From positions 1 through 64,000 of the IMG/VR virus record IMGVR_UViG_3300010939_000064: 64,000 nt of DNA. One strand, 5' to 3'. How positions within the stretch are numbered: position 1 is the first letter of the stretch; every line of letters starts with the position of its first letter. The position numbers were made by a program, and so were the translations under genes. Under the pieces are notes generated by a model. It was not told where the DNA came from and did not search any database. It worked only from the letters and a program-made list of their open reading frames with translations. The DNA is from a virus. This document shows positions 1 to 64,000 of this stretch, in pieces.

Positions 1-87
1 AGTAAATGTGGTAATAATATGGTTATTATAAAACTTCCGGGTGGTAATACTTTTGTGTGTAAAAAATGTATGAGTAATTTAAAATGA
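1..87 (+). CDS. 3' end of a small Zn-ribbon protein gene (truncated by window edge)
   Basis: Frame 1 is open from nt 1 to TGA 85-87. It translates as ..KCGNNMVIIKLPGGNTFVCKKCMSNLK with two CxxC pairs. The stop overlaps the next start (ATGA). Confidence 0.4.
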   Translation, partial: SKCGNNMVIIKLPGGNTFVCKKCMSNLK

Positions 88-665
88 GTAACATTTCTAT
101 GTACGACGGAAATGATAAATTAATTTTATCTAATGAAGCGAAAGATAAAATACTGAATAAAATTATAACTCCTAGAAATAAGAATGAATGTTGGGAATCT
201 AATGGAACACACGATAAAAATGGTTATTCTATGTGTGGTCTTGGTTATGGTTTTAGTAGTCAACTACATAGAATTATTTATGAATTAATAAAAGGTAAAA
301 TAGATGACAAATTAGAATTAGATCATCTTTGTAAGAACACTGGGTGTGTTAATCCAGATCATTTAGAAGCTGTAACACATCGTGAAAATGTTTTAAGAGG
401 AAATCATTCTATAATGAATAAGGGATATTGTAGAAAAGGTCATATATTAAATAAAGACAATATTTATGTTGTACCTAGTACTGGACATATACGTTGTAGA
501 AAATGTATTGGAATGTATCACCCTAAAATAGTTGATAAACACAATAGAGATAAAACGCGTTGTAAAAGAGGGCATGAATTTAATGAAAAGAATACTTATA
601 TTAGAAAAAATAATTCTAGACAATGCAAGAAATGTGTAAAATTAAGAAATCAAGGTTTGATATAG
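84..665 (+). CDS. HNH homing endonuclease, paralog 1 of 5 (HNH_3-like core plus two C-terminal Cys4 modules)
   Basis: Core motif LELDHLCKNTGCVNPDHLEAVTHRENVLRG. Two repeats of C-x2-GH..N.Y....G...C-x2-C follow. Clear paralogs lie at 54974, 58107, 59564 and 61398. Confidence 0.8.
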   Translation: MSNISMYDGNDKLILSNEAKDKILNKIITPRNKNECWESNGTHDKNGYSMCGLGYGFSSQLHRIIYELIKGKIDDKLELDHLCKNTGCVNPDHLEAVTHRENVLRGNHSIMNKGYCRKGHILNKDNIYVVPSTGHIRCRKCIGMYHPKIVDKHNRDKTRCKRGHEFNEKNTYIRKNNSRQCKKCVKLRNQGLI

Positions 666-695
666 AATGCAAAATCTGAATTACTATAAGAAACC

Positions 696-1847
696 TTGGA
701 TCTTTATACAGAGACCCTAAATATTTTTAAAGAACGAAAGTTCATAAAGGCAAATTTAATATTGCCGACTTACATTTGTTCTATCGGATCACATATGTTC
801 AATTTTACAAATAAACATAAACACCTATATTGGTACGGCGATACTATTCCTGATATGAGATTGCATATATTTATGGTAACAATTCCAGGATTTGGAAAGA
901 CATATTTGTTAAATCAATTTATGAGTAAATATAATGGATTATTAAGAGATTCTGCTGTTAATGTGGGTAAAATAGGAAGTTTAACTTCTTCAGGACTTGT
1001 TGGAAGTGTTAAATCTACACCAGACGGGCAGACAGTTATTAATAAAGGAGTACTTCAAAAGAAGGCTGATTACATTTTAGGTAGTGATGAATTTAGTAAT
1101 ATTACAACATCTAGTAAAGCAGCTCATAGTGCTAATTTGATTAACGACTTATTATCTGCTCTCGATGATGGAGAGATGCATAAAGATCAGAGCGGTGGTG
1201 GTATTGAATATGAAACTTTTGCTACAGTATGGGGAGCAACGCAACCAGGTCGTTATGAACTTAAAGCTGGACTTCCAAGAAGATTTGCGTTTGTTATTTA
1301 TATGCCAGATATTAGTGATGTTTATAAGTTTAGAAAAATCAGACAAGAATCTCAGAATGTTAAACTTAATGTTAAACGAATTTTAGAATATAGAGTTAAT
1401 CTTGCTGAGAGATATAAGGATATTAAAGAAGTTCTTACAAGGATTGAATTTAGTGATGAGTGGTATAAATGGATACATAAGAGATTTGCTACTCATTATG
1501 AAGATATGATTTATGAAAGGATATTGTTAGGTTATTGGTTAATGAAAATTGAAAGTATTCCTCAAACATTGATTTTAGGTTTGAACGATGAAGTTGAAAA
1601 AATTATCGATCAGCAGTTAGATGCGCGCTTGCAGATTGCTAAAGGTATTGAAAAAATTAAAATTATGGAAGTGCTTAAGAATATGAAACAAATTAAATAT
1701 CAAGAATTACTTAGGTTATTACTTACATTTGGACTTCCAGAAAAATATATTTTAGGAAGTTTAGATGCACTTATTGCTAATAAGTTTATTAGTATAGAGA
1801 AAGATAGTAATATGGTTATAAATTTAATGTATAAGGAGGTAACTTAA
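696..1847 (+). CDS. MCM/Mg-chelatase-clade AAA+ ATPase (candidate replicative helicase core)
   Basis: Walker A is IPGFGKTYL and Walker B is ILGSDEFSN. The stretch LSALDDGEMHKD..GGIEYETFATVWGATQPGRY..LPRRFAFVIYMPD parallels the MCM region hEamEqq..ia..G....l.ar..vlAAaNP..GrY...lsRFDL. TTG start. Confidence 0.5.
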   Translation: MDLYTETLNIFKERKFIKANLILPTYICSIGSHMFNFTNKHKHLYWYGDTIPDMRLHIFMVTIPGFGKTYLLNQFMSKYNGLLRDSAVNVGKIGSLTSSGLVGSVKSTPDGQTVINKGVLQKKADYILGSDEFSNITTSSKAAHSANLINDLLSALDDGEMHKDQSGGGIEYETFATVWGATQPGRYELKAGLPRRFAFVIYMPDISDVYKFRKIRQESQNVKLNVKRILEYRVNLAERYKDIKEVLTRIEFSDEWYKWIHKRFATHYEDMIYERILLGYWLMKIESIPQTLILGLNDEVEKIIDQQLDARLQIAKGIEKIKIMEVLKNMKQIKYQELLRLLLTFGLPEKYILGSLDALIANKFISIEKDSNMVINLMYKEVT

Positions 1848-1848
1848 A

Positions 1849-2184
1849 ATGCATTATACTTTGTTACAACAGTTGTTGGATAGTCAATTACAAATGCAAG
1901 AAGAATATTTTCCAGAAATCAAGAAATTAAGTCAAGGAGAACAAATGTTAATTAATACTAGAGCGATGATTCATGAAACAATAGAAGTTGAAAATGAATT
2001 AAATTGGAAACATTGGAAAAAACCTATACTAATAAATGATAAAGCTATTAAAGATGAAATAGTGGATCAATTTATATTTTTGATGAATGAAATAAACATT
2101 AGTAAAATGGACGCAGAAGAATTATATGAACGTACTATGAATAAGATTAATATTAATATTGCGCGTCAGAAGTCCGGCTATTGA
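1849..2184 (+). CDS. all-alpha NTP pyrophosphohydrolase, dimeric dUTPase/dCTPase-like (dUTPase_2 type)
   Basis: Pattern ..AMIHETIEVENELNWKHWKK..IKDEIVDQFIFLMNE..Y..MNKININIARQKSGY matches the E..E...WK.W...E.vD.lhF...K...N..R...GY signature. GGAGGT lies 8 nt upstream of the ATG. Confidence 0.55.
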   Translation: MHYTLLQQLLDSQLQMQEEYFPEIKKLSQGEQMLINTRAMIHETIEVENELNWKHWKKPILINDKAIKDEIVDQFIFLMNEINISKMDAEELYERTMNKININIARQKSGY

Positions 2185-2220
2185 GTAACAGTTTATATAT
2201 CATTATGATTTATATATATT

Positions 2221-2622
2221 ATGGAGAATCCTATGTTTGACTTTTCAACCAAAGTGATCACACAGGATCAAACGCTTGTGTTACAGAGTAAAATTCTAGA
2301 TTTCATTAGAGAAGCGCTTGTATATGATAAAGGGTATGTTGTATTTGAAGTTGCTAATTTAGGTGTTTTTGAATTTAATATTTATTATAGCGACGGATCT
2401 ACTGTAGACGCGCATTATGATGAAACTAGAACTGAGACCATTGATAGAATTTTATATACAATTGATTGTAAAGAATTAAAAAAGTATAAAAGTAATAATA
2501 TTATAATTAATGAGATTATAAAGTATTTATATAACTATGTTATTGGTATGATTAGTTCCAATATTTTAGAAGAAACACATCATATTAAGAATTTTAGTTT
2601 TATATTTAAAAAGAATAAATGA
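2221..2622 (+). CDS. hypothetical protein
   Basis: 133-aa ORF, co-oriented with its neighbours. No motif recognised. Confidence 0.5.
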   Translation: MENPMFDFSTKVITQDQTLVLQSKILDFIREALVYDKGYVVFEVANLGVFEFNIYYSDGSTVDAHYDETRTETIDRILYTIDCKELKKYKSNNIIINEIIKYLYNYVIGMISSNILEETHHIKNFSFIFKKNK

Positions 2623-2668
2623 ATAAACGTAATTACTTATATACTATGGTTTGTATATATACATATCT

Positions 2669-2989
2669 ATGAACTCTCAAAATACTGAACAAGTGGGTGA
2701 TCAGCATGCAATGGTTGCTATAAAAGTGTTTAAAGATCATCGCGTAGATGAGAGTACAGAGTTTAGAGTCGAACCAGTTTTTTATGAAGATATCATAACT
2801 GTACTGGATAAATTCGCAAAACTTGCTAAAGTTAGTAAAAATACTAAAGAAGAAGTAGAAGAAGAAGTAAGTGTATGTCCACATGGATATGAAAATTGTA
2901 ACGAAGATGATTTTGAGTCTATGTGTGATGAATGTCGACAGGATAGAGCTGAGGCTCACAATGATGCGATGATGGATACTTATGATTAA
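2669..2989 (+). CDS. acidic hypothetical protein with C-terminal Cys cluster
   Basis: The track ORF 2651..2989 begins at a TTG inside a TA-repeat. The first ATG, at 2669 (MNSQNTEQ..), is the more likely start. TATA-like TTATATAC lies at 2637. Confidence 0.45.
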   Translation: MNSQNTEQVGDQHAMVAIKVFKDHRVDESTEFRVEPVFYEDIITVLDKFAKLAKVSKNTKEEVEEEVSVCPHGYENCNEDDFESMCDECRQDRAEAHNDAMMDTYD

Positions 2990-3069
2990 CGGTTGTATGC
3001 ATCTTAATCCTGTATCTCGAGTTACAGTCGAAGATAAAACATGGTGTACAGATTGTGGAAGACGTTTAG

Positions 3070-3282
3070 ATGTTTGATAAGAGTGAATATTATAAAGAGA
3101 GATATAGAAATGATCCAGAGTATAGGAAAAAGAGAATTGCTTGGTCTTCAAATTGGAATAAGAAAAATATCACACGAGTTAATGCTATAAATAGGAAACG
3201 TTATGCAAATAGAACTTCAAAACAAATTAAGGAAAGACAGCAACAACTAAGGAAAATGAGAGCTATTGGTAAATGGAGATAA
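3070..3282 (+). CDS. small highly basic protein
   Basis: 70-aa ORF rich in K/R (RYRNDPEYRKKRIAW..KRYANRTSKQIKERQQQLRKMR). Its start overlaps the stop of a 31-aa Zn-ribbon ORF (2982..3077). Confidence 0.4.
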   Translation: MFDKSEYYKERYRNDPEYRKKRIAWSSNWNKKNITRVNAINRKRYANRTSKQIKERQQQLRKMRAIGKWR

Positions 3283-3291
3283 TGGATACTA

Positions 3292-3447
3292 ATGTTTGAT
3301 AATGAGATGCATTGTAAGAAGTGTCAAATTACTTTTCATACATTTAATGAAGTAGGTTGGATTGGACCTGGTGAACCTTGTTGTCCACGATGCGGATCTA
3401 AAGAAATTGAAGAATTTAGACGTGATGGGAAAATTGTTGAAATATGA
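3292..3447 (+). CDS. Zn-ribbon mini-protein (51 aa)
   Basis: Hand translation: MFDNEMHCKKCQITFHTFNEVGWIGPGEPCCPRCGSKEIEEFRRDGKIVEI. It contains CxxC...CxxC. Below the 60-aa track cutoff. Confidence 0.45.
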   Translation: MFDNEMHCKKCQITFHTFNEVGWIGPGEPCCPRCGSKEIEEFRRDGKIVEI

Positions 3448-3699
3448 TAGAAATATTTAGAGTCGGAAGACATGTTGCTTTTAGAGGAGAACTTGATAAG
3501 TTATCTAAAGGAGATATGAGTAGTTTAGAGAATTTATTTTTGGCTCTTGAGTTCGCGGAGAAATTAAAGAAATGAGTAGTAAAGTCTTTAAAAAAACTCC
3601 AAAAGGTTGCTTTTGTGATGAATTGGAATTTCTAACTTGTGCAATTTGTATGTCAATAAATATGGGATACGGAAATCCTGCGGAGAAATTGAAAGCATA

Positions 3700-3825
3700 A
3701 TGCCAGGAAATCATAAATGTCCAGACTGTAAAACAATTTATTCATGTACAGCAGACGAATGTTCAGAACATTATTGGTTACAATGTATTCTTTGTGAAAT
3801 TAAAATTAGTGAGGTTAATAAATAA
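3700..3825 (+). CDS. Cys-rich mini-protein
   Basis: Internal ATG of track ORF 3637..3825 (MPGNHKCPDCKTIYSCTADECSEHYWLQCILCEIK). The ATG overlaps the stop of an upstream 42-aa ORF (3572..3700) as TAATG. Confidence 0.4.
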   Translation: MPGNHKCPDCKTIYSCTADECSEHYWLQCILCEIKISEVNK

Positions 3826-4015
3826 TGGCACACCATCATGATGGTTCAACATATTGTATAGAATCAGGCTGTGGAAATTTAAAAGCTGAAGGTTTCGATT
3901 TATGTGAAAGTTGTTTGGAGATGGAAAGAAATGGTTAAGGAATGTACGGTTTGTGGACATATAGATTGGTCTGATAATGAAGATGAATGTCCTTCATGTG
4001 GGAATTGTGGGTGGA

Positions 4016-4282
4016 ATGGAAGATAAGAATACAACAATGGATTTAGTATCAAGTGATATTAAATTTAAGCCGGATGATTTTGAACATATGTTTATAGTAA
4101 TTCAGGTAAAAAATGGGGATGAAATTGAGATTAAACAAGAAATATTAGAAAGTTATAAACTTTTAGGACTTATAGATCATAAAATATGGTGGTTAGATAC
4201 ATGGGCAGGAACAGAAACAGAAAATGGCATATTGCATAAACAACTTAGTGAATTAAGGAGAAAAAGTAAAAATGGTAGTTAA
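4016..4282 (+). CDS. hypothetical protein
   Basis: The 5' part of track ORF 3977..4282 overlaps a Zn-ribbon ORF (3933..4028, MVKECTVCGHIDWSDNEDECPSCGNCGWNGR). The in-frame ATG at 4016 is the likely start. Confidence 0.4.
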   Translation: MEDKNTTMDLVSSDIKFKPDDFEHMFIVIQVKNGDEIEIKQEILESYKLLGLIDHKIWWLDTWAGTETENGILHKQLSELRRKSKNGS

Positions 4283-4396
4283 CGGAAGATTAACATATCC
4301 TGATATTGTTAGACTTATTACAATAGTATTAGATTCTAAGCATTCAGATAAATATAAGAAAGATTTAGTAACTGGATTGGTGCATATTAAAGCATA

Positions 4397-4663
4397 ATGA
4401 AATATCAAATACACGTTAGAGACGTTGTGATAGTTAGTATGGCTGTGTTAATGACTGTGAATTATATAGCAGATTATAGTCATAGATCGTTTTTAACGCA
4501 TGATATACTAGACCCAATGTTACAAGCAATATCGTCTTTACAAAACATTCATTTGAAAGATTTAAAACAGGAAATATTTGAAAATGAATATGAAATACAT
4601 GTAGAGTATGAGAAGAAACTTATTAAAAAGATTACTCTTCTTGAAACGTTATTAGAAGGTTAA
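4397..4663 (+). CDS. hypothetical protein
   Basis: 88-aa ORF. Its start is coupled to the upstream small ORF by TAATG. Confidence 0.45.
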   Translation: MKYQIHVRDVVIVSMAVLMTVNYIADYSHRSFLTHDILDPMLQAISSLQNIHLKDLKQEIFENEYEIHVEYEKKLIKKITLLETLLEG

Positions 4664-4781
4664 TTATAATGAAAGTAGCATTGTCTAAAAAAGAAATTCG
4701 TACATTAGTGTATTTTAATGTTGATCCAGAATTAGGATTTAATTGGATTAAGTTTGAAACAGATTTAAGGAAATTGTTTAA

Positions 4782-5069
4782 ATGAGTGGATCTGGTAGAG
4801 CCGGTGGAATTATTTGTTATGAAGACACTTACAAAAATGTAAGCTGTAATAAATGTGGAACTGTCAACAAACTTTCAAAAAGAACTATGGATGATATTGG
4901 AATAAAATGGATAAGATCAGACACTGGAGAACAAGGACGTAATGAAGGTCAAAAATGTAGCAACTGCGGATATAAATTTACAAGGGAAGACTGGGGATTT
5001 GCTGAATGGAGTCAGACTGGTGGATTTGATAACAACCCAAGTCGAAGTCAATATGGAGAATTGTTATGA
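4782..5069 (+). CDS. Zn-ribbon protein
   Basis: Contains SCNKCGTV....KCSNCGYKF, two CxxC pairs about 40 aa apart. Confidence 0.5.
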   Translation: MSGSGRAGGIICYEDTYKNVSCNKCGTVNKLSKRTMDDIGIKWIRSDTGEQGRNEGQKCSNCGYKFTREDWGFAEWSQTGGFDNNPSRSQYGELL

Positions 5070-5266
5070 GTAACTTACCACCAGGAGTAACAGATCAAAT
5101 GATAGAAGATTATGGCAATGGTCCGTTGTGTAAGTGCGGAGATCATTTTAGTGAGCATAATGAGGATGGAAGTTGTAATTGTTATAAGAATCTTAGGACT
5201 AAAGAAGAGTGTCCATGTAAAAAGTTTGAAGAAGGATATCCAGAAGATGAAGACATAGATGAATGA
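5066..5266 (+). CDS. Cys/His-rich mini-protein (C-x-CG-x-H..H...C-x-C type)
   Basis: Motif LCKCGDHFSEHNEDGSCNCY is shared with ORFs 17866 and 18089. ATGA overlap with the upstream gene. Confidence 0.5.
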   Translation: MSNLPPGVTDQMIEDYGNGPLCKCGDHFSEHNEDGSCNCYKNLRTKEECPCKKFEEGYPEDEDIDE

Positions 5267-5533
5267 AGTTCCAAATGATCCAAAGGAAATGATTGACTAT
5301 CTTGTTAAAAGTGGATGGAAAATTGGTACATGGGGTATTAATTTTAGTAAGAAAATTCTTACTGTAAGATTTGAGGAAAATAAAAATGAATGATAAGTTA
5401 GTTCCTGCTAAAGAATGGAAATGTCCTGGTGTGGAAAGAAATTAAGCGACCATGAAGTGTGGGAATTAAATAACTGTAAATTAATGATAGATATACTTTT
5501 AACTGATAAAGATAGAAGGGTGCATTCTTCAAA

Positions 5534-5707
5534 ATGACTGAATGTAATAACGAGAAATGTAAAAACGAAGCTACATTACAGTTTGATCATAATGGTAAGT
5601 TAACGCTTTATTGCGATTTTTGTTTTGATAGAATATGTGCAGTATTTGAAGCAATGGGGTCGTTTAAACCTATTGCTTATCCGATAGGAACGGAGACAAA
5701 AGGTTGA
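5534..5707 (+). CDS. Cys-rich mini-protein (57 aa)
   Basis: Hand translation: MTECNNEKCKNEATLQFDHNGKLTLYCDFCFDRICAVFEAMGSFKPIAYPIGTETKG. It fills an otherwise empty gap. Confidence 0.4.
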   Translation: MTECNNEKCKNEATLQFDHNGKLTLYCDFCFDRICAVFEAMGSFKPIAYPIGTETKG

Positions 5708-5711
5708 GAAT

Positions 5712-6137
5712 GTGTTTATTATGATACCAGTTACTGAAAAAGAATCAAAAAAATTAAATGATTGGATACAAAAATGGTGTGATGATGGAGAATATGATGT
5801 TCATCAGACTGGTAAATCAATAGCGTATATTGGTTGGTATTGGAGAGAAGTTGATTTTACAATTCCATTTAGATTAGGTAAATGTAAATCAGAGGGAACA
5901 GTAGTTGAAGGAATAGGTATATTAGAAACTACATCTGATTTTATTGGATTTATGGAAAATAATAAATGGAGCTATGATCAAATTAGAGTTTCAAAAAGTT
6001 TTTATGAGAAATTTATTACAATACTTAGAGAAGTAAAATTAAGTCATGAAAGAAATGACAAATTGTCATTAGATTCTTTACAAGAAATAAATGATTTGAT
6101 TCAATCGCAACGTTTACAATTTAAGGTGGCACCTTGA
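5712..6137 (+). CDS. hypothetical protein
   Basis: 141-aa ORF. Start is GTG 5712 or ATG 5721. Confidence 0.5.
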   Translation: MFIMIPVTEKESKKLNDWIQKWCDDGEYDVHQTGKSIAYIGWYWREVDFTIPFRLGKCKSEGTVVEGIGILETTSDFIGFMENNKWSYDQIRVSKSFYEKFITILREVKLSHERNDKLSLDSLQEINDLIQSQRLQFKVAP

Positions 6138-6256
6138 GAATACATGGACAAACTGTAGTTCATCATGAATTTGAATGTAAATACTGTGATGAAGTTCTTC
6201 CTTCTAAAGCGAGACAAGTGGTTCATACTAAAGAAGTTCATGGAGTGGAGATGTAA
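6134..6256 (+). CDS. C2H2 zinc-finger mini-protein (40 aa, TTG start)
   Basis: Hand translation ..HEFECKYCDEVLPSKARQVVHTKEVHGVEM gives C-x2-C-x12-H-x4-H. The TTG overlaps the upstream stop. Confidence 0.35.
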   Translation: MRIHGQTVVHHEFECKYCDEVLPSKARQVVHTKEVHGVEM

Positions 6257-6405
6257 TGTGGGAGAAAATTTCAGACATGAAAAAATCAAGTGATTTTTGT
6301 ATTATGGCTAGAGGTTATATTGTCTTTGCATTATTACACGAGCCTTGTGGATATGGTAGTATTGTAATATTTAATCATATCATTTGGGAATCTATAGGTG
6401 ATTGA
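6256..6405 (+). CDS. mini-protein, paralog of ORF 14465..14623
   Basis: MWEKISDMKKSSDFCIMARGYIVFALLHEPCGYGSIVIFNHIIWESIGD aligns with MWRKLSTDTGVTDFCIAVNGWILFSLLHIKADKESETVLVIFNHTVFERCSY. Confidence 0.45.
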   Translation: MWEKISDMKKSSDFCIMARGYIVFALLHEPCGYGSIVIFNHIIWESIGD

Positions 6406-6623
6406 TATTGTTAAAGAAATTATTACCTAAAGTAAAATTTAGTTTATCTAAAATGAAAAGTTTTATTGTTGGAATTATATTTGGTGGTACGTGTGTTAGT
6501 GTTGGAGTTTGGATATTTGGATATAATAATATTTATTCAGGAATAGGAATTGGAGCACTTTTTGTAGTAGGGTTTCTTTGTTTAGTTTATGCATATAGGT
6601 TACATAAGCAGGAGAATAAATGA
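6402..6623 (+). CDS. small membrane protein (two predicted TM helices)
   Basis: Hydrophobic stretches FIVGIIFGGTCVSVGVWIFGY and GIGIGALFVVGFLCLVYAY. TTG start. Confidence 0.45.
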   Translation: MILLKKLLPKVKFSLSKMKSFIVGIIFGGTCVSVGVWIFGYNNIYSGIGIGALFVVGFLCLVYAYRLHKQENK

Positions 6624-6683
6624 AATCTGACAAAGAAAAGATAAAATCTAAAAGACGAAGTTCTATAGATTATAATCAAGGTT

Positions 6684-7214
6684 TTGAGTAACGAAGTTAG
6701 AGATTATACAACTAAGTGTTGTGATGGTGTTGGAGATAAGAATAGTCCTAAATATATGTTAGTTGGAATTTCTGGTGGACGTCTTGGATGTATACAGACA
6801 GGTGTACCGTTTACTAAAGACGCAAGTGGAAAATTGTTAATCCGTGTTTTACATGAATTAGGATATACTCATAGTTTAGAGTGGGATGAAAATCCTGTTT
6901 ATAATAATATTTATGTAACTAATATTGTTAAAGGTATTATTCTTGATCGAGACGGAAATAATAGAATTCCTTTAACAAATGAGATTAATTATTGGATTCC
7001 AATGTTTAAAAGAGAGATTAAAGAGATTAAGGCTGATAAAATGGTTGCTGTAGGTCGAATAGTGTTAGAAACATTTAATGACATTGGAATTAGGCATTCT
7101 TTGCTTCTTAGGCATCCAAGTTATTATGCTCGTAGTGGAGCACTTGGAAAAAGTAGAGCTTCTTGGAGTGAGATGTTGACTGAATATACAGAAGTATTAG
7201 GAATAAACAAATGA
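6684..7214 (+). CDS. uracil-DNA glycosylase superfamily protein (divergent family 4/5-like)
   Basis: MLVGISGG..GVPFTKDASGKLL..IYVTNIVKG..NRIPL..MVAVGR..RHPSYYA follows the family-4 UDG layout vGEaPG..G.PF.G.aG.lL..vyiTN.vK..nR.P..HPS. The GEAPG motif is replaced by GISGG. Confidence 0.5.
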   Translation: MSNEVRDYTTKCCDGVGDKNSPKYMLVGISGGRLGCIQTGVPFTKDASGKLLIRVLHELGYTHSLEWDENPVYNNIYVTNIVKGIILDRDGNNRIPLTNEINYWIPMFKREIKEIKADKMVAVGRIVLETFNDIGIRHSLLLRHPSYYARSGALGKSRASWSEMLTEYTEVLGINK

Positions 7215-7477
7215 AAGAATCAATAATACGTACATCTCTTAGATTTTTAGTAATGGGTGATACAACTTCAGCAGTTCATAATTTTACATTGATTGTAAAA
7301 AGAATGCTTAAAATTTTAGAAGAACTTGATAAAGAGCAAGATAGTGATATATTAATAGAAAATTTAAGAGATATAATTAAAAATTATGAACAGTTAGATA
7401 AATATATTAAAATCATAAAAGATGCAGATACTGAAGCAATGAAATTACATAATTTATTATATGGAGGTTCTAAATGA
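7211..7477 (+). CDS. hypothetical protein
   Basis: 88-aa ORF with ATGA overlaps at both ends. Confidence 0.5.
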   Translation: MKESIIRTSLRFLVMGDTTSAVHNFTLIVKRMLKILEELDKEQDSDILIENLRDIIKNYEQLDKYIKIIKDADTEAMKLHNLLYGGSK

Positions 7478-7638
7478 TTTGTCCTAAATGTGGTGGTAGT
7501 AAATTATCAGAAAACTCTATTGGTGATAAAGTATTATGTTTAGATTGTAGTAGAGAGTTTGAATTGACACCAATAAATACTTGGTATAAAGATACAGTAT
7601 TAGTTAATAGAAATATTGAATATAATATATCAGTATAG
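7474..7638 (+). CDS. Zn-ribbon mini-protein (54 aa)
   Basis: MICPKCGGSKLSENSIGDKVLCLDCSREFELTP... GGAGGT lies 6 nt upstream. Confidence 0.45.
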   Translation: MICPKCGGSKLSENSIGDKVLCLDCSREFELTPINTWYKDTVLVNRNIEYNISV

Positions 7639-7732
7639 TAAATGACAGTTAACAAAAGTTGATGGGAGGTGAAACGATATAGAAAGAAAGAAAACAACGT
7701 TAATTAGTATAACGGCAATTGCAACTATCTTA

Positions 7733-8734
7733 ATGACAAGTCAGTTAGTCGTATATGCAGATGAATTTAACATGATCTTTGGTGCAGATGCCTTTGTTAA
7801 AGATTGGCTTGAAGTAAAACTTGAACCAGTTGAAACAGGAGGTATAGATGTCAGAGTGATACACACAGCTCTATTCCATTTTGACAATCTTCTTGCCATG
7901 CCAGAACAATTCACAGTAACACATGAGCAAGCAGGTGGTGGCACAGAAATTCTGGCAGTTGAGGTTAAATCAACTTGGCAAAAAATGATTACCTTTGAAG
8001 AACCTGAAATGGAGACTCAAATAACTGAGCCAACAGTCACGCCAGAGATTCAAGCCAAACTTGATGAAAAGCGATCAGAACAAGGGAGACTATTTGAAGC
8101 AGCCATAATCTGTAAATACGGTGAAGGCGCAGAATCAGTGTTTCAAGCAAAGATGGATGTGATAAGACTCAAAGAAATTGAGTACTTTAAACATCTTCCA
8201 ATAAGTTACAAGCTAAGAGCATTGATACTTGCAACAGAAGCATGTGATGCATTCCAGGGATCATATCTATACAGATATCCTGAATATGTAGATATTGCTG
8301 AAGCACAATCGACAGACATCAAACCATTTGTTCTAGATGAAACAGATAGTCCATTGACTAATCCTATAACACAGAGAGATTTGGACAATGAAATCGAAAA
8401 AGCACAAAGATTCCAATGTTCAGAAGCAGGCAAACAACGAGGGCTTTGTATTAATGGAGACATAGGTTTCCCTGAAACCAATTATCCAGCAGGCAAGGCT
8501 TGTCAAGTTCGGCCAGTAGAACCAGGATTAAGAGTAGAATTGATGTGTCCGATGGCAGATCTGAATAGCTATCTAACCACTACACCGACAAAAGACCAAC
8601 ATTGGGCTACAGTGCAACAATTAGTCTGTGATACATATCTAATACAATATGGACATCTAGTAGAACGAATACAAGCCGGAGATGAAACAGCAGAACTTCC
8701 AGATTGGCTAAGCCATTGTGCATTAGAAAATTGA
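7733..8734 (+). CDS. hypothetical secreted protein (higher-GC island); real start probably upstream at ATA 7679
   Basis: 333-aa ORF counted from the first ATG. The same frame is open from 7673 and encodes a signal-peptide-like N-terminus (see findings). Cys-rich C-terminal half. Confidence 0.6.
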   Translation: MTSQLVVYADEFNMIFGADAFVKDWLEVKLEPVETGGIDVRVIHTALFHFDNLLAMPEQFTVTHEQAGGGTEILAVEVKSTWQKMITFEEPEMETQITEPTVTPEIQAKLDEKRSEQGRLFEAAIICKYGEGAESVFQAKMDVIRLKEIEYFKHLPISYKLRALILATEACDAFQGSYLYRYPEYVDIAEAQSTDIKPFVLDETDSPLTNPITQRDLDNEIEKAQRFQCSEAGKQRGLCINGDIGFPETNYPAGKACQVRPVEPGLRVELMCPMADLNSYLTTTPTKDQHWATVQQLVCDTYLIQYGHLVERIQAGDETAELPDWLSHCALEN

Positions 8735-8752
8735 AGTCCGTAAGTAACAGTC

Positions 8753-9397
8753 ATGAACAATAAAGTTTTAATTCTGATTGGAGTTGCTCTTGGAGTAATA
8801 ATTACTGCAAGTGTAATCGGCGGGCAACAAATGATAGCACAGGGAGATCTAACTGCAGCAGAAGTTATGGCTATTGTTGGAGACAATCCTGTCTTCATGT
8901 GGAACTTGATTAAAGACGACGCTAACACAGTAATTTCCGAAGAAATAAATGTGTTAAGTAATGCAGCGCAAGATTTAAGCAATACTGTACAAAGTCTAAA
9001 CAATACCATTGATAATCTTGAAAGTAGAATTGCTTCATTAGAAAATAGATTTCTAATAGTAGAAGCAACTGGTCAAGTAACAACTTCGCCTGTAAGTCCA
9101 ACCACGAATGATTATGATTTGACATGTTTAATCGTGTCTGGTGTAGAACTATTAGATTGTGAATACGCACAAGATCAAATAGTTTATATTCGTGGAACAC
9201 ATGATACTGGTGGACTGGACTATAAGTGGTCTATTAAAAGAGGTACTCAAACTTTGATATCACAAACATCTAGCCTTCCTAGTAATGGGCAGTTTTTGTT
9301 TGTGTTTAATACTGGAGGAGATGCTCTTTTAGGACCATACACTGCTGTAGTATTGATTGACGGAAAGACTGATGTACTTGAATTTAGTTTCAAGTAG
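8753..9397 (+). CDS. membrane-anchored coiled-coil protein (higher-GC island)
   Basis: N-terminal TM anchor VLILIGVALGVIITASVIGG, heptad-like region NVLSNAAQDLSNTVQSLNNTIDNLESRIASLENRF, then a beta-rich C-terminal domain. Confidence 0.55.
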   Translation: MNNKVLILIGVALGVIITASVIGGQQMIAQGDLTAAEVMAIVGDNPVFMWNLIKDDANTVISEEINVLSNAAQDLSNTVQSLNNTIDNLESRIASLENRFLIVEATGQVTTSPVSPTTNDYDLTCLIVSGVELLDCEYAQDQIVYIRGTHDTGGLDYKWSIKRGTQTLISQTSSLPSNGQFLFVFNTGGDALLGPYTAVVLIDGKTDVLEFSFK

Positions 9398-9420
9398 GTA
9401 TCATTGGTAGTCGCAACATC

Positions 9421-9453
9421 GTGCTTAGCAAGCACTACCCCCTTTCTTTTTTT
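9421..9453 (+). terminator. hairpin plus T-rich tract terminator closing the island
   Basis: GTGCTT-AGC-AAGCAC hairpin (9421-9435) followed by CCCCCTTTCTTTTTTT. Confidence 0.5.
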
Positions 9454-9675
9454 ATGCTAGTCATGATTATGGTTAACGAAAGGATGTTCTAATACCAATG
9501 CCCAGAATCATCGTGTTTTAGAGTGCTTCCGTATCTTCGAGAGAAGGCATCCAGTTAATAACCTTTAGATTGTTATGAATATGTTTGAAAAGATATATAA
9601 GATAGCAATAACATTTGCGCTTATATTAGGAATAATTATTGCACTTTTATTGTTAAGTGATGTATTGGATAACAT

Positions 9676-9870
9676 ATGAGAGTTTGTAACGGTATTTGTA
9701 TACGTTATGAAGCAAAGAAGACCAAAAAAGGATGGTATATAGAAGGCCTAAAACGATGTGATACTTGTGAGATATTTATTAAATGGGATGGAGTTATGTG
9801 TCCTTGTTGTAGAGCAAGATTGAGTAGCAGATCTAAGCGATCTAGTAAAAATGTGAAAAGAATAGATTAA
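9676..9870 (+). CDS. Zn-binding basic mini-protein
   Basis: MRVCNGICIRYEAKK..RCDTCEIFIKWDGVMCPCCRARLSSRSKRSSK has multiple Cys pairs and a basic tail. Confidence 0.5.
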   Translation: MRVCNGICIRYEAKKTKKGWYIEGLKRCDTCEIFIKWDGVMCPCCRARLSSRSKRSSKNVKRID

Positions 9871-10100
9871 TGGTTAAAGATATCAATAAGATTTTACCGA
9901 AACTTCCAGGTATGAAGTGGGGCGCATTATTTAATTGGCGTCTAAAAGATGTAGAAATTGATGAGATGGTTAGACGTCCTATTTTTCCATCAGATAGTAG
10001 ATGGCATATGGTTCAAAGAGATAATAGTAATAAAGAGAATAAAGATATAATCGTAGACGGACATATAATTAGAAGGTCCGACGATAGTAAATTAACATAG
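9870..10100 (+). CDS. hypothetical protein
   Basis: 76-aa ORF with TAATG coupling to the upstream gene. Confidence 0.45.
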   Translation: MVKDINKILPKLPGMKWGALFNWRLKDVEIDEMVRRPIFPSDSRWHMVQRDNSNKENKDIIVDGHIIRRSDDSKLT

Positions 10101-10112
10101 GAGGTTAGTAGT

Positions 10113-10325
10113 ATGGGAAAGTATGAACATATAATGACGAAACAAAGTGATGTCCAATATAAGATTATGATGGCTAATATTGCTGTTGCTAATGAATTGG
10201 ATGAAGCAAATCGGTTAAAAAGAATTGATTTAGCTGTTCAAATAATAAAATTGGATTCTGCTGAAAAGAAAAGAGTTGAAGCTGAAATAGCAGAAGATCT
10301 TGATTTGACAGAACAAACCGGATGA
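10113..10325 (+). CDS. hypothetical protein (helical, acidic C-terminus)
   Basis: 70-aa ORF. AGGAGGT lies 7 nt upstream. Confidence 0.5.
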   Translation: MGKYEHIMTKQSDVQYKIMMANIAVANELDEANRLKRIDLAVQIIKLDSAEKKRVEAEIAEDLDLTEQTG

Positions 10326-11902
10326 ATATTGTTGGATTAAGTGCAATTACGGCTGAGTATATTCAGCATTGTGGATCTGATAATATGGTTGTTAAAGCAG
10401 CTAGAGTTTCTATGAGCAAAGATGAAGTTAATATTAAACCAGATGAGACTCAATTGATTAAGGATTTAGTTGCCAAAAAACATCTTACTCCGTTTGAGAT
10501 GTGTGATATAACGTTTCTTGTTTCATGCCCTATATTTGTTGTTAGGCAATTTCATAGGCATAGGACTTTTTGTGTAAGTGGAGATACTGAAGTATATACA
10601 GATCCACCATCTAGTGTTAGAACTGATAGGCGTAGATTACATAAGATACCAATAGAGAGATTATATTATAGTCTTTTTAATGATATTACAAAGATTCATT
10701 TGAGAACGTATGATGTTAAACGTAATACTTTTGATTGGACACATATAAAGAAGGTATTTCAAAATGGCATGAAACATATGTATAGAATAACTTTGGCTGA
10801 TGGAAAAACTATTACTTGTACTAAAGAACATAGATTTTTAGGTAAAAATGGTTTTGAAACGCTTGAAGATACTATAGGTTTGATACATATAAACAAAAGC
10901 GTTGGTATGACTAAAAGAGGTATTATAAAAGTCAATGGTCAGTATCTTAAAGGTCAGATTCCTTGGAATAAAGGAGTTAAAGGATATAAAATCAATAACA
11001 CAATTTCTGATGAACAAAGAGAGGCTATACGTAACGCAAGATCTGGAAAGAAATCTAATTTCTGGAAAGGTGGAGTATCTTCTGAAAGACAGTTAATTGC
11101 AACATGGACTACAAATCAGACTACAGCAGTTCATAAGAAGTTTAATTATATATGTCAGAAGTGTGGAAAGAAAGGCGGTAAATTACATGCACATCATATA
11201 AAGTCAGTTGTAGAATTTCCTAAACTTGCTAAAGATTTTAATAATTTAGAATCTATATGCGTTTCGTGTCATAAAATAGAACATAAACAAAATGGAGATG
11301 CATTAAAATGGAGAAATTCTCATAATGGGAATCTATTGATTCCGAGAGAGGTTGAAATAATTAAGATAGAATATGTTGGAATAAAAGAATCATATGACTT
11401 AGAAGTTGAACATGAGGATCACAATTATATTGCGAATGGTATAATTGTTCACAATAGTTATAATGAATGGAGCGCGACTTATTCTACTGTTGGGGAAAGT
11501 TTTTATGTACCTAAAGAGATTAGACTTGAAGATAGTAATGTTAAAGCGCAATCAACATTTAGTGATGAAAAAAGTAAAGAACTATTAGGTCTTATTGAAT
11601 ATGAATGTTACAAATCTACTGAAGGTTATTGTAAATTAATTTCTAATGGAGTTTCTTTAGAAATGGCGAGGATGATTTTACCTCAGAATATGATGACTAA
11701 GTTTTATGCTAAAGGTAATATTAGAAATTGGGTTCAATATTGCGCAATAAGATGTAATAAGCGCGTATTGTATGAACATCAGGTACTAGCTAAACAGATA
11801 TTTAAAGAAATACTTAAGATGTTTCCTATTTCTGTTTGGGCGCTTGCTAAAGATATGTTTGATGAAGAGACTTTTAAGTCTTTAAATTTAAAACGAAAAT
11901 GA
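10322..11902 (+). CDS. thyX: FAD-dependent thymidylate synthase ThyX, interrupted by an intein
   Basis: N-extein ends ..VVRQFHRHRTF and C-extein starts SYNEWSATYS... Joined they give the ThyX signature RHRxxSxNxxSxxY. The extein total of 231 aa is typical for ThyX. Confidence 0.85.
   Translation: MNIVGLSAITAEYIQHCGSDNMVVKAARVSMSKDEVNIKPDETQLIKDLVAKKHLTPFEMCDITFLVSCPIFVVRQFHRHRTFCVSGDTEVYTDPPSSVRTDRRRLHKIPIERLYYSLFNDITKIHLRTYDVKRNTFDWTHIKKVFQNGMKHMYRITLADGKTITCTKEHRFLGKNGFETLEDTIGLIHINKSVGMTKRGIIKVNGQYLKGQIPWNKGVKGYKINNTISDEQREAIRNARSGKKSNFWKGGVSSERQLIATWTTNQTTAVHKKFNYICQKCGKKGGKLHAHHIKSVVEFPKLAKDFNNLESICVSCHKIEHKQNGDALKWRNSHNGNLLIPREVEIIKIEYVGIKESYDLEVEHEDHNYIANGIIVHNSYNEWSATYSTVGESFYVPKEIRLEDSNVKAQSTFSDEKSKELLGLIEYECYKSTEGYCKLISNGVSLEMARMILPQNMMTKFYAKGNIRNWVQYCAIRCNKRVLYEHQVLAKQIFKEILKMFPISVWALAKDMFDEETFKSLNLKRK
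10571..11455 (+). mobile_element. intein (295 aa) with HNH-type endonuclease domain
   Basis: It starts at Cys84 (CVSGDTEVYT, block A), contains TCTKEHRFL (block B) and ends GIIVHN followed by Ser (+1). The internal HNH motif is HAHHIKSV..NNLESICVSCHKIEH. Coordinates were checked codon by codon (TGT 10571-10573, AAT 11453-11455). Confidence 0.8.
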
Positions 11903-12247
11903 AGGTGAAATAAAATGGTAAAACATAAGAAGAAGAAAAAAGATAAAAAGAAGAAATGACATGTGAGAAATGTAAAGCATGTGGATTAGTTGTTGATAAT
12001 CATGATGCTAATATGGCTATTCAATGTGCAAAGGATTTAGGTTATTCAGTGTATGAAATGGCTATGTCTGTTTTACATAAATAATTGTTGAGATATGTAT
12101 GAAGTATAAGATTTATTGTGTTACATGTAATCATAAATTGGTTGCAACATGTAATGTTGAAATTGGTGATAAAATTGATGCTACAGTAGCACCTGGACTT
12201 AAGAATCATATTGGACATGAATGTGAATATCATCCGATGGGACACGA

Positions 12248-12694
12248 ATGGTCAAATTAGCTATAGTTGGTGCGAGTAAATTGACTGAGAATTGTGAACG
12301 AGACGCTAGACAAATTTGTGCATATATTATGCAGTATCAATCTTATTTGCCAAAGATTAATACTGTAATTAGTGGTGGTGCAAAAGGCGTAGATACTGTC
12401 GCTATTGAAGTTGCGAAAGGATTGGGATTAAAAACAGAAGTATTCCTTCCAGAGATTAATAAGTGGGAAGGTCCAGGTGGTAAACATGGTTATAAGTATA
12501 GAAATTTACAGATTGTAAATGCATGCGATAAGCTTTATTGTATTACAGTTCCATTTCATAAAATAGAATGTTATCATCATGGTGGAAAAAAAACTATTAC
12601 ACATGAGAAAACAGCAGCTTGTTGGACGATGGAAAGAGCTATTGATGCTGGTAAAGAAGTTAAATTTTTTGTTACAACTGATAGAAGTGGGTAA
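12248..12694 (+). CDS. SLOG/DprA-like Rossmann-fold protein (DUF2493-like)
   Basis: LAIVGASK..VISGGAKGVDTVAIEVAKGLGL..VFLP matches the GGA.G.D..A...A signature of the SLOG/DprA clade. Confidence 0.45.
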   Translation: MVKLAIVGASKLTENCERDARQICAYIMQYQSYLPKINTVISGGAKGVDTVAIEVAKGLGLKTEVFLPEINKWEGPGGKHGYKYRNLQIVNACDKLYCITVPFHKIECYHHGGKKTITHEKTAACWTMERAIDAGKEVKFFVTTDRSG

Positions 12695-12848
12695 AGAAGA
12701 TACTCCTCTTCCTTTTTGTTTTACTTGTAATAAAGTAATTCAAACAGTTGAAGAAATGATGTTTCATGCTAGTCATAAGACTGGTAAAAAATCATGGAGA
12801 CAAATGTATGATGAGGCTATGCATGATACTGGAGGAAATAGACCATGA
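12687..12848 (+). CDS. C2H2-like zinc-finger mini-protein (GTG start)
   Basis: 3' part of track ORF 12579..12848. The in-frame GTG at 12687 overlaps the upstream stop. Contains PFCFTCNKVIQTVEEMMFHASH (C-x2-C-x12-H-x2-H). Confidence 0.35.
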   Translation: MGKEDTPLPFCFTCNKVIQTVEEMMFHASHKTGKKSWRQMYDEAMHDTGGNRP

Positions 12849-12983
12849 GTAAGAAAAGGGAACGCTGTGGACGTTTAGGAGAAATAGGTTTAATTACTAT
12901 ATGTGGGTTAGATGCAGCATGGATGTTACATGCATATTATGAAGAAAATGAATTATAGCTATGAATATACTGTTAAGTAACTT

Positions 12984-13268
12984 ATGAAATTACAACATTT
13001 AAAATGTTCATGTGGTGAACGTTGGACTGAAAATGTAGTTGGAAAAGATGAATATATTCCAGTACAAATTGTTGAAAAGATGTTTAGACATTTTAGAAAG
13101 AAAGGACATAAACCTGTTATTAAAAGGTTTACTTGGCCTAAGAAAAGTAATAAAAAACAGCATTCTTGGAAAAAGCAAAATAAAGTAGTTTATGGTGAAC
13201 ATTTATTAGTTTGTCGTAAATGTGGATTGACAAGTTTTAATAGAGACATCAAACAAGAATGTATTTGA
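12984..13268 (+). CDS. basic Zn-ribbon protein
   Basis: CSCGERW....VCRKCGLTSF with a Lys-rich centre. Confidence 0.45.
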   Translation: MKLQHLKCSCGERWTENVVGKDEYIPVQIVEKMFRHFRKKGHKPVIKRFTWPKKSNKKQHSWKKQNKVVYGEHLLVCRKCGLTSFNRDIKQECI

Positions 13269-13393
13269 GTTATGGACGCAACGTTTCATATACACAGCAA
13301 ACAAGATTGCGACTACGCGCTAGACGTAATCAACCATATCAAGGAAGCCTATCCTTCAGATAAAAAAACTGAATGATAGTTTCTTGATCCCCC

Positions 13394-13402
13394 TTTTTTT
13401 TT
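13394..13402 (+). terminator. oligo-T terminator (T9)
   Basis: GATCCCCCTTTTTTTTTG follows a 34-aa ORF, and the next gene starts at 13408. Confidence 0.4.
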
Positions 13403-13407
13403 GAATA

Positions 13408-13845
13408 ATGGTTAAAAAAATTCATCACTCGATTCATAATTATCCACATAAGGATAAATTGATAGCTGATACAATTAAATATTATAGATCACTTAAAGAT
13501 ATTTCTAATAAATATGGACAAATGTATTTTGAAGACTTGGATGATTTCTTTTTGGATATAGTTAAATTTTATAAATTAGGAACTAAAATCATGAATCCAA
13601 GAACTCATTTTTTAGAACCGCATGGGCATCATGAGGGTGGTCATACTCATCAGATTGATACAGGTATTTATTATCTTCAAATACCGAAGAATTCTGGCAA
13701 TTTATTTTTTCATAATTTAGGTATTACTATTGAAGCGCAGGTAGATCATTTTATAGTTGTTCCAAGTAATGAACTTCATGGTATTACTATGAATAAAAGT
13801 AATGAAATAAGAATAGCTTTAGCTTTTGATATTGAACAAATTTGA
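13408..13845 (+). CDS. 2OG-Fe(II) oxygenase-superfamily protein (TIGR02466-like)
   Basis: HGHHEGGHTHQIDTGIYYLQIPKNSGNLFFHN....HFIVVPSNELHGITMNKSNEIRIALAFD resembles H.H....sGvyYl..p..sG.l.f....g.l.lFPS.l.H.V..n.s...RiSisFN. Confidence 0.45.
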   Translation: MVKKIHHSIHNYPHKDKLIADTIKYYRSLKDISNKYGQMYFEDLDDFFLDIVKFYKLGTKIMNPRTHFLEPHGHHEGGHTHQIDTGIYYLQIPKNSGNLFFHNLGITIEAQVDHFIVVPSNELHGITMNKSNEIRIALAFDIEQI

Positions 13846-14267
13846 TTAACGAAGAAAGATTTACACTTATGAAAAATGCTTTTGAACATTGGAGTTTGGA
13901 AGATATTTTTACATTAAGGAAGGCTATTGAGTTGAAGCAAGTGGATACTTATTGGGAGTTAGGATTTCTTCATATTGCGAGACTTAAAATGTTAGCGAAA
14001 GAATTTAGGTATGATGAGATATTACAAACTATTGCTAAGCGTATGTATGAACGTGTTGAGGAATATAAAGATATTAGAATGATGCATGGTAGACCTTTGT
14101 CTATTGAAGATATTGAAACGTTATTTAGACATCAACCAGTTACAGATTCTGCTGATGGTAAGGGAGATGTTATTGTTTATGATGTTATGAATTGTAAATA
14201 TAAAGCGAGATTAATTAAGAAATATCCAAAAGCGAAAGATATTATTGAGGACTTGGTGAATGCATAA
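13842..14267 (+). CDS. hypothetical protein
   Basis: 141-aa ORF with ATGA overlap to the upstream gene. Confidence 0.5.
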   Translation: MINEERFTLMKNAFEHWSLEDIFTLRKAIELKQVDTYWELGFLHIARLKMLAKEFRYDEILQTIAKRMYERVEEYKDIRMMHGRPLSIEDIETLFRHQPVTDSADGKGDVIVYDVMNCKYKARLIKKYPKAKDIIEDLVNA

Positions 14268-14465
14268 ATGGATGGATTAGATAGAATATTATTATTTTGG
14301 ACACAATATGTTACTATACTTGCTATCGCTAAAACACATCTTGCTCTAGCATCAATGTTTAATAATAAAGAAAATTTAGAAGCTGGATATGATTGTATGC
14401 ATATTGCAGCATCGTATATTATTGATTTAGAAATATTAAATAAAGAAAGGAGGAAGATTATATAA
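14268..14465 (+). CDS. hypothetical protein
   Basis: 65-aa ORF that directly abuts its neighbours. Confidence 0.45.
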   Translation: MDGLDRILLFWTQYVTILAIAKTHLALASMFNNKENLEAGYDCMHIAASYIIDLEILNKERRKII

Positions 14466-14623
14466 TGTGGAGAAAGTTATCAACTGATACTGGTGTTACT
14501 GATTTTTGTATTGCTGTAAATGGATGGATATTGTTTTCATTATTACATATAAAAGCTGATAAAGAGAGTGAAACTGTATTGGTTATTTTTAATCATACTG
14601 TATTTGAAAGGTGTAGTTATTAA
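14465..14623 (+). CDS. mini-protein, paralog of ORF 6256..6405
   Basis: See 6256..6405. Shared pattern: MW.K.S.....DFCI...G.I.F.LLH.......V.IFNH. Confidence 0.45.
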   Translation: MWRKLSTDTGVTDFCIAVNGWILFSLLHIKADKESETVLVIFNHTVFERCSY

Positions 14624-14624
14624 A

Positions 14625-14765
14625 ATGGCACAAATTATAATATGTAATAGTTGTGGAGGAAAATCTGTAACTATAACATGTAGTTCAGCTGATTCTAAAG
14701 GACGTTGTACTGCGTGTGGGGGAACATCATTTCATTATGAGGAGGTAAATAAAAATGACGTTTGA
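14625..14765 (+). CDS. Zn-ribbon mini-protein
   Basis: MAQIIICNSCGGKSVTITCSSADSKGRCTACGGTSFHYEE. The ATG at 14625 follows the stop of the previous ORF, so the GTG 14568 start given in the track is unlikely. Confidence 0.45.
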   Translation: MAQIIICNSCGGKSVTITCSSADSKGRCTACGGTSFHYEEVNKNDV

Positions 14766-14910
14766 CTGGAAAACTAAGAAGATAAATATACAGCGCTATT
14801 ATAAAGCTGTACGTAGATGTATTATTTTAAATGGTGATGACGGAACGTCTGGTAGTGGATATAAAGCATGACAAAAATTTAAAGAAACGTGGACCATTAT
14901 TGTAGCACCA

Positions 14911-15312
14911 TTGAGTAAAAGTAATAAGTATAATGGAATGTTTAAGCATTTAAAAATAGAAAAAGCAGGTGGAATGGCATGGGGTATTACAGGTAAAAAT
15001 ACTCTTTGGTGGTTTATAGCTGATAGTAGAGATCCGAGAATTTTTATGCAGAATCTTCTACCGGGATTTCATGAGTTATTGCATGCACTTTACCAGCAGG
15101 AAGTTGGAACTGAACATGTTAAGTATCTTACTTCAGATCCGCCTGAAGTTAGAAGAGTAGGTCAAACTGGACCTATGGCAACAGTTGTGGTTCATGATGA
15201 ATGGTACGGATTTAAAACATGGATTAGAATATGGTTTAAACATGGTGGTTGGCTTCCAATGAGAATGCCTTATATACCAATTAAAGTAGGAAAGAAAAGG
15301 TATAATATATGA
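14911..15312 (+). CDS. hypothetical protein with HExxH motif (possible zincin-like metallopeptidase)
   Basis: Contains PGFHELLHALY. TTG start. The 3' end is duplicated downstream of the following HNH gene. Confidence 0.4.
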   Translation: MSKSNKYNGMFKHLKIEKAGGMAWGITGKNTLWWFIADSRDPRIFMQNLLPGFHELLHALYQQEVGTEHVKYLTSDPPEVRRVGQTGPMATVVVHDEWYGFKTWIRIWFKHGGWLPMRMPYIPIKVGKKRYNI

Positions 15313-15845
15313 AAAACATTTGTATAATAGAAGAATGTAATGATTTTGTGCATGGAAATAGACTTTGTGGAAAACATTATAGAAGAGAATATTTATATGG
15401 AAGTCCACATGATATTATAGTTAAACAACATATTAGAGAAATATGTTCAATGCCTAATTGTGATAAAAAATATGCTGCAAAAGGTTTATGTCTTCAACAT
15501 TACAATGCTTTACCATATCACAAAGAAAGAAGAAGACGTAATGCATTAAAATATATGAAAAATAATAGAGATAAAGCAATTGAAGCAACAAGTAGATATT
15601 TAGAAAAGATGAGTAAATGTTTTAACATAAGTGGAAACATGTATAAGATATTAATAGATTGTTGGTCCAGAATAATTAAATATAGAGATAAGAAATGTGT
15701 TATTTGTGGTTCTGTAAATACATTAAATGCACATCATATATTTTATAAAAAAGATTATCCTATGTTAAGTTTAAATGAAAATAACGGAATAACATTATGT
15801 AGAAAATGTCATAGAGAATTACATGGAGGACATTGGAATGAATAA
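15309..15845 (+). CDS. HNH endonuclease (free-standing, different family from the five HNH_3 paralogs)
   Basis: C-terminal NAHHIFYKKDYPMLSLNENNGITLCRKCHRELH. Two N-terminal C..C......G.C..HY modules. Confidence 0.8.
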   Translation: MKNICIIEECNDFVHGNRLCGKHYRREYLYGSPHDIIVKQHIREICSMPNCDKKYAAKGLCLQHYNALPYHKERRRRNALKYMKNNRDKAIEATSRYLEKMSKCFNISGNMYKILIDCWSRIIKYRDKKCVICGSVNTLNAHHIFYKKDYPMLSLNENNGITLCRKCHRELHGGHWNE

Positions 15846-15912
15846 TATATGGGTTCCTACTAGGATGCCTTATATTCCTGTTAAAATGGCTAAAGTTGCT
15901 TATAACTTATAA
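15838..15912 (+). pseudogene. diverged duplicate of the 3' end of gene 14911..15312
   Basis: MNNIWVPTRMPYIPVKMAKVAYNL* compared with ..GGWLPMRMPYIPIKVGKKRYNI* at the end of 14911..15312. Confidence 0.55.
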
Positions 15913-16172
15913 TGGGAATAGAAATTCAACAGGGAAAAAAGCATCCAGATGATAAAATAATATTGGTTAATGGGTATTTGTTATCGTATGTAGAAGTCCT
16001 GGAAATTATATTACTTCAGATTAGGAATGAAGATGTTATTTATCCAGTGAGTAAGGGATTTAAAGGAGGCGCGAAATTGCAAGAATTTTATATTAAGTTT
16101 GTTGGAGAAAGGCGAATGCCTAATGATGTTGAAATGAAAGAACTTAAATTAGGAATGTATAAACCGGAATGA
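15912..16172 (+). CDS. hypothetical protein
   Basis: 86-aa ORF with TAATG coupling. Confidence 0.45.
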   Translation: MGIEIQQGKKHPDDKIILVNGYLLSYVEVLEIILLQIRNEDVIYPVSKGFKGGAKLQEFYIKFVGERRMPNDVEMKELKLGMYKPE

Positions 16173-16697
16173 ATGTGTTGGAGTTAGAATGATGCCTAAT
16201 TCAAAATGTATTTTATGTGGACTGGAGCTAATTAATCCACCTTATCCTCGTAAGACATTCCATGAAAAGTCAATATGTCATAATTGTTTAACGTCAATTA
16301 ATGGCTCGGAGTTGATTAGTGATTGACATCTATAAAGGAATGTAGCATAGCCTGTTCAGAAGCCCGACATTCTGACTGTTTTTACAAACCTTGTGAATGT
16401 AGGTGTCATCGTTAATGGCTTGTTGTCCTCAATGTGGTAAGCATACCTTAAATGGGCAAGGAAATTTTAATATATTTTGTAGTAAAGAATGTAGAGAAAA
16501 GTTTGGAGAAGAGGTGTTTTGAATGAATTGTTATGATAATATTGTTGATGATGAAGTTATACCGATGTGTTGTGATAAACCTACAATTGAGTTAGTTTTG
16601 GTACATGAAGAATATATGCATATTTGTACCAATTGTGACAGTCGTAGACCAGAGCTAGATTGAAATTGTTCTATACCTATGTTTCAGATATTCAATA

Positions 16698-16871
16698 ATG
16701 TACAAGTGTTCATTTTGCCCACGTACAGGTAGTCTTATTGAAATAAAAGATCATATAAGAAAGGAACATAAGAGAGAGCTTGAAAAATGTTTAGATGTTG
16801 ATAAGTGGAATAAAGGCCAAAAGATAAGTTATACATTTAAGGATAACGCTGTATCTAAAGATAAGGTTTGA
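16698..16871 (+). CDS. C2H2 zinc-finger mini-protein (57 aa)
   Basis: MYKCSFCPRTGSLIEIKDHIRKEHKRELEK.. gives C-x2-C-x12-H-x4-H. It is one of about seven ORFs under 60 aa packed between 16189 and 17000. Confidence 0.45.
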   Translation: MYKCSFCPRTGSLIEIKDHIRKEHKRELEKCLDVDKWNKGQKISYTFKDNAVSKDKV

Positions 16872-16982
16872 CTAAAACTGAAGTTATAACTTGGGTATGT
16901 ACGATATGTAGGTATAAAGTTACTCAAAGAATTAAGCCACGTAATTGTAGCAAATGTAAGAGGTTTGGAAGTATGACATTTT

Positions 16983-17306
16983 ATGGATCGAAAGTTGTCT
17001 GAAGATAAGTGTGCTGTTTGTGAAGGTTCTTGTAAATTTATAGGAGCACTATGTTTATATTGTAATGGAACTGGAGAGAAGAATAATGCTGCTACAGCTT
17101 ATATTAAGAATCATATTTGTCAATGTATTACATTGGATAGAAAATGGTGTCCTGTATGTAAGAAGAAATGTCATCATGATTCTAGTTCAAGACCTAAACA
17201 AACGATTGAACCTGGACCGGGAGGAATTTCGTATATAGATTATAGAATTACTGGTGATAAAACTACTGGTGAAGAAGAAACTAAAGTAGAGGAAGTTACA
17301 GCATGA
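16983..17306 (+). CDS. Cys-rich protein with DnaJ-type CxxCxGxG element
   Basis: CAVCEGSCKFIGALCLYCNGTGEK, then CPVCKKKCHH, with an acidic tail. Confidence 0.45.
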   Translation: MDRKLSEDKCAVCEGSCKFIGALCLYCNGTGEKNNAATAYIKNHICQCITLDRKWCPVCKKKCHHDSSSRPKQTIEPGPGGISYIDYRITGDKTTGEEETKVEEVTA

Positions 17307-17460
17307 AGAATTTAGAGACACATATTAAAATTGTTTGTATGTTCTGTGGATTTCATAATCATTTTATAATGCCTGTTTTAGGAGAAGATGCAATTGCACA
17401 TCATAGATGTGAACATTGTGATAAATATATAATTGAAATGCATACAGCAGATGTAGAAGA

Positions 17461-17820
17461 ATGAAGGGTATAGTTACTCTTTGTGGATCGACAAGATTTA
17501 AACGAGAGTTTGAGGAAATGAACGCGCTTTTAACTTTTGAAGGATGGATTGTTTTGAGTGTAGGTATTTTTGTGCATGATGAAAATAATAAAACTATAAA
17601 GGCTGAGATAAAGAAAAAGAAAAATATGTTAGATACTCTGCATAAAGAAAAAATAGAGATGTCTCAGTTTATTATTATTATTAATAAAGATGGATATATT
17701 GGTAAATCTACTGGAGAGGAAATTAAATACGCAGAAGAAATAGGTAAATCTGTTTATTATTGGAATAATAGATATTCATGGTTTAATGAAAAATTAATAA
17801 AAGCTTATGAAAAAGTTTAA
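17461..17820 (+). CDS. nucleoside 2-deoxyribosyltransferase-like / DUF4406-like protein
   Basis: N-terminus IVTLCGSTRFKREFEEMNALLTFEGWIVLS resembles the CGS.RF...f......L...G..V signature of this Rossmann-like family. Confidence 0.35.
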   Translation: MKGIVTLCGSTRFKREFEEMNALLTFEGWIVLSVGIFVHDENNKTIKAEIKKKKNMLDTLHKEKIEMSQFIIIINKDGYIGKSTGEEIKYAEEIGKSVYYWNNRYSWFNEKLIKAYEKV

Positions 17821-17865
17821 GCGCGGAGAACGTAAAGCAGATAATTCTTTATATAGGAGATAAAA

Positions 17866-18096
17866 ATGACTCGCGCAAATATCTGTACATGTGGTCACAT
17901 TAAATCAGATCATGGAGGAAAGAAGATAGAATCTAAATATTATCCAAGTGGAGGTGCGTGTATAGGTTCTAATTGTAGTTGTCAATTATTTATATTTGAT
18001 CATCTTGAACCTCTCGGTCAAGTGAGTAGACATATGCTAAAGATGAATGAGCTTGATGCACATGGCATACCGTTTAAATTAAGAAAAGATGACTAA
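17866..18096 (+). CDS. Cys/His mini-protein, tandem paralog A
   Basis: ICTCGHIKSDHGG....GSNCSCQLF. Confidence 0.5.
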   Translation: MTRANICTCGHIKSDHGGKKIESKYYPSGGACIGSNCSCQLFIFDHLEPLGQVSRHMLKMNELDAHGIPFKLRKDD

Positions 18097-18364
18097 AGTT
18101 CATATCTGTAAATGTGGTCATATGAAATCCGATCATTTGGGTAATCACAATAATGCATCATGTGATTATTTAGATTGTGATTGTGAAGAATATGATTTTT
18201 ATTGTATTAATATGAAAACAGTACCACATAAAGTTTTGCCTGAAGCGATACTTTCAAGTAATTATGAAAAGTTAAATTTAGAACCATATAGAAGGAAGTA
18301 CAAGGGAAAAGAATTATCAATGTCTAATCTAGATATAAATGGGAAGCCGATTAAATATTTATAA
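18089..18364 (+). CDS. Cys/His mini-protein, tandem paralog B
   Basis: ICKCGHMKSDHLG....YLDCDCEEY. It overlaps paralog A by 8 nt. Confidence 0.5.
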   Translation: MTKVHICKCGHMKSDHLGNHNNASCDYLDCDCEEYDFYCINMKTVPHKVLPEAILSSNYEKLNLEPYRRKYKGKELSMSNLDINGKPIKYL

Positions 18365-18366
18365 TT

Positions 18367-18903
18367 ATGGGAGATACATTAGAACCATCGTTAGATAAAG
18401 GATTATATATTATGACGTGGCAAAATCCAGCTGATGATAATGATAAGCATTATGAATTAATAAATGGGTTTGGAGATTATGAGTATGTGTTATTAGGGAC
18501 ATTAAAACTTCGATGGATTACTGAGACAATAGCACAGAATAGAATTTTAAGAATCCGTGAGCAATATAGTTATTTCAATGGAACAATGCTTGATGGCGAA
18601 CATATACTTACGCGTACATTAGACGGAAAGATCATCAGAACTTTTCGCTCTAAGAATAAGACTATTTGTCTTAAGTGTAAAGTTAATGTTCTGGTATTTA
18701 ATGATATATGTCCTAAGTGTAGTAACGCAAAACTCCAAATAAAGATAAACTGTTGTTCAAAACTATGTGTTGCAGCAAGACACAATAAATGTAAAGGGAC
18801 AGGATTACTTATATTAACGGGAGAACCATGTATCTGTGACTGTCACGAGGAAAAGAAAGTAGAGGATACTTTTATTACTGAGTTTATGCGATGGTTCGAA
18901 TAA
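18367..18903 (+). CDS. hypothetical protein with C-terminal Cys clusters
   Basis: 178-aa ORF, last gene of the plus-strand block. Contains CLKCKV..CPKCSN..CCSKLC..CICDCH. Confidence 0.5.
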   Translation: MGDTLEPSLDKGLYIMTWQNPADDNDKHYELINGFGDYEYVLLGTLKLRWITETIAQNRILRIREQYSYFNGTMLDGEHILTRTLDGKIIRTFRSKNKTICLKCKVNVLVFNDICPKCSNAKLQIKINCCSKLCVAARHNKCKGTGLLILTGEPCICDCHEEKKVEDTFITEFMRWFE

Positions 18904-19013
18904 AATTAATTAAAGAGAGAATATGTATATATCAGGGTAAGTGATAAATTCTTGATCGTAGACATTTTCAATTACAGAGCCACAGTTTCATTTTAATATT
19001 TAGATCATTAGCA

Positions 19014-19049
19014 AACAGAAAAAAAGAAAGAGAGGTAAAAAAGTACCTC
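19014..19049 (-). terminator. terminator of the late (minus-strand) operon in the convergent gap
   Basis: Hairpin GAGGTA-N6-TACCTC (19032-19049). On the minus strand it is followed by TCTCTTTCTTTTTTTCTG. Confidence 0.5.
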
Positions 19050-19056
19050 ACTTCAT

Positions 19057-19302
19057 TTATACTAGATCACAATAATTCTGTGCCTCTTTTCCAAGATAGA
19101 CACCAGCATTACAATTCTCTCTGAACTTGTCTATATCAATCCCTAGTTCATTTCTAATATAATTATTGATGATATTATCACCAATTTGACCTATATTAGT
19201 TTGACTGAAATCGAATGTCCAGTTAGAAGCTCCACCGCCAATTAACGCAGTGACTATTCCAAGAATTGCTAAAATAATAGCAATCTTGCCTTTACTATCC
19301 AT
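19057..19302 (-). CDS. small membrane protein (one N-terminal TM helix)
   Basis: KIAIILAILGIVTALIGGGA. Last gene of the late operon. Confidence 0.5.
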   Translation of the reverse strand: MDSKGKIAIILAILGIVTALIGGGASNWTFDFSQTNIGQIGDNIINNYIRNELGIDIDKFRENCNAGVYLGKEAQNYCDLV

Positions 19303-19578
19303 CTATTTTGGTTTTGTTGCTGCTGCTACTATAGCTGCGGTAGCCTTAGTAGTTAATTGTTGCGAAACTAATACTGTTGCAACTGCTGCTATACCTATAA
19401 TAACTACCATTAACTGATCAAGATTAATTCCACCAGTAATAGTTATCGTTTGACCACTTTGAATAGCAATAATAAATGATACTACTACCATTATTGTAAT
19501 CAAAGTAAGGTTAATCATCAATAAGATGAAAGCCCATTCTTTTAGGTTCATACCAGCAAGATCAAAGGTTGTCGACAT
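19303..19578 (-). CDS. small membrane protein (2-3 TM helices, holin-like topology)
   Basis: WAFILLMINLTLITIMVVVSFIIAI and LMVVIIGIAAVATVLV. Confidence 0.5.
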   Translation of the reverse strand: MSTTFDLAGMNLKEWAFILLMINLTLITIMVVVSFIIAIQSGQTITITGGINLDQLMVVIIGIAAVATVLVSQQLTTKATAAIVAAATKPK

Positions 19579-19637
19579 ATCTTCTACCTCCTGTATATAT
19601 TAAATTTTCTGCTTATTATAGTAAAAAGAATCCTTAA

Positions 19638-20414
19638 CTAGAAAGCTCTTATATCCCCACGTAGTGTACCTGGACTACCGTCAACTGTCTCTTTTGCTCT
19701 AATTTTAACAGCAGTAATATTCGGTGTATCTCTTTTTAACTCATATGGAGCACTTGTACCATCTACTCCACTTGCTAAAGTAGCACCACTGACTGCAAGT
19801 CTAACTCCAGTACTAGAAACAAGAGTAATCGTATTTCCAGCTGCTCCAAATAGTTTTGCACTAATCGTAACAACGGCTGCTGCACTGACTGCATCTTGAT
19901 CAAGACTTTCAGTTCCAACTCTAGTATCATTAGTTATTGAATCTGCCAAATCAGTTGCAGTCTCATTATTTCCTGTATCTATTGAAAATTCAGTATTATC
20001 AGCTTTGACACCTGCAACTGCCGTATATACAAGACCATTAACAGTAACTGTATCTGCTGCAACTACAGCTGCACAAGTTACGGTTCCATTTGATTTAACA
20101 GCTGCCACAAGTGCTGTCTCTGCTACTAATTCTTCAGTAAAGTCTCCATCATTCAGTCCAGTATCAATCTTGTTTATTACAAAGTCTTTAGTAGATCCTA
20201 ATATTTTATAGTCTATCGAATTTGCACCAATATTCTGTAATACAGCTGAAAACCCATCATGACTTCTTATATCATAGTCTCTATCTATAAATGTACCTTT
20301 GTCATAAGCGACATCATCTACCACTACACCAGCTAGTGCAAAACCAGTTTTATCTTTCCAGATAAATCTATTTCTATTATTATCGTTATCTCCAGTTAGA
20401 TCTTGTTCAACCAA
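19638..20414 (-). CDS. tail-associated protein carrying a module shared with 26808..28751
   Basis: Residues ~108-216 (TVTCAAVVAADTVTVNGLVYTAVAGVKADNTEFSIDT..ATDLADSITNDTR..) are paralogous to residues ~423-530 of the 647-aa protein. Confidence 0.45.
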   Translation of the reverse strand: MVEQDLTGDNDNNRNRFIWKDKTGFALAGVVVDDVAYDKGTFIDRDYDIRSHDGFSAVLQNIGANSIDYKILGSTKDFVINKIDTGLNDGDFTEELVAETALVAAVKSNGTVTCAAVVAADTVTVNGLVYTAVAGVKADNTEFSIDTGNNETATDLADSITNDTRVGTESLDQDAVSAAAVVTISAKLFGAAGNTITLVSSTGVRLAVSGATLASGVDGTSAPYELKRDTPNITAVKIRAKETVDGSPGTLRGDIRAF

Positions 20415-20444
20415 TTTATCTCCTTAAAAAAAGAAACCTAAGAT

Positions 20445-20984
20445 CTATGCGATCTTAGTTAGTACCAGTTGAGAATCTACTTCATAAGAAGTATCTTCTA
20501 CTGTCGCTACATTTTGTGCGCCTTGAACTTTAACTGTTCCTACTGTTCCACCAGTTCTTAATATACCACGTGCTGTAACTAATCCAGTACCTGCAATTGT
20601 TGCTACATTTTGTTCAGTAGCTTCAGTTAATTCTGCACCTGCAACATCTGCTGGATTACCTAATGCCCATTTCAATGTTGCTCCTGCTGGAATAACAAAT
20701 TTAATTTCAGCTCCAGGTACAACACCTACACTAGTTATTCTTAACAATAATTCAACATTATAAGTTGAATTAATTGCAAGATTACCAGTTACCAAACCAG
20801 TTAAGTCAGCAAGTGCTGCATCATTATTAAATGTCTTTATTGTAGTAATCCTAGCAACAGTTTCTTCCGCGCCTACTGATATTATATTTATCAGATTTGT
20901 AAGATATTCTTCACTAAATTCGCCTGCTGGTTCTAGTTTTCGAATATGTCTTCTCAGATCTGTTAATTGTTGTGCAGTTGCCAT
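20445..20984 (-). CDS. hypothetical virion/tail-associated protein
   Basis: 179-aa ORF in the distal part of the late operon. Ala/Gly/Thr-rich and beta-prone. Confidence 0.4.
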   Translation of the reverse strand: MATAQQLTDLRRHIRKLEPAGEFSEEYLTNLINIISVGAEETVARITTIKTFNNDAALADLTGLVTGNLAINSTYNVELLLRITSVGVVPGAEIKFVIPAGATLKWALGNPADVAGAELTEATEQNVATIAGTGLVTARGILRTGGTVGTVKVQGAQNVATVEDTSYEVDSQLVLTKIA

Positions 20985-21040
20985 ATTTCTATCCTCCTAT
21001 ATGTATACATTATTTCTCTATTTATCTCACTATTCATTTT

Positions 21041-21376
21041 TTAAGTAAAATCAGATGACTCTTCAACGTCAACTTTAAATGTTTCGCTTCTAAGTTTTGT
21101 ACCACCAGGATCTTCAACAACTTCTCCAATATAATCATCTATTGTATCAGTATCAGCAGATAACACAGTATAATCAAATTCACCTTGTACAATATCTGTA
21201 GGTACTAATGCACCACTACCTTTAACTACAGTTGCACCTCTTTTCCAAAATGCAAAAGTATAAGTTTTACCTGTACCGTCTCTTCTAGTTATACCATCAG
21301 ATTCAAATAATATAAAATGTTGAAGACCTTCCTCACCTTTTTTCCAAATAATATCTTCTATTAAAAATTCACCCAC
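21041..21376 (-). CDS. BppU_N-like small tail/baseplate protein
   Basis: G.GKTYTFAFWKRGATVVKGSGALVPTDIVQGEFDYTVLSADTDTIDDYIGEV resembles the N-terminal Ig-like domain of baseplate upper proteins. GTG start with AAGGGGGT 9 nt upstream. Confidence 0.35.
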   Translation of the reverse strand: MGEFLIEDIIWKKGEEGLQHFILFESDGITRRDGTGKTYTFAFWKRGATVVKGSGALVPTDIVQGEFDYTVLSADTDTIDDYIGEVVEDPGGTKLRSETFKVDVEESSDFT

Positions 21377-21515
21377 TAATTAAACCCCCTTATTTTTATA
21401 GTTATTCTTCTTAATCTATTACTAATAAATTTTCTAATAAAATTTATTTTATTAGTTTTTCTAAGTAATTTAACTTTAATAGTTCTCAAATTAATTAACA
21501 CTACCAATATATTAT

Positions 21516-23306
21516 TTAACTATTTAACTCAATATCATGTATTTTAACTAATGTAGCTTCTAAGATATCCAATGAGTCACTAATTCTTGGAATAAATTTT
21601 CCTGTTTTACTAAACTGTAATTTAATCAAACTCTTAGAATTAGAAGAAACAACCTGAATAAGCCTATAAAACCCTTTTACAGTCTGAGTTTCACTATTAC
21701 TAACAATTTTAATAATATCTCCAGACCGCATATCATATTTATGAATAGTTTCATCTTTAATATCTATCTTAACATCAGGAATAATAGAATCAAAATCTTC
21801 TAGAATTCTAGATGCAACCCCATCAACACTTGCCTGTGTTGCTAAATTATTATCACTAACAACACGTTCATAATTATATAATAAATCTGTTTGCGTAGCA
21901 CTAACATTAGTATGTAAATTCGTTCCACCTGATTCAGCACCAACTACATTAATTATATTTCCATACGTATCTAAATCAATATTCGTATTTAATTTCTCAT
22001 ATATCTTATCATCACGATCTAATGTAATCGTTTTTCCTTTAGTACCAATATAAACTTTATTATTTTCAAACCATAAATCATTTAAACTATTAACTACAAC
22101 CTTTCTTAAAACTTCATAATAAGTTTTCCATTTAATACCAAAATTAAAAACACTGGTAGAAGGAATCTCATCAGTTCTAAAGTTATCAATATATGATTGA
22201 GTAGCCCTAAATTTAGTTCTAATCTGTGCTGCTGTAAGTATAGCACCGTATAATCTTACATCATCTATAGGTCCATCAAACGTTGCTGTTTGTCCAGTAT
22301 TATTACCTATAATTAAACTAGCTCCAACATCAGAAACTCTAGTTCCTACTGGTGTAGACGTTCTTGTTAATAATCCATTTGCTACAGTTCTAGCTATTTC
22401 ATTAACATAAATAATAGGATCATTACCTACTGCAGAATTATTATAAATAACATCTATAACAGTGTTCTTATTAATCGGTATATCTATATCTGTTTGCCAT
22501 ATACCATCTGTTGTATCAAAATCAGCAACTAATTCTATTCTAAATAATCCAGCAACTTCATCTCTTATTCTTACTATCCAATTAACTTTTTCAATTATTA
22601 CACCTAAACTTCCTTCACCATCAGATGCAGCATTAATTATAGCAGAAACACTTCCACCACCATCAAAAACATTATCTAAACTAGCACTTGATCCACAATC
22701 AACTTTCGTAGAAAGATTATCAAAGTTTAATGCTTTCTTATATTTACCTGTTACATATACCTCAGGTCCACTAACAGTTCCATTATTATTTCCCTTAGAA
22801 TCTAAAACATCATCGTCAAATCTCCATAAAGAAATTAAATTAGGAATATTTACTTTCCCTTCACCTAATTCCCAAGTAAAAGGCATATCTGTATTAGCAG
22901 AATCTAAAATAAGTTGCAAGAAATCAGGAAATGATTGATTTGCATTTAACGTAAGAATATATTCTTTAAGTGAATCAGCAATCTTATAAATCCTTCTAGT
23001 AAAATGCCATGCTCTTTCATGCATAGTGATCTGTAAAATTGAATCATTAATATCTGTTAACCTTGTAATAAGACCTCTAAAATTAAACGCTGGAACAAAA
23101 ACTTCTCGTTCGAAAAATATCTTACTCCTATCAACATCTGATTTGAAAACTGTAACTGTTAATTCATTTATTTGATTTAATGAATCCTTAAACTTCCATG
23201 TAACTAATGCAGTTAATACAAACGGACCTTTTAAATTCTCCCTTTCAGCACTTAACCCAATTGCTTGTGTGTTATATAGAAAACTAACTGCTTGACTTAT
23301 CGGCAT
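21516..23306 (-). CDS. tail fibre / receptor-binding protein with LamG (concanavalin-A-like) domain
   Basis: The central stretch LWRFDDDVLDSKGNNNGTVSG..YVTGKYKKALNFD..STKVDCG........FDGPIDDVRLYGAILTAAQI is a typical Laminin_G_3 pattern. Confidence 0.6.
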   Translation of the reverse strand: MPISQAVSFLYNTQAIGLSAERENLKGPFVLTALVTWKFKDSLNQINELTVTVFKSDVDRSKIFFEREVFVPAFNFRGLITRLTDINDSILQITMHERAWHFTRRIYKIADSLKEYILTLNANQSFPDFLQLILDSANTDMPFTWELGEGKVNIPNLISLWRFDDDVLDSKGNNNGTVSGPEVYVTGKYKKALNFDNLSTKVDCGSSASLDNVFDGGGSVSAIINAASDGEGSLGVIIEKVNWIVRIRDEVAGLFRIELVADFDTTDGIWQTDIDIPINKNTVIDVIYNNSAVGNDPIIYVNEIARTVANGLLTRTSTPVGTRVSDVGASLIIGNNTGQTATFDGPIDDVRLYGAILTAAQIRTKFRATQSYIDNFRTDEIPSTSVFNFGIKWKTYYEVLRKVVVNSLNDLWFENNKVYIGTKGKTITLDRDDKIYEKLNTNIDLDTYGNIINVVGAESGGTNLHTNVSATQTDLLYNYERVVSDNNLATQASVDGVASRILEDFDSIIPDVKIDIKDETIHKYDMRSGDIIKIVSNSETQTVKGFYRLIQVVSSNSKSLIKLQFSKTGKFIPRISDSLDILEATLVKIHDIELNS

Positions 23307-23311
23307 ATCTC

Positions 23312-23323
23312 AAAAAAAAAAAA
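23312..23323 (-). terminator. T12 tract between the Zn-ribbon gene and the LamG fibre gene (attenuator/terminator candidate)
   Basis: A12 on the plus strand equals T12 on the coding strand. It starts right after the stop at 23324 and ends 5 nt before the ATG at 23306. Confidence 0.3.
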
Positions 23324-23521
23324 TTAAACGTCCGCACCGCAAGTAGGACATTTAATCTTATCATCTATAACTTCTACGTTATTAACAGGCTTTCCACAAC
23401 GTCTACATGTACCATTAAATATAGTTTTACCTGGGCCTGCAGTTGCTATAGTTGCTTTAGATTTTACAGTTGCCGAATCATCAAAAGATACTTTTTCTTC
23501 TGATTTTTCTATATCTTCCAT
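23324..23521 (-). CDS. Zn-ribbon protein
   Basis: ..GTCRRCGKPVNNVEVIDDKIKCPTCGADV. Confidence 0.5.
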   Translation of the reverse strand: MEDIEKSEEKVSFDDSATVKSKATIATAGPGKTIFNGTCRRCGKPVNNVEVIDDKIKCPTCGADV

Positions 23522-23639
23522 TTAAATCACCTCATCTTTATATTAACTGTAGTACTACTTTCTTCAAATTTATCAAATGCAAAACTAGTACCTTCCCTAA
23601 TACTATTATATTTAAAACTAAATGGTTCGCTAAGCGGCA

Positions 23640-24068
23640 TTATACTATAGTTAAGTCATATTTAACTGGAACAGCCATTGCGGCAACAACAGTTATTCCT
23701 GTAGAATCAGTTGCCCTTGCAAATAAAAATTCTGTTCCACTAGGTCCAAACCAAATACCTACTTCTTTAAGAACTGTACCACCAGTAATATCATCAGCAG
23801 GAATAGTAATATTTAATTCTAAATCAAACGGAAAAACTGAGTTTACACTATGTGATCCAATAGTAAATTTTGTTGCTGCTGGAATTTCTGCAACCAATGC
23901 ACTCAACGTTGTATCATCTGGAGTAGCATCACTAGTACCAACAGACATTGCAATTAATAATGTATTTGCTTCTGTATTATCAGCAAGCACACGCATCATC
24001 TTTTTTATACCTTGATCCATAATATGGTTGTTCCATACTTTTCCATTTATAATAAATTTGCCTTTCAT
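23640..24068 (-). CDS. hypothetical tail-fibre-associated protein
   Basis: 142-aa ORF in the baseplate/fibre cluster. Confidence 0.4.
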   Translation of the reverse strand: MKGKFIINGKVWNNHIMDQGIKKMMRVLADNTEANTLLIAMSVGTSDATPDDTTLSALVAEIPAATKFTIGSHSVNSVFPFDLELNITIPADDITGGTVLKEVGIWFGPSGTEFLFARATDSTGITVVAAMAVPVKYDLTIV

Positions 24069-24073
24069 ACTTT

Positions 24074-24205
24074 TTAACTTCTATCCTTAAACATACTACC
24101 ACATTTTCCGCATGACAAAGGATGTTCAGTATCAATAATTATATACTCATCTATAAACATTTTCCATCCACAAAGATTACATTCCCAATTCCATTTTTCA
24201 CTCAT
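24074..24205 (-). CDS. Zn-ribbon mini-protein (43 aa)
   Basis: Hand translation: MSEKWNWECNLCGWKMFIDEYIIIDTEHPLSCGKCGSMFKDRS. Confidence 0.4.
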   Translation of the reverse strand: MSEKWNWECNLCGWKMFIDEYIIIDTEHPLSCGKCGSMFKDRS

Positions 24206-24228
24206 ATCAATTTACAACCATAGTTAAG

Positions 24229-24456
24229 TTAAGATTTATTGATTTTGAATTCAGTCTGATAACCTAATTTATCACATTGAGGACAGAGTAGTCTTACCAT
24301 CTTGCCTTTTTTTGTATCTACTTCATTGACTTTGGCATAAAATTTCTTCTTGTTTCCTCTTTCTTTATCATATTCTTTCACGTTCCTATTGATTGATCCA
24401 GGACAAGTGTAGATACATCCACATTCACAAGATATTGATTTTAGATTAATGTGCAT
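24229..24456 (-). CDS. Zn-ribbon protein
   Basis: SCECGCIYTCPG....LLCPQCDKLGY. Confidence 0.45.
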   Translation of the reverse strand: MHINLKSISCECGCIYTCPGSINRNVKEYDKERGNKKKFYAKVNEVDTKKGKMVRLLCPQCDKLGYQTEFKINKS

Positions 24457-25445
24457 TAGAAATATACCACCGATATTCCATCTTCAGCGGGCGTAGCACC
24501 GCCTCCTTTTGATACATCTAGTATAGCGTTACTTGAAGAAATTATTCTCATAAAAATAAAGCCGCCTCCGCCGCCTCCGCCTTGAGCTGGACTTGACCCT
24601 GATCCCAATCCACCAGTTCCACCAGTGGCAGCTATTGTACAAGCATCTTCTATTAAACCAGCTTCGATTAAAAGTAAACCGCCAGAGCCTCCTCCTCCTC
24701 CGCCACCGCGAACATTAGTATTGATTCCGCCCTCACCGCCGCCAGAACCTTTGCTTGTAGGTAAATTATAAAAATCAAATGGTATATCTTTTAAACTTGT
24801 TAAAGCCACACCGCCAGGGCCACCATTTACACCAACACCTGTGGCACCTTTTCCAAAATATCCGCCGCCACCACCACCATGACCAATTCCAGAGCCTCCA
24901 CCGCCACCGCCTGTATGTGTATCTGTTCTTAAACTTCCATCTGTTCCAGAAGCTCCATTAGCATCTCCAGTTTGTCCACTAGAGGCAAAACCATCAATTC
25001 CATTAACATTAATTGAACCTGTTCCTTTGATGGTTGCTACTTGTAATTGGAAAGAACCGCCACCAGGCCCACCGTCGCCTGCATCTGAAACAGCGTCAAC
25101 GCCTCCCGCGGCGCCATCATCACAAATAAGATTTCCATCAAGTTGTAGTGTATTTTGAACCCTGATGATGCCAGCGGAGTTCATGTCTAATGTGATGCCT
25201 GCGTTTATTGTGAGATTGTCATAATTCTTGTCATTTGCGGCACCCAGATCTGTATTACTTGATATTACAACATCCCCATCTGTGGCATCTCCAAACAAAG
25301 GGCTCTCATCTTTTACAGACATATTACCATATACAGGAATATCATATGTACCTGTATTCTTAAAAAGTATAAGTGTATCTGTTCTAAATAATAAATCTGT
25401 AACAGAGAACTTACTTGGGAAAAATGCTAATTCAACAATTGTCAT
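24456..25445 (-). CDS. glycine-rich tail fibre-like protein
   Basis: Four poly-Gly blocks: GGPGGG, GGGGGGSGIGHGGGGGGYFGKG, RGGGGGGGSGG and QGGGGGGGFIF. The N-terminal region is beta-helix-like. Confidence 0.5.
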   Translation of the reverse strand: MTIVELAFFPSKFSVTDLLFRTDTLILFKNTGTYDIPVYGNMSVKDESPLFGDATDGDVVISSNTDLGAANDKNYDNLTINAGITLDMNSAGIIRVQNTLQLDGNLICDDGAAGGVDAVSDAGDGGPGGGSFQLQVATIKGTGSINVNGIDGFASSGQTGDANGASGTDGSLRTDTHTGGGGGGSGIGHGGGGGGYFGKGATGVGVNGGPGGVALTSLKDIPFDFYNLPTSKGSGGGEGGINTNVRGGGGGGGSGGLLLIEAGLIEDACTIAATGGTGGLGSGSSPAQGGGGGGGFIFMRIISSSNAILDVSKGGGATPAEDGISVVYF

Positions 25446-25991
25446 TTAAATACACCTAATCTCTACATGCTCTATATTTACCTGTGTTCCTAAAACCTGA
25501 ATATTAAGTTTAACATCAATAGCAAAAGAAGTAGTATCTACTTCAAATCTATGAAATATTGTTACCGGTGATGAATTTGAACTAAAAGATTCTGTAACTG
25601 TGACTGGAGTTGTACCATCAGTAACTCTAGCTTTAACACTTCCAGCTTGACTTACTTCAGCTAAAAATTCTAATGTTACAAATACACGTGTATTACAAAA
25701 TCCCTTATGATTCAAAGTTTCTTCATCAATTATTGTTTGTTCAACAGAGCCAATACCAATTTGAGCATCTTGTCTAAAGAAAAAATTCGATAATTCTGAA
25801 ATATTAAATGTTGAACCATTCCCATTTTGATAGACCTGAAATGCTTTATTATCAGTATTATAATTAGCCATTCCAGCTAATCGACTAACATCGATAATAG
25901 CTATTTGTTCAGCAACACTATATTTAGGAATACCTAATTGATTCATTTTAACTTTCGCTAATAATTCTTTAATAGCCCAACTAGTAGCCAT
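25446..25991 (-). CDS. hypothetical baseplate/tail protein
   Basis: 181-aa ORF, contiguous with its neighbours. Confidence 0.4.
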   Translation of the reverse strand: MATSWAIKELLAKVKMNQLGIPKYSVAEQIAIIDVSRLAGMANYNTDNKAFQVYQNGNGSTFNISELSNFFFRQDAQIGIGSVEQTIIDEETLNHKGFCNTRVFVTLEFLAEVSQAGSVKARVTDGTTPVTVTESFSSNSSPVTIFHRFEVDTTSFAIDVKLNIQVLGTQVNIEHVEIRCI

Positions 25992-26212
25992 TATAAATCA
26001 ACCTCAAATTTTTTACCAATAAACACATTTTGCTCTTCCTCCTTAATTACTTTATCTGAAATATGTTTTTCTACTTCAACATCACTTAGATTTTTAGCAA
26101 CAAGATATTGTCTACGCTTAGTAATTCCTTTAATTTCAATATCTACTTCAATGACCATACTATTTTCAACATTCCTTTGTTGTAATATCTTAACTTTTGC
26201 TTTTCCAGTCAA
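25991..26212 (-). CDS. hypothetical protein
   Basis: 73-aa ORF with start/stop overlaps on both sides. Confidence 0.4.
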   Translation of the reverse strand: MTGKAKVKILQQRNVENSMVIEVDIEIKGITKRRQYLVAKNLSDVEVEKHISDKVIKEEEQNVFIGKKFEVDL

Positions 26213-26805
26213 CTTAACAACGACTCTCCCACTAAATCTATATCACAGAAGTATTGTGGACTTCTATTTTTAATAAAATCATTATCATGACTATTTTCAA
26301 TACTACTAAAATCACCAGTTGGTGTAACAACATTATCTTGTCCATCAATAACAATACTAACAGTCCTAATACTATCACTACCAAGAGTAACTTTTCGCCT
26401 AAGCCAAATAGCAACTTCATCACCAATATCAAATGTTCCAATTGGAATCTCAAGTGTATTCCATTCTTTAAATTGAAGAAAATATAATCCTATAGGAACT
26501 GAATCTTCTGTAGCTAATAATTGAGGAGTACTACCACGATCATTAACAGCATATGCAATCTCTGTATCAGCTGGAATTACCAACGTAATAAATCTAGATC
26601 TATAAAAATTTGTTGCAGAAATATTCTTAATATAAAAACATCGATGTTCAATTCTACCATTTATAACTTCAACTCTATTAACATCATCAAATAAATTCTC
26701 TAATGTTGCATTTGGAATAACTTCAGTACTTATAGCTCCACCAATAGAAGTAATTGCAAACTTATTACTTGCTCCTCCGCTGTATCTTAATTCAACATCT
26801 GGCAT
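26209..26805 (-). CDS. hypothetical virion/baseplate protein
   Basis: 198-aa ORF. The N-terminus LRYSGGASNKFAITSIGGAIS is reminiscent of structural proteins of marine phages. Confidence 0.35.
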   Translation of the reverse strand: MPDVELRYSGGASNKFAITSIGGAISTEVIPNATLENLFDDVNRVEVINGRIEHRCFYIKNISATNFYRSRFITLVIPADTEIAYAVNDRGSTPQLLATEDSVPIGLYFLQFKEWNTLEIPIGTFDIGDEVAIWLRRKVTLGSDSIRTVSIVIDGQDNVVTPTGDFSSIENSHDNDFIKNRSPQYFCDIDLVGESLLS

Positions 26806-26807
26806 TT

Positions 26808-28751
26808 TTACCTCCTTTTAATAGTTTCTAACTCTCTAAATGAAAGTACTGCTTCATTAGCTCTCCATTTAACATACTCATCTTGTGTACCAACAATAAA
26901 TGGAAACGGTACACCACCAACTAAGTTATTTGGAAATGTAGGCAAAATACCTATACCAAAAACATTACCAGCTTTTGGATAAGTAAAAGTATAAACCAAT
27001 TCAGAACTTATATCTTCAATCTTAATTGTATCAGGTTTAATCATACTAGAAAGCCACCCAACTGCAGCATTACTATCAGTATTATTATAAACACTATACC
27101 AATTATCATTAAGGGTAAATACACTCAAAGTTTCAATCCCTGTACCACCAGTTGCTGCACCTCCAGTAAGAGTTGCTCCACTTAATGTAATAGTTCCACC
27201 TGTTTGTGACATCGTAATATTATTACCAGAAGTTCCACCAGCTTTAGCAGTTATCGTAACAACATTAGTTACTGAATTTCCATCAGTATCAATTTCAACT
27301 TCTACCATACCTTGTCTTGTATCATTCTTAATAGAATCTGCTAAATCAGTTGCACAAGCTGTACCACTAGTATCAACACTAAATTCTGTATTATTTGCTT
27401 TGACACCGGTAACAGCTGTATAAACTAATCCATTAATCGTAATTGTATCAGTTGCAACAACTGAAACACATGTAGCAGTACCAGTTGCTTTCTTAGTTAA
27501 AGGACTACCACTTTCATCAGTATTCTTAAGTGTATATCCATTAGATTGATTCTTAAAATCACCTGCTAATCTATTAAATGCACTTTTAAATTTAAACTTT
27601 AATTTTGCCTTATTTAACACACTAATATAAGGATCTCCTCTACTCATAATTATCGAATAAATACTTGTACCAAAATTAATATCAAATTTAATTTGCATTT
27701 TAGTAAAATATTCAAATATAATATTTTGAATCTTAAGAGACTTAACTGCAGAATCACTTTCAACTTCTATAGTCATACATTTTTCCCACGAAGGAACAGC
27801 ATCATTATAATTCCATCCCCATACTTCTATGTTTGGATTAACAGTCTTAACAATAAGTCTAATCATTCCATTTTCAATAACTCTGTTGCCTTCAAATTTA
27901 TAATCTCTAGACCTAATTTCTTTCCAATTTGCTTCAACTGGATTATTGAGATCATCATACATTCTAACTTTTCCTATAAATCTCTCATCAGTAGTTCTAT
28001 CGAATTTAATAAAAATCTTAGGATAATCTATAAATATAAAATCACTCTTAATAATTCTCAAAACTTCTTCTGAATTGTGATTATGTATAGCAACATTACA
28101 TTCACCAAGTTTAGCTTTTAAATTGCCAATCCATTTCCTAGTTTTAATCTGAGTAGCTGTTCCATAATTAGCAAAACTATAAAACTTAGACATACCATTT
28201 ATAAGAAAATCAAATTCAAAAAAATATTCATCTATTCCACTATCAAGTACTTCATTATATATAACAGTGTCAACATCATCAACCGTTTCAAGAACATCAA
28301 GTTCTAAATTATTTTCCTTTAATGAAAGTATAAAAAATAATGCATCTTTACTAAGTAAATCTGTAAGATGATAATGTGCTTCAAGTACTGGAACTGGAAC
28401 ACCATGACTAGTAATTGGTAACTTTAAATGTCCTCTTATTCTCATTCCCGGATAAAAATATGTAAAACTAGAAAAACTACCAATTAACTTTGCGGTTATA
28501 GTTCCAGCAGTTTCTAATTCTGCAGCAAGTTCGATTTCACTATTATTATTAACACTAATTGATTTTGTATTATCATCTATATCACCTTTAGAATCTTGTT
28601 GTATAATTCCAGCCATAGAAATATTATAATCTGTACCAAATAATAAAATAATAACATTAACATCTCCATCTTTACTTTTTCTAACAATACTTGAAGTAAC
28701 AGGTCTAAATGTTAAAGGATCTCCTGTTGTAGCTATAGTTAATCTTGTCAT
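26808..28751 (-). CDS. tail-tip / baseplate hub protein (Tal-like position) with shared C-terminal module
   Basis: 647 aa, second gene after the tape measure. Residues 423-530 are paralogous to part of 19638..20414. Confidence 0.45.
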   Translation of the reverse strand: MTRLTIATTGDPLTFRPVTSSIVRKSKDGDVNVIILLFGTDYNISMAGIIQQDSKGDIDDNTKSISVNNNSEIELAAELETAGTITAKLIGSFSSFTYFYPGMRIRGHLKLPITSHGVPVPVLEAHYHLTDLLSKDALFFILSLKENNLELDVLETVDDVDTVIYNEVLDSGIDEYFFEFDFLINGMSKFYSFANYGTATQIKTRKWIGNLKAKLGECNVAIHNHNSEEVLRIIKSDFIFIDYPKIFIKFDRTTDERFIGKVRMYDDLNNPVEANWKEIRSRDYKFEGNRVIENGMIRLIVKTVNPNIEVWGWNYNDAVPSWEKCMTIEVESDSAVKSLKIQNIIFEYFTKMQIKFDINFGTSIYSIIMSRGDPYISVLNKAKLKFKFKSAFNRLAGDFKNQSNGYTLKNTDESGSPLTKKATGTATCVSVVATDTITINGLVYTAVTGVKANNTEFSVDTSGTACATDLADSIKNDTRQGMVEVEIDTDGNSVTNVVTITAKAGGTSGNNITMSQTGGTITLSGATLTGGAATGGTGIETLSVFTLNDNWYSVYNNTDSNAAVGWLSSMIKPDTIKIEDISSELVYTFTYPKAGNVFGIGILPTFPNNLVGGVPFPFIVGTQDEYVKWRANEAVLSFRELETIKRR

Positions 28752-29302
28752 ACTTCTAAGGGAATACCAAATACTACCTTAAACAGTTCAATTGGACCAA
28801 AATCAGTTACCTCAAGATCTGTATCTGTTTGTTCAGTCAACTCATTTAATTGTTGTAACCCAAGTGCATCTTCATCTGTATCAGTAAAACCATCAATACC
28901 TTCTTGAGTTTCACCTTCATCTGGTAATTCTGTTAAAGTTAATGTATACGGTAATGCTTGTACAACTTCTCCTAAAAATTTAACAAACAATGGACCTTTT
29001 CTACTAATAACCAAACTTTTAACTGCATATTTAGTTGTGTTAAAAATCTTTTGATCTAAAGGAATAGTTATAATCACAGTATTAGTATCTGCACTTTTAG
29101 CAATTTGATCAAGAGCAAATGCTTTACCTTCAGGATAAACAATTCCTTTAATTGTGTAATCAAACGCTCTTGCAGTTGACTTAGTAAGACTTGGAAAAAA
29201 GTTAAACAAAGTTTCACTTTTAAACGTTCTAGAAATATTTCTTTCATCTGTATCTGGAGCTATCTCTAACTCAACATCATCAATAAACCAACCACTTGCC
29301 AT
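28748..29302 (-). CDS. distal tail protein (Dit-like by position)
   Basis: 184-aa ORF immediately downstream of the tape measure gene. Confidence 0.4.
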   Translation of the reverse strand: MASGWFIDDVELEIAPDTDERNISRTFKSETLFNFFPSLTKSTARAFDYTIKGIVYPEGKAFALDQIAKSADTNTVIITIPLDQKIFNTTKYAVKSLVISRKGPLFVKFLGEVVQALPYTLTLTELPDEGETQEGIDGFTDTDEDALGLQQLNELTEQTDTDLEVTDFGPIELFKVVFGIPLEV

Positions 29303-29303
29303 T

Positions 29304-32300
29304 TTATGTACTCACTATTGTTCCTATTCTTTTTTGTAAAACACTATCTAATTCATCAGTAATACTAGTAGCAATCTCTGCTACATTTTGACCATTTGCA
29401 TTTTCTACTGTAATAGTCGGTTGTATTAGAATACTAATATCTTGCGATAGATTTACTTGATTTCTTCTTGTAGTTGCTAAATTAGTAGCTGCACCAGCAA
29501 TAGCCGCCCTATCAGCTCCTGATACACCAGGATCTGTAATAGAGAATCTACCAGATGCAGAAACCCTTAAACTAGCAAGTTTACCAGCAGCTCTATTACC
29601 TTGAGCAATTAAATTAGCAAACATTAAATTAGTAGCTGCAACCATTATAGCTAATGTAGACAAATTATTAATATTCTTAATTACTTCAACAATATTTGTA
29701 CGTAATAAACCTGTCAAAACTAATAAAAGCTGCGTATGTCTAATTATTATAGTATTATTAGCCCTAATAATAGCATTTGCTCTTTCCTTTAATTCATTTG
29801 AGAGTGAAGTTAATGAAGCAGTTTCTTCAAATAATTCATTATTTTCTCCTTGTAATTCAGTAAAAGTAGTCATTTCTTCAGCAAATGCTTCTGGTACTCC
29901 ACCTGTAAAAAAATCAATTAAAGGTTGAAACGCTTCTGTTATCTGATCAATAATCCTATTTCCACCACCAACTTTCTCACCATTTCTTGTTCTATCGAGA
30001 GGATCAAAAAATGGTACTTTTGGAGCAGGAATTCCAATAGCTTCGCTAGGACTTGGTACATCAAAACCTAATCTTCTAGCTATCTCTTTAATTGTACTAG
30101 TACCAAATAATTGTTCTGTTAAAACATCAAGAATAGCAGCTGCTGTCAATGCTGACGCAATTGCTAATAACGCCCCACCTACAAACGATAAACCAAATTT
30201 AGTACCAGCAGCTGCTCCTCCAACAGCAGATGATATCCCGATTCTAGCAAAAATACCAGTAAGCCATGCACCAGCTGCCATCACAAGACGAGCTGCAGTA
30301 GTCCAAACAGCACCAAATGCAGCACCTATAGCTGCACCAAATGCAGCAAATCTAACACTAATTGCTGCTATTACTCTAGATATCCAAGCAGTAGATTTCA
30401 TTGTAGTTGCAGCACTAATAGTAAATCCGCTTCCGAATGCAATACCACTAACTCCTCCGCCAAATCCTAATTTAACAGCAATAGCAGCAATCAATGTTGT
30501 TATCCAAGCTCCAGCAGCCATAATAGCTCTACTCGCCGCTGTGAAAGCACCTCCAAATGCACCACCTGCAGTAGCACCCATTACAACAAATATACCAGCT
30601 AATTTAATTGCTAATCGTTTAAGCCATGCACCTGCACCTATAAATGCATTAGCTAAAATATTAAATGCAGCACCAAAAAATAATCCTGCTCTTGCACCAA
30701 TTGCTATAAATTTAGGAACTAAAAATTTTAACCCACTAGTTATTCCTCCAACTATTTTTCGTCCTACTCCTCTAAAAGCATTTACCATCCCTACAGCAAC
30801 TTTCTTTATTGAAAGAAGTAATCCTTTAAACGTTTTACTTAAAAACATTATAGCAGTTCTTAATAATTTACTCTTCTCCATAAGTTTCTCGTATACACTA
30901 ATTAACATAGCTATACTACCAGCTACCAGAAATATAACTCCCATTGCAATCAATGCGCCAACTAGAGCAGTCGTAGCTGTAGCTAAAAATCTTACCAAAG
31001 ACGCATTATTTTTTAATATATTACTAAAAAATTTCAACGGTGGAATAATTAAATTAAGACCTTTAACTAACGTATCACCCATAGTTTTACCAAATTGTTC
31101 AAGTACATTAATAAATTCTTTATCTTGACTAAATAATCTAACTGCAGCAGTAAAAGTTTTAAATGTTGGTATCAGACCACTTGCAAATTCTGTCTTAAGA
31201 TTTCTAAGTTCATTTTCAAAAGTTTGTAATTGAACAGATGCTCCTTCACCTAATGCAGCTGATAATAAGTCAGCTGTTCCTACTTTTTTAACTCCAGCTG
31301 TTAATTCATTAAGTTCTTCTTCTGTAGCTTGCATTAAACTAAGAAAACCCCTTATTTCAATTTTACTAAATCCAAATTCTTCTAGTAAAGCAGTCTCAAA
31401 AATTTGCCCCTTACCTTCAGCTCTCATTTTTGCAAATGCTATTCTAGATTGATTTATAATATCTGTAAAACTATTATATTCACCAGCGGCATCTACAATT
31501 TCAATACCCATACTTCTAATCTTAGGATTAAGTGCTACTGTAAGGGATGCTAACTTATTTATAACATTTCCAAATGTTCTACCAGCCGCGCCTGCTTTTC
31601 TACCACCTTTTTCAAAGAAGAAACCTGTTAATGCTAATGATTCATTAATATCTAATCCAAATCTTTGCATTTCTGCACCAGCAAATCCTAACGACGAAAC
31701 TAATTGATTTAATTCAATAGCACCTTGTTGATTTACATTAACTAATTTATCAAGAAATACATCTAAATCCTTTGCTCCAATACTAAATTGTACCATTACT
31801 CTTCTTAAATCAACAGCTGTTTTTGGTAATCCAGCTCCTTCTGTTTTATCTATTCTTGCCATTTTTAACAAATTTTCAGTAACTTCTTCAATATCATCTA
31901 ATGATGTACTAGAAGGAAAAGCTCTTCCAATTTGTTCAAACGCTGATCCAACATCTGCTCTTGTAAATTCTCCAAATATCCGTTGTAAGTTTTTAATTCT
32001 ATCACTAACAATATCAAATTCACGAAGATTACCACCTAAGAAATTTTCTAAATTAATACCAGATTGAACAATTGCTCTATTCATTGCACCAAGGTCTTCT
32101 ACTCCTTCTCTAACTATATCAATAAAAAATCTTTTAAGCATATCACCAGCAAAACTAGCTGTACTACCTAAAGCAAGCATTCTAAATCCTAAAAGACTTA
32201 TACCACCTGCAGCAGCTTGAGAACTTCTTCCAGTCTTTCCAGTTGCTTTAGTATATTTAGTAGTATTTTTTATTAATCTTTTAAGAGATGCTGCAGCTCT

Positions 32301-32525
32301 TTTTTGTTTACTTTCTTGCGATTTTAAAGCTTTAGTAAATTTCCTTGACTTATTAGATGCAGAATTAAACTTTGAATCTAATCGTTTAAGACTTCCACCA
32401 AGTTTAGTCATATCTTTAGACATTGATTTAATTTTAGTACTCAGTCTAGTTAGATGTTGGAACATCTTTTTTAACTGAGATGCATTAACGTTAAACCTTA
32501 TATTAACACTTGTTTCACTACTCAT
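29304..32525 (-). CDS. tail tape measure protein
   Basis: 1073 aa, directly downstream of the chaperone genes. Helical N-terminal part and a central Gly/Ala-rich hydrophobic region with four repeats (..AGAWLKRL.., ..AAGAWITTL.., ..STAWISRV.., ..AAGAWLTGI..). Confidence 0.8.
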   Translation of the reverse strand: MSSETSVNIRFNVNASQLKKMFQHLTRLSTKIKSMSKDMTKLGGSLKRLDSKFNSASNKSRKFTKALKSQESKQKRAAASLKRLIKNTTKYTKATGKTGRSSQAAAGGISLLGFRMLALGSTASFAGDMLKRFFIDIVREGVEDLGAMNRAIVQSGINLENFLGGNLREFDIVSDRIKNLQRIFGEFTRADVGSAFEQIGRAFPSSTSLDDIEEVTENLLKMARIDKTEGAGLPKTAVDLRRVMVQFSIGAKDLDVFLDKLVNVNQQGAIELNQLVSSLGFAGAEMQRFGLDINESLALTGFFFEKGGRKAGAAGRTFGNVINKLASLTVALNPKIRSMGIEIVDAAGEYNSFTDIINQSRIAFAKMRAEGKGQIFETALLEEFGFSKIEIRGFLSLMQATEEELNELTAGVKKVGTADLLSAALGEGASVQLQTFENELRNLKTEFASGLIPTFKTFTAAVRLFSQDKEFINVLEQFGKTMGDTLVKGLNLIIPPLKFFSNILKNNASLVRFLATATTALVGALIAMGVIFLVAGSIAMLISVYEKLMEKSKLLRTAIMFLSKTFKGLLLSIKKVAVGMVNAFRGVGRKIVGGITSGLKFLVPKFIAIGARAGLFFGAAFNILANAFIGAGAWLKRLAIKLAGIFVVMGATAGGAFGGAFTAASRAIMAAGAWITTLIAAIAVKLGFGGGVSGIAFGSGFTISAATTMKSTAWISRVIAAISVRFAAFGAAIGAAFGAVWTTAARLVMAAGAWLTGIFARIGISSAVGGAAAGTKFGLSFVGGALLAIASALTAAAILDVLTEQLFGTSTIKEIARRLGFDVPSPSEAIGIPAPKVPFFDPLDRTRNGEKVGGGNRIIDQITEAFQPLIDFFTGGVPEAFAEEMTTFTELQGENNELFEETASLTSLSNELKERANAIIRANNTIIIRHTQLLLVLTGLLRTNIVEVIKNINNLSTLAIMVAATNLMFANLIAQGNRAAGKLASLRVSASGRFSITDPGVSGADRAAIAGAATNLATTRRNQVNLSQDISILIQPTITVENANGQNVAEIATSITDELDSVLQKRIGTIVST

Positions 32526-32527
32526 TT

Positions 32528-32749
32528 CTACTTTCTACTTTTGAATTTATGTATTCTTGCAGTCTGTCCACTCTTATCATTTATTTGTTTATTTTCTTCT
32601 TCTATTATTTTTTCTAAAATTTTTATACTTAATAGCATCCCTGGTAAACTATCTGTTTTATATCCCAATAGTTCGTGTGGTAAGTATGCAGGGATTGCTT
32701 TACATACATTGCCCACATTCATTACAAATTGAGATTTAATTAATTTTTT
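32528..32749 (-). CDS. -1 frameshift extension of the tail assembly chaperone (gpGT-like product)
   Basis: Slippery heptamer A_AAA_AAT (plus-strand ATTTTTT, 32743-32749) lies just before the chaperone stop. The -1 frame is open from there through ORF 32528..32722. Confidence 0.55.
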   Translation of the reverse strand, partial: KKLIKSQFVMNVGNVCKAIPAYLPHELLGYKTDSLPGMLLSIKILEKIIEEENKQINDKSGQTARIHKFKSRK

Positions 32750-33168
32750 CTTTTTTGTTCTTCTTTGTCTGATAGTCCAGATATTGACATGATCTCATTA
32801 AATAAATCCATGAGAACATCCATTGGAACATCAGTCAAACTTAATGTTTCCGGATCAGTACTTACACCATCAACAACCTTAGGGTTAATACAGCAATAAG
32901 GAAATACAACTTTCATTGCTGGATAATATACATCTGCGAAAACTTTTAATCCATCAAGTTGTGTTAACTTTTCTAGATCTAAGCCTTCTGACTTCATTGC
33001 TTGTCCCATCGATGCATATATATCATTATTCATTGGTCTAACAGTGAATTTTATATCACCATGTTTTTTGTTCTTAACAATGACTTCAACAGATTGAGGG
33101 CGTGAAAAAAGACCCTTAATCTCTAACCCTTCGTATACTTTTTCTACCTTAGTTAATTCTGTGGTCAT
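32740..33168 (-). CDS. tail assembly chaperone (gpG-like)
   Basis: 142 aa, located between the tail tube and tape measure genes. It ends in the slippery site. Confidence 0.6.
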   Translation of the reverse strand: MTTELTKVEKVYEGLEIKGLFSRPQSVEVIVKNKKHGDIKFTVRPMNNDIYASMGQAMKSEGLDLEKLTQLDGLKVFADVYYPAMKVVFPYCCINPKVVDGVSTDPETLSLTDVPMDVLMDLFNEIMSISGLSDKEEQKRKN

Positions 33169-34151
33169 ATCGCAAATTCTGCTGCAGTTTCATCGTTATA
33201 AACGACAAGTTGAATGCCGTTTTCATCTACACCAGGATCAGTTTCTGCTTGGAAATTAACTTCCAAAATAAATTCGTTACTACCATCTGTTGGTAACTTA
33301 GCACTATCATAAGATATTTTACCAAGTATAACCTCCATTTGTCGATAATTAGCTGTACCAATAGTACCAGTTGCAAATAGAAATTCAAGTTTGACTTCTA
33401 CTTCATCTAATACATCAGTATATCTAACAATGTCGTCAAAAGCAATAGTAACTGATCCAGTTATTTCTAAACCTTGTACTCTAAGATCAGGTAAGAACCT
33501 ACTTCCAAATGAATGGTTATCTTCAACAAGATCATTACCAATATCTACACTGAAATTTCGTACATACCCAACTGTAGCACCATCAACTTTTGCAACCACT
33601 TCAGTTCCCAAAAATGATCTTTCCTTTACATCATAATCTGGAAATGTTGGTGTTAACAAAGTTCCTGGCGGAGTAAGTTCCTTTCTTACTAAAAGATCAA
33701 ACGTTGCCATTGCAGGATCTCCAATTGTATAATCTAGCTTCAAACTTTTAATAGCACATCCAACAAATTGATGTTGATTCAAATCTTTCCCAATACCCAT
33801 TCTAAACGATGGTATTGTTGTCGATGGAACTATTACATGTTTAAAATTCGGTGGTGTCAATAGAGTTATTGGTTCTGTGGTTGTAACTTGTCCTAATGCA
33901 TAATACAAAAGAGTTGTTGTTCCTCTTGTATATAATGGGACAGCGATCTCTCCACCAGTAACTCTTGGTCCAAGAAGTCTACTACGTGCTAATCTTCTTG
34001 CGCTTGTTTCAGTATAGACAAAACCATGTTCTTCACTGATATCTTCACTTACTTGATCAACAGCATGTGCTGCTGCTGCTGCCGCAAATGCAACAAAAGT
34101 TTCTATAGCCCAAGCTTGTTCTTCGAATATCACATATCTATTATTTACCAT
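33165..34151 (-). CDS. major tail (tube) protein
   Basis: 328 aa, immediately upstream of the chaperone genes. No sheath gene is present. Confidence 0.5.
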   Translation of the reverse strand: MVNNRYVIFEEQAWAIETFVAFAAAAAAHAVDQVSEDISEEHGFVYTETSARRLARSRLLGPRVTGGEIAVPLYTRGTTTLLYYALGQVTTTEPITLLTPPNFKHVIVPSTTIPSFRMGIGKDLNQHQFVGCAIKSLKLDYTIGDPAMATFDLLVRKELTPPGTLLTPTFPDYDVKERSFLGTEVVAKVDGATVGYVRNFSVDIGNDLVEDNHSFGSRFLPDLRVQGLEITGSVTIAFDDIVRYTDVLDEVEVKLEFLFATGTIGTANYRQMEVILGKISYDSAKLPTDGSNEFILEVNFQAETDPGVDENGIQLVVYNDETAAEFAI

Positions 34152-34157
34152 CTATAT

Positions 34158-34592
34158 TCACCTCGTAGCAAATATTTTATACTCACATTGAAATGTGAGA
34201 TTTATCATTCTTTCTTTTTCTACTATAGGATTATCAAAGGCAATATTAACTGTAACAGTTGATACGCCATTTATAAAATTTTGTTTATCATAAAGTGCTT
34301 GTAATAAAGCATTACCTTTAGTCATCATTTCAGCCCATGCATCTTTAAAGTTATCATCTGCTTCCATATCATAATGCATAAAAATATCAATTAATAAATT
34401 TGGTAAACTAAGTGAACCAGAAAATTCTCTGGTAATAATTTGTTGTGGTAAAATATTAAACCCGTATTTTCCTCTTTCAACTGTAAGTTCAGGAGTATAA
34501 GTTTCAATAATATAATCATTATCTAAAGTCTTAATAATGTCATAATCTTTATTAATAATATTGTCAATATGTGTTAATGAATTAGTTGGCAT
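34158..34592 (-). CDS. tail completion / neck protein (by position)
   Basis: 144-aa ORF between the gp10-like gene and the tail tube gene. Confidence 0.3.
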   Translation of the reverse strand: MPTNSLTHIDNIINKDYDIIKTLDNDYIIETYTPELTVERGKYGFNILPQQIITREFSGSLSLPNLLIDIFMHYDMEADDNFKDAWAEMMTKGNALLQALYDKQNFINGVSTVTVNIAFDNPIVEKERMINLTFQCEYKIFATR

Positions 34593-35041
34593 TAATTAAT
34601 AAATCTTCTAATATTAAATCTTCCTTGTCCATAATGATTATCGACAATAACTTGTGCATTTCGAATAATCTCAATCTTACTAAGAGTAATAAAATTATTA
34701 GCCTTAGTTCCTGGATGCATTCCAAACTTGATTCTCTTCTTTAACACAGGTACATATGCACCTTGACTTGGTCTTGTTTTTCTAATAACAAATTTACTAT
34801 GTGCAGCAGTAGGCATTATCTTAACAAAACCTCTAAAAACTCCTTCAGATTCTCTTCTTTTCGATTCAACTATTTGTATTGAATTCCTAAATTTACCAGA
34901 ATGAACAGGTGCTTTCTTTTTCATCACTCTTAAAGCCATCTTTTGAACTCTATTAATAATAGAAGCATTCTTAATTCTAACTGAATTCATAGCTTCTCCT
35001 TCTCTAGGTCGAATAGTAGAAGTAATCTTGATAACACTCAT
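34592..35041 (-). CDS. HK97 gp10-like head-tail joining protein
   Basis: RVMKKKAPVHSGKFRNSIQ matches the a..aPv.tG.lr.si motif of this family. Confidence 0.5.
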   Translation of the reverse strand: MSVIKITSTIRPREGEAMNSVRIKNASIINRVQKMALRVMKKKAPVHSGKFRNSIQIVESKRRESEGVFRGFVKIMPTAAHSKFVIRKTRPSQGAYVPVLKKRIKFGMHPGTKANNFITLSKIEIIRNAQVIVDNHYGQGRFNIRRFIN

Positions 35042-35466
35042 AGTAAATCAGTCCTGTCTATATCTACAAAACTTCCACCAGTTTTAAGAATTGGTAAAGG
35101 ATCATTAAGCGTCTGTTCTGCCTCTGTCATAATACTCACATTAATTAATGCTGCTGCAGATTGAGCAAGTTCCTTATAATGTTCTAAATTTGCTCTAAAT
35201 GCACCTATATCTTGTAATTGTAAAGCCTGACTAATTGAATTACCATAAGCACCAAAACAATGCCAAGCTGCAATAGCATATATTGCATCAACAACCACTG
35301 TCTGATTTGTAGTGTCAATATCAATCTGATAAAAAATCATATTATATGCTCTTTTAATAACTGCAGTAATAGTTTCTGCTTTTAAAAACTTTTGAGCAGG
35401 TTGATCTAAAAGCTTCTTTACTTCAGATTCTTTCAAATTTAATGCTGATAACGATAATCCACTCAT
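35038..35466 (-). CDS. head-tail connector/adaptor protein
   Basis: 142 aa, all-helical, first gene after the capsid gene terminator. Confidence 0.4.
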   Translation of the reverse strand: MSGLSLSALNLKESEVKKLLDQPAQKFLKAETITAVIKRAYNMIFYQIDIDTTNQTVVVDAIYAIAAWHCFGAYGNSISQALQLQDIGAFRANLEHYKELAQSAAALINVSIMTEAEQTLNDPLPILKTGGSFVDIDRTDLL

Positions 35467-35489
35467 TTCTTTAATTTATTAATCATAAT

Positions 35490-35526
35490 AAAAAAAAAAA
35501 GAAATAGAACCGTCTATGCGACGGTT
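35490..35526 (-). terminator. stem-loop plus T11 terminator after the major capsid gene
   Basis: On the minus strand: AACCGTC-GCATA-GACGGTT (the stem spans the stop codon), then CTATTTC and T11. Confidence 0.6.
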
Positions 35527-36512
35527 GCTATAACTCCTATTCTCCTATTTTCAGTCAATGAACCGTCTGACTCAGATGGTGTCACTGCAAATTTCATCCA
35601 AGAGTTTGTACTAACTCTTTTACCATTTTCATCCACTGTTGTGAATATACTTGGTAAATCTCTGCCATTGAAAGTATAGAACTTTCCAACATGTCTATCT
35701 TGAGTTGGAATTACAATTGCTTTATCTGTTACAGGCCATACTGTTAGATCCTGTAAGTTAAATGGTGGACGTGTATAGATAATCTGTGCCCCTAGTCTTT
35801 GACTAATTAACTCAGATAATCCAATCTTTATACCATCAACGATTGTAATTTTCTCTAATGCTTCCCTTGCTTGAATTGGAGCAATTACAGTAAACCATTT
35901 ATCTACCTTAGCATTTGGATTAATACCACTATTTTCAACAATGTTATTAATCATTTTGTTAATATCTGCGTATACATCACCAGTTGAAATCCAAGTCGCT
36001 GCTGCTGTAAAATCATTAGCTGCCAATGATTTATCATCCAACTCAACTAACATGTGATTATCCATCTTAGCACCTAATTGTTCAGCACCTTCCATTACAG
36101 AATCATTTTCTGCAAGACTACCACCTTCTAAAAGAGCTTCGTGCATAATATTATATGTCACATTCGCTCGATCTAACGTAATAGTCTTTGGAATAAGTGG
36201 ACCATTAACTGTTTGTCTGCCCATATTACCTGTAGGACCATCTATTGGATATTGTACGATAACTCCGCCATTAGCAGATCTTTCCATAATAGTATTTAAA
36301 CCACTAATTGATCTAAATATTACAGATCTTTCTGCTACTGATAATAAAGCTGCGGTTCTCTCAATAAAATCTTTTTCAATACCTCTTTGCACAACATTTC
36401 TAAAATCAGCTGCGCCATATTTTTGTAAGATTTCCTTATATCGTGGATTTGTTGGGTCACTTGCACTTACATATGGAATCCATCCTATCATATCATTACC
36501 TATTGAAGACAT
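35514..36512 (-). CDS. major capsid protein (HK97-fold)
   Basis: 332 aa. It follows the scaffold and decoration genes and is followed by the strongest terminator in the module. Confidence 0.7.
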   Translation of the reverse strand: MSSIGNDMIGWIPYVSASDPTNPRYKEILQKYGAADFRNVVQRGIEKDFIERTAALLSVAERSVIFRSISGLNTIMERSANGGVIVQYPIDGPTGNMGRQTVNGPLIPKTITLDRANVTYNIMHEALLEGGSLAENDSVMEGAEQLGAKMDNHMLVELDDKSLAANDFTAAATWISTGDVYADINKMINNIVENSGINPNAKVDKWFTVIAPIQAREALEKITIVDGIKIGLSELISQRLGAQIIYTRPPFNLQDLTVWPVTDKAIVIPTQDRHVGKFYTFNGRDLPSIFTTVDENGKRVSTNSWMKFAVTPSESDGSLTENRRIGVIATVA

Positions 36513-36514
36513 GA

Positions 36515-36979
36515 TTATGGAGATACTCCCATTGGTAACTTAAGAGCAACTAGAACTTTTCCGCCAGCATTTACTGCAATTACTTCTTCTGCGAATCCAA
36601 CAGTTAATAATATATCAGCAACACTTGCTTCGTCTGCTGCACCATTAACAGTACCATCGTCATCTGCGTGAACAACAATTCTATCACCAACTTTAATTGC
36701 TAGATTAGTCGAACCTAATTCTAACTCAGCGATACCACTCCTAAACACTGCAATATCCGCAGTCGGTCCAGTAACAAATTGTGTAATACCAGCAGTTCTT
36801 GCAACTTTATCTTGTGTACTTTTAGATGCTATTGCATAAGGTGTTCCAGTATTTGTAGCTAGAATTAATTTACCATTTGTATCAATTTCTAAAACCAAAT
36901 GATCTTTAGTTAATGAAACTGTTGATAGCAAAGGTCTAGCAAGATATTGACCTACGTTATAATCTCTTCCTTCTGCCAT
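36515..36979 (-). CDS. head decoration protein (DUF2190-like)
   Basis: 154 aa. YAIASKS....GITQFVTGP.ADIAVFRSGIAELELG...AIKVGDRIVV....G.V resembles the DUF2190 pattern. It sits immediately upstream of the capsid gene. Confidence 0.45.
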   Translation of the reverse strand: MAEGRDYNVGQYLARPLLSTVSLTKDHLVLEIDTNGKLILATNTGTPYAIASKSTQDKVARTAGITQFVTGPTADIAVFRSGIAELELGSTNLAIKVGDRIVVHADDDGTVNGAADEASVADILLTVGFAEEVIAVNAGGKVLVALKLPMGVSP

Positions 36980-36982
36980 TTA

Positions 36983-37513
36983 TTAATCCCCTTTATCTGT
37001 TTTAGTCATTTCAGTAATGATAGCTTCAGCAGTTTTATCTCCTACTAGAGGTTTTCCAAAGGTTTGTGTTTCATTTCCTGTACCAGATTTAGAACCAAGT
37101 TCTTTTTTAATAGTTGTAATCTGACCAGTATAATGTTCAATCATACCTTGGACACTACCTAAAATGCTTATCTTATCTAAATTATTAAATTTACTTTCTA
37201 ACACAGCTGCTAATGGAGCATCTGCATCAATCTTTTTGATATCACTTACAATTCTATCAATACTCGCTTGTGATAAAACTTTCTCATTATCACTAAGATC
37301 TTTAGAACTTGATGCATCAGTTAACTCTTTAACTTTTGCTGTTAATGGATCAAATTGCTCGATCTTATTTTTATCTTCTTCTGAAGGTGGAGCACCGAAA
37401 TATTGTGTAACATCTACTTTCTTGTCCTTAACGACTGTACTCAATTGTTCTAAATGTTTAGTTAAAACATCTTGCGGCATATCCGTATAAGGATTCTTGT
37501 CTTTGTCGTCCAA
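36983..37513 (-). CDS. scaffolding protein
   Basis: 176 aa, acidic and helical, located between the protease-like gene and the capsid genes. Confidence 0.5.
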   Translation of the reverse strand: MDDKDKNPYTDMPQDVLTKHLEQLSTVVKDKKVDVTQYFGAPPSEEDKNKIEQFDPLTAKVKELTDASSSKDLSDNEKVLSQASIDRIVSDIKKIDADAPLAAVLESKFNNLDKISILGSVQGMIEHYTGQITTIKKELGSKSGTGNETQTFGKPLVGDKTAEAIITEMTKTDKGD

Positions 37514-37525
37514 TTTGTTACCTCC

Positions 37526-38371
37526 TTATCTTATCATGCATATTGTACATGCAGGAATTGTTTCTGTCATAATACTAATGCCTTTTGCTTCAGCACTTAA
37601 CAGAACAAATACATTTAAATTACTATCCCATTTTAATGTTGATTTTATCAAAATAGATAAACCAGATCCCATTGGAATCAGCTTATCTCCTATACCTTTC
37701 ACAGATATATATTTTATTCCTCTCCGTTCCTCTAATTTCACATTTGTTAACTTTCCCGAACTAATGAAATCATGATTATAATCAACTAACTGATCTTCCA
37801 TATTATTTTTCATTTGTTGTGCAAGAGATTCTATAACAGTATCTGTAAATAATGTTGTATGAAAATCTCCACCAGTCCAAATACCTTCAGCTGCTGCTAT
37901 ACCATCAAAATTATGCCCATCAGTTGTTATTTCAAATACAGAAAATCGTTGTTCAATAACAGGTAATTCCTCACCATTTTCTTGAATTACCTGAATATCT
38001 TTAGTTGGCATAACTGAAACAACCTGAAATGGTTTCCAAAATAAAACATCACCACTAGATAAATATCTAAGTAACCAATCACCTTGTAAAGTCTTATTAT
38101 TTTCTAAAAATCTAATACGAACAAATTTTTCCGCATCTTCTATTAACATAAATTCTCCAACTTCAACATTATCAAAAGTTAAAGGAAACAAAAAATAATT
38201 TCCTGCAATATCAAATATTTGTTTTCCAAATAATCTAGTAATACCATCTTCATTACTAATAGCTTTTATATTACTATTAAACTCATAACATAAAACTCCT
38301 TTAGGCATTTCAATATATAATCTAAATACGTTTACCTCTTCACTAAAGAATTGATAAAAACTATATCTCAT
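37526..38371 (-). CDS. possible prohead protease (XkdF/S78_2-like C-terminal half)
   Basis: The call rests on position and on weak similarity of the stretch FDGIAAAEGIWTGGDFH...LVDYNHD..GKLTNVKLEE. Confidence 0.3.
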   Translation of the reverse strand: MRYSFYQFFSEEVNVFRLYIEMPKGVLCYEFNSNIKAISNEDGITRLFGKQIFDIAGNYFLFPLTFDNVEVGEFMLIEDAEKFVRIRFLENNKTLQGDWLLRYLSSGDVLFWKPFQVVSVMPTKDIQVIQENGEELPVIEQRFSVFEITTDGHNFDGIAAAEGIWTGGDFHTTLFTDTVIESLAQQMKNNMEDQLVDYNHDFISSGKLTNVKLEERRGIKYISVKGIGDKLIPMGSGLSILIKSTLKWDSNLNVFVLLSAEAKGISIMTETIPACTICMIR

Positions 38372-38853
38372 GCTAAATGTTGTAATTCTAAAGGTAACGT
38401 TCTATCTATATTATCTGAACTAATAATGAAACTATTAAATACTTTAGTTTCTGTACCATCTACAATTACATTCCATATAACTTTATATTCACCAGCTCTA
38501 GAACGTGAATCTATTACATAACTAAAACTAGCACCAAAATCTTCTTCAATAGCATCAATTTCAGCAATTACTTCATCTATTCCTACTAAAAAAATTTCAA
38601 TAGTTTTAACTTCAACATTATCACTTTTATCAAATTTCAATTTACCTGTAATTAGACTACTAACTTTAATTTCACCATGATCATGTAAACTGAATTTAGA
38701 AGATTTATTTTTACTCTGATTTCTTTCAAGAGTTGCAACGAATGCATTAGGATCTTTAATATCAGGTCTATTCTTTTTTATCCACGAAACTGCTTCTGCA
38801 TGATCCTTAAATGTATGTTTTTTACCATTTTTATCTTTAAAACTTACTGGCAT
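38368..38853 (-). CDS. hypothetical head-morphogenesis protein
   Basis: 161-aa ORF between the portal region and the protease-like gene. Confidence 0.35.
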   Translation of the reverse strand: MPVSFKDKNGKKHTFKDHAEAVSWIKKNRPDIKDPNAFVATLERNQSKNKSSKFSLHDHGEIKVSSLITGKLKFDKSDNVEVKTIEIFLVGIDEVIAEIDAIEEDFGASFSYVIDSRSRAGEYKVIWNVIVDGTETKVFNSFIISSDNIDRTLPLELQHLA

Positions 38854-39149
38854 TATTTTATGAATTTAAATCTTTCTGCTTCTGAATTATTTTCAGCTAA
38901 AACTGTATTAACAATATTTTCAAGTTCTTTAAAATCACTAGCATTTTCTGGATGTAAACGTCTAGTTTCTTGAATTGATAACTTAACAAAAACCATAATA
39001 GCTCTCTCTGTTCTCCAACTTCTTTTTGAAACTATATCAATTCTCCTATGAAACCAAATACCAATTGAACTTATAAATATAATTCCACCCATAAGTAAAG
39101 TAAAAACATGAGCTGGTTCTATTCCTAAAAGCATTTGTTCAGACACCAC
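38853..39149 (-). CDS. small membrane protein
   Basis: TM helix VFTLLMGGIIFISSIGIWF. Confidence 0.4.
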   Translation of the reverse strand: MVSEQMLLGIEPAHVFTLLMGGIIFISSIGIWFHRRIDIVSKRSWRTERAIMVFVKLSIQETRRLHPENASDFKELENIVNTVLAENNSEAERFKFIK

Positions 39150-40611
39150 TATTCTTCCTCTGACTTTCAGTTGTATTTCTTATTGCTTGTGGACTTAAAT
39201 TATTTTTATTACTTTCAGTCTTTTCTGTTTCAATATCACCCACTTGATCGTTGATTGATTTATTCGCTTCACCAATACTAATCTTAACAAATGCTTCTTC
39301 TGGCAATTGAGGAAGTCTTACATAACCACATGCATCACGAATTTCTGCTCTAGTAAATTGACCTGTTGCTGCCATTGATAGCGCAGTTTTAACTTTATTA
39401 AATTTTTCAACAGTCAGTGATGGATCTACATGAATAAATAATCTATCTATAACTTCTTCAGTAGCACTAGTTGCCATTATTTTAACATGACTTCGCATTA
39501 ATTCATCAAGTACATTTACAATTTTTCTAACAATATAATCAACTCTAATACCAGAAAATATTGCAGCTAATTCTAAACCCATTGAAGCACCAGTTTCTCC
39601 ACCCAATAATCCGCTAGGAATACCTTGTGGAGTATTCAAAAATGTATTAATCTGTGATATCGTATCATTCGGTTGTTGATAATTAGTACTACTTGATTCT
39701 AACATCTTAGCATCTGCTGCATCACTAATTACAAGATCATCATCTGGTCTAAGCGTCTTAGTTGTATTTATAAATTTAGTAGTTAATAATTCAGCGTCAG
39801 CAGTTGCCGCTTGAACTTTTTCTGTTTGAGAACCAGTATATTTACTCGGAATAATACTTGGCATTTTAAGTTTATACAAAATCCTCGGTAAAAGTTTGTT
39901 TTTCCAAATAATATCATTCTCAATTGTTTTCTTTTTCCAATTAACTAATCTTTGTAACGAAGCAATCGGTGGCTTTGAATAAATTCCATAAGTATCAGTA
40001 TCTTCTATATCTTTACGCCATACTGCGTGATTCTTAAATGATAAATGAAAGTAATCACCTTCCTTAAATACTGGTGGATTAGTATCATTATCATGCTTCT
40101 TAACTGAAATAAGATTTTCTACTAATATTTGTGCTCCATTACCTCTAGACTTTATTTGTGATTCATTTGCTAAAACTCTAACAGAACTTAATGGTAACGA
40201 TATTAAGCCTGTAATACCCTTTTCTGTTTTAATAATTTGTTCAAATAAATCCCCATGACTAACTAACTGCCATGCATAATCATAACATTTTTCTCTAAAT
40301 TTTAAATCTCTAGAAACTTTAATCGCTGCATTGATAGCTTTAGTTTCATTATTATCTATTTTATCATCTGTGTATCTATCTTTTGGATGTAATTCTGGTC
40401 CAATATATGCTTTCTGAACCATTGATGCAACTAAAGCAACAATAGAGTAAATTCTTTCGTCTTCAAGTAATTTTTCAATAGTAGTATAATCATACTTTAA
40501 CGGCGTATCAAATTCAGTAGTACTAGTTTTCCATATTTTTCCACCAATTGGAATACTTGGATCAGTAAACCATTGAGTTACATTATATCTAAGGTTAGAT
40601 AAGATTCCCAT
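39139..40611 (-). CDS. portal protein
   Basis: 490 aa, directly downstream of TerL. Confidence 0.7.
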   Translation of the reverse strand: MGILSNLRYNVTQWFTDPSIPIGGKIWKTSTTEFDTPLKYDYTTIEKLLEDERIYSIVALVASMVQKAYIGPELHPKDRYTDDKIDNNETKAINAAIKVSRDLKFREKCYDYAWQLVSHGDLFEQIIKTEKGITGLISLPLSSVRVLANESQIKSRGNGAQILVENLISVKKHDNDTNPPVFKEGDYFHLSFKNHAVWRKDIEDTDTYGIYSKPPIASLQRLVNWKKKTIENDIIWKNKLLPRILYKLKMPSIIPSKYTGSQTEKVQAATADAELLTTKFINTTKTLRPDDDLVISDAADAKMLESSSTNYQQPNDTISQINTFLNTPQGIPSGLLGGETGASMGLELAAIFSGIRVDYIVRKIVNVLDELMRSHVKIMATSATEEVIDRLFIHVDPSLTVEKFNKVKTALSMAATGQFTRAEIRDACGYVRLPQLPEEAFVKISIGEANKSINDQVGDIETEKTESNKNNLSPQAIRNTTESQRKNSGV

Positions 40612-40612
40612 T

Positions 40613-42160
40613 TTATGTTCCTCTCAAAAGTAATATTTGATTCTCATCAATATCGTTTTCTATATTCTTAGGATCATCCCAAAAAGCAACTGCTTGACAT
40701 ATAGAATCCATCATATCTTTAGATCCACCAGTAGGTCTAGTTACCTTACCGCCTTTTAATAGTAATGAAGCCATCTCAATTTCTAAATATCTTAAATACG
40801 GTCCATGAATTCTATTAGTATTAAATCTCTCCTTTAATGCTTCCCAATCTGGAAGCCTAAGTTGATGTTGAACTGTATTAATACCTAAATCAGAAATATC
40901 TTTACGTAATTCTGTATGCATATAAATATCATAAGCATAAAATTCTACTGGAACAACATTAATTATCTTTTTGACCATCATACTAATAAGTTTCGGATCT
41001 ACTTCTTCGTCCTTTCCAGGTTTAAAAACAGTAATACCATCAAAAATAATATTATCATCTAAAGTTAAATGTGCTAAAGAAAGCCCAAACCCATCACCAA
41101 CACTAGCTGGATCAGATAATATTCCATAAGCAACAGAGTTTTTATCAAATTTTAATCTTTCTATTCTTAAGTCTGGAGTAAATGGTTTATTTTTCCCATT
41201 AAGCGGAGTACCTTCAAATATGTTTTTCAAATTCCACTTCTTAAGTTGCTCTAATGTTATCTCCTTAAAATAAGAAGAACCTGATCTTCTAGCACCAAAA
41301 CCATAATCATTACTATATGAATCTTCATCCATTAGTCTTTCATCTGCTAAATCTTCTTCAGTTAAATTAGGATTCATCTCTAAAGAATCCTTCTGAATAA
41401 TTAAAGTTGTTTCTAGCTTTTGCTCTCTAGTTAAATTAATACGTGTACTTAAGAAATCACTTCCATCTGCTTGTGATGAAATAGCTACTTTAATATCTTC
41501 CCCAAATGGTTTAAATGTTGTTGTTGATTTTGATAATCTATTATACAAATCAGCTGGTGAAACTTTATATGTTTCTTCACCTGTAAAATTAATCTCTTCA
41601 GCTACAAATACTTTAACTGTTAATCCAACATTTGATTTCAAATTAGATCCTAAACCTAAAACAACTAAATTTTTTGGACATCTTAATCTACCTTGTGTTA
41701 ATTCCATCTCACGTTCAAACGAACAAAAATATGGACTAGTTTCTATAAACGCAATTACCTTTTTAAAAATAGTTCTATGGCACTGTTTTTCTGTACTCGC
41801 AGTTGCTAAAAATAAAATTTCCTCCTTTGGTAATAAATCATAATGTTTTTGTGGACTGTCCATCATAAGACATGTTTTTAGTTCACTTAAAATAATCAAC
41901 GCAGCTATGGCAGTTTTACCTGATCTCATCCCTGCTGACAATAAAAGTTCTTTATATTTACGTTTACCATCAATAGTTTTTAAATTAAATTCGCGTAATA
42001 ATTCTTTCTGACTAGGCCACAATTTCATATTTCCTAATTTCGGATGTTCCCAAAAGAATACTATATCTTCATCAGACTTAAGTTGAAGTTTAAACTTTTC
42101 AGCTTGAGATAAATTTAACCATAAAGTTGGATCACATGATACGTCTAATCTTGTTTGCAT
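40613..42160 (-). CDS. terL: terminase large subunit
   Basis: Walker A is SAGMRSGKTAIAA and Walker B-like is KVFVAEEINF. The C-terminal nuclease-like half contains SDPASVGDGFGLSLAH. Confidence 0.8.
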   Translation of the reverse strand: MQTRLDVSCDPTLWLNLSQAEKFKLQLKSDEDIVFFWEHPKLGNMKLWPSQKELLREFNLKTIDGKRKYKELLLSAGMRSGKTAIAALIILSELKTCLMMDSPQKHYDLLPKEEILFLATASTEKQCHRTIFKKVIAFIETSPYFCSFEREMELTQGRLRCPKNLVVLGLGSNLKSNVGLTVKVFVAEEINFTGEETYKVSPADLYNRLSKSTTTFKPFGEDIKVAISSQADGSDFLSTRINLTREQKLETTLIIQKDSLEMNPNLTEEDLADERLMDEDSYSNDYGFGARRSGSSYFKEITLEQLKKWNLKNIFEGTPLNGKNKPFTPDLRIERLKFDKNSVAYGILSDPASVGDGFGLSLAHLTLDDNIIFDGITVFKPGKDEEVDPKLISMMVKKIINVVPVEFYAYDIYMHTELRKDISDLGINTVQHQLRLPDWEALKERFNTNRIHGPYLRYLEIEMASLLLKGGKVTRPTGGSKDMMDSICQAVAFWDDPKNIENDIDENQILLLRGT

Positions 42161-42161
42161 T

Positions 42162-42698
42162 CTATACTGTTAAAGCATCCATTCTTTCAAGTACAATTTT
42201 CTTAAAAGATGGTGGAGCATTTTCCATTACTATAGCCATTAATTTATCAACCTGCAACGTATTATTCTGTATATGTATTGTTGTCGCAGCATGAATATCT
42301 CCTTCTAATATCGCAAGCTCTTTTAGTCCAGAAATAACATTCTTTTCTAATTGAGCATAAGCTGAGATCAATTTAGTATTACCTTGAATATTTTCATCTT
42401 CTAATTTTTTAGAAATCTTTTCAGTCAGACTAATAAGTCTTCTTAATGATTCAGTTCCTTTTTCTATTTTATCAAAAAAATTCTTTTTTATTGGTTCTAA
42501 ATCATGTGCTATTACATTTATAAGTTTGTTTCTTACGTGCAATTCATAATGAGCAATCCATTCTGTTAGAGGGACATTAAGCTCTCTTGCTGCCTGTTCA
42601 TTTGTTAATTCTTTTTTAACAACTTTATTATCAATAACTACACTACTATCTTTAAGACACAACATACATTGCCCAGGCTTCATCAGACTGGTCTCCAT
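42162..42698 (-). CDS. terS: terminase small subunit (Zn-ribbon plus HTH)
   Basis: Located immediately upstream of terL. N-terminus CMLC..., HTH-like LTNEQAARELNVPLTEWIAHY, and a coiled C-terminal part. Confidence 0.5.
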   Translation of the reverse strand: METSLMKPGQCMLCLKDSSVVIDNKVVKKELTNEQAARELNVPLTEWIAHYELHVRNKLINVIAHDLEPIKKNFFDKIEKGTESLRRLISLTEKISKKLEDENIQGNTKLISAYAQLEKNVISGLKELAILEGDIHAATTIHIQNNTLQVDKLMAIVMENAPPSFKKIVLERMDALTV

Positions 42699-42980
42699 TG
42701 ACTGTTTACATATTCATCGCTGTGCATCTTATGCCCAGCGTTCGCACAAGTTCTAATATGCTTGATACTTTTGCCTACCCCTGATATGTAAATAAATCGA
42801 CACATATCTTTATATACTAATCTAGTGCATATAAACGTTGTCCTTTATTCCTTATAGTATATGGTTATTGGAATTTTAGTGGCTCTATGTCAAATTGCCG
42901 TCACAGTTAAAAAATGTATGGGGATAAAATGAAGTATTCATTTATAAAAGTTGTACGATATCGGAAGTGACCCGGCTCAC

Positions 42981-43102
42981 GTAAGAAAGTGTGAAAGTAA
43001 GAAAGTATGATTGTGTGAATGTATTAATTTATTAAAGTATTAATTTATTAGATTAATATTTTAATAGGTAGAAGGGCTGTAGGGCTGATGGGCCCAGGGC
43101 TG
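42981..43102. repeat. iteron cluster and GC-rich repeats (candidate cos/pac site or origin)
   Basis: GTAAGAAAGT occurs twice (42981, 42997) and GTATTAATTTATTA twice (43021, 43037), both with 16-nt spacing. AGGGCTG occurs three times (43073, 43081, 43096) around GGGCCC (43090). Confidence 0.5.
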
Positions 43103-43168
43103 CTTGGCTGTTGATTTAATGATATATAAAGGTTTCCTTGTTTATATAGGTTGCTATTTTTAGATAGA

Positions 43169-43176
43169 TTTATATT
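43169..43176 (+). promoter_or_regulatory. TATA box of wHTH-1 unit
   Basis: TTTATATT starts 30 nt upstream of ATG 43199. No SD is present. Confidence 0.5.
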
Positions 43177-43198
43177 GAGCATAGACTATTAGTAGACA

Positions 43199-43480
43199 AT
43201 GACAAAAGAGGTCTCTGAGACTTCTGAAATTGAACGTTTAGTTTCAAAAGCTAGACAAGTAGGTTTTGACGAAGTTCCAGAATCGACTTCAGAATTGGAA
43301 ACGAAAGTCATCGAAATTCTTCGACAATCGAAGAAAATTATGACTGCGAAACAGATGTTTTCAATTTTGCAAGAAAAGAATGCGAAGTGGTATTCTGACA
43401 AAATGTGGAATCTTGCTAAGAAAGGAGTCTTAGTAAAATTACCCACTAGAGGATTCTACAAGCACATTGAGACTGAATAG
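43199..43480 (+). CDS. winged-helix DNA-binding protein, paralog 1 of 4
   Basis: SKARQVGFDEVPESTSE..VIEILRQ...MTAKQMFSIL....LAKKGVLVKLPTRGFY. Paralogs lie at 46049, 47069 and 49424. Confidence 0.55.
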   Translation: MTKEVSETSEIERLVSKARQVGFDEVPESTSELETKVIEILRQSKKIMTAKQMFSILQEKNAKWYSDKMWNLAKKGVLVKLPTRGFYKHIETE

Positions 43481-43489
43481 TCTCTTCCC

Positions 43490-43498
43490 TTTTTTTTT
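43490..43498 (+). terminator. oligo-T terminator (T9)
   Basis: AGACT-GAAT-AGTCT mini-hairpin spanning the stop, then CTTCCC and T9. Confidence 0.5.
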
Positions 43499-43609
43499 AT
43501 TCTATTAGGCCCGCTTAGTATATGGGCCCTATATAGGCCTATTAGGTTCCTTGATATTCTTATTATTTCTAATCGATTATTAGAATCATTATATAAGAAA
43601 ACTATAGGG

Positions 43610-43625
43610 TTCCTAGGTTTTTTGA
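43610..43625 (+). repeat. CTAGG element copy 1
   Basis: TTCCTAGGTTTTTTGA. Confidence 0.5.
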
Positions 43626-43726
43626 CTATCAGTGAGATGTCATATATATAAGTGTTCACGTATATACTGGCTTACGTGACCTCGTGTCATCTCTGTGCTC
43701 ATCTAGAACAACTAACCTCTCCAACT

Positions 43727-43908
43727 ATGTATATATATATATATATGTATATAAGAAAAAACATGTCTTATATACTTGCTGATCTTATATTTAGACTAAA
43801 TTTTAATTTAATATATATAAACGTTTCTATTAGTTTTAGTCTAGATATAAACTAAGAGTACTTATAAGAGCACTTTTTTCTTATATATACATATATACAT
43901 ATACACAC
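43727..43908. repeat. long imperfect AT-rich palindrome (~180 bp)
   Basis: Outer arms are ATGTATATAAGAAAAAACA and its complement at CACTTTTTTCTTATATATACAT. Nested arms are TCTTATATACTTG/AGTACTTATAAGAG and TATTTAGACTAAA/TTTAGTCTAGATA. The centre is near 43817. Confidence 0.55.
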
Positions 43909-44063
43909 TGATTGGTCTGTATTTAAGATATGTAAGGTTATTGTGGAGATATATGTTATTAAGTATCTCGAGAAGAAAAAGACTGGTTCACCACAAGGGG
44001 ATGTAGAAAAAGGACAACTGTAGTAAAGAAGAGCCGAAAAGATATAATGAATAAAGGTTACTG

Positions 44064-44071
44064 TTTATATA
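44064..44071 (+). promoter_or_regulatory. TATA box
   Basis: TTTATATA starts exactly 30 nt upstream of ATG 44094. Confidence 0.5.
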
Positions 44072-44093
44072 CTATAACAGCGTAAGGGGTTTG

Positions 44094-44201
44094 ATGAAGA
44101 AATTTTCTAAACGAGAGTGTGAGTATTTAATGAATACTCAAGAAACTCTGACAGAAGAAATCCTCTTAAGTGTTGCTGTTTTTTATGGAGGTAACGATTG
44201 A
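44094..44201 (+). CDS. mini-protein (35 aa)
   Basis: MKKFSKRECEYLMNTQETLTEEILLSVAVFYGGND. First ORF of a leaderless unit. Confidence 0.4.
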   Translation: MKKFSKRECEYLMNTQETLTEEILLSVAVFYGGND

Positions 44202-44202
44202 G

Positions 44203-44316
44203 ATGATATGTGAGATATGTGACGCAGAGACTACAAAGTTAATTCTTAATCTAGAATTAAATAAATTTCTTTGTAATCAGTGTGACATAGAAATGAAGAG
44301 GGAATGTTCAACATGA
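44203..44316 (+). CDS. Zn-ribbon mini-protein (37 aa)
   Basis: MICEICDAETTKLILNLELNKFLCNQCDIEMKRECST. GGAGGT upstream. Confidence 0.4.
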   Translation: MICEICDAETTKLILNLELNKFLCNQCDIEMKRECST

Positions 44317-44465
44317 CTCTCCTCGAAATATTAGAACGAATGAAACAAGATGGAAAGACACACGAGCAAATACTAGACTATATAGGAGAATGTGTAGTTA
44401 TAGCCGGAATCGCCACATCAGATAGTACGTGGATGAGGTCCATAAGTGGAAAAAACGTGGTATAG
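44313..44465 (+). CDS. mini-protein (50 aa)
   Basis: MTLLEILERMKQDGKTHEQILDYIGECVVIAGIATSDSTWMRSISGKNVV. ATGA coupling. Confidence 0.35.
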   Translation: MTLLEILERMKQDGKTHEQILDYIGECVVIAGIATSDSTWMRSISGKNVV

Positions 44466-44496
44466 TCTTGATAGAAGCGAGGAGAAAAAGAAAATA

Positions 44497-44616
44497 ATGT
44501 ACGAATGGGAATGTAAATGTGGTCAAGTTACATATACAAAGACGAAAGAAACGCTACTACCGATACGATGGGACGACGGACATATATGTATGTTCAAATT
44601 AAGTGAGGAAAACTAA
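44497..44616 (+). CDS. Cys-rich mini-protein (39 aa)
   Basis: MYEWECKCGQVTYTKTKETLLPIRWDDGHICMFKLSEEN. TAATG coupling to the next gene. Confidence 0.35.
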   Translation: MYEWECKCGQVTYTKTKETLLPIRWDDGHICMFKLSEEN

Positions 44617-44843
44617 TGACAGAAGGATCTGGAAACGAAAAACCCAGTTTTGTAAACTTCATGCTAATTATGATAGTTGGATTCATAGTTGCGACTATTC
44701 TAGCATTGATTGGAATAGCAGGAGTTGGAATGGCTGTAATGATGCTTACTGGAGAAGAGGCAGGAATAATAGCTGGAATTATAGTAGGGATAGTAATCTT
44801 TACTATTGTTGGTATTGCGACATTAAAGACAGCAAGAGGTTAA
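44616..44843 (+). CDS. small membrane protein (2-3 TM helices)
   Basis: FVNFMLIMIVGFIVATILALIGIAGVGMAVMML and GIIAGIIVGIVIFTIVGIATL. Preferred over the overlapping frame 44603..44851. Confidence 0.55.
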   Translation: MTEGSGNEKPSFVNFMLIMIVGFIVATILALIGIAGVGMAVMMLTGEEAGIIAGIIVGIVIFTIVGIATLKTARG

Positions 44844-44858
44844 AAAAATGATACATAA

Positions 44859-45065
44859 GTGGATCCAATCAATATTGGAAAAACTAAGTATATCAGATAC
44901 ATGGAATATATGGCAATGTGTACATTCGCATACACAGGGAATATTGCCATGTTAGATAAATGCAAAAAGTGCGGAAGTACAAACGTTAAGAACGTGAATA
45001 TAAGTCCATACTGGTATTGTGAGATAAGAGAAATTATCTGTAACTCTTGTGGTTACAAATATTAA
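44859..45065 (+). CDS. Zn-ribbon protein (start uncertain)
   Basis: DKCKKCGSTNV....ICNSCGYKY. The track start is GTG. Confidence 0.4.
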   Translation: MDPINIGKTKYIRYMEYMAMCTFAYTGNIAMLDKCKKCGSTNVKNVNISPYWYCEIREIICNSCGYKY

Positions 45066-45075
45066 TTTTTTTTTT
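45066..45075 (+). terminator. oligo-T terminator (T10)
   Basis: T10 begins directly after stop codon 45063-45065. Confidence 0.5.
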
Positions 45076-45116
45076 CGAATCGAAATCTAGAATAGTTATA
45101 TTGGATAATTGTAGAA

Positions 45117-45132
45117 TTCCTAGGTTTTTTGA
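45117..45132 (+). repeat. CTAGG element copy 2
   Basis: TTCCTAGGTTTTTTGA, identical to copy 1. Confidence 0.5.
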
Positions 45133-45145
45133 ATAAAGGTGATGA

Positions 45146-45153
45146 TTTATATA
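45146..45153 (+). promoter_or_regulatory. TATA box
   Basis: TTTATATA starts exactly 30 nt upstream of ATG 45176. The segment between box and start resembles the one at 44064-44096 (..CGTAA.GG..TTGATGAA). Confidence 0.5.
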
Positions 45154-45175
45154 TCATTATGACGTAAAGGTATTG

Positions 45176-45304
45176 ATGAACAAAACCTATAGTTTATCTG
45201 TAATTTTGAAGACAATTGAGAAATTATACGCAAATCAGTTGTCAGATGAAGATATAGATAAAATAAGTAGTGAGTTAGAAAGGCAGGAGAAATACGAACA
45301 TTGA
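45176..45304 (+). CDS. mini-protein (42 aa)
   Basis: MNKTYSLSVILKTIEKLYANQLSDEDIDKISSELERQEKYEH. Confidence 0.4.
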   Translation: MNKTYSLSVILKTIEKLYANQLSDEDIDKISSELERQEKYEH

Positions 45305-45411
45305 TTTATAAAGTTTTTCTTTTTATTAAAGAATGTATAGTATTTTTATGGTATACAGGTCCAATCGCAGGATTAGATATTGAAGAAGCTGAAGAGAGGA
45401 TGAAAAGATAG

Positions 45412-45540
45412 ATGGTTATTATTTTATGTCCTAAGTGTTTAAGTAGTAACGTAAACTCAGATCCATCAGATGAAACTTATATAATATGTTTAAATGAGAA
45501 TTGTCCGAGACATAGGATATATAAAGAGGTTGAAGAATAA
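45412..45540 (+). CDS. Zn-ribbon mini-protein (42 aa)
   Basis: MVIILCPKCLSSNVNSDPSDETYIICLNENCPRHRIYKEVEE. Confidence 0.4.
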   Translation: MVIILCPKCLSSNVNSDPSDETYIICLNENCPRHRIYKEVEE

Positions 45541-45723
45541 ATGGAAGCAATAATTACAGAAAAAGAGTGTCCAAAGTGTAATGTAGGAGCTATGACATTT
45601 GTATTATGTAGAGTTAATGCATTTAATAGTAATTTAATTATGGAGATATCACTGTTTAGATGTGGTAATTGTGGATATACAGATGAAATAGTAAGTAATA
45701 GAGTTGGAAACTTGACACGTTAA
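45541..45723 (+). CDS. Zn-ribbon protein
   Basis: ECPKCNVGAM....FRCGNCGYTDE. Confidence 0.5.
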   Translation: MEAIITEKECPKCNVGAMTFVLCRVNAFNSNLIMEISLFRCGNCGYTDEIVSNRVGNLTR

Positions 45724-45739
45724 GTGGAGGTGAAAAATT

Positions 45740-45988
45740 ATAGGAAAGAAAAAGCATCCAGATTTATTAACATATTGGAAACCAGAATTTAATCTCGGAA
45801 TAGAATATTCAGTAGAAATATGGAACGAAGATATACCATGTGAAACATGTGCTAGTAAAGATATAATCGTAAAAGGGTCTTACATATTAAGAGACGATCA
45901 TAATAGTATGATTGGTGCATGTAGAAAACATATTAAAGGAAAGACAGTCTTGAAAGTAGTTGAATTGCCGTATATTCATAAATACTAA
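45740..45988 (+). CDS. Cys-rich hypothetical protein with apparent ATA start (absent from the ORF track)
   Basis: The frame is open for 82 codons from ATA 45740. GGAGGTGA (45726-45733) ends 6 nt upstream. The first canonical start is ATG at codon 57. Product: IGKKKHPDLLTYWKPEFNLGIEYSVEIWNEDIPCETCASKD...GACRKHIKG... Confidence 0.45.
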   Translation: MGKKKHPDLLTYWKPEFNLGIEYSVEIWNEDIPCETCASKDIIVKGSYILRDDHNSMIGACRKHIKGKTVLKVVELPYIHKY

Positions 45989-45990
45989 GG

Positions 45991-46007
45991 TTACTAGGAT
46001 TTTAGTG
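45991..46007 (+). repeat. CTAGG element copy 3 (diverged)
   Basis: TTACTAGGATTTTAGTG. Confidence 0.4.
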
Positions 46008-46019
46008 TTTATGTTACCC

Positions 46020-46027
46020 TTTATATA
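46020..46027 (+). promoter_or_regulatory. TATA box of wHTH-2 unit
   Basis: TTTATATA starts 29 nt upstream of GTG 46049. Confidence 0.5.
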
Positions 46028-46048
46028 TTATCGTGCCTACTTATAAGC

Positions 46049-46333
46049 GTGGACATTAACAAAATTATCGAGAATTCGAAGTTGGTTGGTAAGACGGAAA
46101 TAGTAGAGAGTGATGTTTCTATGGAAATAATTAGAGTAGCAAAGTTAATATATGAAGAAAATAAAAATATGCATCCATGGTTTCGTGGTATTGATATGAT
46201 AGATAAATTAAAAGATTTAGGGAAATCAAGTGTAAGAAGTCATCTTGAAAAATTAGGTGATAAAGGCACGCTTGAGTCAAAGTTACATGGAACAAAAAAA
46301 GTATATAGATTAAGAGTGATAGAGGATGATTGA
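46049..46333 (+). CDS. winged-helix DNA-binding protein, paralog 2 of 4
   Basis: MDINKIIENSKLVGKTEIVESD..IIRVAKLIY......VRSHLEKLGDKGTLESKLHGTKKVY. GTG start. Confidence 0.5.
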   Translation: MDINKIIENSKLVGKTEIVESDVSMEIIRVAKLIYEENKNMHPWFRGIDMIDKLKDLGKSSVRSHLEKLGDKGTLESKLHGTKKVYRLRVIEDD

Positions 46334-46562
46334 GATTATTCAAAACCTAATAGGTGCATACGTTATTCTTACTTTATGTGTTGGTAGTATCTATTTATCT
46401 ATGAAAATTTGGGAGTCAAAAAGGAGATTAGATAAAAATGAGTAAAGAGAAACTAATAGTTTTATGGAAGAAACCATTAATAGAAATTATAGAAAACTGT
46501 ATTTATATAGATGATACATTAGTATGGAGAGATGGTGAATTTGTTAATAGGAGAGAAGACGA

Positions 46563-46739
46563 ATGATTAAATCGAAAAAACAACAAAATGCAATAGACGA
46601 ATATTGGAAAGTTGCTAATGAATATATAAAAGAAAGAAAGAATATTGATCCAACAGATTATGCAATGTTGTATTATAAAATGGGATTAGGAGCTTTATGG
46701 TTAAAGTGTTATGTATTGGGAGTAAGTCCTTTTGAGTAG
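46563..46739 (+). CDS. hypothetical mini-protein (58 aa)
   Basis: MIKSKKQQNAIDEYWKVANEYIKERKNIDPTDYAMLYYKMGLGALWLKCYVLGVSPFE. ATGA coupled to the small ORF 46438..46566. Confidence 0.4.
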   Translation: MIKSKKQQNAIDEYWKVANEYIKERKNIDPTDYAMLYYKMGLGALWLKCYVLGVSPFE

Positions 46740-47016
46740 TTTTTCTAAGTTAGTTGAGCATCATTTGACAAAAGAGAAAATAGTATTTAAAGAAATTACA
46801 AAAAGTGAGACAAGTGGAAAAGAACAAGTTCATTATCAGGTTAAATCAATAACTCAGAAGAATCAGAGCTATGTTGTAGTTTATGAAAATGATGTATGGT
46901 ATTGTGACTGTCCAAGTTTTAAATATAAGACGGGAACAGATGTTAATGGGAATTGTAAGCACATTCAATTAATTATATTCTTGAACGCAAATAAAGTAGT
47001 GATTGAGATAATCTAG
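46732..47016 (+). CDS. SWIM zinc-finger protein
   Basis: VWYCDCPSFKYKTGTDVNGNCKHIQL gives C-x-C-x(n)-C-x-H. Confidence 0.55.
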   Translation: MSSFSKLVEHHLTKEKIVFKEITKSETSGKEQVHYQVKSITQKNQSYVVVYENDVWYCDCPSFKYKTGTDVNGNCKHIQLIIFLNANKVVIEII

Positions 47017-47038
47017 ATAAATTACTAAAAGGAGTACC

Positions 47039-47046
47039 TTTATATA
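47039..47046 (+). promoter_or_regulatory. TATA box of wHTH-3 unit
   Basis: TTTATATA starts exactly 30 nt upstream of ATG 47069. Confidence 0.5.
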
Positions 47047-47068
47047 TTATCTCAACACTCTATAATAT

Positions 47069-47380
47069 ATGGACATTAAAGACCTTGTTCAGAGAGCCAA
47101 AGAGGTTGGACACGATGAAGTGCCAGTCGGTGGAGGCAATAGTAGCGAAGTGATAGAAGTCCTATCAGCAATCTTCAGCGCAAATGAGGAAAAGTATTTC
47201 AGATCACAAGATCTGTCAAAGCTTTTAAATGACAACGGCGTTGCAATAACGAAGATAGGAAACACTCTCTTTGCTATGAAGAATTCAAGGAAATGTAGCC
47301 AAGTCAAGAAAGGTGTCTATACTAGTTATAGATCCGAGTTTGATGGAAACATTTCTGCTCCTACTCCAAAGGAAGAGTAG
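47069..47380 (+). CDS. winged-helix DNA-binding protein, paralog 3 of 4
   Basis: MDIKDLVQRAKEVGHDEVPVGGGNSSEVIEVLSAIF....FRSQDLSKLL....VKKGVY. Confidence 0.55.
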   Translation: MDIKDLVQRAKEVGHDEVPVGGGNSSEVIEVLSAIFSANEEKYFRSQDLSKLLNDNGVAITKIGNTLFAMKNSRKCSQVKKGVYTSYRSEFDGNISAPTPKEE

Positions 47381-47391
47381 GAGAACCCCTC

Positions 47392-47400
47392 TTTTTTTTT
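47392..47400 (+). terminator. oligo-T terminator (T9)
   Basis: GAGAACCCCTC followed by T9, 11 nt after the stop. Confidence 0.5.
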
Positions 47401-47427
47401 GCATGGGAAAATTAGTAATTACACTAA

Positions 47428-48246
47428 ATGATTATTAAGAATCTAGAAAATTGGTATACGAGTAAAAGGGTCACGGAGATCACCACACTAGTGGGTAACA
47501 CAGGTTATGGAAAAACTTATTCAGCAGGATTAATAGAAGAAAAGTACATGAAAGAATCATGGCCTCTGGCTGTTATTGATAAAATGGGGATTCATTATGT
47601 TTTAAGAAATAAATATAATAAATGTATTATAATTGGTGGAGATCATGGTGATTTTGGTACTGATCAGATTGATTTGGTTATGCCAATAATCATGGAAAAA
47701 GGTTATAGTTTTATTTTAGATTTAAGTGAATTTGATGAGTTTTTTGCACAGGAATTTGTAGCAGATTTCTTTGAATATGTGTTTCAATGGCATAAAGAAA
47801 ATCAGAAACCTAGACATTATATGATTGAAGAAGCTGATGCGTTCCTTGGACAAACAGGAACTATGAAGGAATGTAAAGCAGTCTTAACTAGATGTATAAC
47901 TAAAGGGCGAATGAATGGATTTGGGTTTACATTAATTTCTCAGAGATTTAGAATGCTTGATAAAACTCCTTTAGGTCAAACAAAGAATTATATTATTTTT
48001 AATATGAAGTTACCAATAGATTTGAATACATTAAAGTTATTAGTAGGTGATGATATATCGTTTAAGGTTAGGAGATTAAAGCAAGGTCAATGTATAATAA
48101 TGACAGATGAAGGTTATTCATCATATACTATAGGAACGAGAGAATGTCCAACTGCAGGCGATACTCCAGAAATTGGTGTTATATTAAAGAAAGTAGAAAT
48201 TTTACCATTAGATGAAAAGATTAAAAAAGAATTGAAAGGACATTAA
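47428..48246 (+). CDS. P-loop ATPase (HerA/FtsK-like, DUF87-type)
   Basis: Walker A is LVGNTGYGKTYSAG and Walker B is HYMIEEADAFL. Confidence 0.5.
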   Translation: MIIKNLENWYTSKRVTEITTLVGNTGYGKTYSAGLIEEKYMKESWPLAVIDKMGIHYVLRNKYNKCIIIGGDHGDFGTDQIDLVMPIIMEKGYSFILDLSEFDEFFAQEFVADFFEYVFQWHKENQKPRHYMIEEADAFLGQTGTMKECKAVLTRCITKGRMNGFGFTLISQRFRMLDKTPLGQTKNYIIFNMKLPIDLNTLKLLVGDDISFKVRRLKQGQCIIMTDEGYSSYTIGTRECPTAGDTPEIGVILKKVEILPLDEKIKKELKGH

Positions 48247-48296
48247 ATTTTTAAGAAATTAAAATAATATAGAGTATATATTGGCATATTTAAAAG

Positions 48297-48312
48297 TTAC
48301 TAGGTTTTTCGA
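48297..48312 (+). repeat. CTAGG element copy 4
   Basis: TTACTAGGTTTTTCGA. The flanks align with copy 2 (..TATATTGG.ATA.TT..A.A.TT.CTAGGTTTTT.GAATAAA). Confidence 0.45.
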
Positions 48313-48321
48313 ATAAAATAA

Positions 48322-48918
48322 TTAAGATATTTTAGGATGTATGATTGTTCTAGATGCATATTCTTTCATCTCATTCCAAGTTGCTAATACGCGAGAATCC
48401 ATATATACTTCTTCCTTAGCTTTTACTCTCCTATATTCTCCGTACTTACTTGATACATCAAATACGATTTTTAGTATTAATTCTATAGGCACAATTCTAT
48501 GATTTGCTAAATCGCAAATTGCATATATATCATCATATTTAAGATCATTTATTATTTTTTTAGCTCTATACCGGCACCAATTCCTACTCCAATCTCTTTG
48601 AATCTTAAGAATACTTTTTCTAATATCTACTAATTTCTGTTGATAAGTTTTCTGAATAAATTTAAGGATCTGAGAATCTGTTAATTTCATTTCTTCAGAC
48701 AAACGTTTATATAAATCATCTGGAATTTCTAATGGCTCAATACATTTATATATTAAATACTGGTGTTCTTTTGAAATAATTTTTGTCTTTAACTTTTGTC
48801 CATATAAACGTATCTCTGCTGTTGTTGGAATAATCGTTGACCTTTCTGTTATTTTCCAATCAAATAATTGTTTTCTGAATTCAAATTCGTTCATAGTTAT
48901 GTGCATATATATATACAC
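48322..48918 (-). CDS. hypothetical protein (one of two minus-strand genes in this block; start uncertain)
   Basis: 198-aa track ORF whose first codons lie in a TA-repeat. ATG 48894 (MNEFEFRK..) is an alternative start. Confidence 0.45.
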   Translation of the reverse strand: MYIYMHITMNEFEFRKQLFDWKITERSTIIPTTAEIRLYGQKLKTKIISKEHQYLIYKCIEPLEIPDDLYKRLSEEMKLTDSQILKFIQKTYQQKLVDIRKSILKIQRDWSRNWCRYRAKKIINDLKYDDIYAICDLANHRIVPIELILKIVFDVSSKYGEYRRVKAKEEVYMDSRVLATWNEMKEYASRTIIHPKIS

Positions 48919-48994
48919 ATGATAATTTATAAGTGTTTACGTTTAATCTCAAATACATAACGTTTATATATATAGGTTTATTAGACATATATAT

Positions 48995-49378
48995 ATGACA
49001 ACTGAAAATCATAAAGAAAGTATTAGAAAATGGCAAAAAACAGCAAGAGGTATAGCATCAAGGAAGAGAGCATATAATGTATATAGAATTCAACAAAGAG
49101 GAAGATTATTTAGTATATTAGGTGGTCATAAATGTGTAAAGTGTAATTTTGACGATTTTAGAGTTCTTCAATTTGATCACATCAATGGAGGTGGTAGAAT
49201 AGATATGAAAAGATTTGGTAATACACATGTGATGGTGTGTTATTATTTAAAACATCAAAAAGAAGCCAAAGAAAAATTACAAGTATTGTGTGCGAATTGT
49301 AATTGGATAAAAAGATGTGATAATAATGAACACAAACAAAATTATGCTAAGAAAGTACAAGGTGACATTTTTGCCTAG
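48995..49378 (+). CDS. HNH-like nuclease (single DH..GG / CxxCN domain)
   Basis: HKCVKCNFDDFRVLQFDHINGGG.....LQVLCANCNWIKR. Confidence 0.6.
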   Translation: MTTENHKESIRKWQKTARGIASRKRAYNVYRIQQRGRLFSILGGHKCVKCNFDDFRVLQFDHINGGGRIDMKRFGNTHVMVCYYLKHQKEAKEKLQVLCANCNWIKRCDNNEHKQNYAKKVQGDIFA

Positions 49379-49393
49379 TGAGCATTAACAACA

Positions 49394-49401
49394 TATATAT
49401 A
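49394..49401 (+). promoter_or_regulatory. TATA box of wHTH-4 unit
   Basis: TATATATA within a TA-repeat (49392-49405), 30 nt upstream of ATG 49424. Confidence 0.45.
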
Positions 49402-49423
49402 TATTGAACCGCCTATATAAAAC

Positions 49424-49678
49424 ATGGACGTATCACAAATCGTAAGCCAATCGAAATCGATTGCTCAAGATACAGTGCCAGCAGGTGGCAGTGAGTATAC
49501 TGATGCAATAGTACAGATTTTTAAGGCAAACCCAGGCAAACATTTCTGTGGTAAAGATATCAAGAAATTGTTTGCTGATGCAGATGTCGAATTGAAGAAT
49601 CCATCCAATATATTATTTGGATTGATGAAAGCAGGGACACTACAAAGGCCCAAGACAGGGTGGTACTCGCTTGCATAA
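49424..49678 (+). CDS. winged-helix DNA-binding protein, paralog 4 of 4
   Basis: MDVSQIVSQSKSIAQDTVPAGGSEYTDAIVQIFKAN...FCGKDIKKLF....LMKAGTLQRPKTGWY. Confidence 0.55.
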   Translation: MDVSQIVSQSKSIAQDTVPAGGSEYTDAIVQIFKANPGKHFCGKDIKKLFADADVELKNPSNILFGLMKAGTLQRPKTGWYSLA

Positions 49679-49693
49679 GTGAGTATCAAATTC

Positions 49694-49704
49694 TTTTTTT
49701 TTTT
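49694..49704. terminator. T11 tract in convergent gap
   Basis: T11 lies between the stop at 49678 (+) and the stop of the minus-strand gene at 49703. Confidence 0.45.
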
Positions 49705-50278
49705 AAGATTTAAAAGAATTATTTGTAAGTTCATTGTTTGTTGATCTTTTGATCCAGTTGCAATTTGCACATAATACTTGTAAATCACGAATAGCTATTT
49801 CTGGATTAGCAAAGTAAAAAGTTAACATTTTATCATAATCACCAAATTCTCTTACATCTTCTTTACAACTTCCATATATATGATCTAACTGAAGAGTGTA
49901 ATAATTGGTAATTCCACAATGTTTACAACTAGATCCACCGAGTAAATTGTACATTCTTATATTTCTATCCATATGTTGTTTAGATTTATTCTTACGCATT
50001 TTAATTTGTTTTTCAGTAAGGTCTTTAATCTTATTTCTTAAACATTCACCATTGATAGTACGTTTAATCCAGTTACAGTTAACACATAATACTTGCAATA
50101 TCTGTTTAGCTTCCTTAGGATGCTTAGTATAATATTTGTGCATATAAAAGCTAGTGCGTTGGAATTTATCAATAACTTCTTTAGTACCACCACTATCTAT
50201 ATGATCAAATTGTAATGCTCTAACATCAGTAAAATTACAATTGATACATTGTTTACCTCCAAGAATATTAAATAACAT
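49703..50278 (-). CDS. tandem double HNH-like nuclease (two DH / CxxCN domains); the 5' end probably extends upstream
   Basis: Domain 1: KQCINCNF..LQFDHIDSGG...LQVLCVNCNWIKR. Domain 2: SSCKHCGI..LQLDHIYG....LQVLCANCNWIKR. Homologous coding sequence continues upstream of ATG 50278. Confidence 0.6.
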   Translation of the reverse strand: MLFNILGGKQCINCNFTDVRALQFDHIDSGGTKEVIDKFQRTSFYMHKYYTKHPKEAKQILQVLCVNCNWIKRTINGECLRNKIKDLTEKQIKMRKNKSKQHMDRNIRMYNLLGGSSCKHCGITNYYTLQLDHIYGSCKEDVREFGDYDKMLTFYFANPEIAIRDLQVLCANCNWIKRSTNNELTNNSFKS

Positions 50279-50491
50279 ATTCTTTATTTTAAGTCTATGT
50301 TTAATTTCAGCTTTATGTCTAGCAAATCTACCTTTATCAGATTGTCTATATCGTTTTTTATAATCTATGATTTCTATAGTAATATAGAATATACCGTTGT
50401 TGGTATATATATACGTTTCTTTAGATAAATGATATAAAAATGAATAAATACGACAACCTTTAAATACTATAGATTGTATATATATACTACT

Positions 50492-50809
50492 ATGAAATTT
50501 AAATTAATGAAATTTGACTTTTTCACATGTATTCAATGTAAAATAATTGTTAATGATAAAAATTTAAATAAACACAATGGTCATGATATTATGGGAGAAT
50601 TTTTTGTAATTAAACAGAATAAGAAGAAGATTCTACCGGGATTAGTTTCAAAGAGATTAATTAATAGTGAGAAAGAAAAACTTAATGTTATTAAGTTTGA
50701 GAAGAGGCAGGCTTTAGATAAGAAAAAGAAAACTTTAGCCCAAGAGAGATATCAGAAACAGATCCCTGATGGAGCTGTTATTGTGAATTTATCGGAGATG
50801 AAGATTTGA
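50492..50809 (+). CDS. hypothetical protein
   Basis: The track ORF starts at TTG 50474 inside a TA-repeat. The first ATG is at 50492 (MKFKLMKFDFFTCIQCKIIVND..). Confidence 0.45.
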   Translation: MKFKLMKFDFFTCIQCKIIVNDKNLNKHNGHDIMGEFFVIKQNKKKILPGLVSKRLINSEKEKLNVIKFEKRQALDKKKKTLAQERYQKQIPDGAVIVNLSEMKI

Positions 50810-50894
50810 TTATAGTTACAAGTGTTAATCTTGGTTGGACCCTTCCAGCGTTTCAAGGCTTTTGTAACATGTGTGATAAAGGAGGTTTCCAAGG

Positions 50895-51110
50895 TTGTCC
50901 TTTATCATTTATTGTAAATTTAATGGAGATGAAAATTTAATGGAAGACATTAATGAAGAACGCTGTGTTTATTGTGGTATAGAAATGACAGAAGACTCTG
51001 TAATTTATGTAAGAGAACAAGTAAAAGGAAAATGGGGCTCTTATCCATCATGCACTAAATGTTGGTTTGAACAAAATCCTAATAGAAAACCAGTGAGAGT
51101 GATATCATGA
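50895..51110 (+). CDS. Zn-binding mini-protein (start ambiguous)
   Basis: TTG 50895 has GGAGGT 8 nt upstream. Alternatively ATG 50940 is coupled by TAATG to a 44-aa ORF (50806..50940). Contains ..RCVYCGIEM....CTKCWFEQ. Confidence 0.45.
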   Translation: MSFIIYCKFNGDENLMEDINEERCVYCGIEMTEDSVIYVREQVKGKWGSYPSCTKCWFEQNPNRKPVRVIS

Positions 51111-51394
51111 GTTCATTAGTTTTACGAGAATGTAATAGCGAAAAGAATTGTAGTAAATGTGACAAAGAAATTCAAAAAGGTGAGCAATATATGGCAGGTC
51201 CATATAAGGCTTTGTGTTTGAGTTGTTATGAGATAGAAAAAAAAGAATCAGTAAGTTCTTCTGGGAAAGGTCCAAATAATGATTATATCGTAAGCGGTAC
51301 TTGTGCATATTGTTCCGAAGATGCTATTGGTGTCCTGTGGAATAAGAAAGTATGTGCAGCCCATATAAATCAGGTGATTACAGAATCCTTGTAA
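51107..51394 (+). CDS. Cys-rich protein
   Basis: CSKCDKEI..LCLSCYE..CAYCSEDA..VCAAH. Confidence 0.5.
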   Translation: MSSLVLRECNSEKNCSKCDKEIQKGEQYMAGPYKALCLSCYEIEKKESVSSSGKGPNNDYIVSGTCAYCSEDAIGVLWNKKVCAAHINQVITESL

Positions 51395-51448
51395 TCGAAT
51401 CGATATAATAAAAACTTAGCATCGCAAAGATGTAATGGGGAGAACAAA

Positions 51449-51805
51449 ATGGGAAACGAGAAACCAACTGATAGAACACAAGAGACACGGGGAGATTTTC
51501 TACGATCTTTTAAAGAGAAGCATCCTCGGGCCAGACGTGATATATTCGAAGACTATGAACAGGTGAATAGTTACGAATTAGATTTACCTAACACACAGAA
51601 CAAGTTAGTTATCTCGTTACATAAAAGAAAGAATGATGAGACTGATCATTTGCTTAAGTGGCAAATTGGGAAGAGCTCAATGTTTATCGATGCAAAAACA
51701 TCATTTGTTGTTTCAGAAGCAATGAGATTTTTGACAGATGATATTGTGCCAGCGGATTTGAAACCAACATTTGATACAGTTAAGATGAAGGAGTCAACGA
51801 CATGA
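51449..51805 (+). CDS. hypothetical protein
   Basis: 118-aa ORF. Confidence 0.5.
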   Translation: MGNEKPTDRTQETRGDFLRSFKEKHPRARRDIFEDYEQVNSYELDLPNTQNKLVISLHKRKNDETDHLLKWQIGKSSMFIDAKTSFVVSEAMRFLTDDIVPADLKPTFDTVKMKESTT

Positions 51806-52437
51806 CTGTAGAACTAGTTTGTAGTGTGTGTGGTAATACCACCTCTTCTTTTTTTATGGTAGTAGGTGTAGAATCAATATGTATAAATTGTAAAAGTAGA
51901 CATAAAAGTAAGCATGTTTCTAAATTCCAGAAACCGCCAATATTTACTAGATATATTTGTAAAACGCATAACTGCGGTACGTATAACGTTACTAGTATGA
52001 TGTTTAGACATGTTATGAAACCATGTATAATTGTGACTCAACAAACTTTAGGTATTATTAGACCAGCAACTTTTGGTGGACATAATGGTGATATAAGTAG
52101 AAAATATTTTCTAGGACTTAATCAAATGGATCGTTTGAAGACTAATCTTGTTAATTATAAACGATTTATTCGTATTCACTCAAGAAGAGGGCGAGGAAAA
52201 ATTTCTTATAGTGATACAAAGTATTATAATAAACATGTGAGATTTTTGAATCTTAATATTAAAAAGGATTATCACAAACATGATTCCTTGTTTTTAAAGT
52301 TAAAATTTAATTTAGATGTTTATATTCAATCAGTAGTACCTAGGTTTAAACAGATAAAAATATCTACAGAAGAGAGAAAGAATTTATATTATAAAGATTT
52401 GATGGATAATTTCAAATTGCAAGTGATTAAAAAATGA
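51802..52437 (+). CDS. basic hypothetical protein with N-terminal Zn-ribbon
   Basis: VCSVCGNT....CINCKSRH. ATGA overlap. Confidence 0.5.
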   Translation: MTVELVCSVCGNTTSSFFMVVGVESICINCKSRHKSKHVSKFQKPPIFTRYICKTHNCGTYNVTSMMFRHVMKPCIIVTQQTLGIIRPATFGGHNGDISRKYFLGLNQMDRLKTNLVNYKRFIRIHSRRGRGKISYSDTKYYNKHVRFLNLNIKKDYHKHDSLFLKLKFNLDVYIQSVVPRFKQIKISTEERKNLYYKDLMDNFKLQVIKK

Positions 52438-52714
52438 GTAGTTTAGGATTTCATTGTATGAAGTGTTGTATGGGCAATCATGAACATTGTATGAATTTAC
52501 ATAGAACATATAGTGGAGAATTATGTACTTGTAATTGCAATTGGACGAAATAGATAAAAAAAATGACTAACGTTTATTTAGAAATTCATCAGAACGGAGA
52601 ACTTAAAATGGTACTGGGTATTAAAGATTTTAAGTTGCCACTTGAAGACGTTATAGAGTCTCTTATTAATAGTGTTGCTACTGTGAGTAAATTAATGGAT
52701 ACGGGAAATAAAAG

Positions 52715-53152
52715 ATGATTACAAAGAAATTAATACTTCATTATGATTTTATGAAAAACTTTTTAAAAGATGATCCAAAAACAACAAAACAATTAGCGGA
52801 TGGAATGAAAAAAGAATTTGGTGTTGATTATCATTATGTTTATACAGAAGTGCAGGATCTTATCTCACTAAATAAAATTAAAATGATAAAGTATAATACA
52901 GAGATGATGCTACTTTGGACTAATGTTGAGCTTAAATTTGAGTATGAACTTAGTCGCAATGTAGTACAGATAGAAAAGCAATTTATAGAATTTAATACAA
53001 GACCAAGTAAGGTACGACAAATGAAGTTACCTTTATTTGTGCTTGTTAAATTGAGAGAAAAAATTGCTGATCTAGACGAAAATCTAGAACTTATGGTAGC
53101 CTTAACAGCAGTTAAGTCTAACGAAGTTTGGTACAAAATAGAAAGGAGATAA
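52715..53152 (+). CDS. hypothetical protein (possible wHTH N-terminus)
   Basis: KTTKQLADGMKKEFGVDYHYVYTEVQDLISLNKIKMIKY. Confidence 0.4.
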   Translation: MITKKLILHYDFMKNFLKDDPKTTKQLADGMKKEFGVDYHYVYTEVQDLISLNKIKMIKYNTEMMLLWTNVELKFEYELSRNVVQIEKQFIEFNTRPSKVRQMKLPLFVLVKLREKIADLDENLELMVALTAVKSNEVWYKIERR

Positions 53153-53156
53153 TAGA

Positions 53157-54125
53157 ATGGATAAAAATCAAGCTTTGCAAAATATTGCAAAGAAAGGGAA
53201 AACAGAGGTCGCTGTTCTTGAAACTGAGTTAACAGAAATTATTTCGCAAATGCCGGATTCACCTGACAGAGAACGCCTAGCAATGAGAGAGTTAAACAAC
53301 AGGTATAGCGGTCCACCAGACAAAACAGTTAAGTTTGATGTGTGTATAGTTGGATTGTACAATCTCACTGACTTTAACAGAAAAGCTACAAAGACAGCAA
53401 TGGACGCATATAAGGCTGATAAAGAGGGAACTCTTGAAAGAGGCATGGTACAACTTATTGATGGTGAACCAGTTGCCATTGATTTAAAGGAAACCTTTGG
53501 TGATAATATTAAGAACAATAACTATGGTAAACCATTAGGACATAGTTATAATAGAAATGTTCTTGTTTTAGCCAAAGAAGATGGTACACTTGAATGGAAA
53601 ATGTCTACGATAGCATTGAGAGGCGATTTTTCATCAACAAGTTTGCCTGAAATGCATAAAGTACTAAAGTGTAATCTATTAGGAGAAATAGTAAAAGAAC
53701 TTAAAACAGCAAAAAGTACTAAGTTTACTGTTTCAGATGAAGCTGTAGATTTTAATACGGTATTAACTGATATAGCAAAAGATCATATTGTTATGTTAGG
53801 TGACTGTTTAACTGAAGCAAAAAAACACGACAAGAAAGAAAAAGGTTTCTATAATAGATTTGTTATTACATCTGGTGAATGTAGATTTATGAATGATCCA
53901 AAGAAAGAAGGTGGAAACTTCAATGGAACATTTGATGACTTTACAACAGATAAGATGATAACAGCATTTGTTGATCCAGCATTAGGTAAACCTGATATTG
54001 GATCTGAATATACATTGATTGCGCAGACATCTGTTAAGAAGGAACAAAAAAAGAATGATGCGGGAGAATACGTTGACACTGATGAGGATGCACTCATCAT
54101 GAATGTTATGGGATATTATTCCTAA
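53157..54125 (+). CDS. hypothetical replication-module protein (possible ssDNA-binding protein by position)
   Basis: 322 aa, first gene of the replication cluster. AAGGAGA upstream and a T10 terminator downstream. Confidence 0.3.
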   Translation: MDKNQALQNIAKKGKTEVAVLETELTEIISQMPDSPDRERLAMRELNNRYSGPPDKTVKFDVCIVGLYNLTDFNRKATKTAMDAYKADKEGTLERGMVQLIDGEPVAIDLKETFGDNIKNNNYGKPLGHSYNRNVLVLAKEDGTLEWKMSTIALRGDFSSTSLPEMHKVLKCNLLGEIVKELKTAKSTKFTVSDEAVDFNTVLTDIAKDHIVMLGDCLTEAKKHDKKEKGFYNRFVITSGECRFMNDPKKEGGNFNGTFDDFTTDKMITAFVDPALGKPDIGSEYTLIAQTSVKKEQKKNDAGEYVDTDEDALIMNVMGYYS

Positions 54126-54131
54126 CATTCC

Positions 54132-54141
54132 TTTTTTTTTT
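54132..54141 (+). terminator. oligo-T tract (T10)
   Basis: CCTAACATTCC followed by T10 right after stop 54125. Confidence 0.45.
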
Positions 54142-54149
54142 AGAAAAAC

Positions 54150-54977
54150 ATGTCAGCTAATATTGAGACGACGCAAAGTACATCAGAAAAGTATGATATA
54201 GATACTTTATTTGAAAATGCGCACGCACAACAAGAAAAGAATCCATATATAAGTTGTATATTTTGGGGACCGCCAGAATCTGGTAAAACGTATACTGCGT
54301 TATCGTTTCCTGGACCGATCCATTATGTTGATTTAGATGGTGGATTAGATTTAAATCTAAAATACTATAAAGATAAAGATATTCAACGCATTAGGTGCAT
54401 TAGTTTGGATGACGATAAAGAGAATCTTGCAGATCCAAAAGATTATGATGGATTCAAGGTTGATCCAATTAATACATTAAGGAATTTTGATGTTGCGTGT
54501 ACAGTACTTCAACAGAAAAAAGGTGGTACAGTTGTTGTCGATACAATGACAGCGTATAATGAGTGGCTTAAAGCATTGATGACTGCCAGAATTCCTAAAC
54601 ATATAAACAAAGAAGGACAAGAATATGTGGACCAATTCGATTGGAAATATGTCAATCAAAAATGGTTATGGTCTTGGGAGAAACTAAAGAATATATCGGC
54701 AAATTTAGTAGTTACCGCAAAATCTAAACCTGTATATCAAGGTAGAGACATTACTGAAAATATTGAAGCAGATTTACGGCCTAATACAGGATTTCAGACT
54801 GCGATTAATGTTGAGTTTACTAAAGATGTTTCACAGGCACAAGATGGGAAAGTAACCACTGTACGAAAAGCTAAATTTAATAAATTTAGAGGTAATAAAC
54901 TTGGATCTACATATAGTATTGAAAATCTTACATATGATAAGATAATGGATATTCTTAAGGCAGAAAAACAAGTATGA
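54150..54977 (+). CDS. RecA-like ATPase (AAA_24 / Sak4-like)
   Basis: Walker A is CIFWGPPESGKTYTAL and Walker B is TVVVDTMTAY. Confidence 0.55.
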   Translation: MSANIETTQSTSEKYDIDTLFENAHAQQEKNPYISCIFWGPPESGKTYTALSFPGPIHYVDLDGGLDLNLKYYKDKDIQRIRCISLDDDKENLADPKDYDGFKVDPINTLRNFDVACTVLQQKKGGTVVVDTMTAYNEWLKALMTARIPKHINKEGQEYVDQFDWKYVNQKWLWSWEKLKNISANLVVTAKSKPVYQGRDITENIEADLRPNTGFQTAINVEFTKDVSQAQDGKVTTVRKAKFNKFRGNKLGSTYSIENLTYDKIMDILKAEKQV

Positions 54978-55558
54978 GTAATATTTTAGATAATTATAAT
55001 AAAGATAATAAATTACTTTTACCTAAGGGTATGTTAAATAATTTTATGGCAAAAATTAACATACCTAAAGATAAAAGTAAATGTTGGATATGGATGGCGT
55101 CGTTAAACAATGGATATGGTACTTTTAGTACATATGGACTTACTGGTAAATTTGTTCATAGAATTATGTATGAACTAATTAAAGGAAGGATTAAAGAATC
55201 TTACACAATAGATCATTTATGTAGTAATAAATTATGTGTAAATCCAGAGCATTTAGAACAAGTAACTCGTGATGAGAATTTATTGAGGGGCAACGGCGAT
55301 TTAACTCACGCTGGATTTTGTTCCAAAGGTCATAAAAGAACATTAGATAATATTTATATTACACCAAGTACTGGTGCAACTAGGTGTCGTAAATGTAAAG
55401 GAATTTATCATCCGGAAAGAAAAGATTTTGTTAATAATAAAGATAAAACTTATTGTAAAAGAGGACATGAGTTTACTAAAGAAAATACTTATTTAAGATC
55501 AAATGGTGGACGACAGTGTAGAACATGTATGAGTTTAAGAAATAAAGGATTAATATGA
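54974..55558 (+). CDS. HNH homing endonuclease, paralog 2 of 5
   Basis: YTIDHLCSNKLCVNPEHLEQVTRDENLLRG plus two C..GH...C..C modules. Confidence 0.8.
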   Translation: MSNILDNYNKDNKLLLPKGMLNNFMAKINIPKDKSKCWIWMASLNNGYGTFSTYGLTGKFVHRIMYELIKGRIKESYTIDHLCSNKLCVNPEHLEQVTRDENLLRGNGDLTHAGFCSKGHKRTLDNIYITPSTGATRCRKCKGIYHPERKDFVNNKDKTYCKRGHEFTKENTYLRSNGGRQCRTCMSLRNKGLI

Positions 55559-58116
55559 TAGATATATATAGAAAAGTACACACAGGAATTAGTTTCTCTA
55601 CTAAAGGAAGACCTATTTTAGATATTTTCTCTAGAGATAAAGATAATAATAGGGGTACTATTAAAATATTAGATTTACCAATATATTTCTACTTAAAAGA
55701 AGATGAGTATATTGAAGAAATAGATAGAAAATCAAGTATTATTGGTGAATATTATGGATATATGAGTTTATATGGAGAAAAACTTAAGAAAGTTAAAGTT
55801 AAAAAAATATCAGATATGCGTAGATTAGGTAAAATATATCATGGTTATGAGTCAGATATTAATTGGAGTAAAAAATGTATGTTAGATTTACAAATTACTG
55901 ATAAGTTTCTTTATCATGAAGGAAAAGCTTATACTCTTGATCCTAGATTTAATGCATTAAAAGATAAACAGATGGAGGTATTGACAGATGATGGATTATC
56001 AATATCTACTACTGTCGAGAGTAATGTGGATAAATTACTTATATCAAAAGCGTTAGAAGAAGAAGGTGATTTACATAATTATAAACCAAAGATTGGAACT
56101 GAACCATTTGAGGTTAGATACGGAATTTTTGATATCGAAGTTGTTGTTAATAAAAGAGAGGATCTTAAAACTTATAATGGTAAAATAGTTTGTGTTGTTA
56201 TTTATGATTCTTATACTAAATTGTATCATAAATTAAAATTAGATCTTAGTGAAAAAGATTTTATTAAGACAGTTTTAAGTAAATTCCGTGAATTAGATTT
56301 TGATATTATAAGTGGATGGAATGTTAAATTTGATATGGGGTGGCTTATAAATAAAGCTGAAGATTATAATTTAGATTTAAGTATTTATTTTCCTGGAGGT
56401 AAAACTTTTATTAGTAAGTATACTGACCATGAAGGTAAATTTAAAGAAAGTTTTTATATTGGTGGACGGGTTCTTCTTGATGGAATGGATTTATATATTA
56501 AGAAAACCGCTACAACTGAAAAGCTTAATTCTTATAATTTAAAGTCTGTTGCTGCTGCTGAAAAGTTACCTGAATGGACAGATTTAGGTGGTCAAGTTAA
56601 AGAAATATGGGAAAATAATCCTAATCTAATTTTAGACTACTGTAAAATAGATGTTGAAAGAACTATGCAAATTATTGAAAAGAAGGATTTACTTGGTGGT
56701 GCCCTTACTATTTGTAAATTTTATGGCTGTGGATTTGAAGATGTTACTGTTAATTCTAAAATTATTGATTGTCTTAGTTTTTTGCTTAAAAAGAATCGTA
56801 TTCTTCCTAATATTATTAGAGGTCGAGAAAAAGCTAAAATTACAGGAGCAAAAGTTCTTGGTACAAAAGCCGGTGTACATAAGAATGTAGGTGTACTTGA
56901 TGCTGCTAGTTTGTATCCAAGTATTATTCAAGGTTTGAATATTTCTCCTGAATGTTTAGTTTATGAAAAGGATTTATCTGAAGATAGGCGTATACATTGT
57001 ATTACTGTGGATTCTTATACTGCTAAACATTATTTGTACAAAAAAGAATATAAAGTAGGATTAATGACTGAAGTTATTCAAGAGATGAGAAAATTAAGGG
57101 AAGAAATTAGATCCAATAGAGCGCAAGCAACTAAAGATAATGATACAGAAAAATTTACTCTTCACAATAATGAAGAAAAAGTAGCTAAAGGAGTTCTTGC
57201 TTCTGTTTATGGTGTTATGGGATTTAATGGATTTAGATTATTTAATGAAGATTGTGCTAATATTATCACTAAAGTTGCACGTGATACTGTTTTAATGACT
57301 GCTGAAAAGTTAGAATCAGATCGTTTTCATGTTATTGCAGGTGATACAGATTCATTATTTGTTCAAATGAATAATGTTAACGATGGATTTATTGCTGCTG
57401 ATATAATAGATAAAATGGCTGTAGACTATATGAAAAAATTAGGTATAAATGAATCTATAATTAAAGTTAATTATGAGAAGTTCTTTAAATGGATTATGTT
57501 TAGTAAAAAAGTTTCTAAAAAAAGAAAAACAAAATTATATAAAGTAGATGAAGGTTCAGCTAAAAAGAGATATATTGGATTTATTAGTCATGTTGAAAGT
57601 GGTCCACGAGAAATGAAGGAAGTTAATGAGTTATATTATAAAGGATTTGAATTACGTAGAAGTGATAGCGCAAAAGTTTTGAAAGATGTTATGCGCAAAT
57701 TTTTTAATCTTATGGAAGACGGTAATTATAAGTTAGCTGTTAAATATTTAAGAGATGTTAAAGATGCATTTCATGGTTATACAATGGATTATGTTTCTAT
57801 GCCTAGATCAGTTAATGTTGAAGACGCTAAGGGTCCATGGGCTGACGGATATAGATACGCGAAGACAGAACTTAAATTTGAATTTGAACCTGAAACTATG
57901 CCTAAACTTATTTATGTTAAAAATCAATTTAAATATCCTAAGACTAAAGTTATCTGTTATCAAGATGGACATGCTATACCACCAGAGTTTAAGATTGATT
58001 ATGATACTATGTTTGATAAGATTATTAAAGCTAAGTTTGAACCTATTCTCGAATCATTAGGAACCTATTGGGATGTATCTATCAATAACCAAGTTGCGTT
58101 AGATCAGTGGTGTTAA
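55555..58116 (+). CDS. polB: family B DNA polymerase
   Basis: Exo I YGIFDIEVV, Exo II ISGWNVKFDMGWL, Exo III YCKIDVERT, motif A VLDAASLYPSII, motif B KGVLASVYGVMG and motif C VIAGDTDSLFV. Confidence 0.9.
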   Translation: MIDIYRKVHTGISFSTKGRPILDIFSRDKDNNRGTIKILDLPIYFYLKEDEYIEEIDRKSSIIGEYYGYMSLYGEKLKKVKVKKISDMRRLGKIYHGYESDINWSKKCMLDLQITDKFLYHEGKAYTLDPRFNALKDKQMEVLTDDGLSISTTVESNVDKLLISKALEEEGDLHNYKPKIGTEPFEVRYGIFDIEVVVNKREDLKTYNGKIVCVVIYDSYTKLYHKLKLDLSEKDFIKTVLSKFRELDFDIISGWNVKFDMGWLINKAEDYNLDLSIYFPGGKTFISKYTDHEGKFKESFYIGGRVLLDGMDLYIKKTATTEKLNSYNLKSVAAAEKLPEWTDLGGQVKEIWENNPNLILDYCKIDVERTMQIIEKKDLLGGALTICKFYGCGFEDVTVNSKIIDCLSFLLKKNRILPNIIRGREKAKITGAKVLGTKAGVHKNVGVLDAASLYPSIIQGLNISPECLVYEKDLSEDRRIHCITVDSYTAKHYLYKKEYKVGLMTEVIQEMRKLREEIRSNRAQATKDNDTEKFTLHNNEEKVAKGVLASVYGVMGFNGFRLFNEDCANIITKVARDTVLMTAEKLESDRFHVIAGDTDSLFVQMNNVNDGFIAADIIDKMAVDYMKKLGINESIIKVNYEKFFKWIMFSKKVSKKRKTKLYKVDEGSAKKRYIGFISHVESGPREMKEVNELYYKGFELRRSDSAKVLKDVMRKFFNLMEDGNYKLAVKYLRDVKDAFHGYTMDYVSMPRSVNVEDAKGPWADGYRYAKTELKFEFEPETMPKLIYVKNQFKYPKTKVICYQDGHAIPPEFKIDYDTMFDKIIKAKFEPILESLGTYWDVSINNQVALDQWC

Positions 58117-58118
58117 TA

Positions 58119-58712
58119 ATGACTAAATATGATAATGTAAATAAATTAGTTTTACCATGTGATGTATTAGATAAATTTATTAAAAAATTAATAATTCCTA
58201 AAGATATAACACAATGTTGGTTGTGGAAAGGAATACATTCGCCAAAAGGATATGCAAGATGGAGTACTTGTTATTCTAAAAGCGCACATGTAAGTAGGAT
58301 AATTTATGAATTAATATTTGAAAGAATAGAAGAAAAATTAGTTATAGATCATTTATGTTGTAATAAAAGTTGTGTAAATCCTAATCATTTAGAAATTGTA
58401 ACAATGGGAGAAAATACAAAAAGAGGTAATACTAAATTGAGACATAATGATTATTGTAAAAATGGGCATAAAAGAACTTTAGATAATATTTATATACGTA
58501 AAAATGGATTTGTGCAATGTCGTAAGTGTTTAGGAATCTATCATCCTGATAGATTAGATAGAAAACCAGGTATTAATCATAATACTTTTAAAACTATATG
58601 TATAAGAGGACATAAATTTGATGAACAAAATACAGGATTTAATAAAGATGGAAGTAGGTACTGTAAATCGTGTAAATCGTTAAGTAATAAAGGAATGTTA
58701 ACAACATTATGA
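58119..58712 (+). CDS. HNH homing endonuclease, paralog 3 of 5
   Basis: LVIDHLCCNKSCVNPNHLEIVTMGENTKRG. The likely start is ATG 58119 (MTKYDNVNKLVLP), as in the paralogs. The track start GTG 58107 lies inside polB. Confidence 0.8.
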   Translation: MTKYDNVNKLVLPCDVLDKFIKKLIIPKDITQCWLWKGIHSPKGYARWSTCYSKSAHVSRIIYELIFERIEEKLVIDHLCCNKSCVNPNHLEIVTMGENTKRGNTKLRHNDYCKNGHKRTLDNIYIRKNGFVQCRKCLGIYHPDRLDRKPGINHNTFKTICIRGHKFDEQNTGFNKDGSRYCKSCKSLSNKGMLTTL

Positions 58713-58750
58713 TGATTAATAACCAAGTGACACTGGATGTATGGGCGTAA
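58712..58750 (+). pseudogene. diverged duplicate of the polB 3' end
   Basis: ATG ATT AAT AAC CAA GTG ACA CTG GAT GTA TGG GCG TAA (MINNQVTLDVWA*) compared with the polB end ..INNQVALDQWC*. Confidence 0.55.
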
Positions 58751-59061
58751 CTAAAGAAGACTATGAGAAAATTACTAAATGGAAAACAACTACTCCTGCG
58801 AAAGTCTTTAGTAGAGGTACTGGACTTGGTACTAGTAAAGCTGCCATTAGAGAAATGGCTCATCAAATTAGGAAAAATAGAATAAAAGAATTGTATATTA
58901 ATGTTTTACGCGGAATGCGAGATAGTTATCTTGCAAAAGGGGATTTTTTTTCTGCAGCATGTAGTGCTCAATTGTTAGCAGCATGGACTATAGAATTTCC
59001 AAAGTCTCAAAGTATTGGTATTGGACAGTTAGACGTGCTTATAAGGAAATATTTTAGATGA
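58741..59061 (+). CDS. hypothetical protein
   Basis: 106-aa ORF. Confidence 0.5.
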   Translation: MGVTKEDYEKITKWKTTTPAKVFSRGTGLGTSKAAIREMAHQIRKNRIKELYINVLRGMRDSYLAKGDFFSAACSAQLLAAWTIEFPKSQSIGIGQLDVLIRKYFR

Positions 59062-59468
59062 TTAATAAGATTTATTTTGATGGTGGAAGTTCACTTCACG
59101 TGATATGTGTTTTTGATGAGAATCGAAATATATCTATTACCGAAGAAATAAATACACCAAGAACAAATAATGAATTAGAGTATCTTGCTTTAGTAAAGGC
59201 TGTTAAGTACGCTAGAAATTATTATCAAAGATTAGATAAAGTTTTATTTTTAGGTGACAGTGAATTAATAATTAAACAAATGATTGGTGAATATAAGGTT
59301 AAACGGATTCATTTAAAAAAATTGTATGATAATGCTATTAGAGAGATGAATATTGTATCATTGAATAATTTTGAATCTCATTTTAAATGGATTCCAAGAA
59401 GCGAGAATTTAGCTGGTATTGTTTTGGAAAAAATGTTAAATAAAATAAAGACCGAAAGAAATGGTTAA
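59058..59468 (+). CDS. ribonuclease H (type 1)
   Basis: IYFDGGS....TNNELEYLALVKAVKYA.....FLGDSELIIKQM......WIPRSENLAG gives the D-E-D layout of RNase HI. Confidence 0.7.
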   Translation: MINKIYFDGGSSLHVICVFDENRNISITEEINTPRTNNELEYLALVKAVKYARNYYQRLDKVLFLGDSELIIKQMIGEYKVKRIHLKKLYDNAIREMNIVSLNNFESHFKWIPRSENLAGIVLEKMLNKIKTERNG

Positions 59469-59571
59469 ATGTTCAGATTGTGATGATACTGGTATTATAG
59501 TTGTTGGTGGATTAAAAACTAGATGCTGGAACTGTTCATCGTTTAAAGGTTGGAATAGAAAAAATGACTGA
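59461..59571 (+). CDS. DnaJ-type CxxCxGxG zinc mini-protein (36 aa)
   Basis: MVKCSDCDDTGIIVVGGLKTRCWNCSSFKGWNRKND. It overlaps both neighbours. Confidence 0.4.
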   Translation: MVKCSDCDDTGIIVVGGLKTRCWNCSSFKGWNRKND

Positions 59572-60010
59572 ATATAATAATAATAATAAAATGATTTTAA
59601 CTGAGAATATGGTAAATAAAATAAGAAATAAAATTATTATTACTCTAAATGGAGATGAATGCTGGGATTGGAAAGGATCTTATAGTAAATCAGGATATGC
59701 AACATTCAATTTAGGATCTGGAATTAGTAATCGTGTTCATAAAATTTTATATGAATTAACTATAGGTAAAGTACCAGAAGGTTTAGAATTAAATCATAAA
59801 TGTTGTAACAGATGGTGTGTTAATGCTGGTCACTTAGAGATAGTTACACATCAAGAGAATCAATTAAAAGGTGGAAGTTTGTTAACTCAAAAAGGATTTT
59901 GTAAAAATGGACATAAAAGAACTATTGAAAATACTTATTTTAAACCTGATAAAACTAGTATTGAATGTAAAGAATGTAATAAAATTAGACAAAAAAATAG
60001 ATATAAATAA
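59564..60010 (+). CDS. HNH homing endonuclease, paralog 4 of 5 (short form with one C-terminal Cys module)
   Basis: LELNHKCCNRWCVNAGHLEIVTHQENQLKG. Confidence 0.75.
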   Translation: MTEYNNNNKMILTENMVNKIRNKIIITLNGDECWDWKGSYSKSGYATFNLGSGISNRVHKILYELTIGKVPEGLELNHKCCNRWCVNAGHLEIVTHQENQLKGGSLLTQKGFCKNGHKRTIENTYFKPDKTSIECKECNKIRQKNRYK

Positions 60011-60019
60011 GTTTAAAGG

Positions 60020-60379
60020 ATGGGGGCATGGAAGATGAATGGAGATATTGGTAGAATCGATCCTGATTTTGATACTATAATTAAAGAATGTATAAAACAA
60101 TTAAAGATTAAATTTCCTAACTACGGAAATACATGGTTAGAGCAAGATGATAAACATTATAAAGAAAGAATTAAAAAAGAGGTTAATGAATATATTGATA
60201 GTATGTCAATAGATTCTGAACGTCGTAAATTATTAAACATAATTAATTTAGCAGCAATGGCTTATCAGACGGCACATGTAAATAGAGCAGATAGACGTAT
60301 ATCAGCTAGATGTCCAAAATGCAGTAAGCCTTTAACATTGCATAACATAAAAGATGGATTTTTTGTATGCCTTGACTGA
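60020..60379 (+). CDS. hypothetical protein (helical N-terminal part, C-terminal Zn-ribbon)
   Basis: ..NTWLEQDDKHYKERIKKEVNEYIDS..LLNIINLAAMAY.. is weakly MazG-like. The C-terminus has ARCPKCSKPL. Confidence 0.3.
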   Translation: MGAWKMNGDIGRIDPDFDTIIKECIKQLKIKFPNYGNTWLEQDDKHYKERIKKEVNEYIDSMSIDSERRKLLNIINLAAMAYQTAHVNRADRRISARCPKCSKPLTLHNIKDGFFVCLD

Positions 60380-60526
60380 TATAGAATCAAATAAAGAAAT
60401 ATGTCCAGACTGTAGTAGTATAATGATTACTGGTGGATATGAATCAAATCTTAAACCAACTGAATTTTATTGTCATTGTGGATATTGTAGAATAGAACAA
60501 GATAAGTTGATAGGAGAATTTAGATA

Positions 60527-60760
60527 TTGAATAAAGTAATTGTAAAGGCAAAAGCTTTTCGTTTTAATTTTGGCAAGACTAGACTGATTTTTAATTTTGG
60601 TTGGTGTAATCTTTCAAAACAGTATAGAATAGATAGAAGTGGATTATTGCCTTATGTCAATGAATCTGAACCTGAAAAAGGTTATGTTGAATTTGCTAGA
60701 TTAGTATTTATGTTTGGTTACTATCAATTAATTGTTACTAAATTAAAAAAGTGGAAATAA
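60527..60760 (+). CDS. hypothetical protein
   Basis: 77-aa ORF with TTG start. Its N-terminus is weakly similar to ORF 63738..63908. Confidence 0.35.
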   Translation: MNKVIVKAKAFRFNFGKTRLIFNFGWCNLSKQYRIDRSGLLPYVNESEPEKGYVEFARLVFMFGYYQLIVTKLKKWK

Positions 60761-60761
60761 A

Positions 60762-61370
60762 ATGACACGTATTATTACTTTTACAGGTGCTCAAGGCACA
60801 GGTAAAACTGCTACTAGAGGAGAACTTGTTAGATGGTTACAGAAACATAAATATTCTGTTATCGATAGATATTCAGGTGTAAAACAAAGTATTGCAAGAG
60901 ATGCTAAACAGTTTGGATTTATTATAAATGAAAAAACTAATTTTGAATCACAGTATTACATTGCTAGTAGATATATTGTTGCAGATATTGAAACGCGAAA
61001 AAATGCTGAACGAAGAAGTGTTGATTTTATAGTTCTAGATAGATCTGTGCTTGATAGTATTCCTTATATTATGGTGGCTACCGCTATTACAATAAGTCAG
61101 AAAGAGGTACTTAAAAACATGTTAATTGATCATTTTGCTTTATTTCCTAGTAGATTACTTTATTGTGAACCGTTAGATTTTGTTACTTGGGATAAAGATA
61201 GATCTACTAATACGAAATTTCAGGATAGTGTTGATGCTGAATTTAGGAATATTCTTATAAAAGCTTCACAATATTCAAATACGTTTATTTTAAAAAGAGG
61301 ATCTATTGAACAACGGTTAAGAGATGTTATTAAGGAACTAGGTATCGAATGTGGAACTATTAGAATTTAA
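60762..61370 (+). CDS. P-loop NTPase, nucleotide/deoxynucleotide kinase-like
   Basis: Walker A is ITFTGAQGTGKTAT. FIVLDRSVLDSIPY resembles the D-R lid region of dNK/AAA_28 kinases. Confidence 0.45.
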   Translation: MTRIITFTGAQGTGKTATRGELVRWLQKHKYSVIDRYSGVKQSIARDAKQFGFIINEKTNFESQYYIASRYIVADIETRKNAERRSVDFIVLDRSVLDSIPYIMVATAITISQKEVLKNMLIDHFALFPSRLLYCEPLDFVTWDKDRSTNTKFQDSVDAEFRNILIKASQYSNTFILKRGSIEQRLRDVIKELGIECGTIRI

Positions 61371-61410
61371 CAAAATTCGTAAGTCATTATTAATGTCATG
61401 GAAAGTGTAA
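61351..61410 (+). pseudogene. diverged duplicate of the 5' end of the Cas4-like nuclease gene
   Basis: VELLEFNKIRKSLLMSWKV* compared with MKELEFNKVRKSLLMSWKVC.. at 61989. The differences are mostly synonymous. Confidence 0.6.
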
Positions 61411-61988
61411 TGCAAAGTTTAAATTATGATAATGAGAATAAATTAATTCTACCTAAATCTACAGTTAAGAGAATTATCAAGAAAATTATAATACCAGAAG
61501 ATATATCGAAATGTTGGGAATGGATCGGCGGTCGCGCACATGAGTATCCGTATATTAGAATAAATAATATAATGAATAAGCCTGTACATAGGATAATGTA
61601 TGAATTAGTGAATGGTAAAATAGAACAGGGATTAGTTATTGATCATGTTTGTAGTAATAAAAATTGTGTAAATCCACAACATTTAGAAGAAGTAACTAAT
61701 CATGAAAATAATCTTAGAGGTAATACTGATTTACAACATGCTGGATATTGTAAAAATGGACATAAGAGAACTCCTGAAAATACGTACATTAGACCAGATG
61801 GACGTGGTACGTATTGTCGTAAATGTGCAGATATATATCATCCAAAAAGGGAAGATTATATTGTAAATAAAGATAAAACACATTGCATTAGAGGACATGA
61901 ATTTACACTAGAAAATACACGTATAAGAAAATATGGTGGAAGACAATGTAAAACGTGTGATATATTACACGCTAAAGGATTAATTTAA
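61410..61988 (+). CDS. HNH homing endonuclease, paralog 5 of 5
   Basis: LVIDHVCSNKNCVNPQHLEEVTNHENNLRG. The likely start is ATG 61410 (MQSLNYDNENKLILP), with TAATG overlap to the fragment stop. The track start is 61398. Confidence 0.8.
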   Translation: MQSLNYDNENKLILPKSTVKRIIKKIIIPEDISKCWEWIGGRAHEYPYIRINNIMNKPVHRIMYELVNGKIEQGLVIDHVCSNKNCVNPQHLEEVTNHENNLRGNTDLQHAGYCKNGHKRTPENTYIRPDGRGTYCRKCADIYHPKREDYIVNKDKTHCIRGHEFTLENTRIRKYGGRQCKTCDILHAKGLI

Positions 61989-62828
61989 ATGAAAGAATTA
62001 GAATTTAATAAAGTAAGAAAGTCGTTGTTGATGAGTTGGAAGGTATGTCCAAGGCAAAGTTGGTATAGTGTTAGAGATCCAGAATATGGGGAATATAATA
62101 AATTTAATTTTAAAGATCCTGCTTTATTATTAGGACAAATTTTTCATAAAGAAATGGATAAGTTTTATTCTGAAATTGATATTAATGATATGGTAAAAAT
62201 GATGAATAATAATGAAGATTCATGGAAAGTATTAGAAGAGTATTTGTTTAGTCAATTTAGTCAAACAACTCATGAAAAATGTCTTAAATATTTTCATTGG
62301 TATGCTGGTATTGAAGCGCAGAGATTTATTGAGTTATATAGTGAATCTAATACTGGTATTGTTCAAAGATTTATTCCATTATATATAGAGAAATTTGTTG
62401 AAATGATAGATGAAAAAAATAATATATATAGGAATGGACATTTTGATAGAATTGATTATATTTCACCAGGGAAACTTAGACTTGCTGAATATAAAACAGG
62501 ACATAGTTATGATGTAGCAAAGTCTTATAAATTAACTAAATTAAGATTGGAATTATATTATTATAAACGTATTATTGAACAACTTCCTGAATTTAAGGAT
62601 TATGAAGTCTATGAATGGATGCTAATTAATCCTACGACTGAAGCAGTATTTACTTCTAAGTTTTCAGTGTTAACTGAACGTGTGTTAGAAGAGTCAATTC
62701 CAAGGTTAGCTGCGGATATAAATAAGAAAGAACCACCTCGTAGAAATTTAAATTTTTATTGTTTTAGATGTAAGTATAAACGTGGATGTTTAATAGATAT
62801 TGCAGAAAATATATTTGATATAATGTAG
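61989..62828 (+). CDS. Cas4/RecB-like PD-(D/E)XK exonuclease with Cys cluster
   Basis: N-terminal CPRQSWY, core GHFDRIDYISPGKLRLAEYKTG (D...E.K) and C-terminal CFRCKYKRGC. Confidence 0.65.
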   Translation: MKELEFNKVRKSLLMSWKVCPRQSWYSVRDPEYGEYNKFNFKDPALLLGQIFHKEMDKFYSEIDINDMVKMMNNNEDSWKVLEEYLFSQFSQTTHEKCLKYFHWYAGIEAQRFIELYSESNTGIVQRFIPLYIEKFVEMIDEKNNIYRNGHFDRIDYISPGKLRLAEYKTGHSYDVAKSYKLTKLRLELYYYKRIIEQLPEFKDYEVYEWMLINPTTEAVFTSKFSVLTERVLEESIPRLAADINKKEPPRRNLNFYCFRCKYKRGCLIDIAENIFDIM

Positions 62829-63745
62829 TGATGAAGTTTGTACATGTTATAGAAAAAAATAATTTTACAGATTTATATAAACAGTTACAATTTGATTTAG
62901 TTCATGAGGGGATTACTATTGAACCAAGAAGAATGTTAACGCGTGAACTTGTTAATGTTAATCTTGTATTGACTGACCCACAAGAGAGATTGCTTTATTC
63001 AAATGTTCGTAAACATAATTATACGTATGCTTCAGCGGAGTTTCTTTGGTATTTATCAGGTACTAATAGGTTAGATTTTATTGAATATTATTTACCTAAA
63101 ATGAGAGAATATTCTGATGATAAGGTAACACTTAATTCTGCGTATGGATATAGAATATTCGGTAATCATGATGATTTTCCGAATCAATGGATTAATGCTA
63201 TACTTAAAATGAAAGATGATCCATCTACTAGACAAGCTGTGATAACAGTTCATTATCAGTATGATATTGATATGCCATCGAAAGATGTGCCGTGTACTAT
63301 GAATCTTCATTTTATGATAAGAGAAAATAGATTAAATTTATTAGTACAAATGCGAAGTAATGATGCATTCATGGGTTTGATTTATGATGTATTTTCGTTT
63401 ACATTATTACAAGAACATTTTTTTAATTGTTTAAAGGTAACTGATCCTGAGATGTTTGCATATTTGAAATTAGGAACTTATATACATAAGTCTGATTCAA
63501 TGCATCTGTATGAAAGGAATTTAGATAACGTTAATCAATTATTAGATGAAAACTCAGCATCAGCTAGGAATATTATTTCTCCCGATATAGGTTTATTTCT
63601 TGATTCTCTTGATTTGCCTTCACTTCAGAGAGATGAGCAAGCATTGAGAAAACATGGTATAAAGATAGAAACACACTTATATAGAGGGATATGTAGATTT
63701 ATGGCTGAAAAGCTTAATAAAATATTGGAGAAGAAAAATGACTAG
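62828..63745 (+). CDS. ThyA-family enzyme with cytosine-type active site: deoxycytidylate 5-hydroxymethyltransferase (T4 gp42-like) or dCMP methylase
   Basis: EFLWYLSGTN, NSAYGYRIF, DDPSTRQAVITV, VPCTMNLHFMIRENRLNLLVQMRSNDAFMGLIYDVFSF and SDSMHLY. The residue aligned with E. coli ThyA Asn177 is Asp. Confidence 0.6.
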   Translation: MMKFVHVIEKNNFTDLYKQLQFDLVHEGITIEPRRMLTRELVNVNLVLTDPQERLLYSNVRKHNYTYASAEFLWYLSGTNRLDFIEYYLPKMREYSDDKVTLNSAYGYRIFGNHDDFPNQWINAILKMKDDPSTRQAVITVHYQYDIDMPSKDVPCTMNLHFMIRENRLNLLVQMRSNDAFMGLIYDVFSFTLLQEHFFNCLKVTDPEMFAYLKLGTYIHKSDSMHLYERNLDNVNQLLDENSASARNIISPDIGLFLDSLDLPSLQRDEQALRKHGIKIETHLYRGICRFMAEKLNKILEKKND

Positions 63746-63908
63746 TTATATTAGTCTTAAAAAAGCGTCGTTTAGAATAGCTATTAATTTTAATAAATAT
63801 CATGCCTTTAGACATTTTAATAAAACAAGATTTTATTTTGAAATATGGCGTAGTGCTAATAGAAATTGGCATATTGAATTGTTTATAATAGGTAAAAGAG
63901 TTTTATAA
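63738..63908 (+). CDS. mini-protein (56 aa)
   Basis: MTSYISLKKASFRIAINFNKYHAFRHFNKTRFYFEIWRSANRNWHIELFIIGKRVL. It overlaps the upstream stop. Confidence 0.35.
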   Translation: MTSYISLKKASFRIAINFNKYHAFRHFNKTRFYFEIWRSANRNWHIELFIIGKRVL

Positions 63909-64000
63909 TGCTTGAATCACATACTTTCTTTAGGAAAATGGTTGATGAACTCGTAGAGTTCTCTGAATATGATCCTGAGCTTGCTGATGGAATAAAGTGG
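63908..64000 (+). CDS. 5' end of a gene truncated by the window end
   Basis: ATG 63908 (TAATG coupling). MLESHTFFRKMVDELVEFSEYDPELADGIKW.. is open to the window edge. Confidence 0.35.
   Translation, partial: MLESHTFFRKMVDELVEFSEYDPELADGIKW

Follow-up and report, generated by a model that had tools for sequence, protein, structure and literature searches.

Endonuclease genes at gene termini

The closest described counterparts of the arrangement reported here are the mobile-ORF (mORF) gene hybrids of fungal mitochondria, known from atp6, atp9, cox2, and nad3 of Glomus (Beaudet et al. 2013, PMC3630166) and from atp6 of Allomyces macrogynus (Paquin, Laforest & Lang 1994, as cited in PMC3630166). 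In these hybrids, an endonuclease ORF lies near a gene terminus, a foreign terminus is in phase with the gene body, and the native terminus remains on the far side of the ORF, where it is nearer to relatives than the inserted one is; the protein is conserved (PMC3630166). In the literature, the design was found for fungal mitochondria, and no description of it was found for viruses. The locus analyzed here lies in a 64,000-nt window (positions 1 to 64,000 of IMG/VR record IMGVR_UViG_3300010939_000064; all features described below are on the plus strand) of a contig from a tailed virus that carries polB and structural genes. It likewise combines an in-phase foreign terminus with a displaced native terminus, and at both the nuclease gene and polB the native copy is the one nearer to relatives. 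The mORF elements encode GIY-YIG or LAGLIDADG enzymes and belong to organelle genomes, and in the cases of PMC3630166 it is C termini that are replaced. The cassettes of the window encode HNH enzymes, reside in a tailed virus, occur in 5′ and 3′ versions, and have junctions that make use of the overlaps between start and stop codons in a compact operon. The resemblance is one of analogy rather than homology, and the cassettes are not mORF hybrids by descent.

Free-standing homing endonuclease genes (HEGs) of T4-like phages (seg and mob) provide the second comparison, since they home without introns and with co-conversion (PMC2988022). Like the genes of the window, they are free-standing (the mob genes being of the HNH type) and sporadic among relatives, with donor flanking markers co-converted, but they lie between genes or split a gene into two polypeptides, as mobE does in nrdA of Aeh1; the text of that account contains no word beginning with “duplicat” (PMC2988022). 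In the window, the nuclease gene remains intact owing to the second copy of its end that comes with the HNH gene.

I-HmuI is a phage homing enzyme aimed at a conserved polymerase gene. It is the closest solved relative of the HNH_3 enzymes in a profile search (PDB 1u3e), where the match was weak (E = 0.028) and the sequence similarity marginal; a single-sequence PDB search gave no match. I-HmuI, from the Bacillus phages SPO1 and SP82, differs in being encoded within a group I intron, and no intron was detected here. Exonic co-conversion tracts adjoin mobile introns such as the td intron of T4 and the angiosperm cox1 intron. The short donor-type segment with mostly synonymous differences beside the insertion point (nucleotides 58 to 75 of the nuclease gene) resembles such tracts, which differ in that nothing is duplicated and the gene is restored by splicing.

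The kinase-nuclease junction

A kinase-like gene (60762 to 61370; AAA_28 in Pfam and “thymidylate kinase” in PHROG) is followed by a 19-codon remnant of a nuclease 5′ end with its TAA stop (61351 to 61410), an HNH ORF (61410 to 61988), and an intact nuclease gene of 279 amino acids (61989 to 62828). The remnant runs GTG GAA CTA ... GTG TAA and encodes VELLEFNKIRKSLLMSWKV followed by the stop. The last 20 nt of the kinase-like gene overlap its GTG at 61351, and its TAA overlaps the HNH ATG (TAATG, 61410). The HNH ORF encodes a 192-amino-acid endonuclease of the HNH_3 (His-Me finger) family (PF13392, E = 9.5e-15; phrog_826, E = 2.4e-45), one of five HNH_3 paralogs in the window, and has an alternative in-frame ATG at 61398. 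The catalytic and zinc residues (H79, N100, and the cysteines) are invariant in an alignment that includes this protein. The nuclease ATG stands directly 3′ of the HNH stop (TAAATG); the in-use copy reads MKELEFNKVRKSLLMSWKVC from 61989 and begins with a donor-type tract of ∼75 nt (61989 to 62063), the first 57 nt of which duplicate the remnant. The nuclease N terminus, RKSLLMSWKVCPRQ, is conserved across 43 homologs. A preliminary description of this DNA had reported the same two copies, with the same coordinates, sequences, and overlaps, around the HNH gene. It had called the product a Cas4-like nuclease, and this label stands only in part: the PD-(D/E)XK profile (PF12705) matches, but the Cas4 profile (PF01930) remains under its cut-off.

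The remnant (61351 to 61410) and the in-use copy (61989 to 62048) share 15 of 19 residues and 41 of 60 nucleotides. Over codons 10 to 19, which comprise the RKSLLMSWKV block, all 10 residues are the same although 10 nucleotides differ, again as first described. Synonymous sites are saturated (pS, ∼0.9), and the longest shared run is 12 nt. A matching segment this short on a metagenomic contig might have arisen by chance or through chimeric assembly of two strains, an explanation to which we assign a negligible probability. The flank-to-flank protein score was 80, compared with maxima of 59 among 2,000 random flank pairs at the same spacing and 46 among 1,000 shuffles, and such a match is therefore not expected by chance. 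A six-frame search of the whole window found a single second nuclease N terminus, at 61360 to 61407 (E = 2.8e-7), and an independent ENA assembly (L096; 705 nt) contains both junctions at 99.86% identity. The upstream fragment also matches alleles that have no HNH gene (see below).

It is slightly less remote, although still highly improbable, that the HNH gene lies inside a group I or group II intron or an intein, with the upstream fragment as a genuine exon that splicing joins to the gene body. In two related cases (polB and the phage L012), an HNH ORF continues in frame from the native start of the gene, which gives it a superficial likeness to an intron ORF fused to an exon. At the nuclease site, however, Rfam detected no intron or other RNA family over 61200 to 62200, either at the gathering threshold or at an E value of ≤1, and neither intein motifs nor in-frame continuity was found. 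The fragment ends in a stop codon, and the downstream copy has its own ATG and the full conserved N terminus; the HNH ORF is thus delimited by stop and start codons rather than embedded in an intron or intein, and the locus does not fall into the I-HmuI type. Promoter and terminator scans gave background levels only.

Native and foreign copies of the nuclease start

Twelve related virus lineages have a single nuclease start and no HNH gene at the junction, where their kinase and nuclease genes are adjacent or overlapping; none of the 12 carries both copies. The 20-nt overlap of the two genes recurs in L002 and L003. Compared with L001, the closest relative without the HNH gene, the remnant differs in 2 of 10 synonymous codons and the in-use copy differs in 10 of 11; over 39 nt, the differing positions number 3 and 13, respectively. 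Since both its kinase overlap and its codons are those of relatives without the HNH gene, the upstream fragment is the native gene start, and it is the copy that those alleles match. The downstream, in-use copy is a foreign tract in an L001-like gene: identity to L001 is 66 to 80% within the tract and 93 to 96% immediately downstream and in the rest of the gene, and synonymous codons differ from L001 at 11 of 15 positions in the tract versus 38 of 210 elsewhere in the gene (P = 4.5e-6).

The multinucleotide codon states of the tract recur in distant natural alleles. AGY at Ser16 and Ser24 and AGR for Arg are common to L007 and L105, and TCG TTG is common to L095 and L109. The suggestion that the junction records homing from a diverged relative is borne out in this respect. 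The companion suggestion, that the cassette travels with a recoded copy of the gene end, is supported as regards the travel and the keeping of the gene whole but not as regards the recoding, since every unusual codon of the in-use copy is present in natural alleles. Deliberate recoding with rare codons was also considered and rejected, because the codon-usage scores of the two copies lie in one and the same 7% tail. The two suggestions, originally presented as alternatives, are supported as two sides of one explanation.

True recoding might have taken place if the duplication had arisen in place, as a tandem or target-site duplication at insertion that then diverged, perhaps under selection for escape from self-cleavage. 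This origin, which we consider very unlikely, would account for changes that crowd into the conserved block and are synonymous with few exceptions. Nevertheless, the difference of 11 of 15 synonymous codons is too great for the time available, because the flanks are still 93 to 96% identical to L001. In addition, TCA to AGT and GCA to AGT require multistep or nonsynonymous paths, and these states exist in natural alleles; the codon usage of the in-use copy is no odder than that of the remnant. Donor-like alleles occur in nature, and no close HNH-bearing relative with near-identical copies was found. Copies that are 68% identical, one of them foreign to the backbone, also differ from a transposon-type target-site duplication.

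The exact in-use patch was absent from the JGI metagenome and IMG/VR scans, an IMG/VR query with the nuclease returned no match, and the protein collection contained no close ortholog of the HNH protein. No nearest known phage could be named for the window virus: blastn gave just one 92-nt HNH-to-HNH match, and polB is only 21 to 25% identical to that of isolates.

Proposed mechanism

The HNH_3 domain is intact, the locus is polymorphic for presence and absence of the gene, and a donor-type flanking tract adjoins it, all of which are features of a homing gene. The locus is probably a free-standing cassette, inserted 19 codons into a conserved nuclease gene, in which an HNH homing endonuclease gene is accompanied by a replacement terminus. 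The cassette would consist of the HNH ORF and 19 replacement codons that stem from a diverged lineage within the nuclease gene family. The replacement copy would run from the HNH stop into the resident gene body, so that the nuclease stays full length, and the resident 19 codons would have been displaced upstream, keeping the start that overlaps the kinase-like gene and acquiring a stop that overlaps the HNH ATG.

We infer that the enzyme nicks or cuts alleles lacking the HNH gene at nucleotide 57 of the nuclease gene or close to it, around the boundary between TCATGGAAAGT and TTGTCCACGACAAGC, and that, in co-infection, an HNH-bearing genome serves as the template for repair of the break. The left homology arm would be formed by the kinase-like gene and the remnant, and the right arm by the gene body; the 18 nt of donor type beyond the duplication (nucleotides 58 to 75) would be the co-conversion tract of the last homing event. 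Synonymous divergence may serve the cassette in two ways. First, it may well leave the enzyme with a poor substrate in the carried copy, and destruction of the cleavage site, as the preliminary description proposed, is plausible. Second, it likely prevents loss of the HNH gene by recombination between direct repeats. The divergence likely also records, quite simply, how old the donor lineage is. Translation signals are probably provided by the remnant and by the 3′ codons of the HNH ORF (AAAGGATTAAT) and would couple expression of the HNH and nuclease genes.

Unrelated phages and generality

The same design is present in two unrelated phage lineages: in the phages L012 and L013, where a homologous HNH_3 cassette occupies the 5′ end of a Rad52 gene, and in L087, at the 3′ end of a gene for a 384-amino-acid protein. 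L012 and L013 are 100% identical through the methylase, the remnant, the HNH gene, and the replacement 5′ end, and identity falls to 50 to 70% right after the last nucleotide of the duplicated segment. The HNH gene and the replacement end therefore move together in this homologous HNH_3 system. For the nuclease site, the mosaic boundary suggests that the replacement end likewise travels with the cassette. Mobility of that cassette as a unit would follow by analogy with L012 and L013, because no second host genome with the same HNH gene was found; its nearest nonself homolog is a paralog of 56% identity in the same genome.

The main competing account is a one-off repair scar, in which the HNH gene was intergenic in a diverged donor and aberrant repair (one-sided invasion followed by end joining) left the recipient's 19 codons behind, so that the duplication would be without function and would stay behind when the element moves. 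Both accounts predict an in-use copy of donor type and a remnant of recipient type, and a scar would be compatible with the lack of a second host and with the clean position between genes of most HNH_3 genes elsewhere. We judge it unlikely, although the least so of the alternatives considered. It does not explain why the block common to L012 and L013 stops exactly where the duplicated segment ends, and the recurrence described below for the window also argues against it.

In the five clear cases, exact identity between the copies never exceeds 12 nt. A survey of HNH_3 loci found the design in ∼1 of 78 IMG/VR loci, that of L087, under ungapped scoring (with gaps, low-complexity off-frame translations dominated the protein scores in GC-rich phages). 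None of eight loci of an annotated phage collection, which covered actinophage isolates and two assembled Nitrosopumilaceae virus records, had it. Because it is rare in the surveyed loci, the design is not obligatory for the HNH_3 family.

These observations show how a selfish endonuclease gene can enter the coding sequence of an essential replication gene without an intron, an intein, or splitting of the protein. They also provide a search signature for such elements, namely, an endonuclease ORF flanked by diverged direct repeats of a gene end, and the repeat boundary offers a signature for predicting cleavage sites. In viral metagenomes, both phylogenies and gene calls can go astray where a gene end carries a short foreign tract. 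As a tentative generalization, in which we have rather less than even confidence, a synonymously diverged replacement terminus could be a general third way, beside introns and inteins, for HEGs to reside at their cleavage site in essential viral genes, so far unrecognized in bacterial and archaeal viruses and present in at least three unrelated lineages. The displaced terminus would then act as homology arm and donor of translation signals, and divergence would confer immunity to cleavage and stability of the repeat.

Other HNH genes in the window

The preliminary description had noted the same architecture at HNH genes at 58.1 kb and 15.3 kb, and matching gene ends confirm it at both. At the polB 3′ end, the in-use (replacement) end, INNQVALDQWC followed by the stop (58081 to 58116), is unlike the remnant and resembles the WC and QC ends of L004 and L095. 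It is followed by an HNH_3 paralog (58119 to 58712) and then by the remnant native end, INNQVTLDVWA and stop (58715 to 58750), the sole second copy within the window. The last six residues of this L002-like remnant, TLDVWA, are those of L002, which lacks the HNH gene, and the remnant overlaps the start of the next gene (58741), an overlap with the next ATG that L002 shares. At 15.3 kb, the gene at 14911 to 15312 has an in-use 3′ end, WLPMRMPYIPIKVGKKRYNI and stop (15250 to 15312), that overlaps the ATG (ATGA) of an HNH endonuclease of a different family (PF01844; 15309 to 15845). The remnant, WVPTRMPYIPVKMAKVAYNL and stop (15850 to 15912; E = 2.6e-7), is again the sole second copy within the window, and its stop overlaps the next ATG (TAATG, 15912). 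Homologs of the gene at 14911 resemble both C termini, and the assignment of native and in-use copies at this site is based on the overlap of the remnant with the next gene.

The design is thus clear at two HNH genes besides that of the nuclease, and three more appear to have a shorter form of it, each recognized by comparison with L002. A gene for a 36-amino-acid zinc-ribbon protein has an in-use end of SFKGWNRKND and stop (to 59571), an HNH_3 paralog (59564 to 60010), and a remnant, KFKGWGHGR and stop (60009 to 60038), that overlaps the ATG of the next gene (60020); L002, without the HNH gene, ends in AFKGWKN and stop, also overlapping the next ATG. This site probably has the same design, with a short duplication of ∼12 nt. 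At the polB 5′ end, the first 11 nt of an HNH_3 paralog (54974 to 55558), ATGAGTAATAT (MSNI), are the native polB start of L002, and polB itself has acquired a new start, ATGATAGATATA (MIDI), at 55555, where it overlaps the stop of the HNH gene. The design is probably the same here also, with a segment of just 4 codons. At the 3′ end of the ERCC4 gene, which contains an HNH_3 paralog (84 to 665), the in-use end is CKKCMSNLK and stop (to 86), compared with CKHCLGSLSRDASNI and stop in L002, and a remnant of the native end, LGSLYRDPKYF and stop (695 to 730), overlaps the start of the next gene (696). The end has been replaced, but a duplication is not clear; the site is present with 100% identity in three independent assemblies.

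At three of the six sites, the segments concerned are very short. The anatomy nonetheless recurs in a single genome, clearly at three sites and at as many as six in all, with two HNH families involved. This recurrence is difficult to reconcile with a one-off repair scar, and the junctions at every site are built on tidy start and stop overlaps, which would be unexpected from random end joining. The carried replacement terminus remains our preferred reading. With up to six such insertions in one compact virus, this uncultured and possibly archaeal lineage appears to be strongly shaped by homing.

A minor observation concerns the HNH gene at 58119, whose MTK start matches the gene downstream of polB in L095 at 17 of 18 nt. 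This start may have been captured from the gene downstream of polB, yet the paralog at 59564 starts with MTEY.

Duplicated nuclease gene start

The PD-(D/E)XK nuclease gene begins at 61989 with the N-terminus MKELEFNKVRKSLLMSWKVC, and a second version of this start lies upstream at 61351 to 61410, where it translates as VELLEFNKIRKSLLMSWKV followed by a stop codon. The two copies, termed here the in-use copy and the remnant, are identical at 15 of 19 residues and 41 of 60 nucleotides, and codons 10 to 19 contain 10 nucleotide differences and no residue difference. Between them is an HNH ORF of 192 codons (61410 to 61988; alternative ATG at 61398) matching Pfam HNH_3 (E = 9.5e-15) and PHROG 826 “HNH endonuclease.” The remnant TAA overlaps the HNH ATG, and the nuclease ATG directly follows the HNH stop. 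Coordinates, residue identity and stop/start overlaps all agree with the preliminary description, and the scoring of synonymous against nonsynonymous change that it proposed gave saturated synonymous change in a conserved protein.

The duplication is not expected by chance, a possibility for which the same description had suggested a shuffling test: compared at the protein level, the 300-nt flanks of the HNH ORF give a top score of 80, while scores never exceeded 59 in 2,000 random flank pairs of equal spacing elsewhere in the window or 46 in 1,000 shuffles. In a six-frame search of the whole window, the remnant was the only second copy of the nuclease N-terminus (E = 2.8e-7). Both junctions are real, as L096, an independent ENA assembly of 705 nt, spans window positions 61376 to 62080 with one mismatch. 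This mismatch (AAA versus AAG) is at a synonymous site within the remnant. L096 starts inside the remnant and stops ∼30 nt past the duplicated part of the in-use copy; short-read assemblies may thus be interrupted by the repeat itself or by strain variation there.

Native and foreign copies

Forty-three nuclease homologues were found in public metagenomes, with a strongly conserved N-terminus (..RKSLLMSWKVCPRQ..). DNA was read for twelve distinct lineages (L001, L002/3, L004-6, L007, L008, L095, and seven more from a degenerate DNA scan), and in every one the gene start is single copy and HNH is absent; for the seven scan lineages, the check covered copy number and HNH motifs, none of which occurred within 900 nt upstream. 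HNH-less relatives carrying both copies, which would have contradicted the earlier interpretation, were thus looked for in twelve lineages and not found. The kinase-like gene adjoins or overlaps the nuclease gene in all six lineages with the upstream gene read (L001, L002/3, L004-6, L007, L008, and L095). In L002/L003 the nuclease starts 20 nt inside the kinase gene, the same position as that of the window remnant.

The closest HNH-less relative, L001, is 85% identical to the window across the kinase and nuclease genes and resembles the remnant rather than the in-use copy: over codons 7 to 19, the remnant differs from L001 at 3 of 39 nucleotides and the in-use copy at 13 of 39. Identity of the window nuclease gene to L001 is 66 to 80% in the first 75 nt and then abruptly 93 to 96%, and the 19-codon windows at the 5' end are the most divergent of the entire gene. 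Among codons for the same residue, 11 of 15 differ from L001 in codons 7 to 25, compared to 38 of 210 in the remaining gene (binomial P = 4.5e-6) and 2 of 10 in the remnant. This identity jump and these synonymous-codon counts indicate that the upstream remnant is the resident gene start and that the in-use start is part of a foreign tract of ∼75 nt, extending ∼18 nt past the duplicated 57 nt.

The foreign start could have been specially recoded or acquired by homing from a diverged relative, both of which had been considered previously. Several states of the in-use copy (AGT for Ser16, AGA for Arg10, AGG for Arg22, and Ser24 replacing Ala) are reachable from the resident allele only via multinucleotide or nonsynonymous paths. 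Natural alleles contain such states: AGY Ser16 is present in L007 and L105, AGR Arg and Ser24 also in L007, and TCG TTG in L095 and L109. Codon usage scores are equal for the remnant and the in-use copy, each in the ∼7% tail. These two observations indicate that the in-use copy is an ordinary allele of a diverged lineage rather than a specially recoded one. Both copies were working gene starts in separate lineages until recently, and this origin explains the saturated synonymous change with conservation of the protein.

Other HNH sites in the window

The window contains five HNH_3 paralogues (39 to 56% mutual identity) and one PF01844 HNH gene. The architecture is clear at three of the six sites (the nuclease 5' end and the 3' ends of polB and of gene 14911-15312); the other three rest on short segments. 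At the polB 3' end, the in-use copy terminates in INNQVALDQWC and the remnant in INNQVTLDVWA; the remnant begins 2 nt (TG) past the HNH stop, retains the overlap with the ATG of the next gene, and shares its last six residues, TLDVWA, with the end of the L002 allele. At the 3' end of gene 14911-15312, the remnant stop overlaps the next ATG. The architecture proposed earlier for the HNH genes at 58.1 and 15.3 kb is therefore clear at both. Two sites are short but consistent with HNH-less relatives: an FKGW motif is duplicated at HNH 59564, whose remnant shows the L002-like overlap with the next start, and HNH 54974 opens with the native polB start ATGAGTAATAT, the new polB start being MIDI. At HNH 84 no clear repeat was seen; the ERCC4 end is replaced, and its native version has been retained owing to an overlap with the next gene. 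All junctions are built from overlapping stop and start codons.

The first residues of HNH paralogues are shared pairwise, namely, MSNI (54974 and 84) and MT(K/E)Y (58119 and 59564). MSNI is also the native polB start of L002, and ATGACTAAA likewise opens the gene that follows polB in L095 and L004. Host start codons may have been captured and then spread to new sites with the paralogues, or the shared starts may be intrinsic to the family. The gene with the 15.3-kb HNH at its 3' end occupies one frame (14755 to 15312) with a single in-frame TGA at 14869 to 14871, at which point its homologues P0164 to P0166 (181 to 206 aa) are uninterrupted. A nonsense mutation, read-through, or recoding could account for it; TGA serves as a stop in other window genes. 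Downstream of the 15.3-kb site are approximately ten very small ORFs (16189 to 17464, + strand) rich in CxxC pairs (zinc-ribbon-like).

Other phage lineages

P0047, among the nearest nonself homologues of the window HNH (40% identity), belongs to a phage of 58% GC with the order methylase gene, HNH, and Rad52-like gene. Native codons 1 to 32 of the Rad52 gene form the beginning of this HNH ORF, and a diverged copy of these codons after the HNH forms the start of the in-use Rad52 gene. This Rad52-site HNH is present in L012 and L013, contigs from two different samples, which match at 100% over a stretch running from the methylase gene across the HNH to ..ATCGCTGCGTAT; immediately beyond, identity drops to 50 to 70%. 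Similarity between remnant and in-use copy stops within one nucleotide of this drop. The L012/L013 pair thus provides direct evidence from a homologous system that an HNH and its replacement end are transferred together, in a single block bounded by the insertion point. The earlier proposal that the copy travels with the cassette thus holds for L012/L013. No second host of the exact window HNH was found, and mobility of the window cassette as a unit is therefore suggested by analogy.

In a third lineage (L087, 48% GC), an HNH is joined at its C-terminus to the displaced 3' end of the 384-aa gene upstream. The design is not general among HNH_3 loci: it occurs at about 1 of 78 loci from IMG/VR and at none of eight from an annotated phage collection, which came from actinophage isolates and two assembled Nitrosopumilaceae virus records. 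Exact identity between the two copies extends over at most 8 to 12 nt in each of the five clear cases. A second HNH_3 gene of the GC-rich phage (L012, 228 to 980) has a weak AP2 domain match and no flank duplication was seen there.

Proposed mechanism and expression

We propose that the HNH protein is an active site-specific nuclease that would attack HNH-less alleles near nucleotide 57 of the nuclease gene, the predicted cut site. The break would be repaired from an HNH-bearing genome, with the kinase gene plus remnant and the gene body as homology arms, and nucleotides 58 to 75 would represent the coconversion tract left by the most recent event. Nucleotides 1 to 57 of the in-use copy, lying inside the element, would never be converted to the host type and would therefore retain donor-lineage sequence. 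Divergence between the repeats might make the carried copy resistant to the enzyme and keep the insertion from being deleted by recombination between the repeats.

Expression probably occurs via translational coupling. Promoter and terminator signals were not above background; Shine-Dalgarno (SD)-like cores precede 21 of 53 genes versus a background of 11.5%, and the in-use starts of polB and the nuclease gene are preceded by such a core, which is supplied by the C-terminal codons AAAGGATTAAT of the HNH. Neither an intron nor any other RNA family was detectable.

Relation to known systems

Mobile endonuclease ORFs of fungal mitochondria have the same anatomy in Allomyces atp6 and Glomus atp6, atp9, cox2, and nad3 (PMC3630166; also PMC7487136 and PMC6279837). 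Their order is inserted foreign C-terminus, ORF, and native C-terminal remnant, and relatives resemble the native part more than the inserted part (PMC3630166). Those elements are organellar and their enzymes are of the GIY-YIG or LAGLIDADG type, whereas the window case is HNH based and viral. Intergenic free-standing endonucleases with coconversion, and genes split into pieces, are described for T4 phage (PMC2988022), in a review whose text has no word beginning “duplicat”; a 2025 survey of lactococcal HNH genes does not describe the design. No phage or viral description was found in the literature searched, but coverage was incomplete and absence is unproven. We rate the design as new relative to the known kind in being viral and HNH based, in having 5' and 3' forms, and in being built on overlapping start and stop codons.

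Host and genome

Matches of the HNH_3 genes to ORFs of Nitrosopumilaceae spindle-shaped viruses (BK067788 and BK067792) stand at the top of the phage collection matches ranked by coverage, with 35 to 41% amino acid identity and 74% nucleotide identity over 92 nt (61605 to 61696). Together with 31% GC, ERCC4/XPF, TrmB, and a polB only 21% identical to that of a haloarchaeal tailed virus, they hint at a possible archaeal (ammonia oxidizer) host. Gene order at 62828 to 64000 continues at 1 to 86 (ThyA-like ... ERCC4, HNH, 383-aa gene), as in L002, and the window edge truncates the ERCC4 gene. From this continuity, the 65.4-kb contig probably represents a complete genome that is circularly permuted. 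A nucleotide metabolism module (60762 to 63745 and 1849 to 2184) comprises dNMP/thymidylate-kinase-like, 305-aa thymidylate-synthase-like, and dUTPase_2-like genes. It could be a sign of modified DNA bases, which, if present, would be relevant to the cleavage range of the HNH enzymes.

Follow-up and report, generated by a model that had tools for sequence, protein, structure and literature searches.

The window analysed here, 64,000 nucleotides long (positions 1 to 64,000 of IMG/VR record IMGVR_UViG_3300010939_000064), is nearly the whole of a circularly permuted genome of about 65 kb. Towards its end lies an ORF for a ThyA homologue, and genes of nucleotide metabolism, replication and repair are found around it and elsewhere in the window:

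1849..2184, plus strand: all-alpha NTP pyrophosphatase of the dUTPase_2 family, 111 aa, candidate dCTPase and supplier of dCMP/dUMP (PF08761, 1.5e-7)
6684..7214, plus strand: UDG-superfamily glycosylase (PF03167, 4.6e-13)
10322..11902, plus strand: ThyX, flavin-dependent thymidylate synthase, the virus's own route to dTMP (Thy1, 3.4e-40)
17461..17820, plus strand: small 119-aa protein with a nucleoside 2-deoxyribosyltransferase (NDT)/DNPH1/BcmB-like fold (AF2 pLDDT 88.5; Foldseek)
55555..58116, plus strand: family B DNA polymerase (DNA_pol_B, 3.6e-34; best phage matches 21-24% identical)
60762..61370, plus strand: thymidylate-kinase-like P-loop kinase, candidate 5hm-dCMP kinase (PHROG 2107, 1.4e-16; AAA_28, 2e-7; TIGR00041, 2e-5)
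61989..62828, plus strand: PD-(D/E)XK (Cas4-like) nuclease, directly upstream of the hydroxymethylase and overlapping its start (PDDEXK_1, 3.3e-10; synteny)
62828..63745, plus strand: predicted dCMP 5-hydroxymethylase of the ThyA superfamily, MilA-like and of the long form (Pfam, MilA match, AF2, Foldseek, residue table)

The hydroxymethylase ORF encodes 305 aa if read from a GTG and 304 aa from the ATG at 62831, which is the likelier start and the point at which the match of the closest homologue begins. The product matches the Pfam profile Thymidylat_synt (PF00303, E = 1.6e-19, 70.5 bits against a cut-off of 24.3) and PHROG 5131 (2e-52). Among PDB sequences it matches MilA with E = 1.2e-38, T4 gp42 with 5.7e-11 and ThyA with about 3e-11. 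The AF2 model (pLDDT 95.8) was compared with known structures using Foldseek. It superposes over its full length on MilA (TM 0.83, about 308 columns), its helical C-terminal domain aligning with that of MilA, and gives TM of about 0.6 with ThyA, gp42 and AfhB; the probability is 1.0 for MilA, ThyA and gp42. MilA, and not gp42, is the closest characterised relative. Nor does the protein belong to the T-even gp42 orthologue group (short form, ~246 aa), as MilA is closer and an extra C-terminal domain is present.

The significant PF00303 match and the ThyA fold place the protein in the ThyA superfamily. The motifs from which this fold was originally recognised are all there, namely VPCT (Cys156), MRSND (176-179) and MHLY (His226, Tyr228), and the second was rightly matched to gp42, since T4 gp42 reads NMRSND in the alignment. 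The catalytic set of the superfamily (Cys156, Glu71, Arg176, His226, Tyr228) is complete and invariant across 74 homologues, and the signature is identical in all 119 full-length top homologues, one of which has Ala at position 147. All NCBIfam thymidylate-synthase equivalog cut-offs are missed widely (65.6 against 174.55; 59.7 against 327). A DNA search of 60000-64000 against GenBank phages gave no match, and exact-sequence look-ups of the ORF and of P0028 in public assemblies returned no record.

Residues were aligned with HMMER and MAFFT. The E. coli ThyA reference in these alignments was checked by its length (264) and by 12 landmark residues, and the MilA fragment was transcribed from its PDB-search alignment. 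The positions that bear on substrate and product are as follows:

63137..63145, plus strand: Ser104-Ala-Tyr106, the S-x-Y half of the signature (T4 Ser94/Tyr96; alignment, signature from PMC6400193)
63230..63235, plus strand: Arg135-Gln136 (E. coli Arg126'-Arg127'; alignment)
63284..63286, plus strand: Asp153 codon, water-activating residue three before the Cys and marker of hydroxymethylation (E. coli Leu143, T4 Asp145; alignment, role from PMC6400193 and PMC13326640)
63293..63295, plus strand: Cys156 codon, catalytic nucleophile (E. coli Cys146, T4 Cys148; invariant in 74 aligned homologues)
63356..63364, plus strand: Ser177-Asn178-Asp179 (alignment; PMC5175136, PMC13326640)
63386..63388, plus strand: Asp187 codon, base-specificity position (E. 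coli Asn177, T4 Asp179, MilA Asp186; invariant in alignment A2)

E. coli and query residues pair as E58/E71, Y94/Y106, R126/R135, L143/D153, C146/C156, H147/T157, R166/R176, S167/S177, D169/D179, N177/D187, H207/H226 and Y209/Y228. In the corresponding table for T4 gp42 the query is the same everywhere except at R127, where it has Gln; Gln at position 127 is common to the query and active SPO1 gp29. Equivalents of Glu58, Gly173 and Tyr209 are kept. The Asn-to-Asp switch reported in the first-pass annotation holds with HMMER as well as with MAFFT. Asp187, in the string LIYDVFSF, aligns with E. coli ThyA Asn177 (the Asn in PFNIASY), with gp42 Asp179 and with MilA Asp186.

Specificity for dCMP is given by Asp177, and in MetaGPA positions 177 and 147 were the most associated with experimentally cytosine-modified contigs (PMC8670742). 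The hydroxymethylase signature is D-x-x-C plus S-x-Y, that is, Asp/Glu three before the catalytic Cys and Ser/Thr two before the catalytic Tyr, and T4 D145N is inactive (PMC6400193). In MilA, A176S/K133R abolishes the use of CMP and keeps that of dCMP (PMC5175136). D169N is the mark of 5-hydroxy-dCMP synthases (PMC13326640). The query combines the cytosine markers Asp187 and Thr157 with Asp153-Val-Pro-Cys156 and Ser104-Ala-Tyr106, and with Ser177 and Arg135, as expected of a dCMP hydroxymethylase. Ser177 (E. coli Ser167) and Arg135 are deoxyribose-type residues, at which MilA has Ala and Lys, so that dCMP is favoured over CMP. Asp179, the pterin-binding Asp169 of E. coli, is Asn in 5-hydroxy-dCMP synthases; its retention, together with D-x-x-C and S-x-Y, favours a 5-hydroxymethyl product over 5-methyl or 5-hydroxy. 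The earlier proposal had left 5hm-dC and 5-methyl-dC side by side; at the level of the enzyme the hydroxymethyl half is supported and the methyl half is disfavoured. This assignment of substrate and product follows residue rules drawn from a handful of characterised enzymes. The residues support a cytosine-specific ThyA homologue that would not be redundant with ThyX. The earlier view that a redundant thymidylate synthase is unlikely agrees with this, given the distance from the equivalog cut-offs and the virus's own ThyX.

The gene neighbourhood is conserved. Its order is kinase, PD-(D/E)XK nuclease, hydroxymethylase, small ORF, wHTH, ERCC4, a 383-aa ATPase-like protein and the gp56-like NTPase, and it is kept in three relatives (L004, L005 and L008) at protein identities of 47-86%. 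In all three the kinase lies two genes upstream of the hydroxymethylase. It has a GTGKT P-loop, reads DRS where thymidylate kinases have DRY, and gives a weak full-length match to Tmk 2pbr. In some homologues the hydroxymethylase forms a single protein with a thymidylate-kinase domain; the window kinase has no detectable similarity to these fused domains, and the fusions offer an analogy only.

T4 gp56 belongs to the same family, PF08761, as the 111-aa NTPase (gp56 at 2e-5). The two proteins match by BLASTP (40% identity over 45 aa, E = 3e-6) and in global alignment (z = 7.2), with WKxWK, ExVD, AEE and a terminal RQxxGY common to both, and the NTPase gene is syntenic in the relatives. Thus the kinase and the NTPase, both put forward in the first-pass annotation as accessory genes, keep that place, the former as thymidylate-kinase-like and syntenic with the hydroxymethylase and the latter as a relative of the gp56 dCTPase; these are family-level assignments and their roles here are predicted. 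The ThyX at 10322 that it had listed separately is likewise present, interrupted inside the RHRx7S motif by an intein with an HNH domain (aa 84-378, nt 10571-11455; Intein_splicing 5.5e-13, HNH 1.6e-9). The ThyX of L008 is intein-free.

Two further accessory candidates, the NDT-like protein at 17461 and a SLOG protein at 12248, fared unequally: the former has an NDT/DNPH1/BcmB-like fold, and the SLOG matches fall below Pfam cut-offs. The 119-aa protein has no match in Pfam, PHROG or NCBIfam, and none among PDB sequences in a profile search. Its top Foldseek matches are NDT, DNPH1, BcmB and YtoQ (E 8e-4 to 1e-2, TM 0.5-0.65), and Ser83 and Glu87 are invariant. Judged from the predicted fold it is possibly a nucleotide N-glycosidase. 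The UDG, which occurs also in L008, is possibly active in uracil or 5hmU repair. A link of either protein to the cytosine pathway is speculative. The 383-aa protein at 696-1847 has no match in Pfam, PHROG, NCBIfam or PDB. We considered it as a hidden DNA-modifying enzyme and rejected this, since its alignment has a Walker A (PGFGKT) and a Walker B (DEF) motif, from which we take it to be an ATPase belonging to the replication module.

The lineage is that of a very divergent, uncultivated tailed virus. No phage has a terminase or PolB closer than 21-24% identity, and searches with the major capsid candidate gave no match. We found at least 43 metagenomic relatives with the lineage-specific ATPase-like gene and about 25 close hydroxymethylase homologues (at least 43% identity); three contigs carry both genes. 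Relatives occur in Loki's Castle deep-sea sediment. When the lineage-specific 383-aa protein was used to scan GTDB genomes and IMG/VR, no relatives turned up. The host is possibly archaeal: ERCC4, TrmB/HTH_45 regulators in relatives and a HerA-like ATPase are archaeal-looking, and the PolB is nearest to that of a haloarchaeal virus. Scans for sigma-70 promoters and intrinsic terminators showed no enrichment, GGAGG-like motifs precede about one third of the genes, and the window gave no match in Rfam or tRNA scans.

The fold, the active-site residues and the conserved gene neighbourhood are results of the analysis; from them we infer the substrate, the product, the roles of the accessory genes and whether, and how far, the DNA contains 5hmC. 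We consider it probable that the ORF encodes a folate-dependent dCMP 5-hydroxymethylase of a long MilA-like branch which, with a precursor pathway, leads to plain 5hmC in virion DNA. The DNA of this virus probably carries 5-hydroxymethylcytosine, because the active-site residues all match those of enzymes that convert dCMP to 5-hydroxymethyl-dCMP. By comparison with homologues, Cys156 would attack C6 of dCMP, with the N3/N4 face of cytosine read and protonated by Asp187, and the methylene of CH2-THF would be transferred to C5. Once THF has left, Asp153 would activate a water bound in the Ser104/Tyr106 network, and the addition of this water to the exocyclic methylene would give 5hm-dCMP, replacing the hydride transfer of thymidylate synthase. 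The adjacent thymidylate-kinase-like kinase would then form 5hm-dCDP and a host NDP kinase 5hm-dCTP, which the viral family B polymerase would have to accept and incorporate. The gp56-like NTP pyrophosphatase would lower dCTP (and dUTP) and supply dCMP (and dUMP) to the hydroxymethylase and ThyX, the latter providing dTMP. If the NTPase is a plain dUTPase feeding ThyX, replacement of cytosine could be partial or absent. In palindrome statistics, used as an indirect test of modification, a few GC-containing 6-mers are depleted (GGTACC 0 against 8 expected, GGATCC 1 against 9.4, GTGCAC 0 against 5.2). This hint of a continuing restriction pressure may speak against the 5hmC reading.

Whether 5hmC would be the final base depends on transferases. 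A minor but real possibility is that 5hmC is an intermediate and that enzymes missed by profiles decorate it after replication with glycosyl, carbamoyl, phospho or amino groups, giving hypermodified cytosine. The base is decorated in most known hmC phages (PMC13326640, PMC8670742), and homologous hydroxymethylases elsewhere adjoin sugar-transfer genes: in Lactobacillus phage ATCCB the homologue lies beside a beta-glucosyltransferase and a UDP-galactopyranose mutase, and in L012 an RGP domain is beside it. More than half of the ORFs of the genome are without annotation, so an unrecognised transferase may modify 5hmC further; those without a family match include conserved or sizeable ones at 53157-54125 and 7733-8734. 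Against this, searches of Pfam, PHROGs and NCBIfam with ORFs of at least 175 aa gave no match to a glycosyltransferase, methyltransferase, carbamoyltransferase or NDP-sugar enzyme, in keeping with the earlier remark that no glycosyltransferase was recognised in the window. No transferase or NDP-sugar gene lies within 10 kb of the hydroxymethylase in L005 or L008, and the largest unknown neighbour (696-1847) looks like an ATPase. As no transferase is recognisable in this near-complete genome, plain 5hmC in virion DNA is the default prediction.

A wider joint reading, unlikely when taken as a whole, is that an undescribed lineage replaces cytosine by undecorated 5hmC, or by a derivative made by enzymes of unknown kind, and that this chemistry is guarded by a DNPH1-like N-glycosidase and the UDG, which remove 5hm-dUMP and 5hmU born of deamination.

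Alternatives that change the enzyme itself fare much worse. It is very unlikely that the ORF encodes a CMP hydroxymethylase of MilA/BcmA type which, with an NDT-fold N-glycosidase like MilB or BcmB, yields free 5-hydroxymethylcytosine or manipulates pools and leaves the DNA unchanged. In sequence and in fold, with the helical domain at the C-terminus included, no other solved structure comes near MilA, which prefers CMP, and the protein at 17461 has a suitable fold. However, the query has Ser177 and Arg135 in place of Ala176 and Lys133 of MilA and BcmA, a pair of residues with which MilA no longer uses CMP (PMC5175136), and the hydroxymethylase sits in a replication module beside a dNMP-kinase-like gene, its neighbours being nucleases, kinase and wHTH and not a MilB/BcmB-type hmCMP N-glycosidase. 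The NDT-like gene lies at a distance of ~20 kb when the genome is taken as a circle (~45 kb by window positions), and its family is widespread in unrelated contigs; NDT genes are also common in archaeal tailed viruses (PMC8651126).

A dCMP methyltransferase of Xp12 type, giving DNA with 5-methylcytosine, is just as improbable. Asp177 is by itself enough to make a dCMP methylase out of a thymidylate synthase (N177D/N229D mutants, cited in PMC8670742), but position 143 is Asp here and not a bulky hydrophobic residue, and the S-x-Y pair is present, both of which signify water addition (PMC6400193, PMC13326640). The methylase is disfavoured by these residue rules rather than by comparison with a natural example.

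Still less credible is that the ORF encodes a second thymidylate synthase, or a dUMP hydroxymethylase like SPO1 gp29, so that a thymine analogue would be the modified or supplied base. The ORF product has ~29% identity to gp29 across 89% of the query and, like gp29, is of the long form with Arg-Gln at 126/127; in databases, several homologues bear the name dUMP hydroxymethyltransferase or thymidylate synthase. Yet gp29 and ThyA have Asn177 with Asn or His at 147, where the query and its 119 closest homologues have Asp and Thr (one has Ala147), which rejects the dUMP enzyme. For thymidylate synthase, Asp/Thr/Asp at 177/147/143 stand against Asn/His/Leu, the equivalog scores fall far short, and dTMP already comes from ThyX. 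Least credible of all is a flavin-dependent 5-hydroxy-dCMP synthase like RB69 gp48 or HY126 AfhB: such enzymes share Asp177, an acidic 143 and a MilA-like structure (PMC13326640) and AfhB is among the fold matches, but the query keeps the folate-binding Asp179 where gp48 has Asn, and also Glu58, Gly173 and Tyr209, all replaced in gp48.

If the preferred reading, a precursor pathway to 5hmC, is true, cytosine is hydroxymethylated, in full or in part, in this virus and its relatives. Their DNA would be shielded from many restriction and CRISPR nucleases, their recovery in metagenomes would be biased, and bisulfite, EM-seq and nanopore base-calls would be distorted. A T4-type precursor pathway would extend, as a compact set of three genes (hydroxymethylase, kinase and gp56-like NTPase), to a very divergent sediment lineage whose host is possibly archaeal. 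Should the host prove archaeal, the lineage may be the first case of an archaeal virus with pre-replicative replacement of cytosine; our literature search found none. The enzymology and the viral 5hmC strategy are already known, and what is new is the very divergent virus lineage in which they are predicted. Because viromes commonly contain Asp177 ThyA homologues (PMC8670742), the case adds modestly to the concept.

Among known systems, the MetaGPA ThyA homologues (PMC8670742) resemble the query in having Asp177 and a residue other than His at 147 on uncultivated viral contigs. Those contigs were selected experimentally for a modification phenotype, whereas this genome is known from sequence and has no carbamoyltransferase or glycosyltransferase match. 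RB69 gp48, DLP3 gp80 and HY126 AfhB are, like the query, ThyA-fold and dCMP-using with Asp177 and an acidic 143 (PMC13326640). They differ in D169N and in the use of flavin and O2, and gp48 reads F58, N169, V173 and F209 where the query has Glu58, Asp169, Gly173 and Tyr209. The dUMP hydroxymethylase SPO1 gp29 has the long form, Asp143 and Arg-Gln of the query, at ~29% identity over 89%, with the uracil-type pair Asn177 and Asn147 in place of Asp and Thr.

T4 gp42 (PDB 1b49, 1b5d, 6a9a) catalyses the reaction predicted here. Its residues Glu60, Ser94-x-Tyr96, Arg123, Asp145-x-x-Cys148, Thr149, Arg-Ser-Asn-Asp 168-171, Asp179, His216 and Tyr218 are identical to those of the query, and its accessory set is of the same type, a gp56-like NTPase and a dNMP-kinase-like gene. 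The two enzymes are only ~21% identical (TM ~0.6); the query is ~60 aa longer, with a C-terminal helical domain that gp42 lacks, and has Gln for the second dimer-interface arginine. The virus is unrelated to the T-even phages, and glucosyltransferase genes were not found in it. The closest solved relative is MilA/BcmA, the CMP 5-hydroxymethylase of Streptomyces rimofaciens (PDB 5jnh, 5b6d, 5jp9), with ~30% identity and Asp at both 143 and 177, as in the query. Its Ala176 and Lys133 confer CMP preference, and the Ser and Arg of the query correspond to the dCMP state (PMC5175136). MilA serves antibiotic synthesis next to an N-glycosidase, whereas the query gene belongs to a viral replication module.

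The open reading frame at 62828-63745 on the + strand encodes 305 amino acids if translation starts at a GTG, which shares one base with the stop codon of the preceding gene. Its second codon is an ATG (62831), and this is probably the true start because the match of the closest homologue to the window begins there; residue numbers below count from the GTG. In profile searches the protein matches Pfam Thymidylat_synt (1.6e-19), in agreement with the ThyA-like protein described in the first-pass annotation, and PHROG 5131 (2e-52). The NCBIfam thymidylate-synthase equivalog models all score far under cut-off (e.g. 65.6 vs 174.55 bits). Every motif string quoted in that annotation was found in the protein, and alignment confirmed that T4 gp42 has MRSND at the equivalent place. 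The Asp reported at the ThyA Asn177 position is Asp187 of LIYDVFSF. Based on HMMER alignments to solved structures and on two MAFFT alignments, it lies opposite E. coli ThyA Asn177, T4 gp42 Asp179 and MilA Asp186.

For residue-level comparisons the protein was aligned with T4 gp42, RB69 gp48, SPO1 gp29, MilA, E. coli ThyA, a homologue from Lactobacillus phage ATCCB and metagenomic homologues. The products of the reference enzymes are 5-hydroxymethyl-dCMP (T4 gp42), 5-hydroxy-dCMP (RB69 gp48), 5-hydroxymethyl-dUMP (SPO1 gp29) and 5-hydroxymethyl-CMP (MilA, the CMP 5-hydroxymethylase of mildiomycin biosynthesis).

Active-site residues of the ThyA-like protein (E. coli ThyA position; residue in this protein; reading)
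Glu58; Glu71; catalytic residue, conserved
Val93/Tyr94 (T4 Ser94-x-Tyr96); Ser104-x-Tyr106; hydroxymethylase signature
Arg126'; Arg135; deoxyribose type, Lys in MilA
Arg127'; Gln136; variant also in active SPO1 gp29
Leu143; Asp153; water activation, hydroxymethyl product
Cys146; Cys156; nucleophile
His147; Thr157; cytosine-associated
Arg166-Ser167-x-Asp169; Arg176-Ser177-Asn178-Asp179; Ser of deoxyribose type, Asp169 retained
Asn177; Asp187; cytosine specificity
His207/Tyr209; His226/Tyr228; sugar 3'-OH contacts, conserved

Asp at position 177 makes dCMP the substrate in place of dUMP, and in MetaGPA positions 177 and 147 were the best at telling the ThyA homologues of contigs with experimentally modified cytosine from others (PMC8670742). 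Hydroxymethylation has a proposed signature, Ser-x-Tyr plus an Asp located three positions ahead of the Cys, and the T4 D145N mutant is inactive (PMC6400193); methyl products go with a bulky hydrophobic residue at 143 (PMC13326640). The first-pass annotation had allowed either 5-hydroxymethyl-dC or 5-methyl-dC; Asp153 and Ser104-x-Tyr106 favor the former over the latter. The ribonucleotide preference of MilA and BcmA is due to Ala176 and Lys133, and the double exchange A176S/K133R abolishes activity on CMP but leaves that on dCMP (PMC5175136). Our protein carries the Ser and Arg of this mutant state (Ser177 and Arg135). Sequence comparison thus supports a sharper interpretation, 5-hydroxymethyl over 5-methyl-dC and a deoxyribonucleotide over a ribonucleotide substrate. 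D169N is the mark of 5-hydroxy-dCMP synthases (PMC13326640); RB69 gp48 has Asn169, Phe58, Val173 and Phe209 in our alignment, and our protein retains folate-type residues at these positions. Readings of the protein as a MilA/MilB-like enzyme, a methylase, a dUMP enzyme or a flavin hydroxylase are each at odds with a residue test.

The sole departure from T4 gp42 is the Gln at Arg127, as in the active SPO1 enzyme. Among the best 120 database homologues, all 119 full-length proteins have the signature in common, with Ala at 147 in one, which places our protein deep within a uniform cytosine-type clade. We consider it highly probable that it is a cytosine-specific deoxynucleotide hydroxymethylase.

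Among solved structures the best match is MilA (E 1.2e-38) and not gp42; in the same search T4 gp42 scored 5.7e-11 and thymidylate synthases ~3e-11. A confident AlphaFold2 model (mean pLDDT 95.8), based on 74 homologues, superposes on MilA along the full length of the protein, C-terminal helical domain included (TM 0.83, ~308 columns). On ThyA, gp42 and the dCMP hydroxylase AfhB the core alone superposes (TM ~0.6).

The window contains the tailed-virus genes for a tape-measure protein, tail tube, terminase, family B polymerase (PolB) and ThyX. Comparison with metagenomic relatives of the virus showed that its end (63908-64000) and start (1-81) adjoin each other in those genomes. In the relatives, the ~1.2 kb absent between the ends carries the remainder of a 68-aa ORF, then genes for a winged-helix protein and an ERCC4 nuclease. 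Because the relatives place its ends side by side at this distance, the window is nearly the whole of a circular or circularly permuted genome of ~65 kb. The genes discussed below are:

60762-61370, kinase
62828-63745 (+ strand), ThyA-like protein, predicted dCMP 5-hydroxymethylase
696-1847, 383-aa protein
1849-2184, dUTPase_2-family NTPase
10322-11902, ThyX

Three of the relatives (L004, L005 and L008) keep the order AAA_24, PolB, RNase H-like and, further on, kinase, PD-(D/E)XK nuclease, hydroxymethylase, small ORF, wHTH, ERCC4, 383-aa protein and NTPase, with protein identities of 47-86% for those measured. Since this order is conserved across the window ends, the kinase and NTPase flagged in the first pass are close, conserved neighbors of the hydroxymethylase. 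Five paralogous HNH_3 homing-endonuclease genes lie scattered in the replication/nucleotide module of the window and break up this gene order (84-665, 54974-55558, 58107-58712, 59564-60010 and 61398-61988), and a further HNH gene is at 15309-15845. Four of the five HNH_3 sites were compared (84, 54974, 58107 and 61398) and all four are empty in L005 and L008, which suggests that the genes there are recent mobile insertions. GC skew tracks transcription direction very strongly (~+0.3 on + strand gene blocks, -0.2 to -0.3 over the minus-strand structural block at 19.3-42.7 kb). Scans of the whole window found no tRNA or Rfam family.

The kinase matches PHROG 2107 'thymidylate kinase' (1.4e-16) and TIGR00041 (2e-5), and its alignment with Tmk structures is weak but end to end. 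The NTPase and the T4 gp56 dCTPase/dUTPase are members of one Pfam family (BLASTP E 3e-6; global alignment z = 7.2 against shuffles) and have WKxWK, ExVD, AEE and a C-terminal RQxxGY in common. The family and synteny of these two accessory candidates hold, and their pathway roles are putative. The separate ThyX is present, split by an intein (10571-11455, 295 aa) that carries an HNH endonuclease domain and is inserted exactly within the RHRx7S active-site motif; ThyX of L008 is 237 aa and intein-free. 'NDT-like' for the 119-aa protein at 17461-17820 stands at the level of fold but not of profiles, where it has no match. The top fold matches of its model (pLDDT 88.5) are nucleoside 2-deoxyribosyltransferases, DNPH1, which is a 5-hydroxymethyl-dUMP hydrolase in humans, and the CMP N-glycosidase BcmB (E 8e-4 to 1e-2). 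Its Ser83...Glu87 motif is invariant, and its family is widespread, with at least 240 metagenomic homologues. The SLOG candidate at 12248 has sub-threshold matches only; its position adjoining ThyX is conserved.

A UDG-superfamily glycosylase is encoded at 6684-7214 and a UDG also in L008; the viral enzyme could handle U or 5-hydroxymethyl-U from deamination of C or 5-hydroxymethyl-C. A small 2OG-Fe(II) oxygenase-like protein (13408-13845) partially matches PF13759, and L005 has a different 2OG-Fe(II) oxygenase (14922-15563, PF13640). By these matches, neither belongs to the TET/JBP family.

We propose a T4-type pathway that would act on precursors. The gp56-like NTPase would lower dCTP and dUTP to dCMP and dUMP, and the hydroxymethylase with CH2-THF would convert dCMP to 5-hydroxymethyl-dCMP. 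The thymidylate-kinase-like kinase and host NDP kinase would then raise this to the triphosphate, which viral PolB would put into DNA; dTMP would come from ThyX. Fold, residues and synteny are observed here, the substrates, products and DNA composition are inferred, and we regard the statement as a whole, a dCMP hydroxymethylase feeding 5-hydroxymethyl-C into DNA, as likely. The main live alternative is that enzymes of unrecognized type decorate the 5-hydroxymethyl-C further. Homologous hydroxymethylases in other viruses do adjoin transferase and sugar genes, but no glycosyltransferase (as the first pass had found), methyltransferase, carbamoyltransferase or NDP-sugar enzyme was matched among window ORFs of at least 175 aa, and we consider such decoration unlikely.

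The 383-aa protein has no family or PDB match. Its 43 homologues are all at least 45% identical, and it is confined to this virus lineage. Its Walker motifs A (PGFGKT) and B (DEF) are invariant and an RRF is conserved, which makes a divergent AAA+/replicative ATPase probable. Two genes at 7733-9397 encode proteins of 333 aa and 214 aa, the latter with a hydrophobic segment near the N terminus, and make up an island of higher GC content (0.37 vs ~0.30) and atypical amino-acid composition. They have no family match and no counterpart in the parts of L005 and L008 examined, and may have been acquired recently as an accessory module. Some 6-bp GC-containing palindromes are depleted relative to Markov expectation (GGTACC 0 vs 8.0, GGATCC 1 vs 9.4, GTGCAC 0 vs 5.2, GAATTC 14 vs 25.7), and four-base palindromes are near expectation. 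These counts are uncorrected for multiple testing; the depletion may be residual restriction avoidance.

A DNA search with 60000-64000 found no relative of the virus among GenBank phages, and scans of GTDB genomes and IMG/VR with the 383-aa protein found no relatives. Its hallmark proteins match known proteins at no more than 21-24% identity; relatives are present in metagenomes including Loki's Castle deep-sea sediment (PMC6401483). A 272-aa P-loop protein (47428-48246) has weak HerA/CedD-like matches (NCBIfam 4e-6), relatives encode ERCC4 and TrmB/HTH_45 regulators, and the top-ranked PolB match, with the widest coverage (97%), is from a haloarchaeal tailed virus. Taken together, these give several genes an apparent archaeal flavor. 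An archaeal host is speculation; if true, it would add interest because our literature search turned up no archaeal virus with a reported dCMP hydroxymethylase.

The enzyme type is not new, since earlier work found Asp177 ThyA homologues to be common on modified viral contigs (PMC8670742), and the biology follows the established paradigm of T4. The unusual part is the virus. The predicted hydroxymethylase resembles T4 gp42 in function; by descent it falls outside the gp42 orthologue group and belongs to the long branch of MilA/SPO1-gp29-like enzymes.
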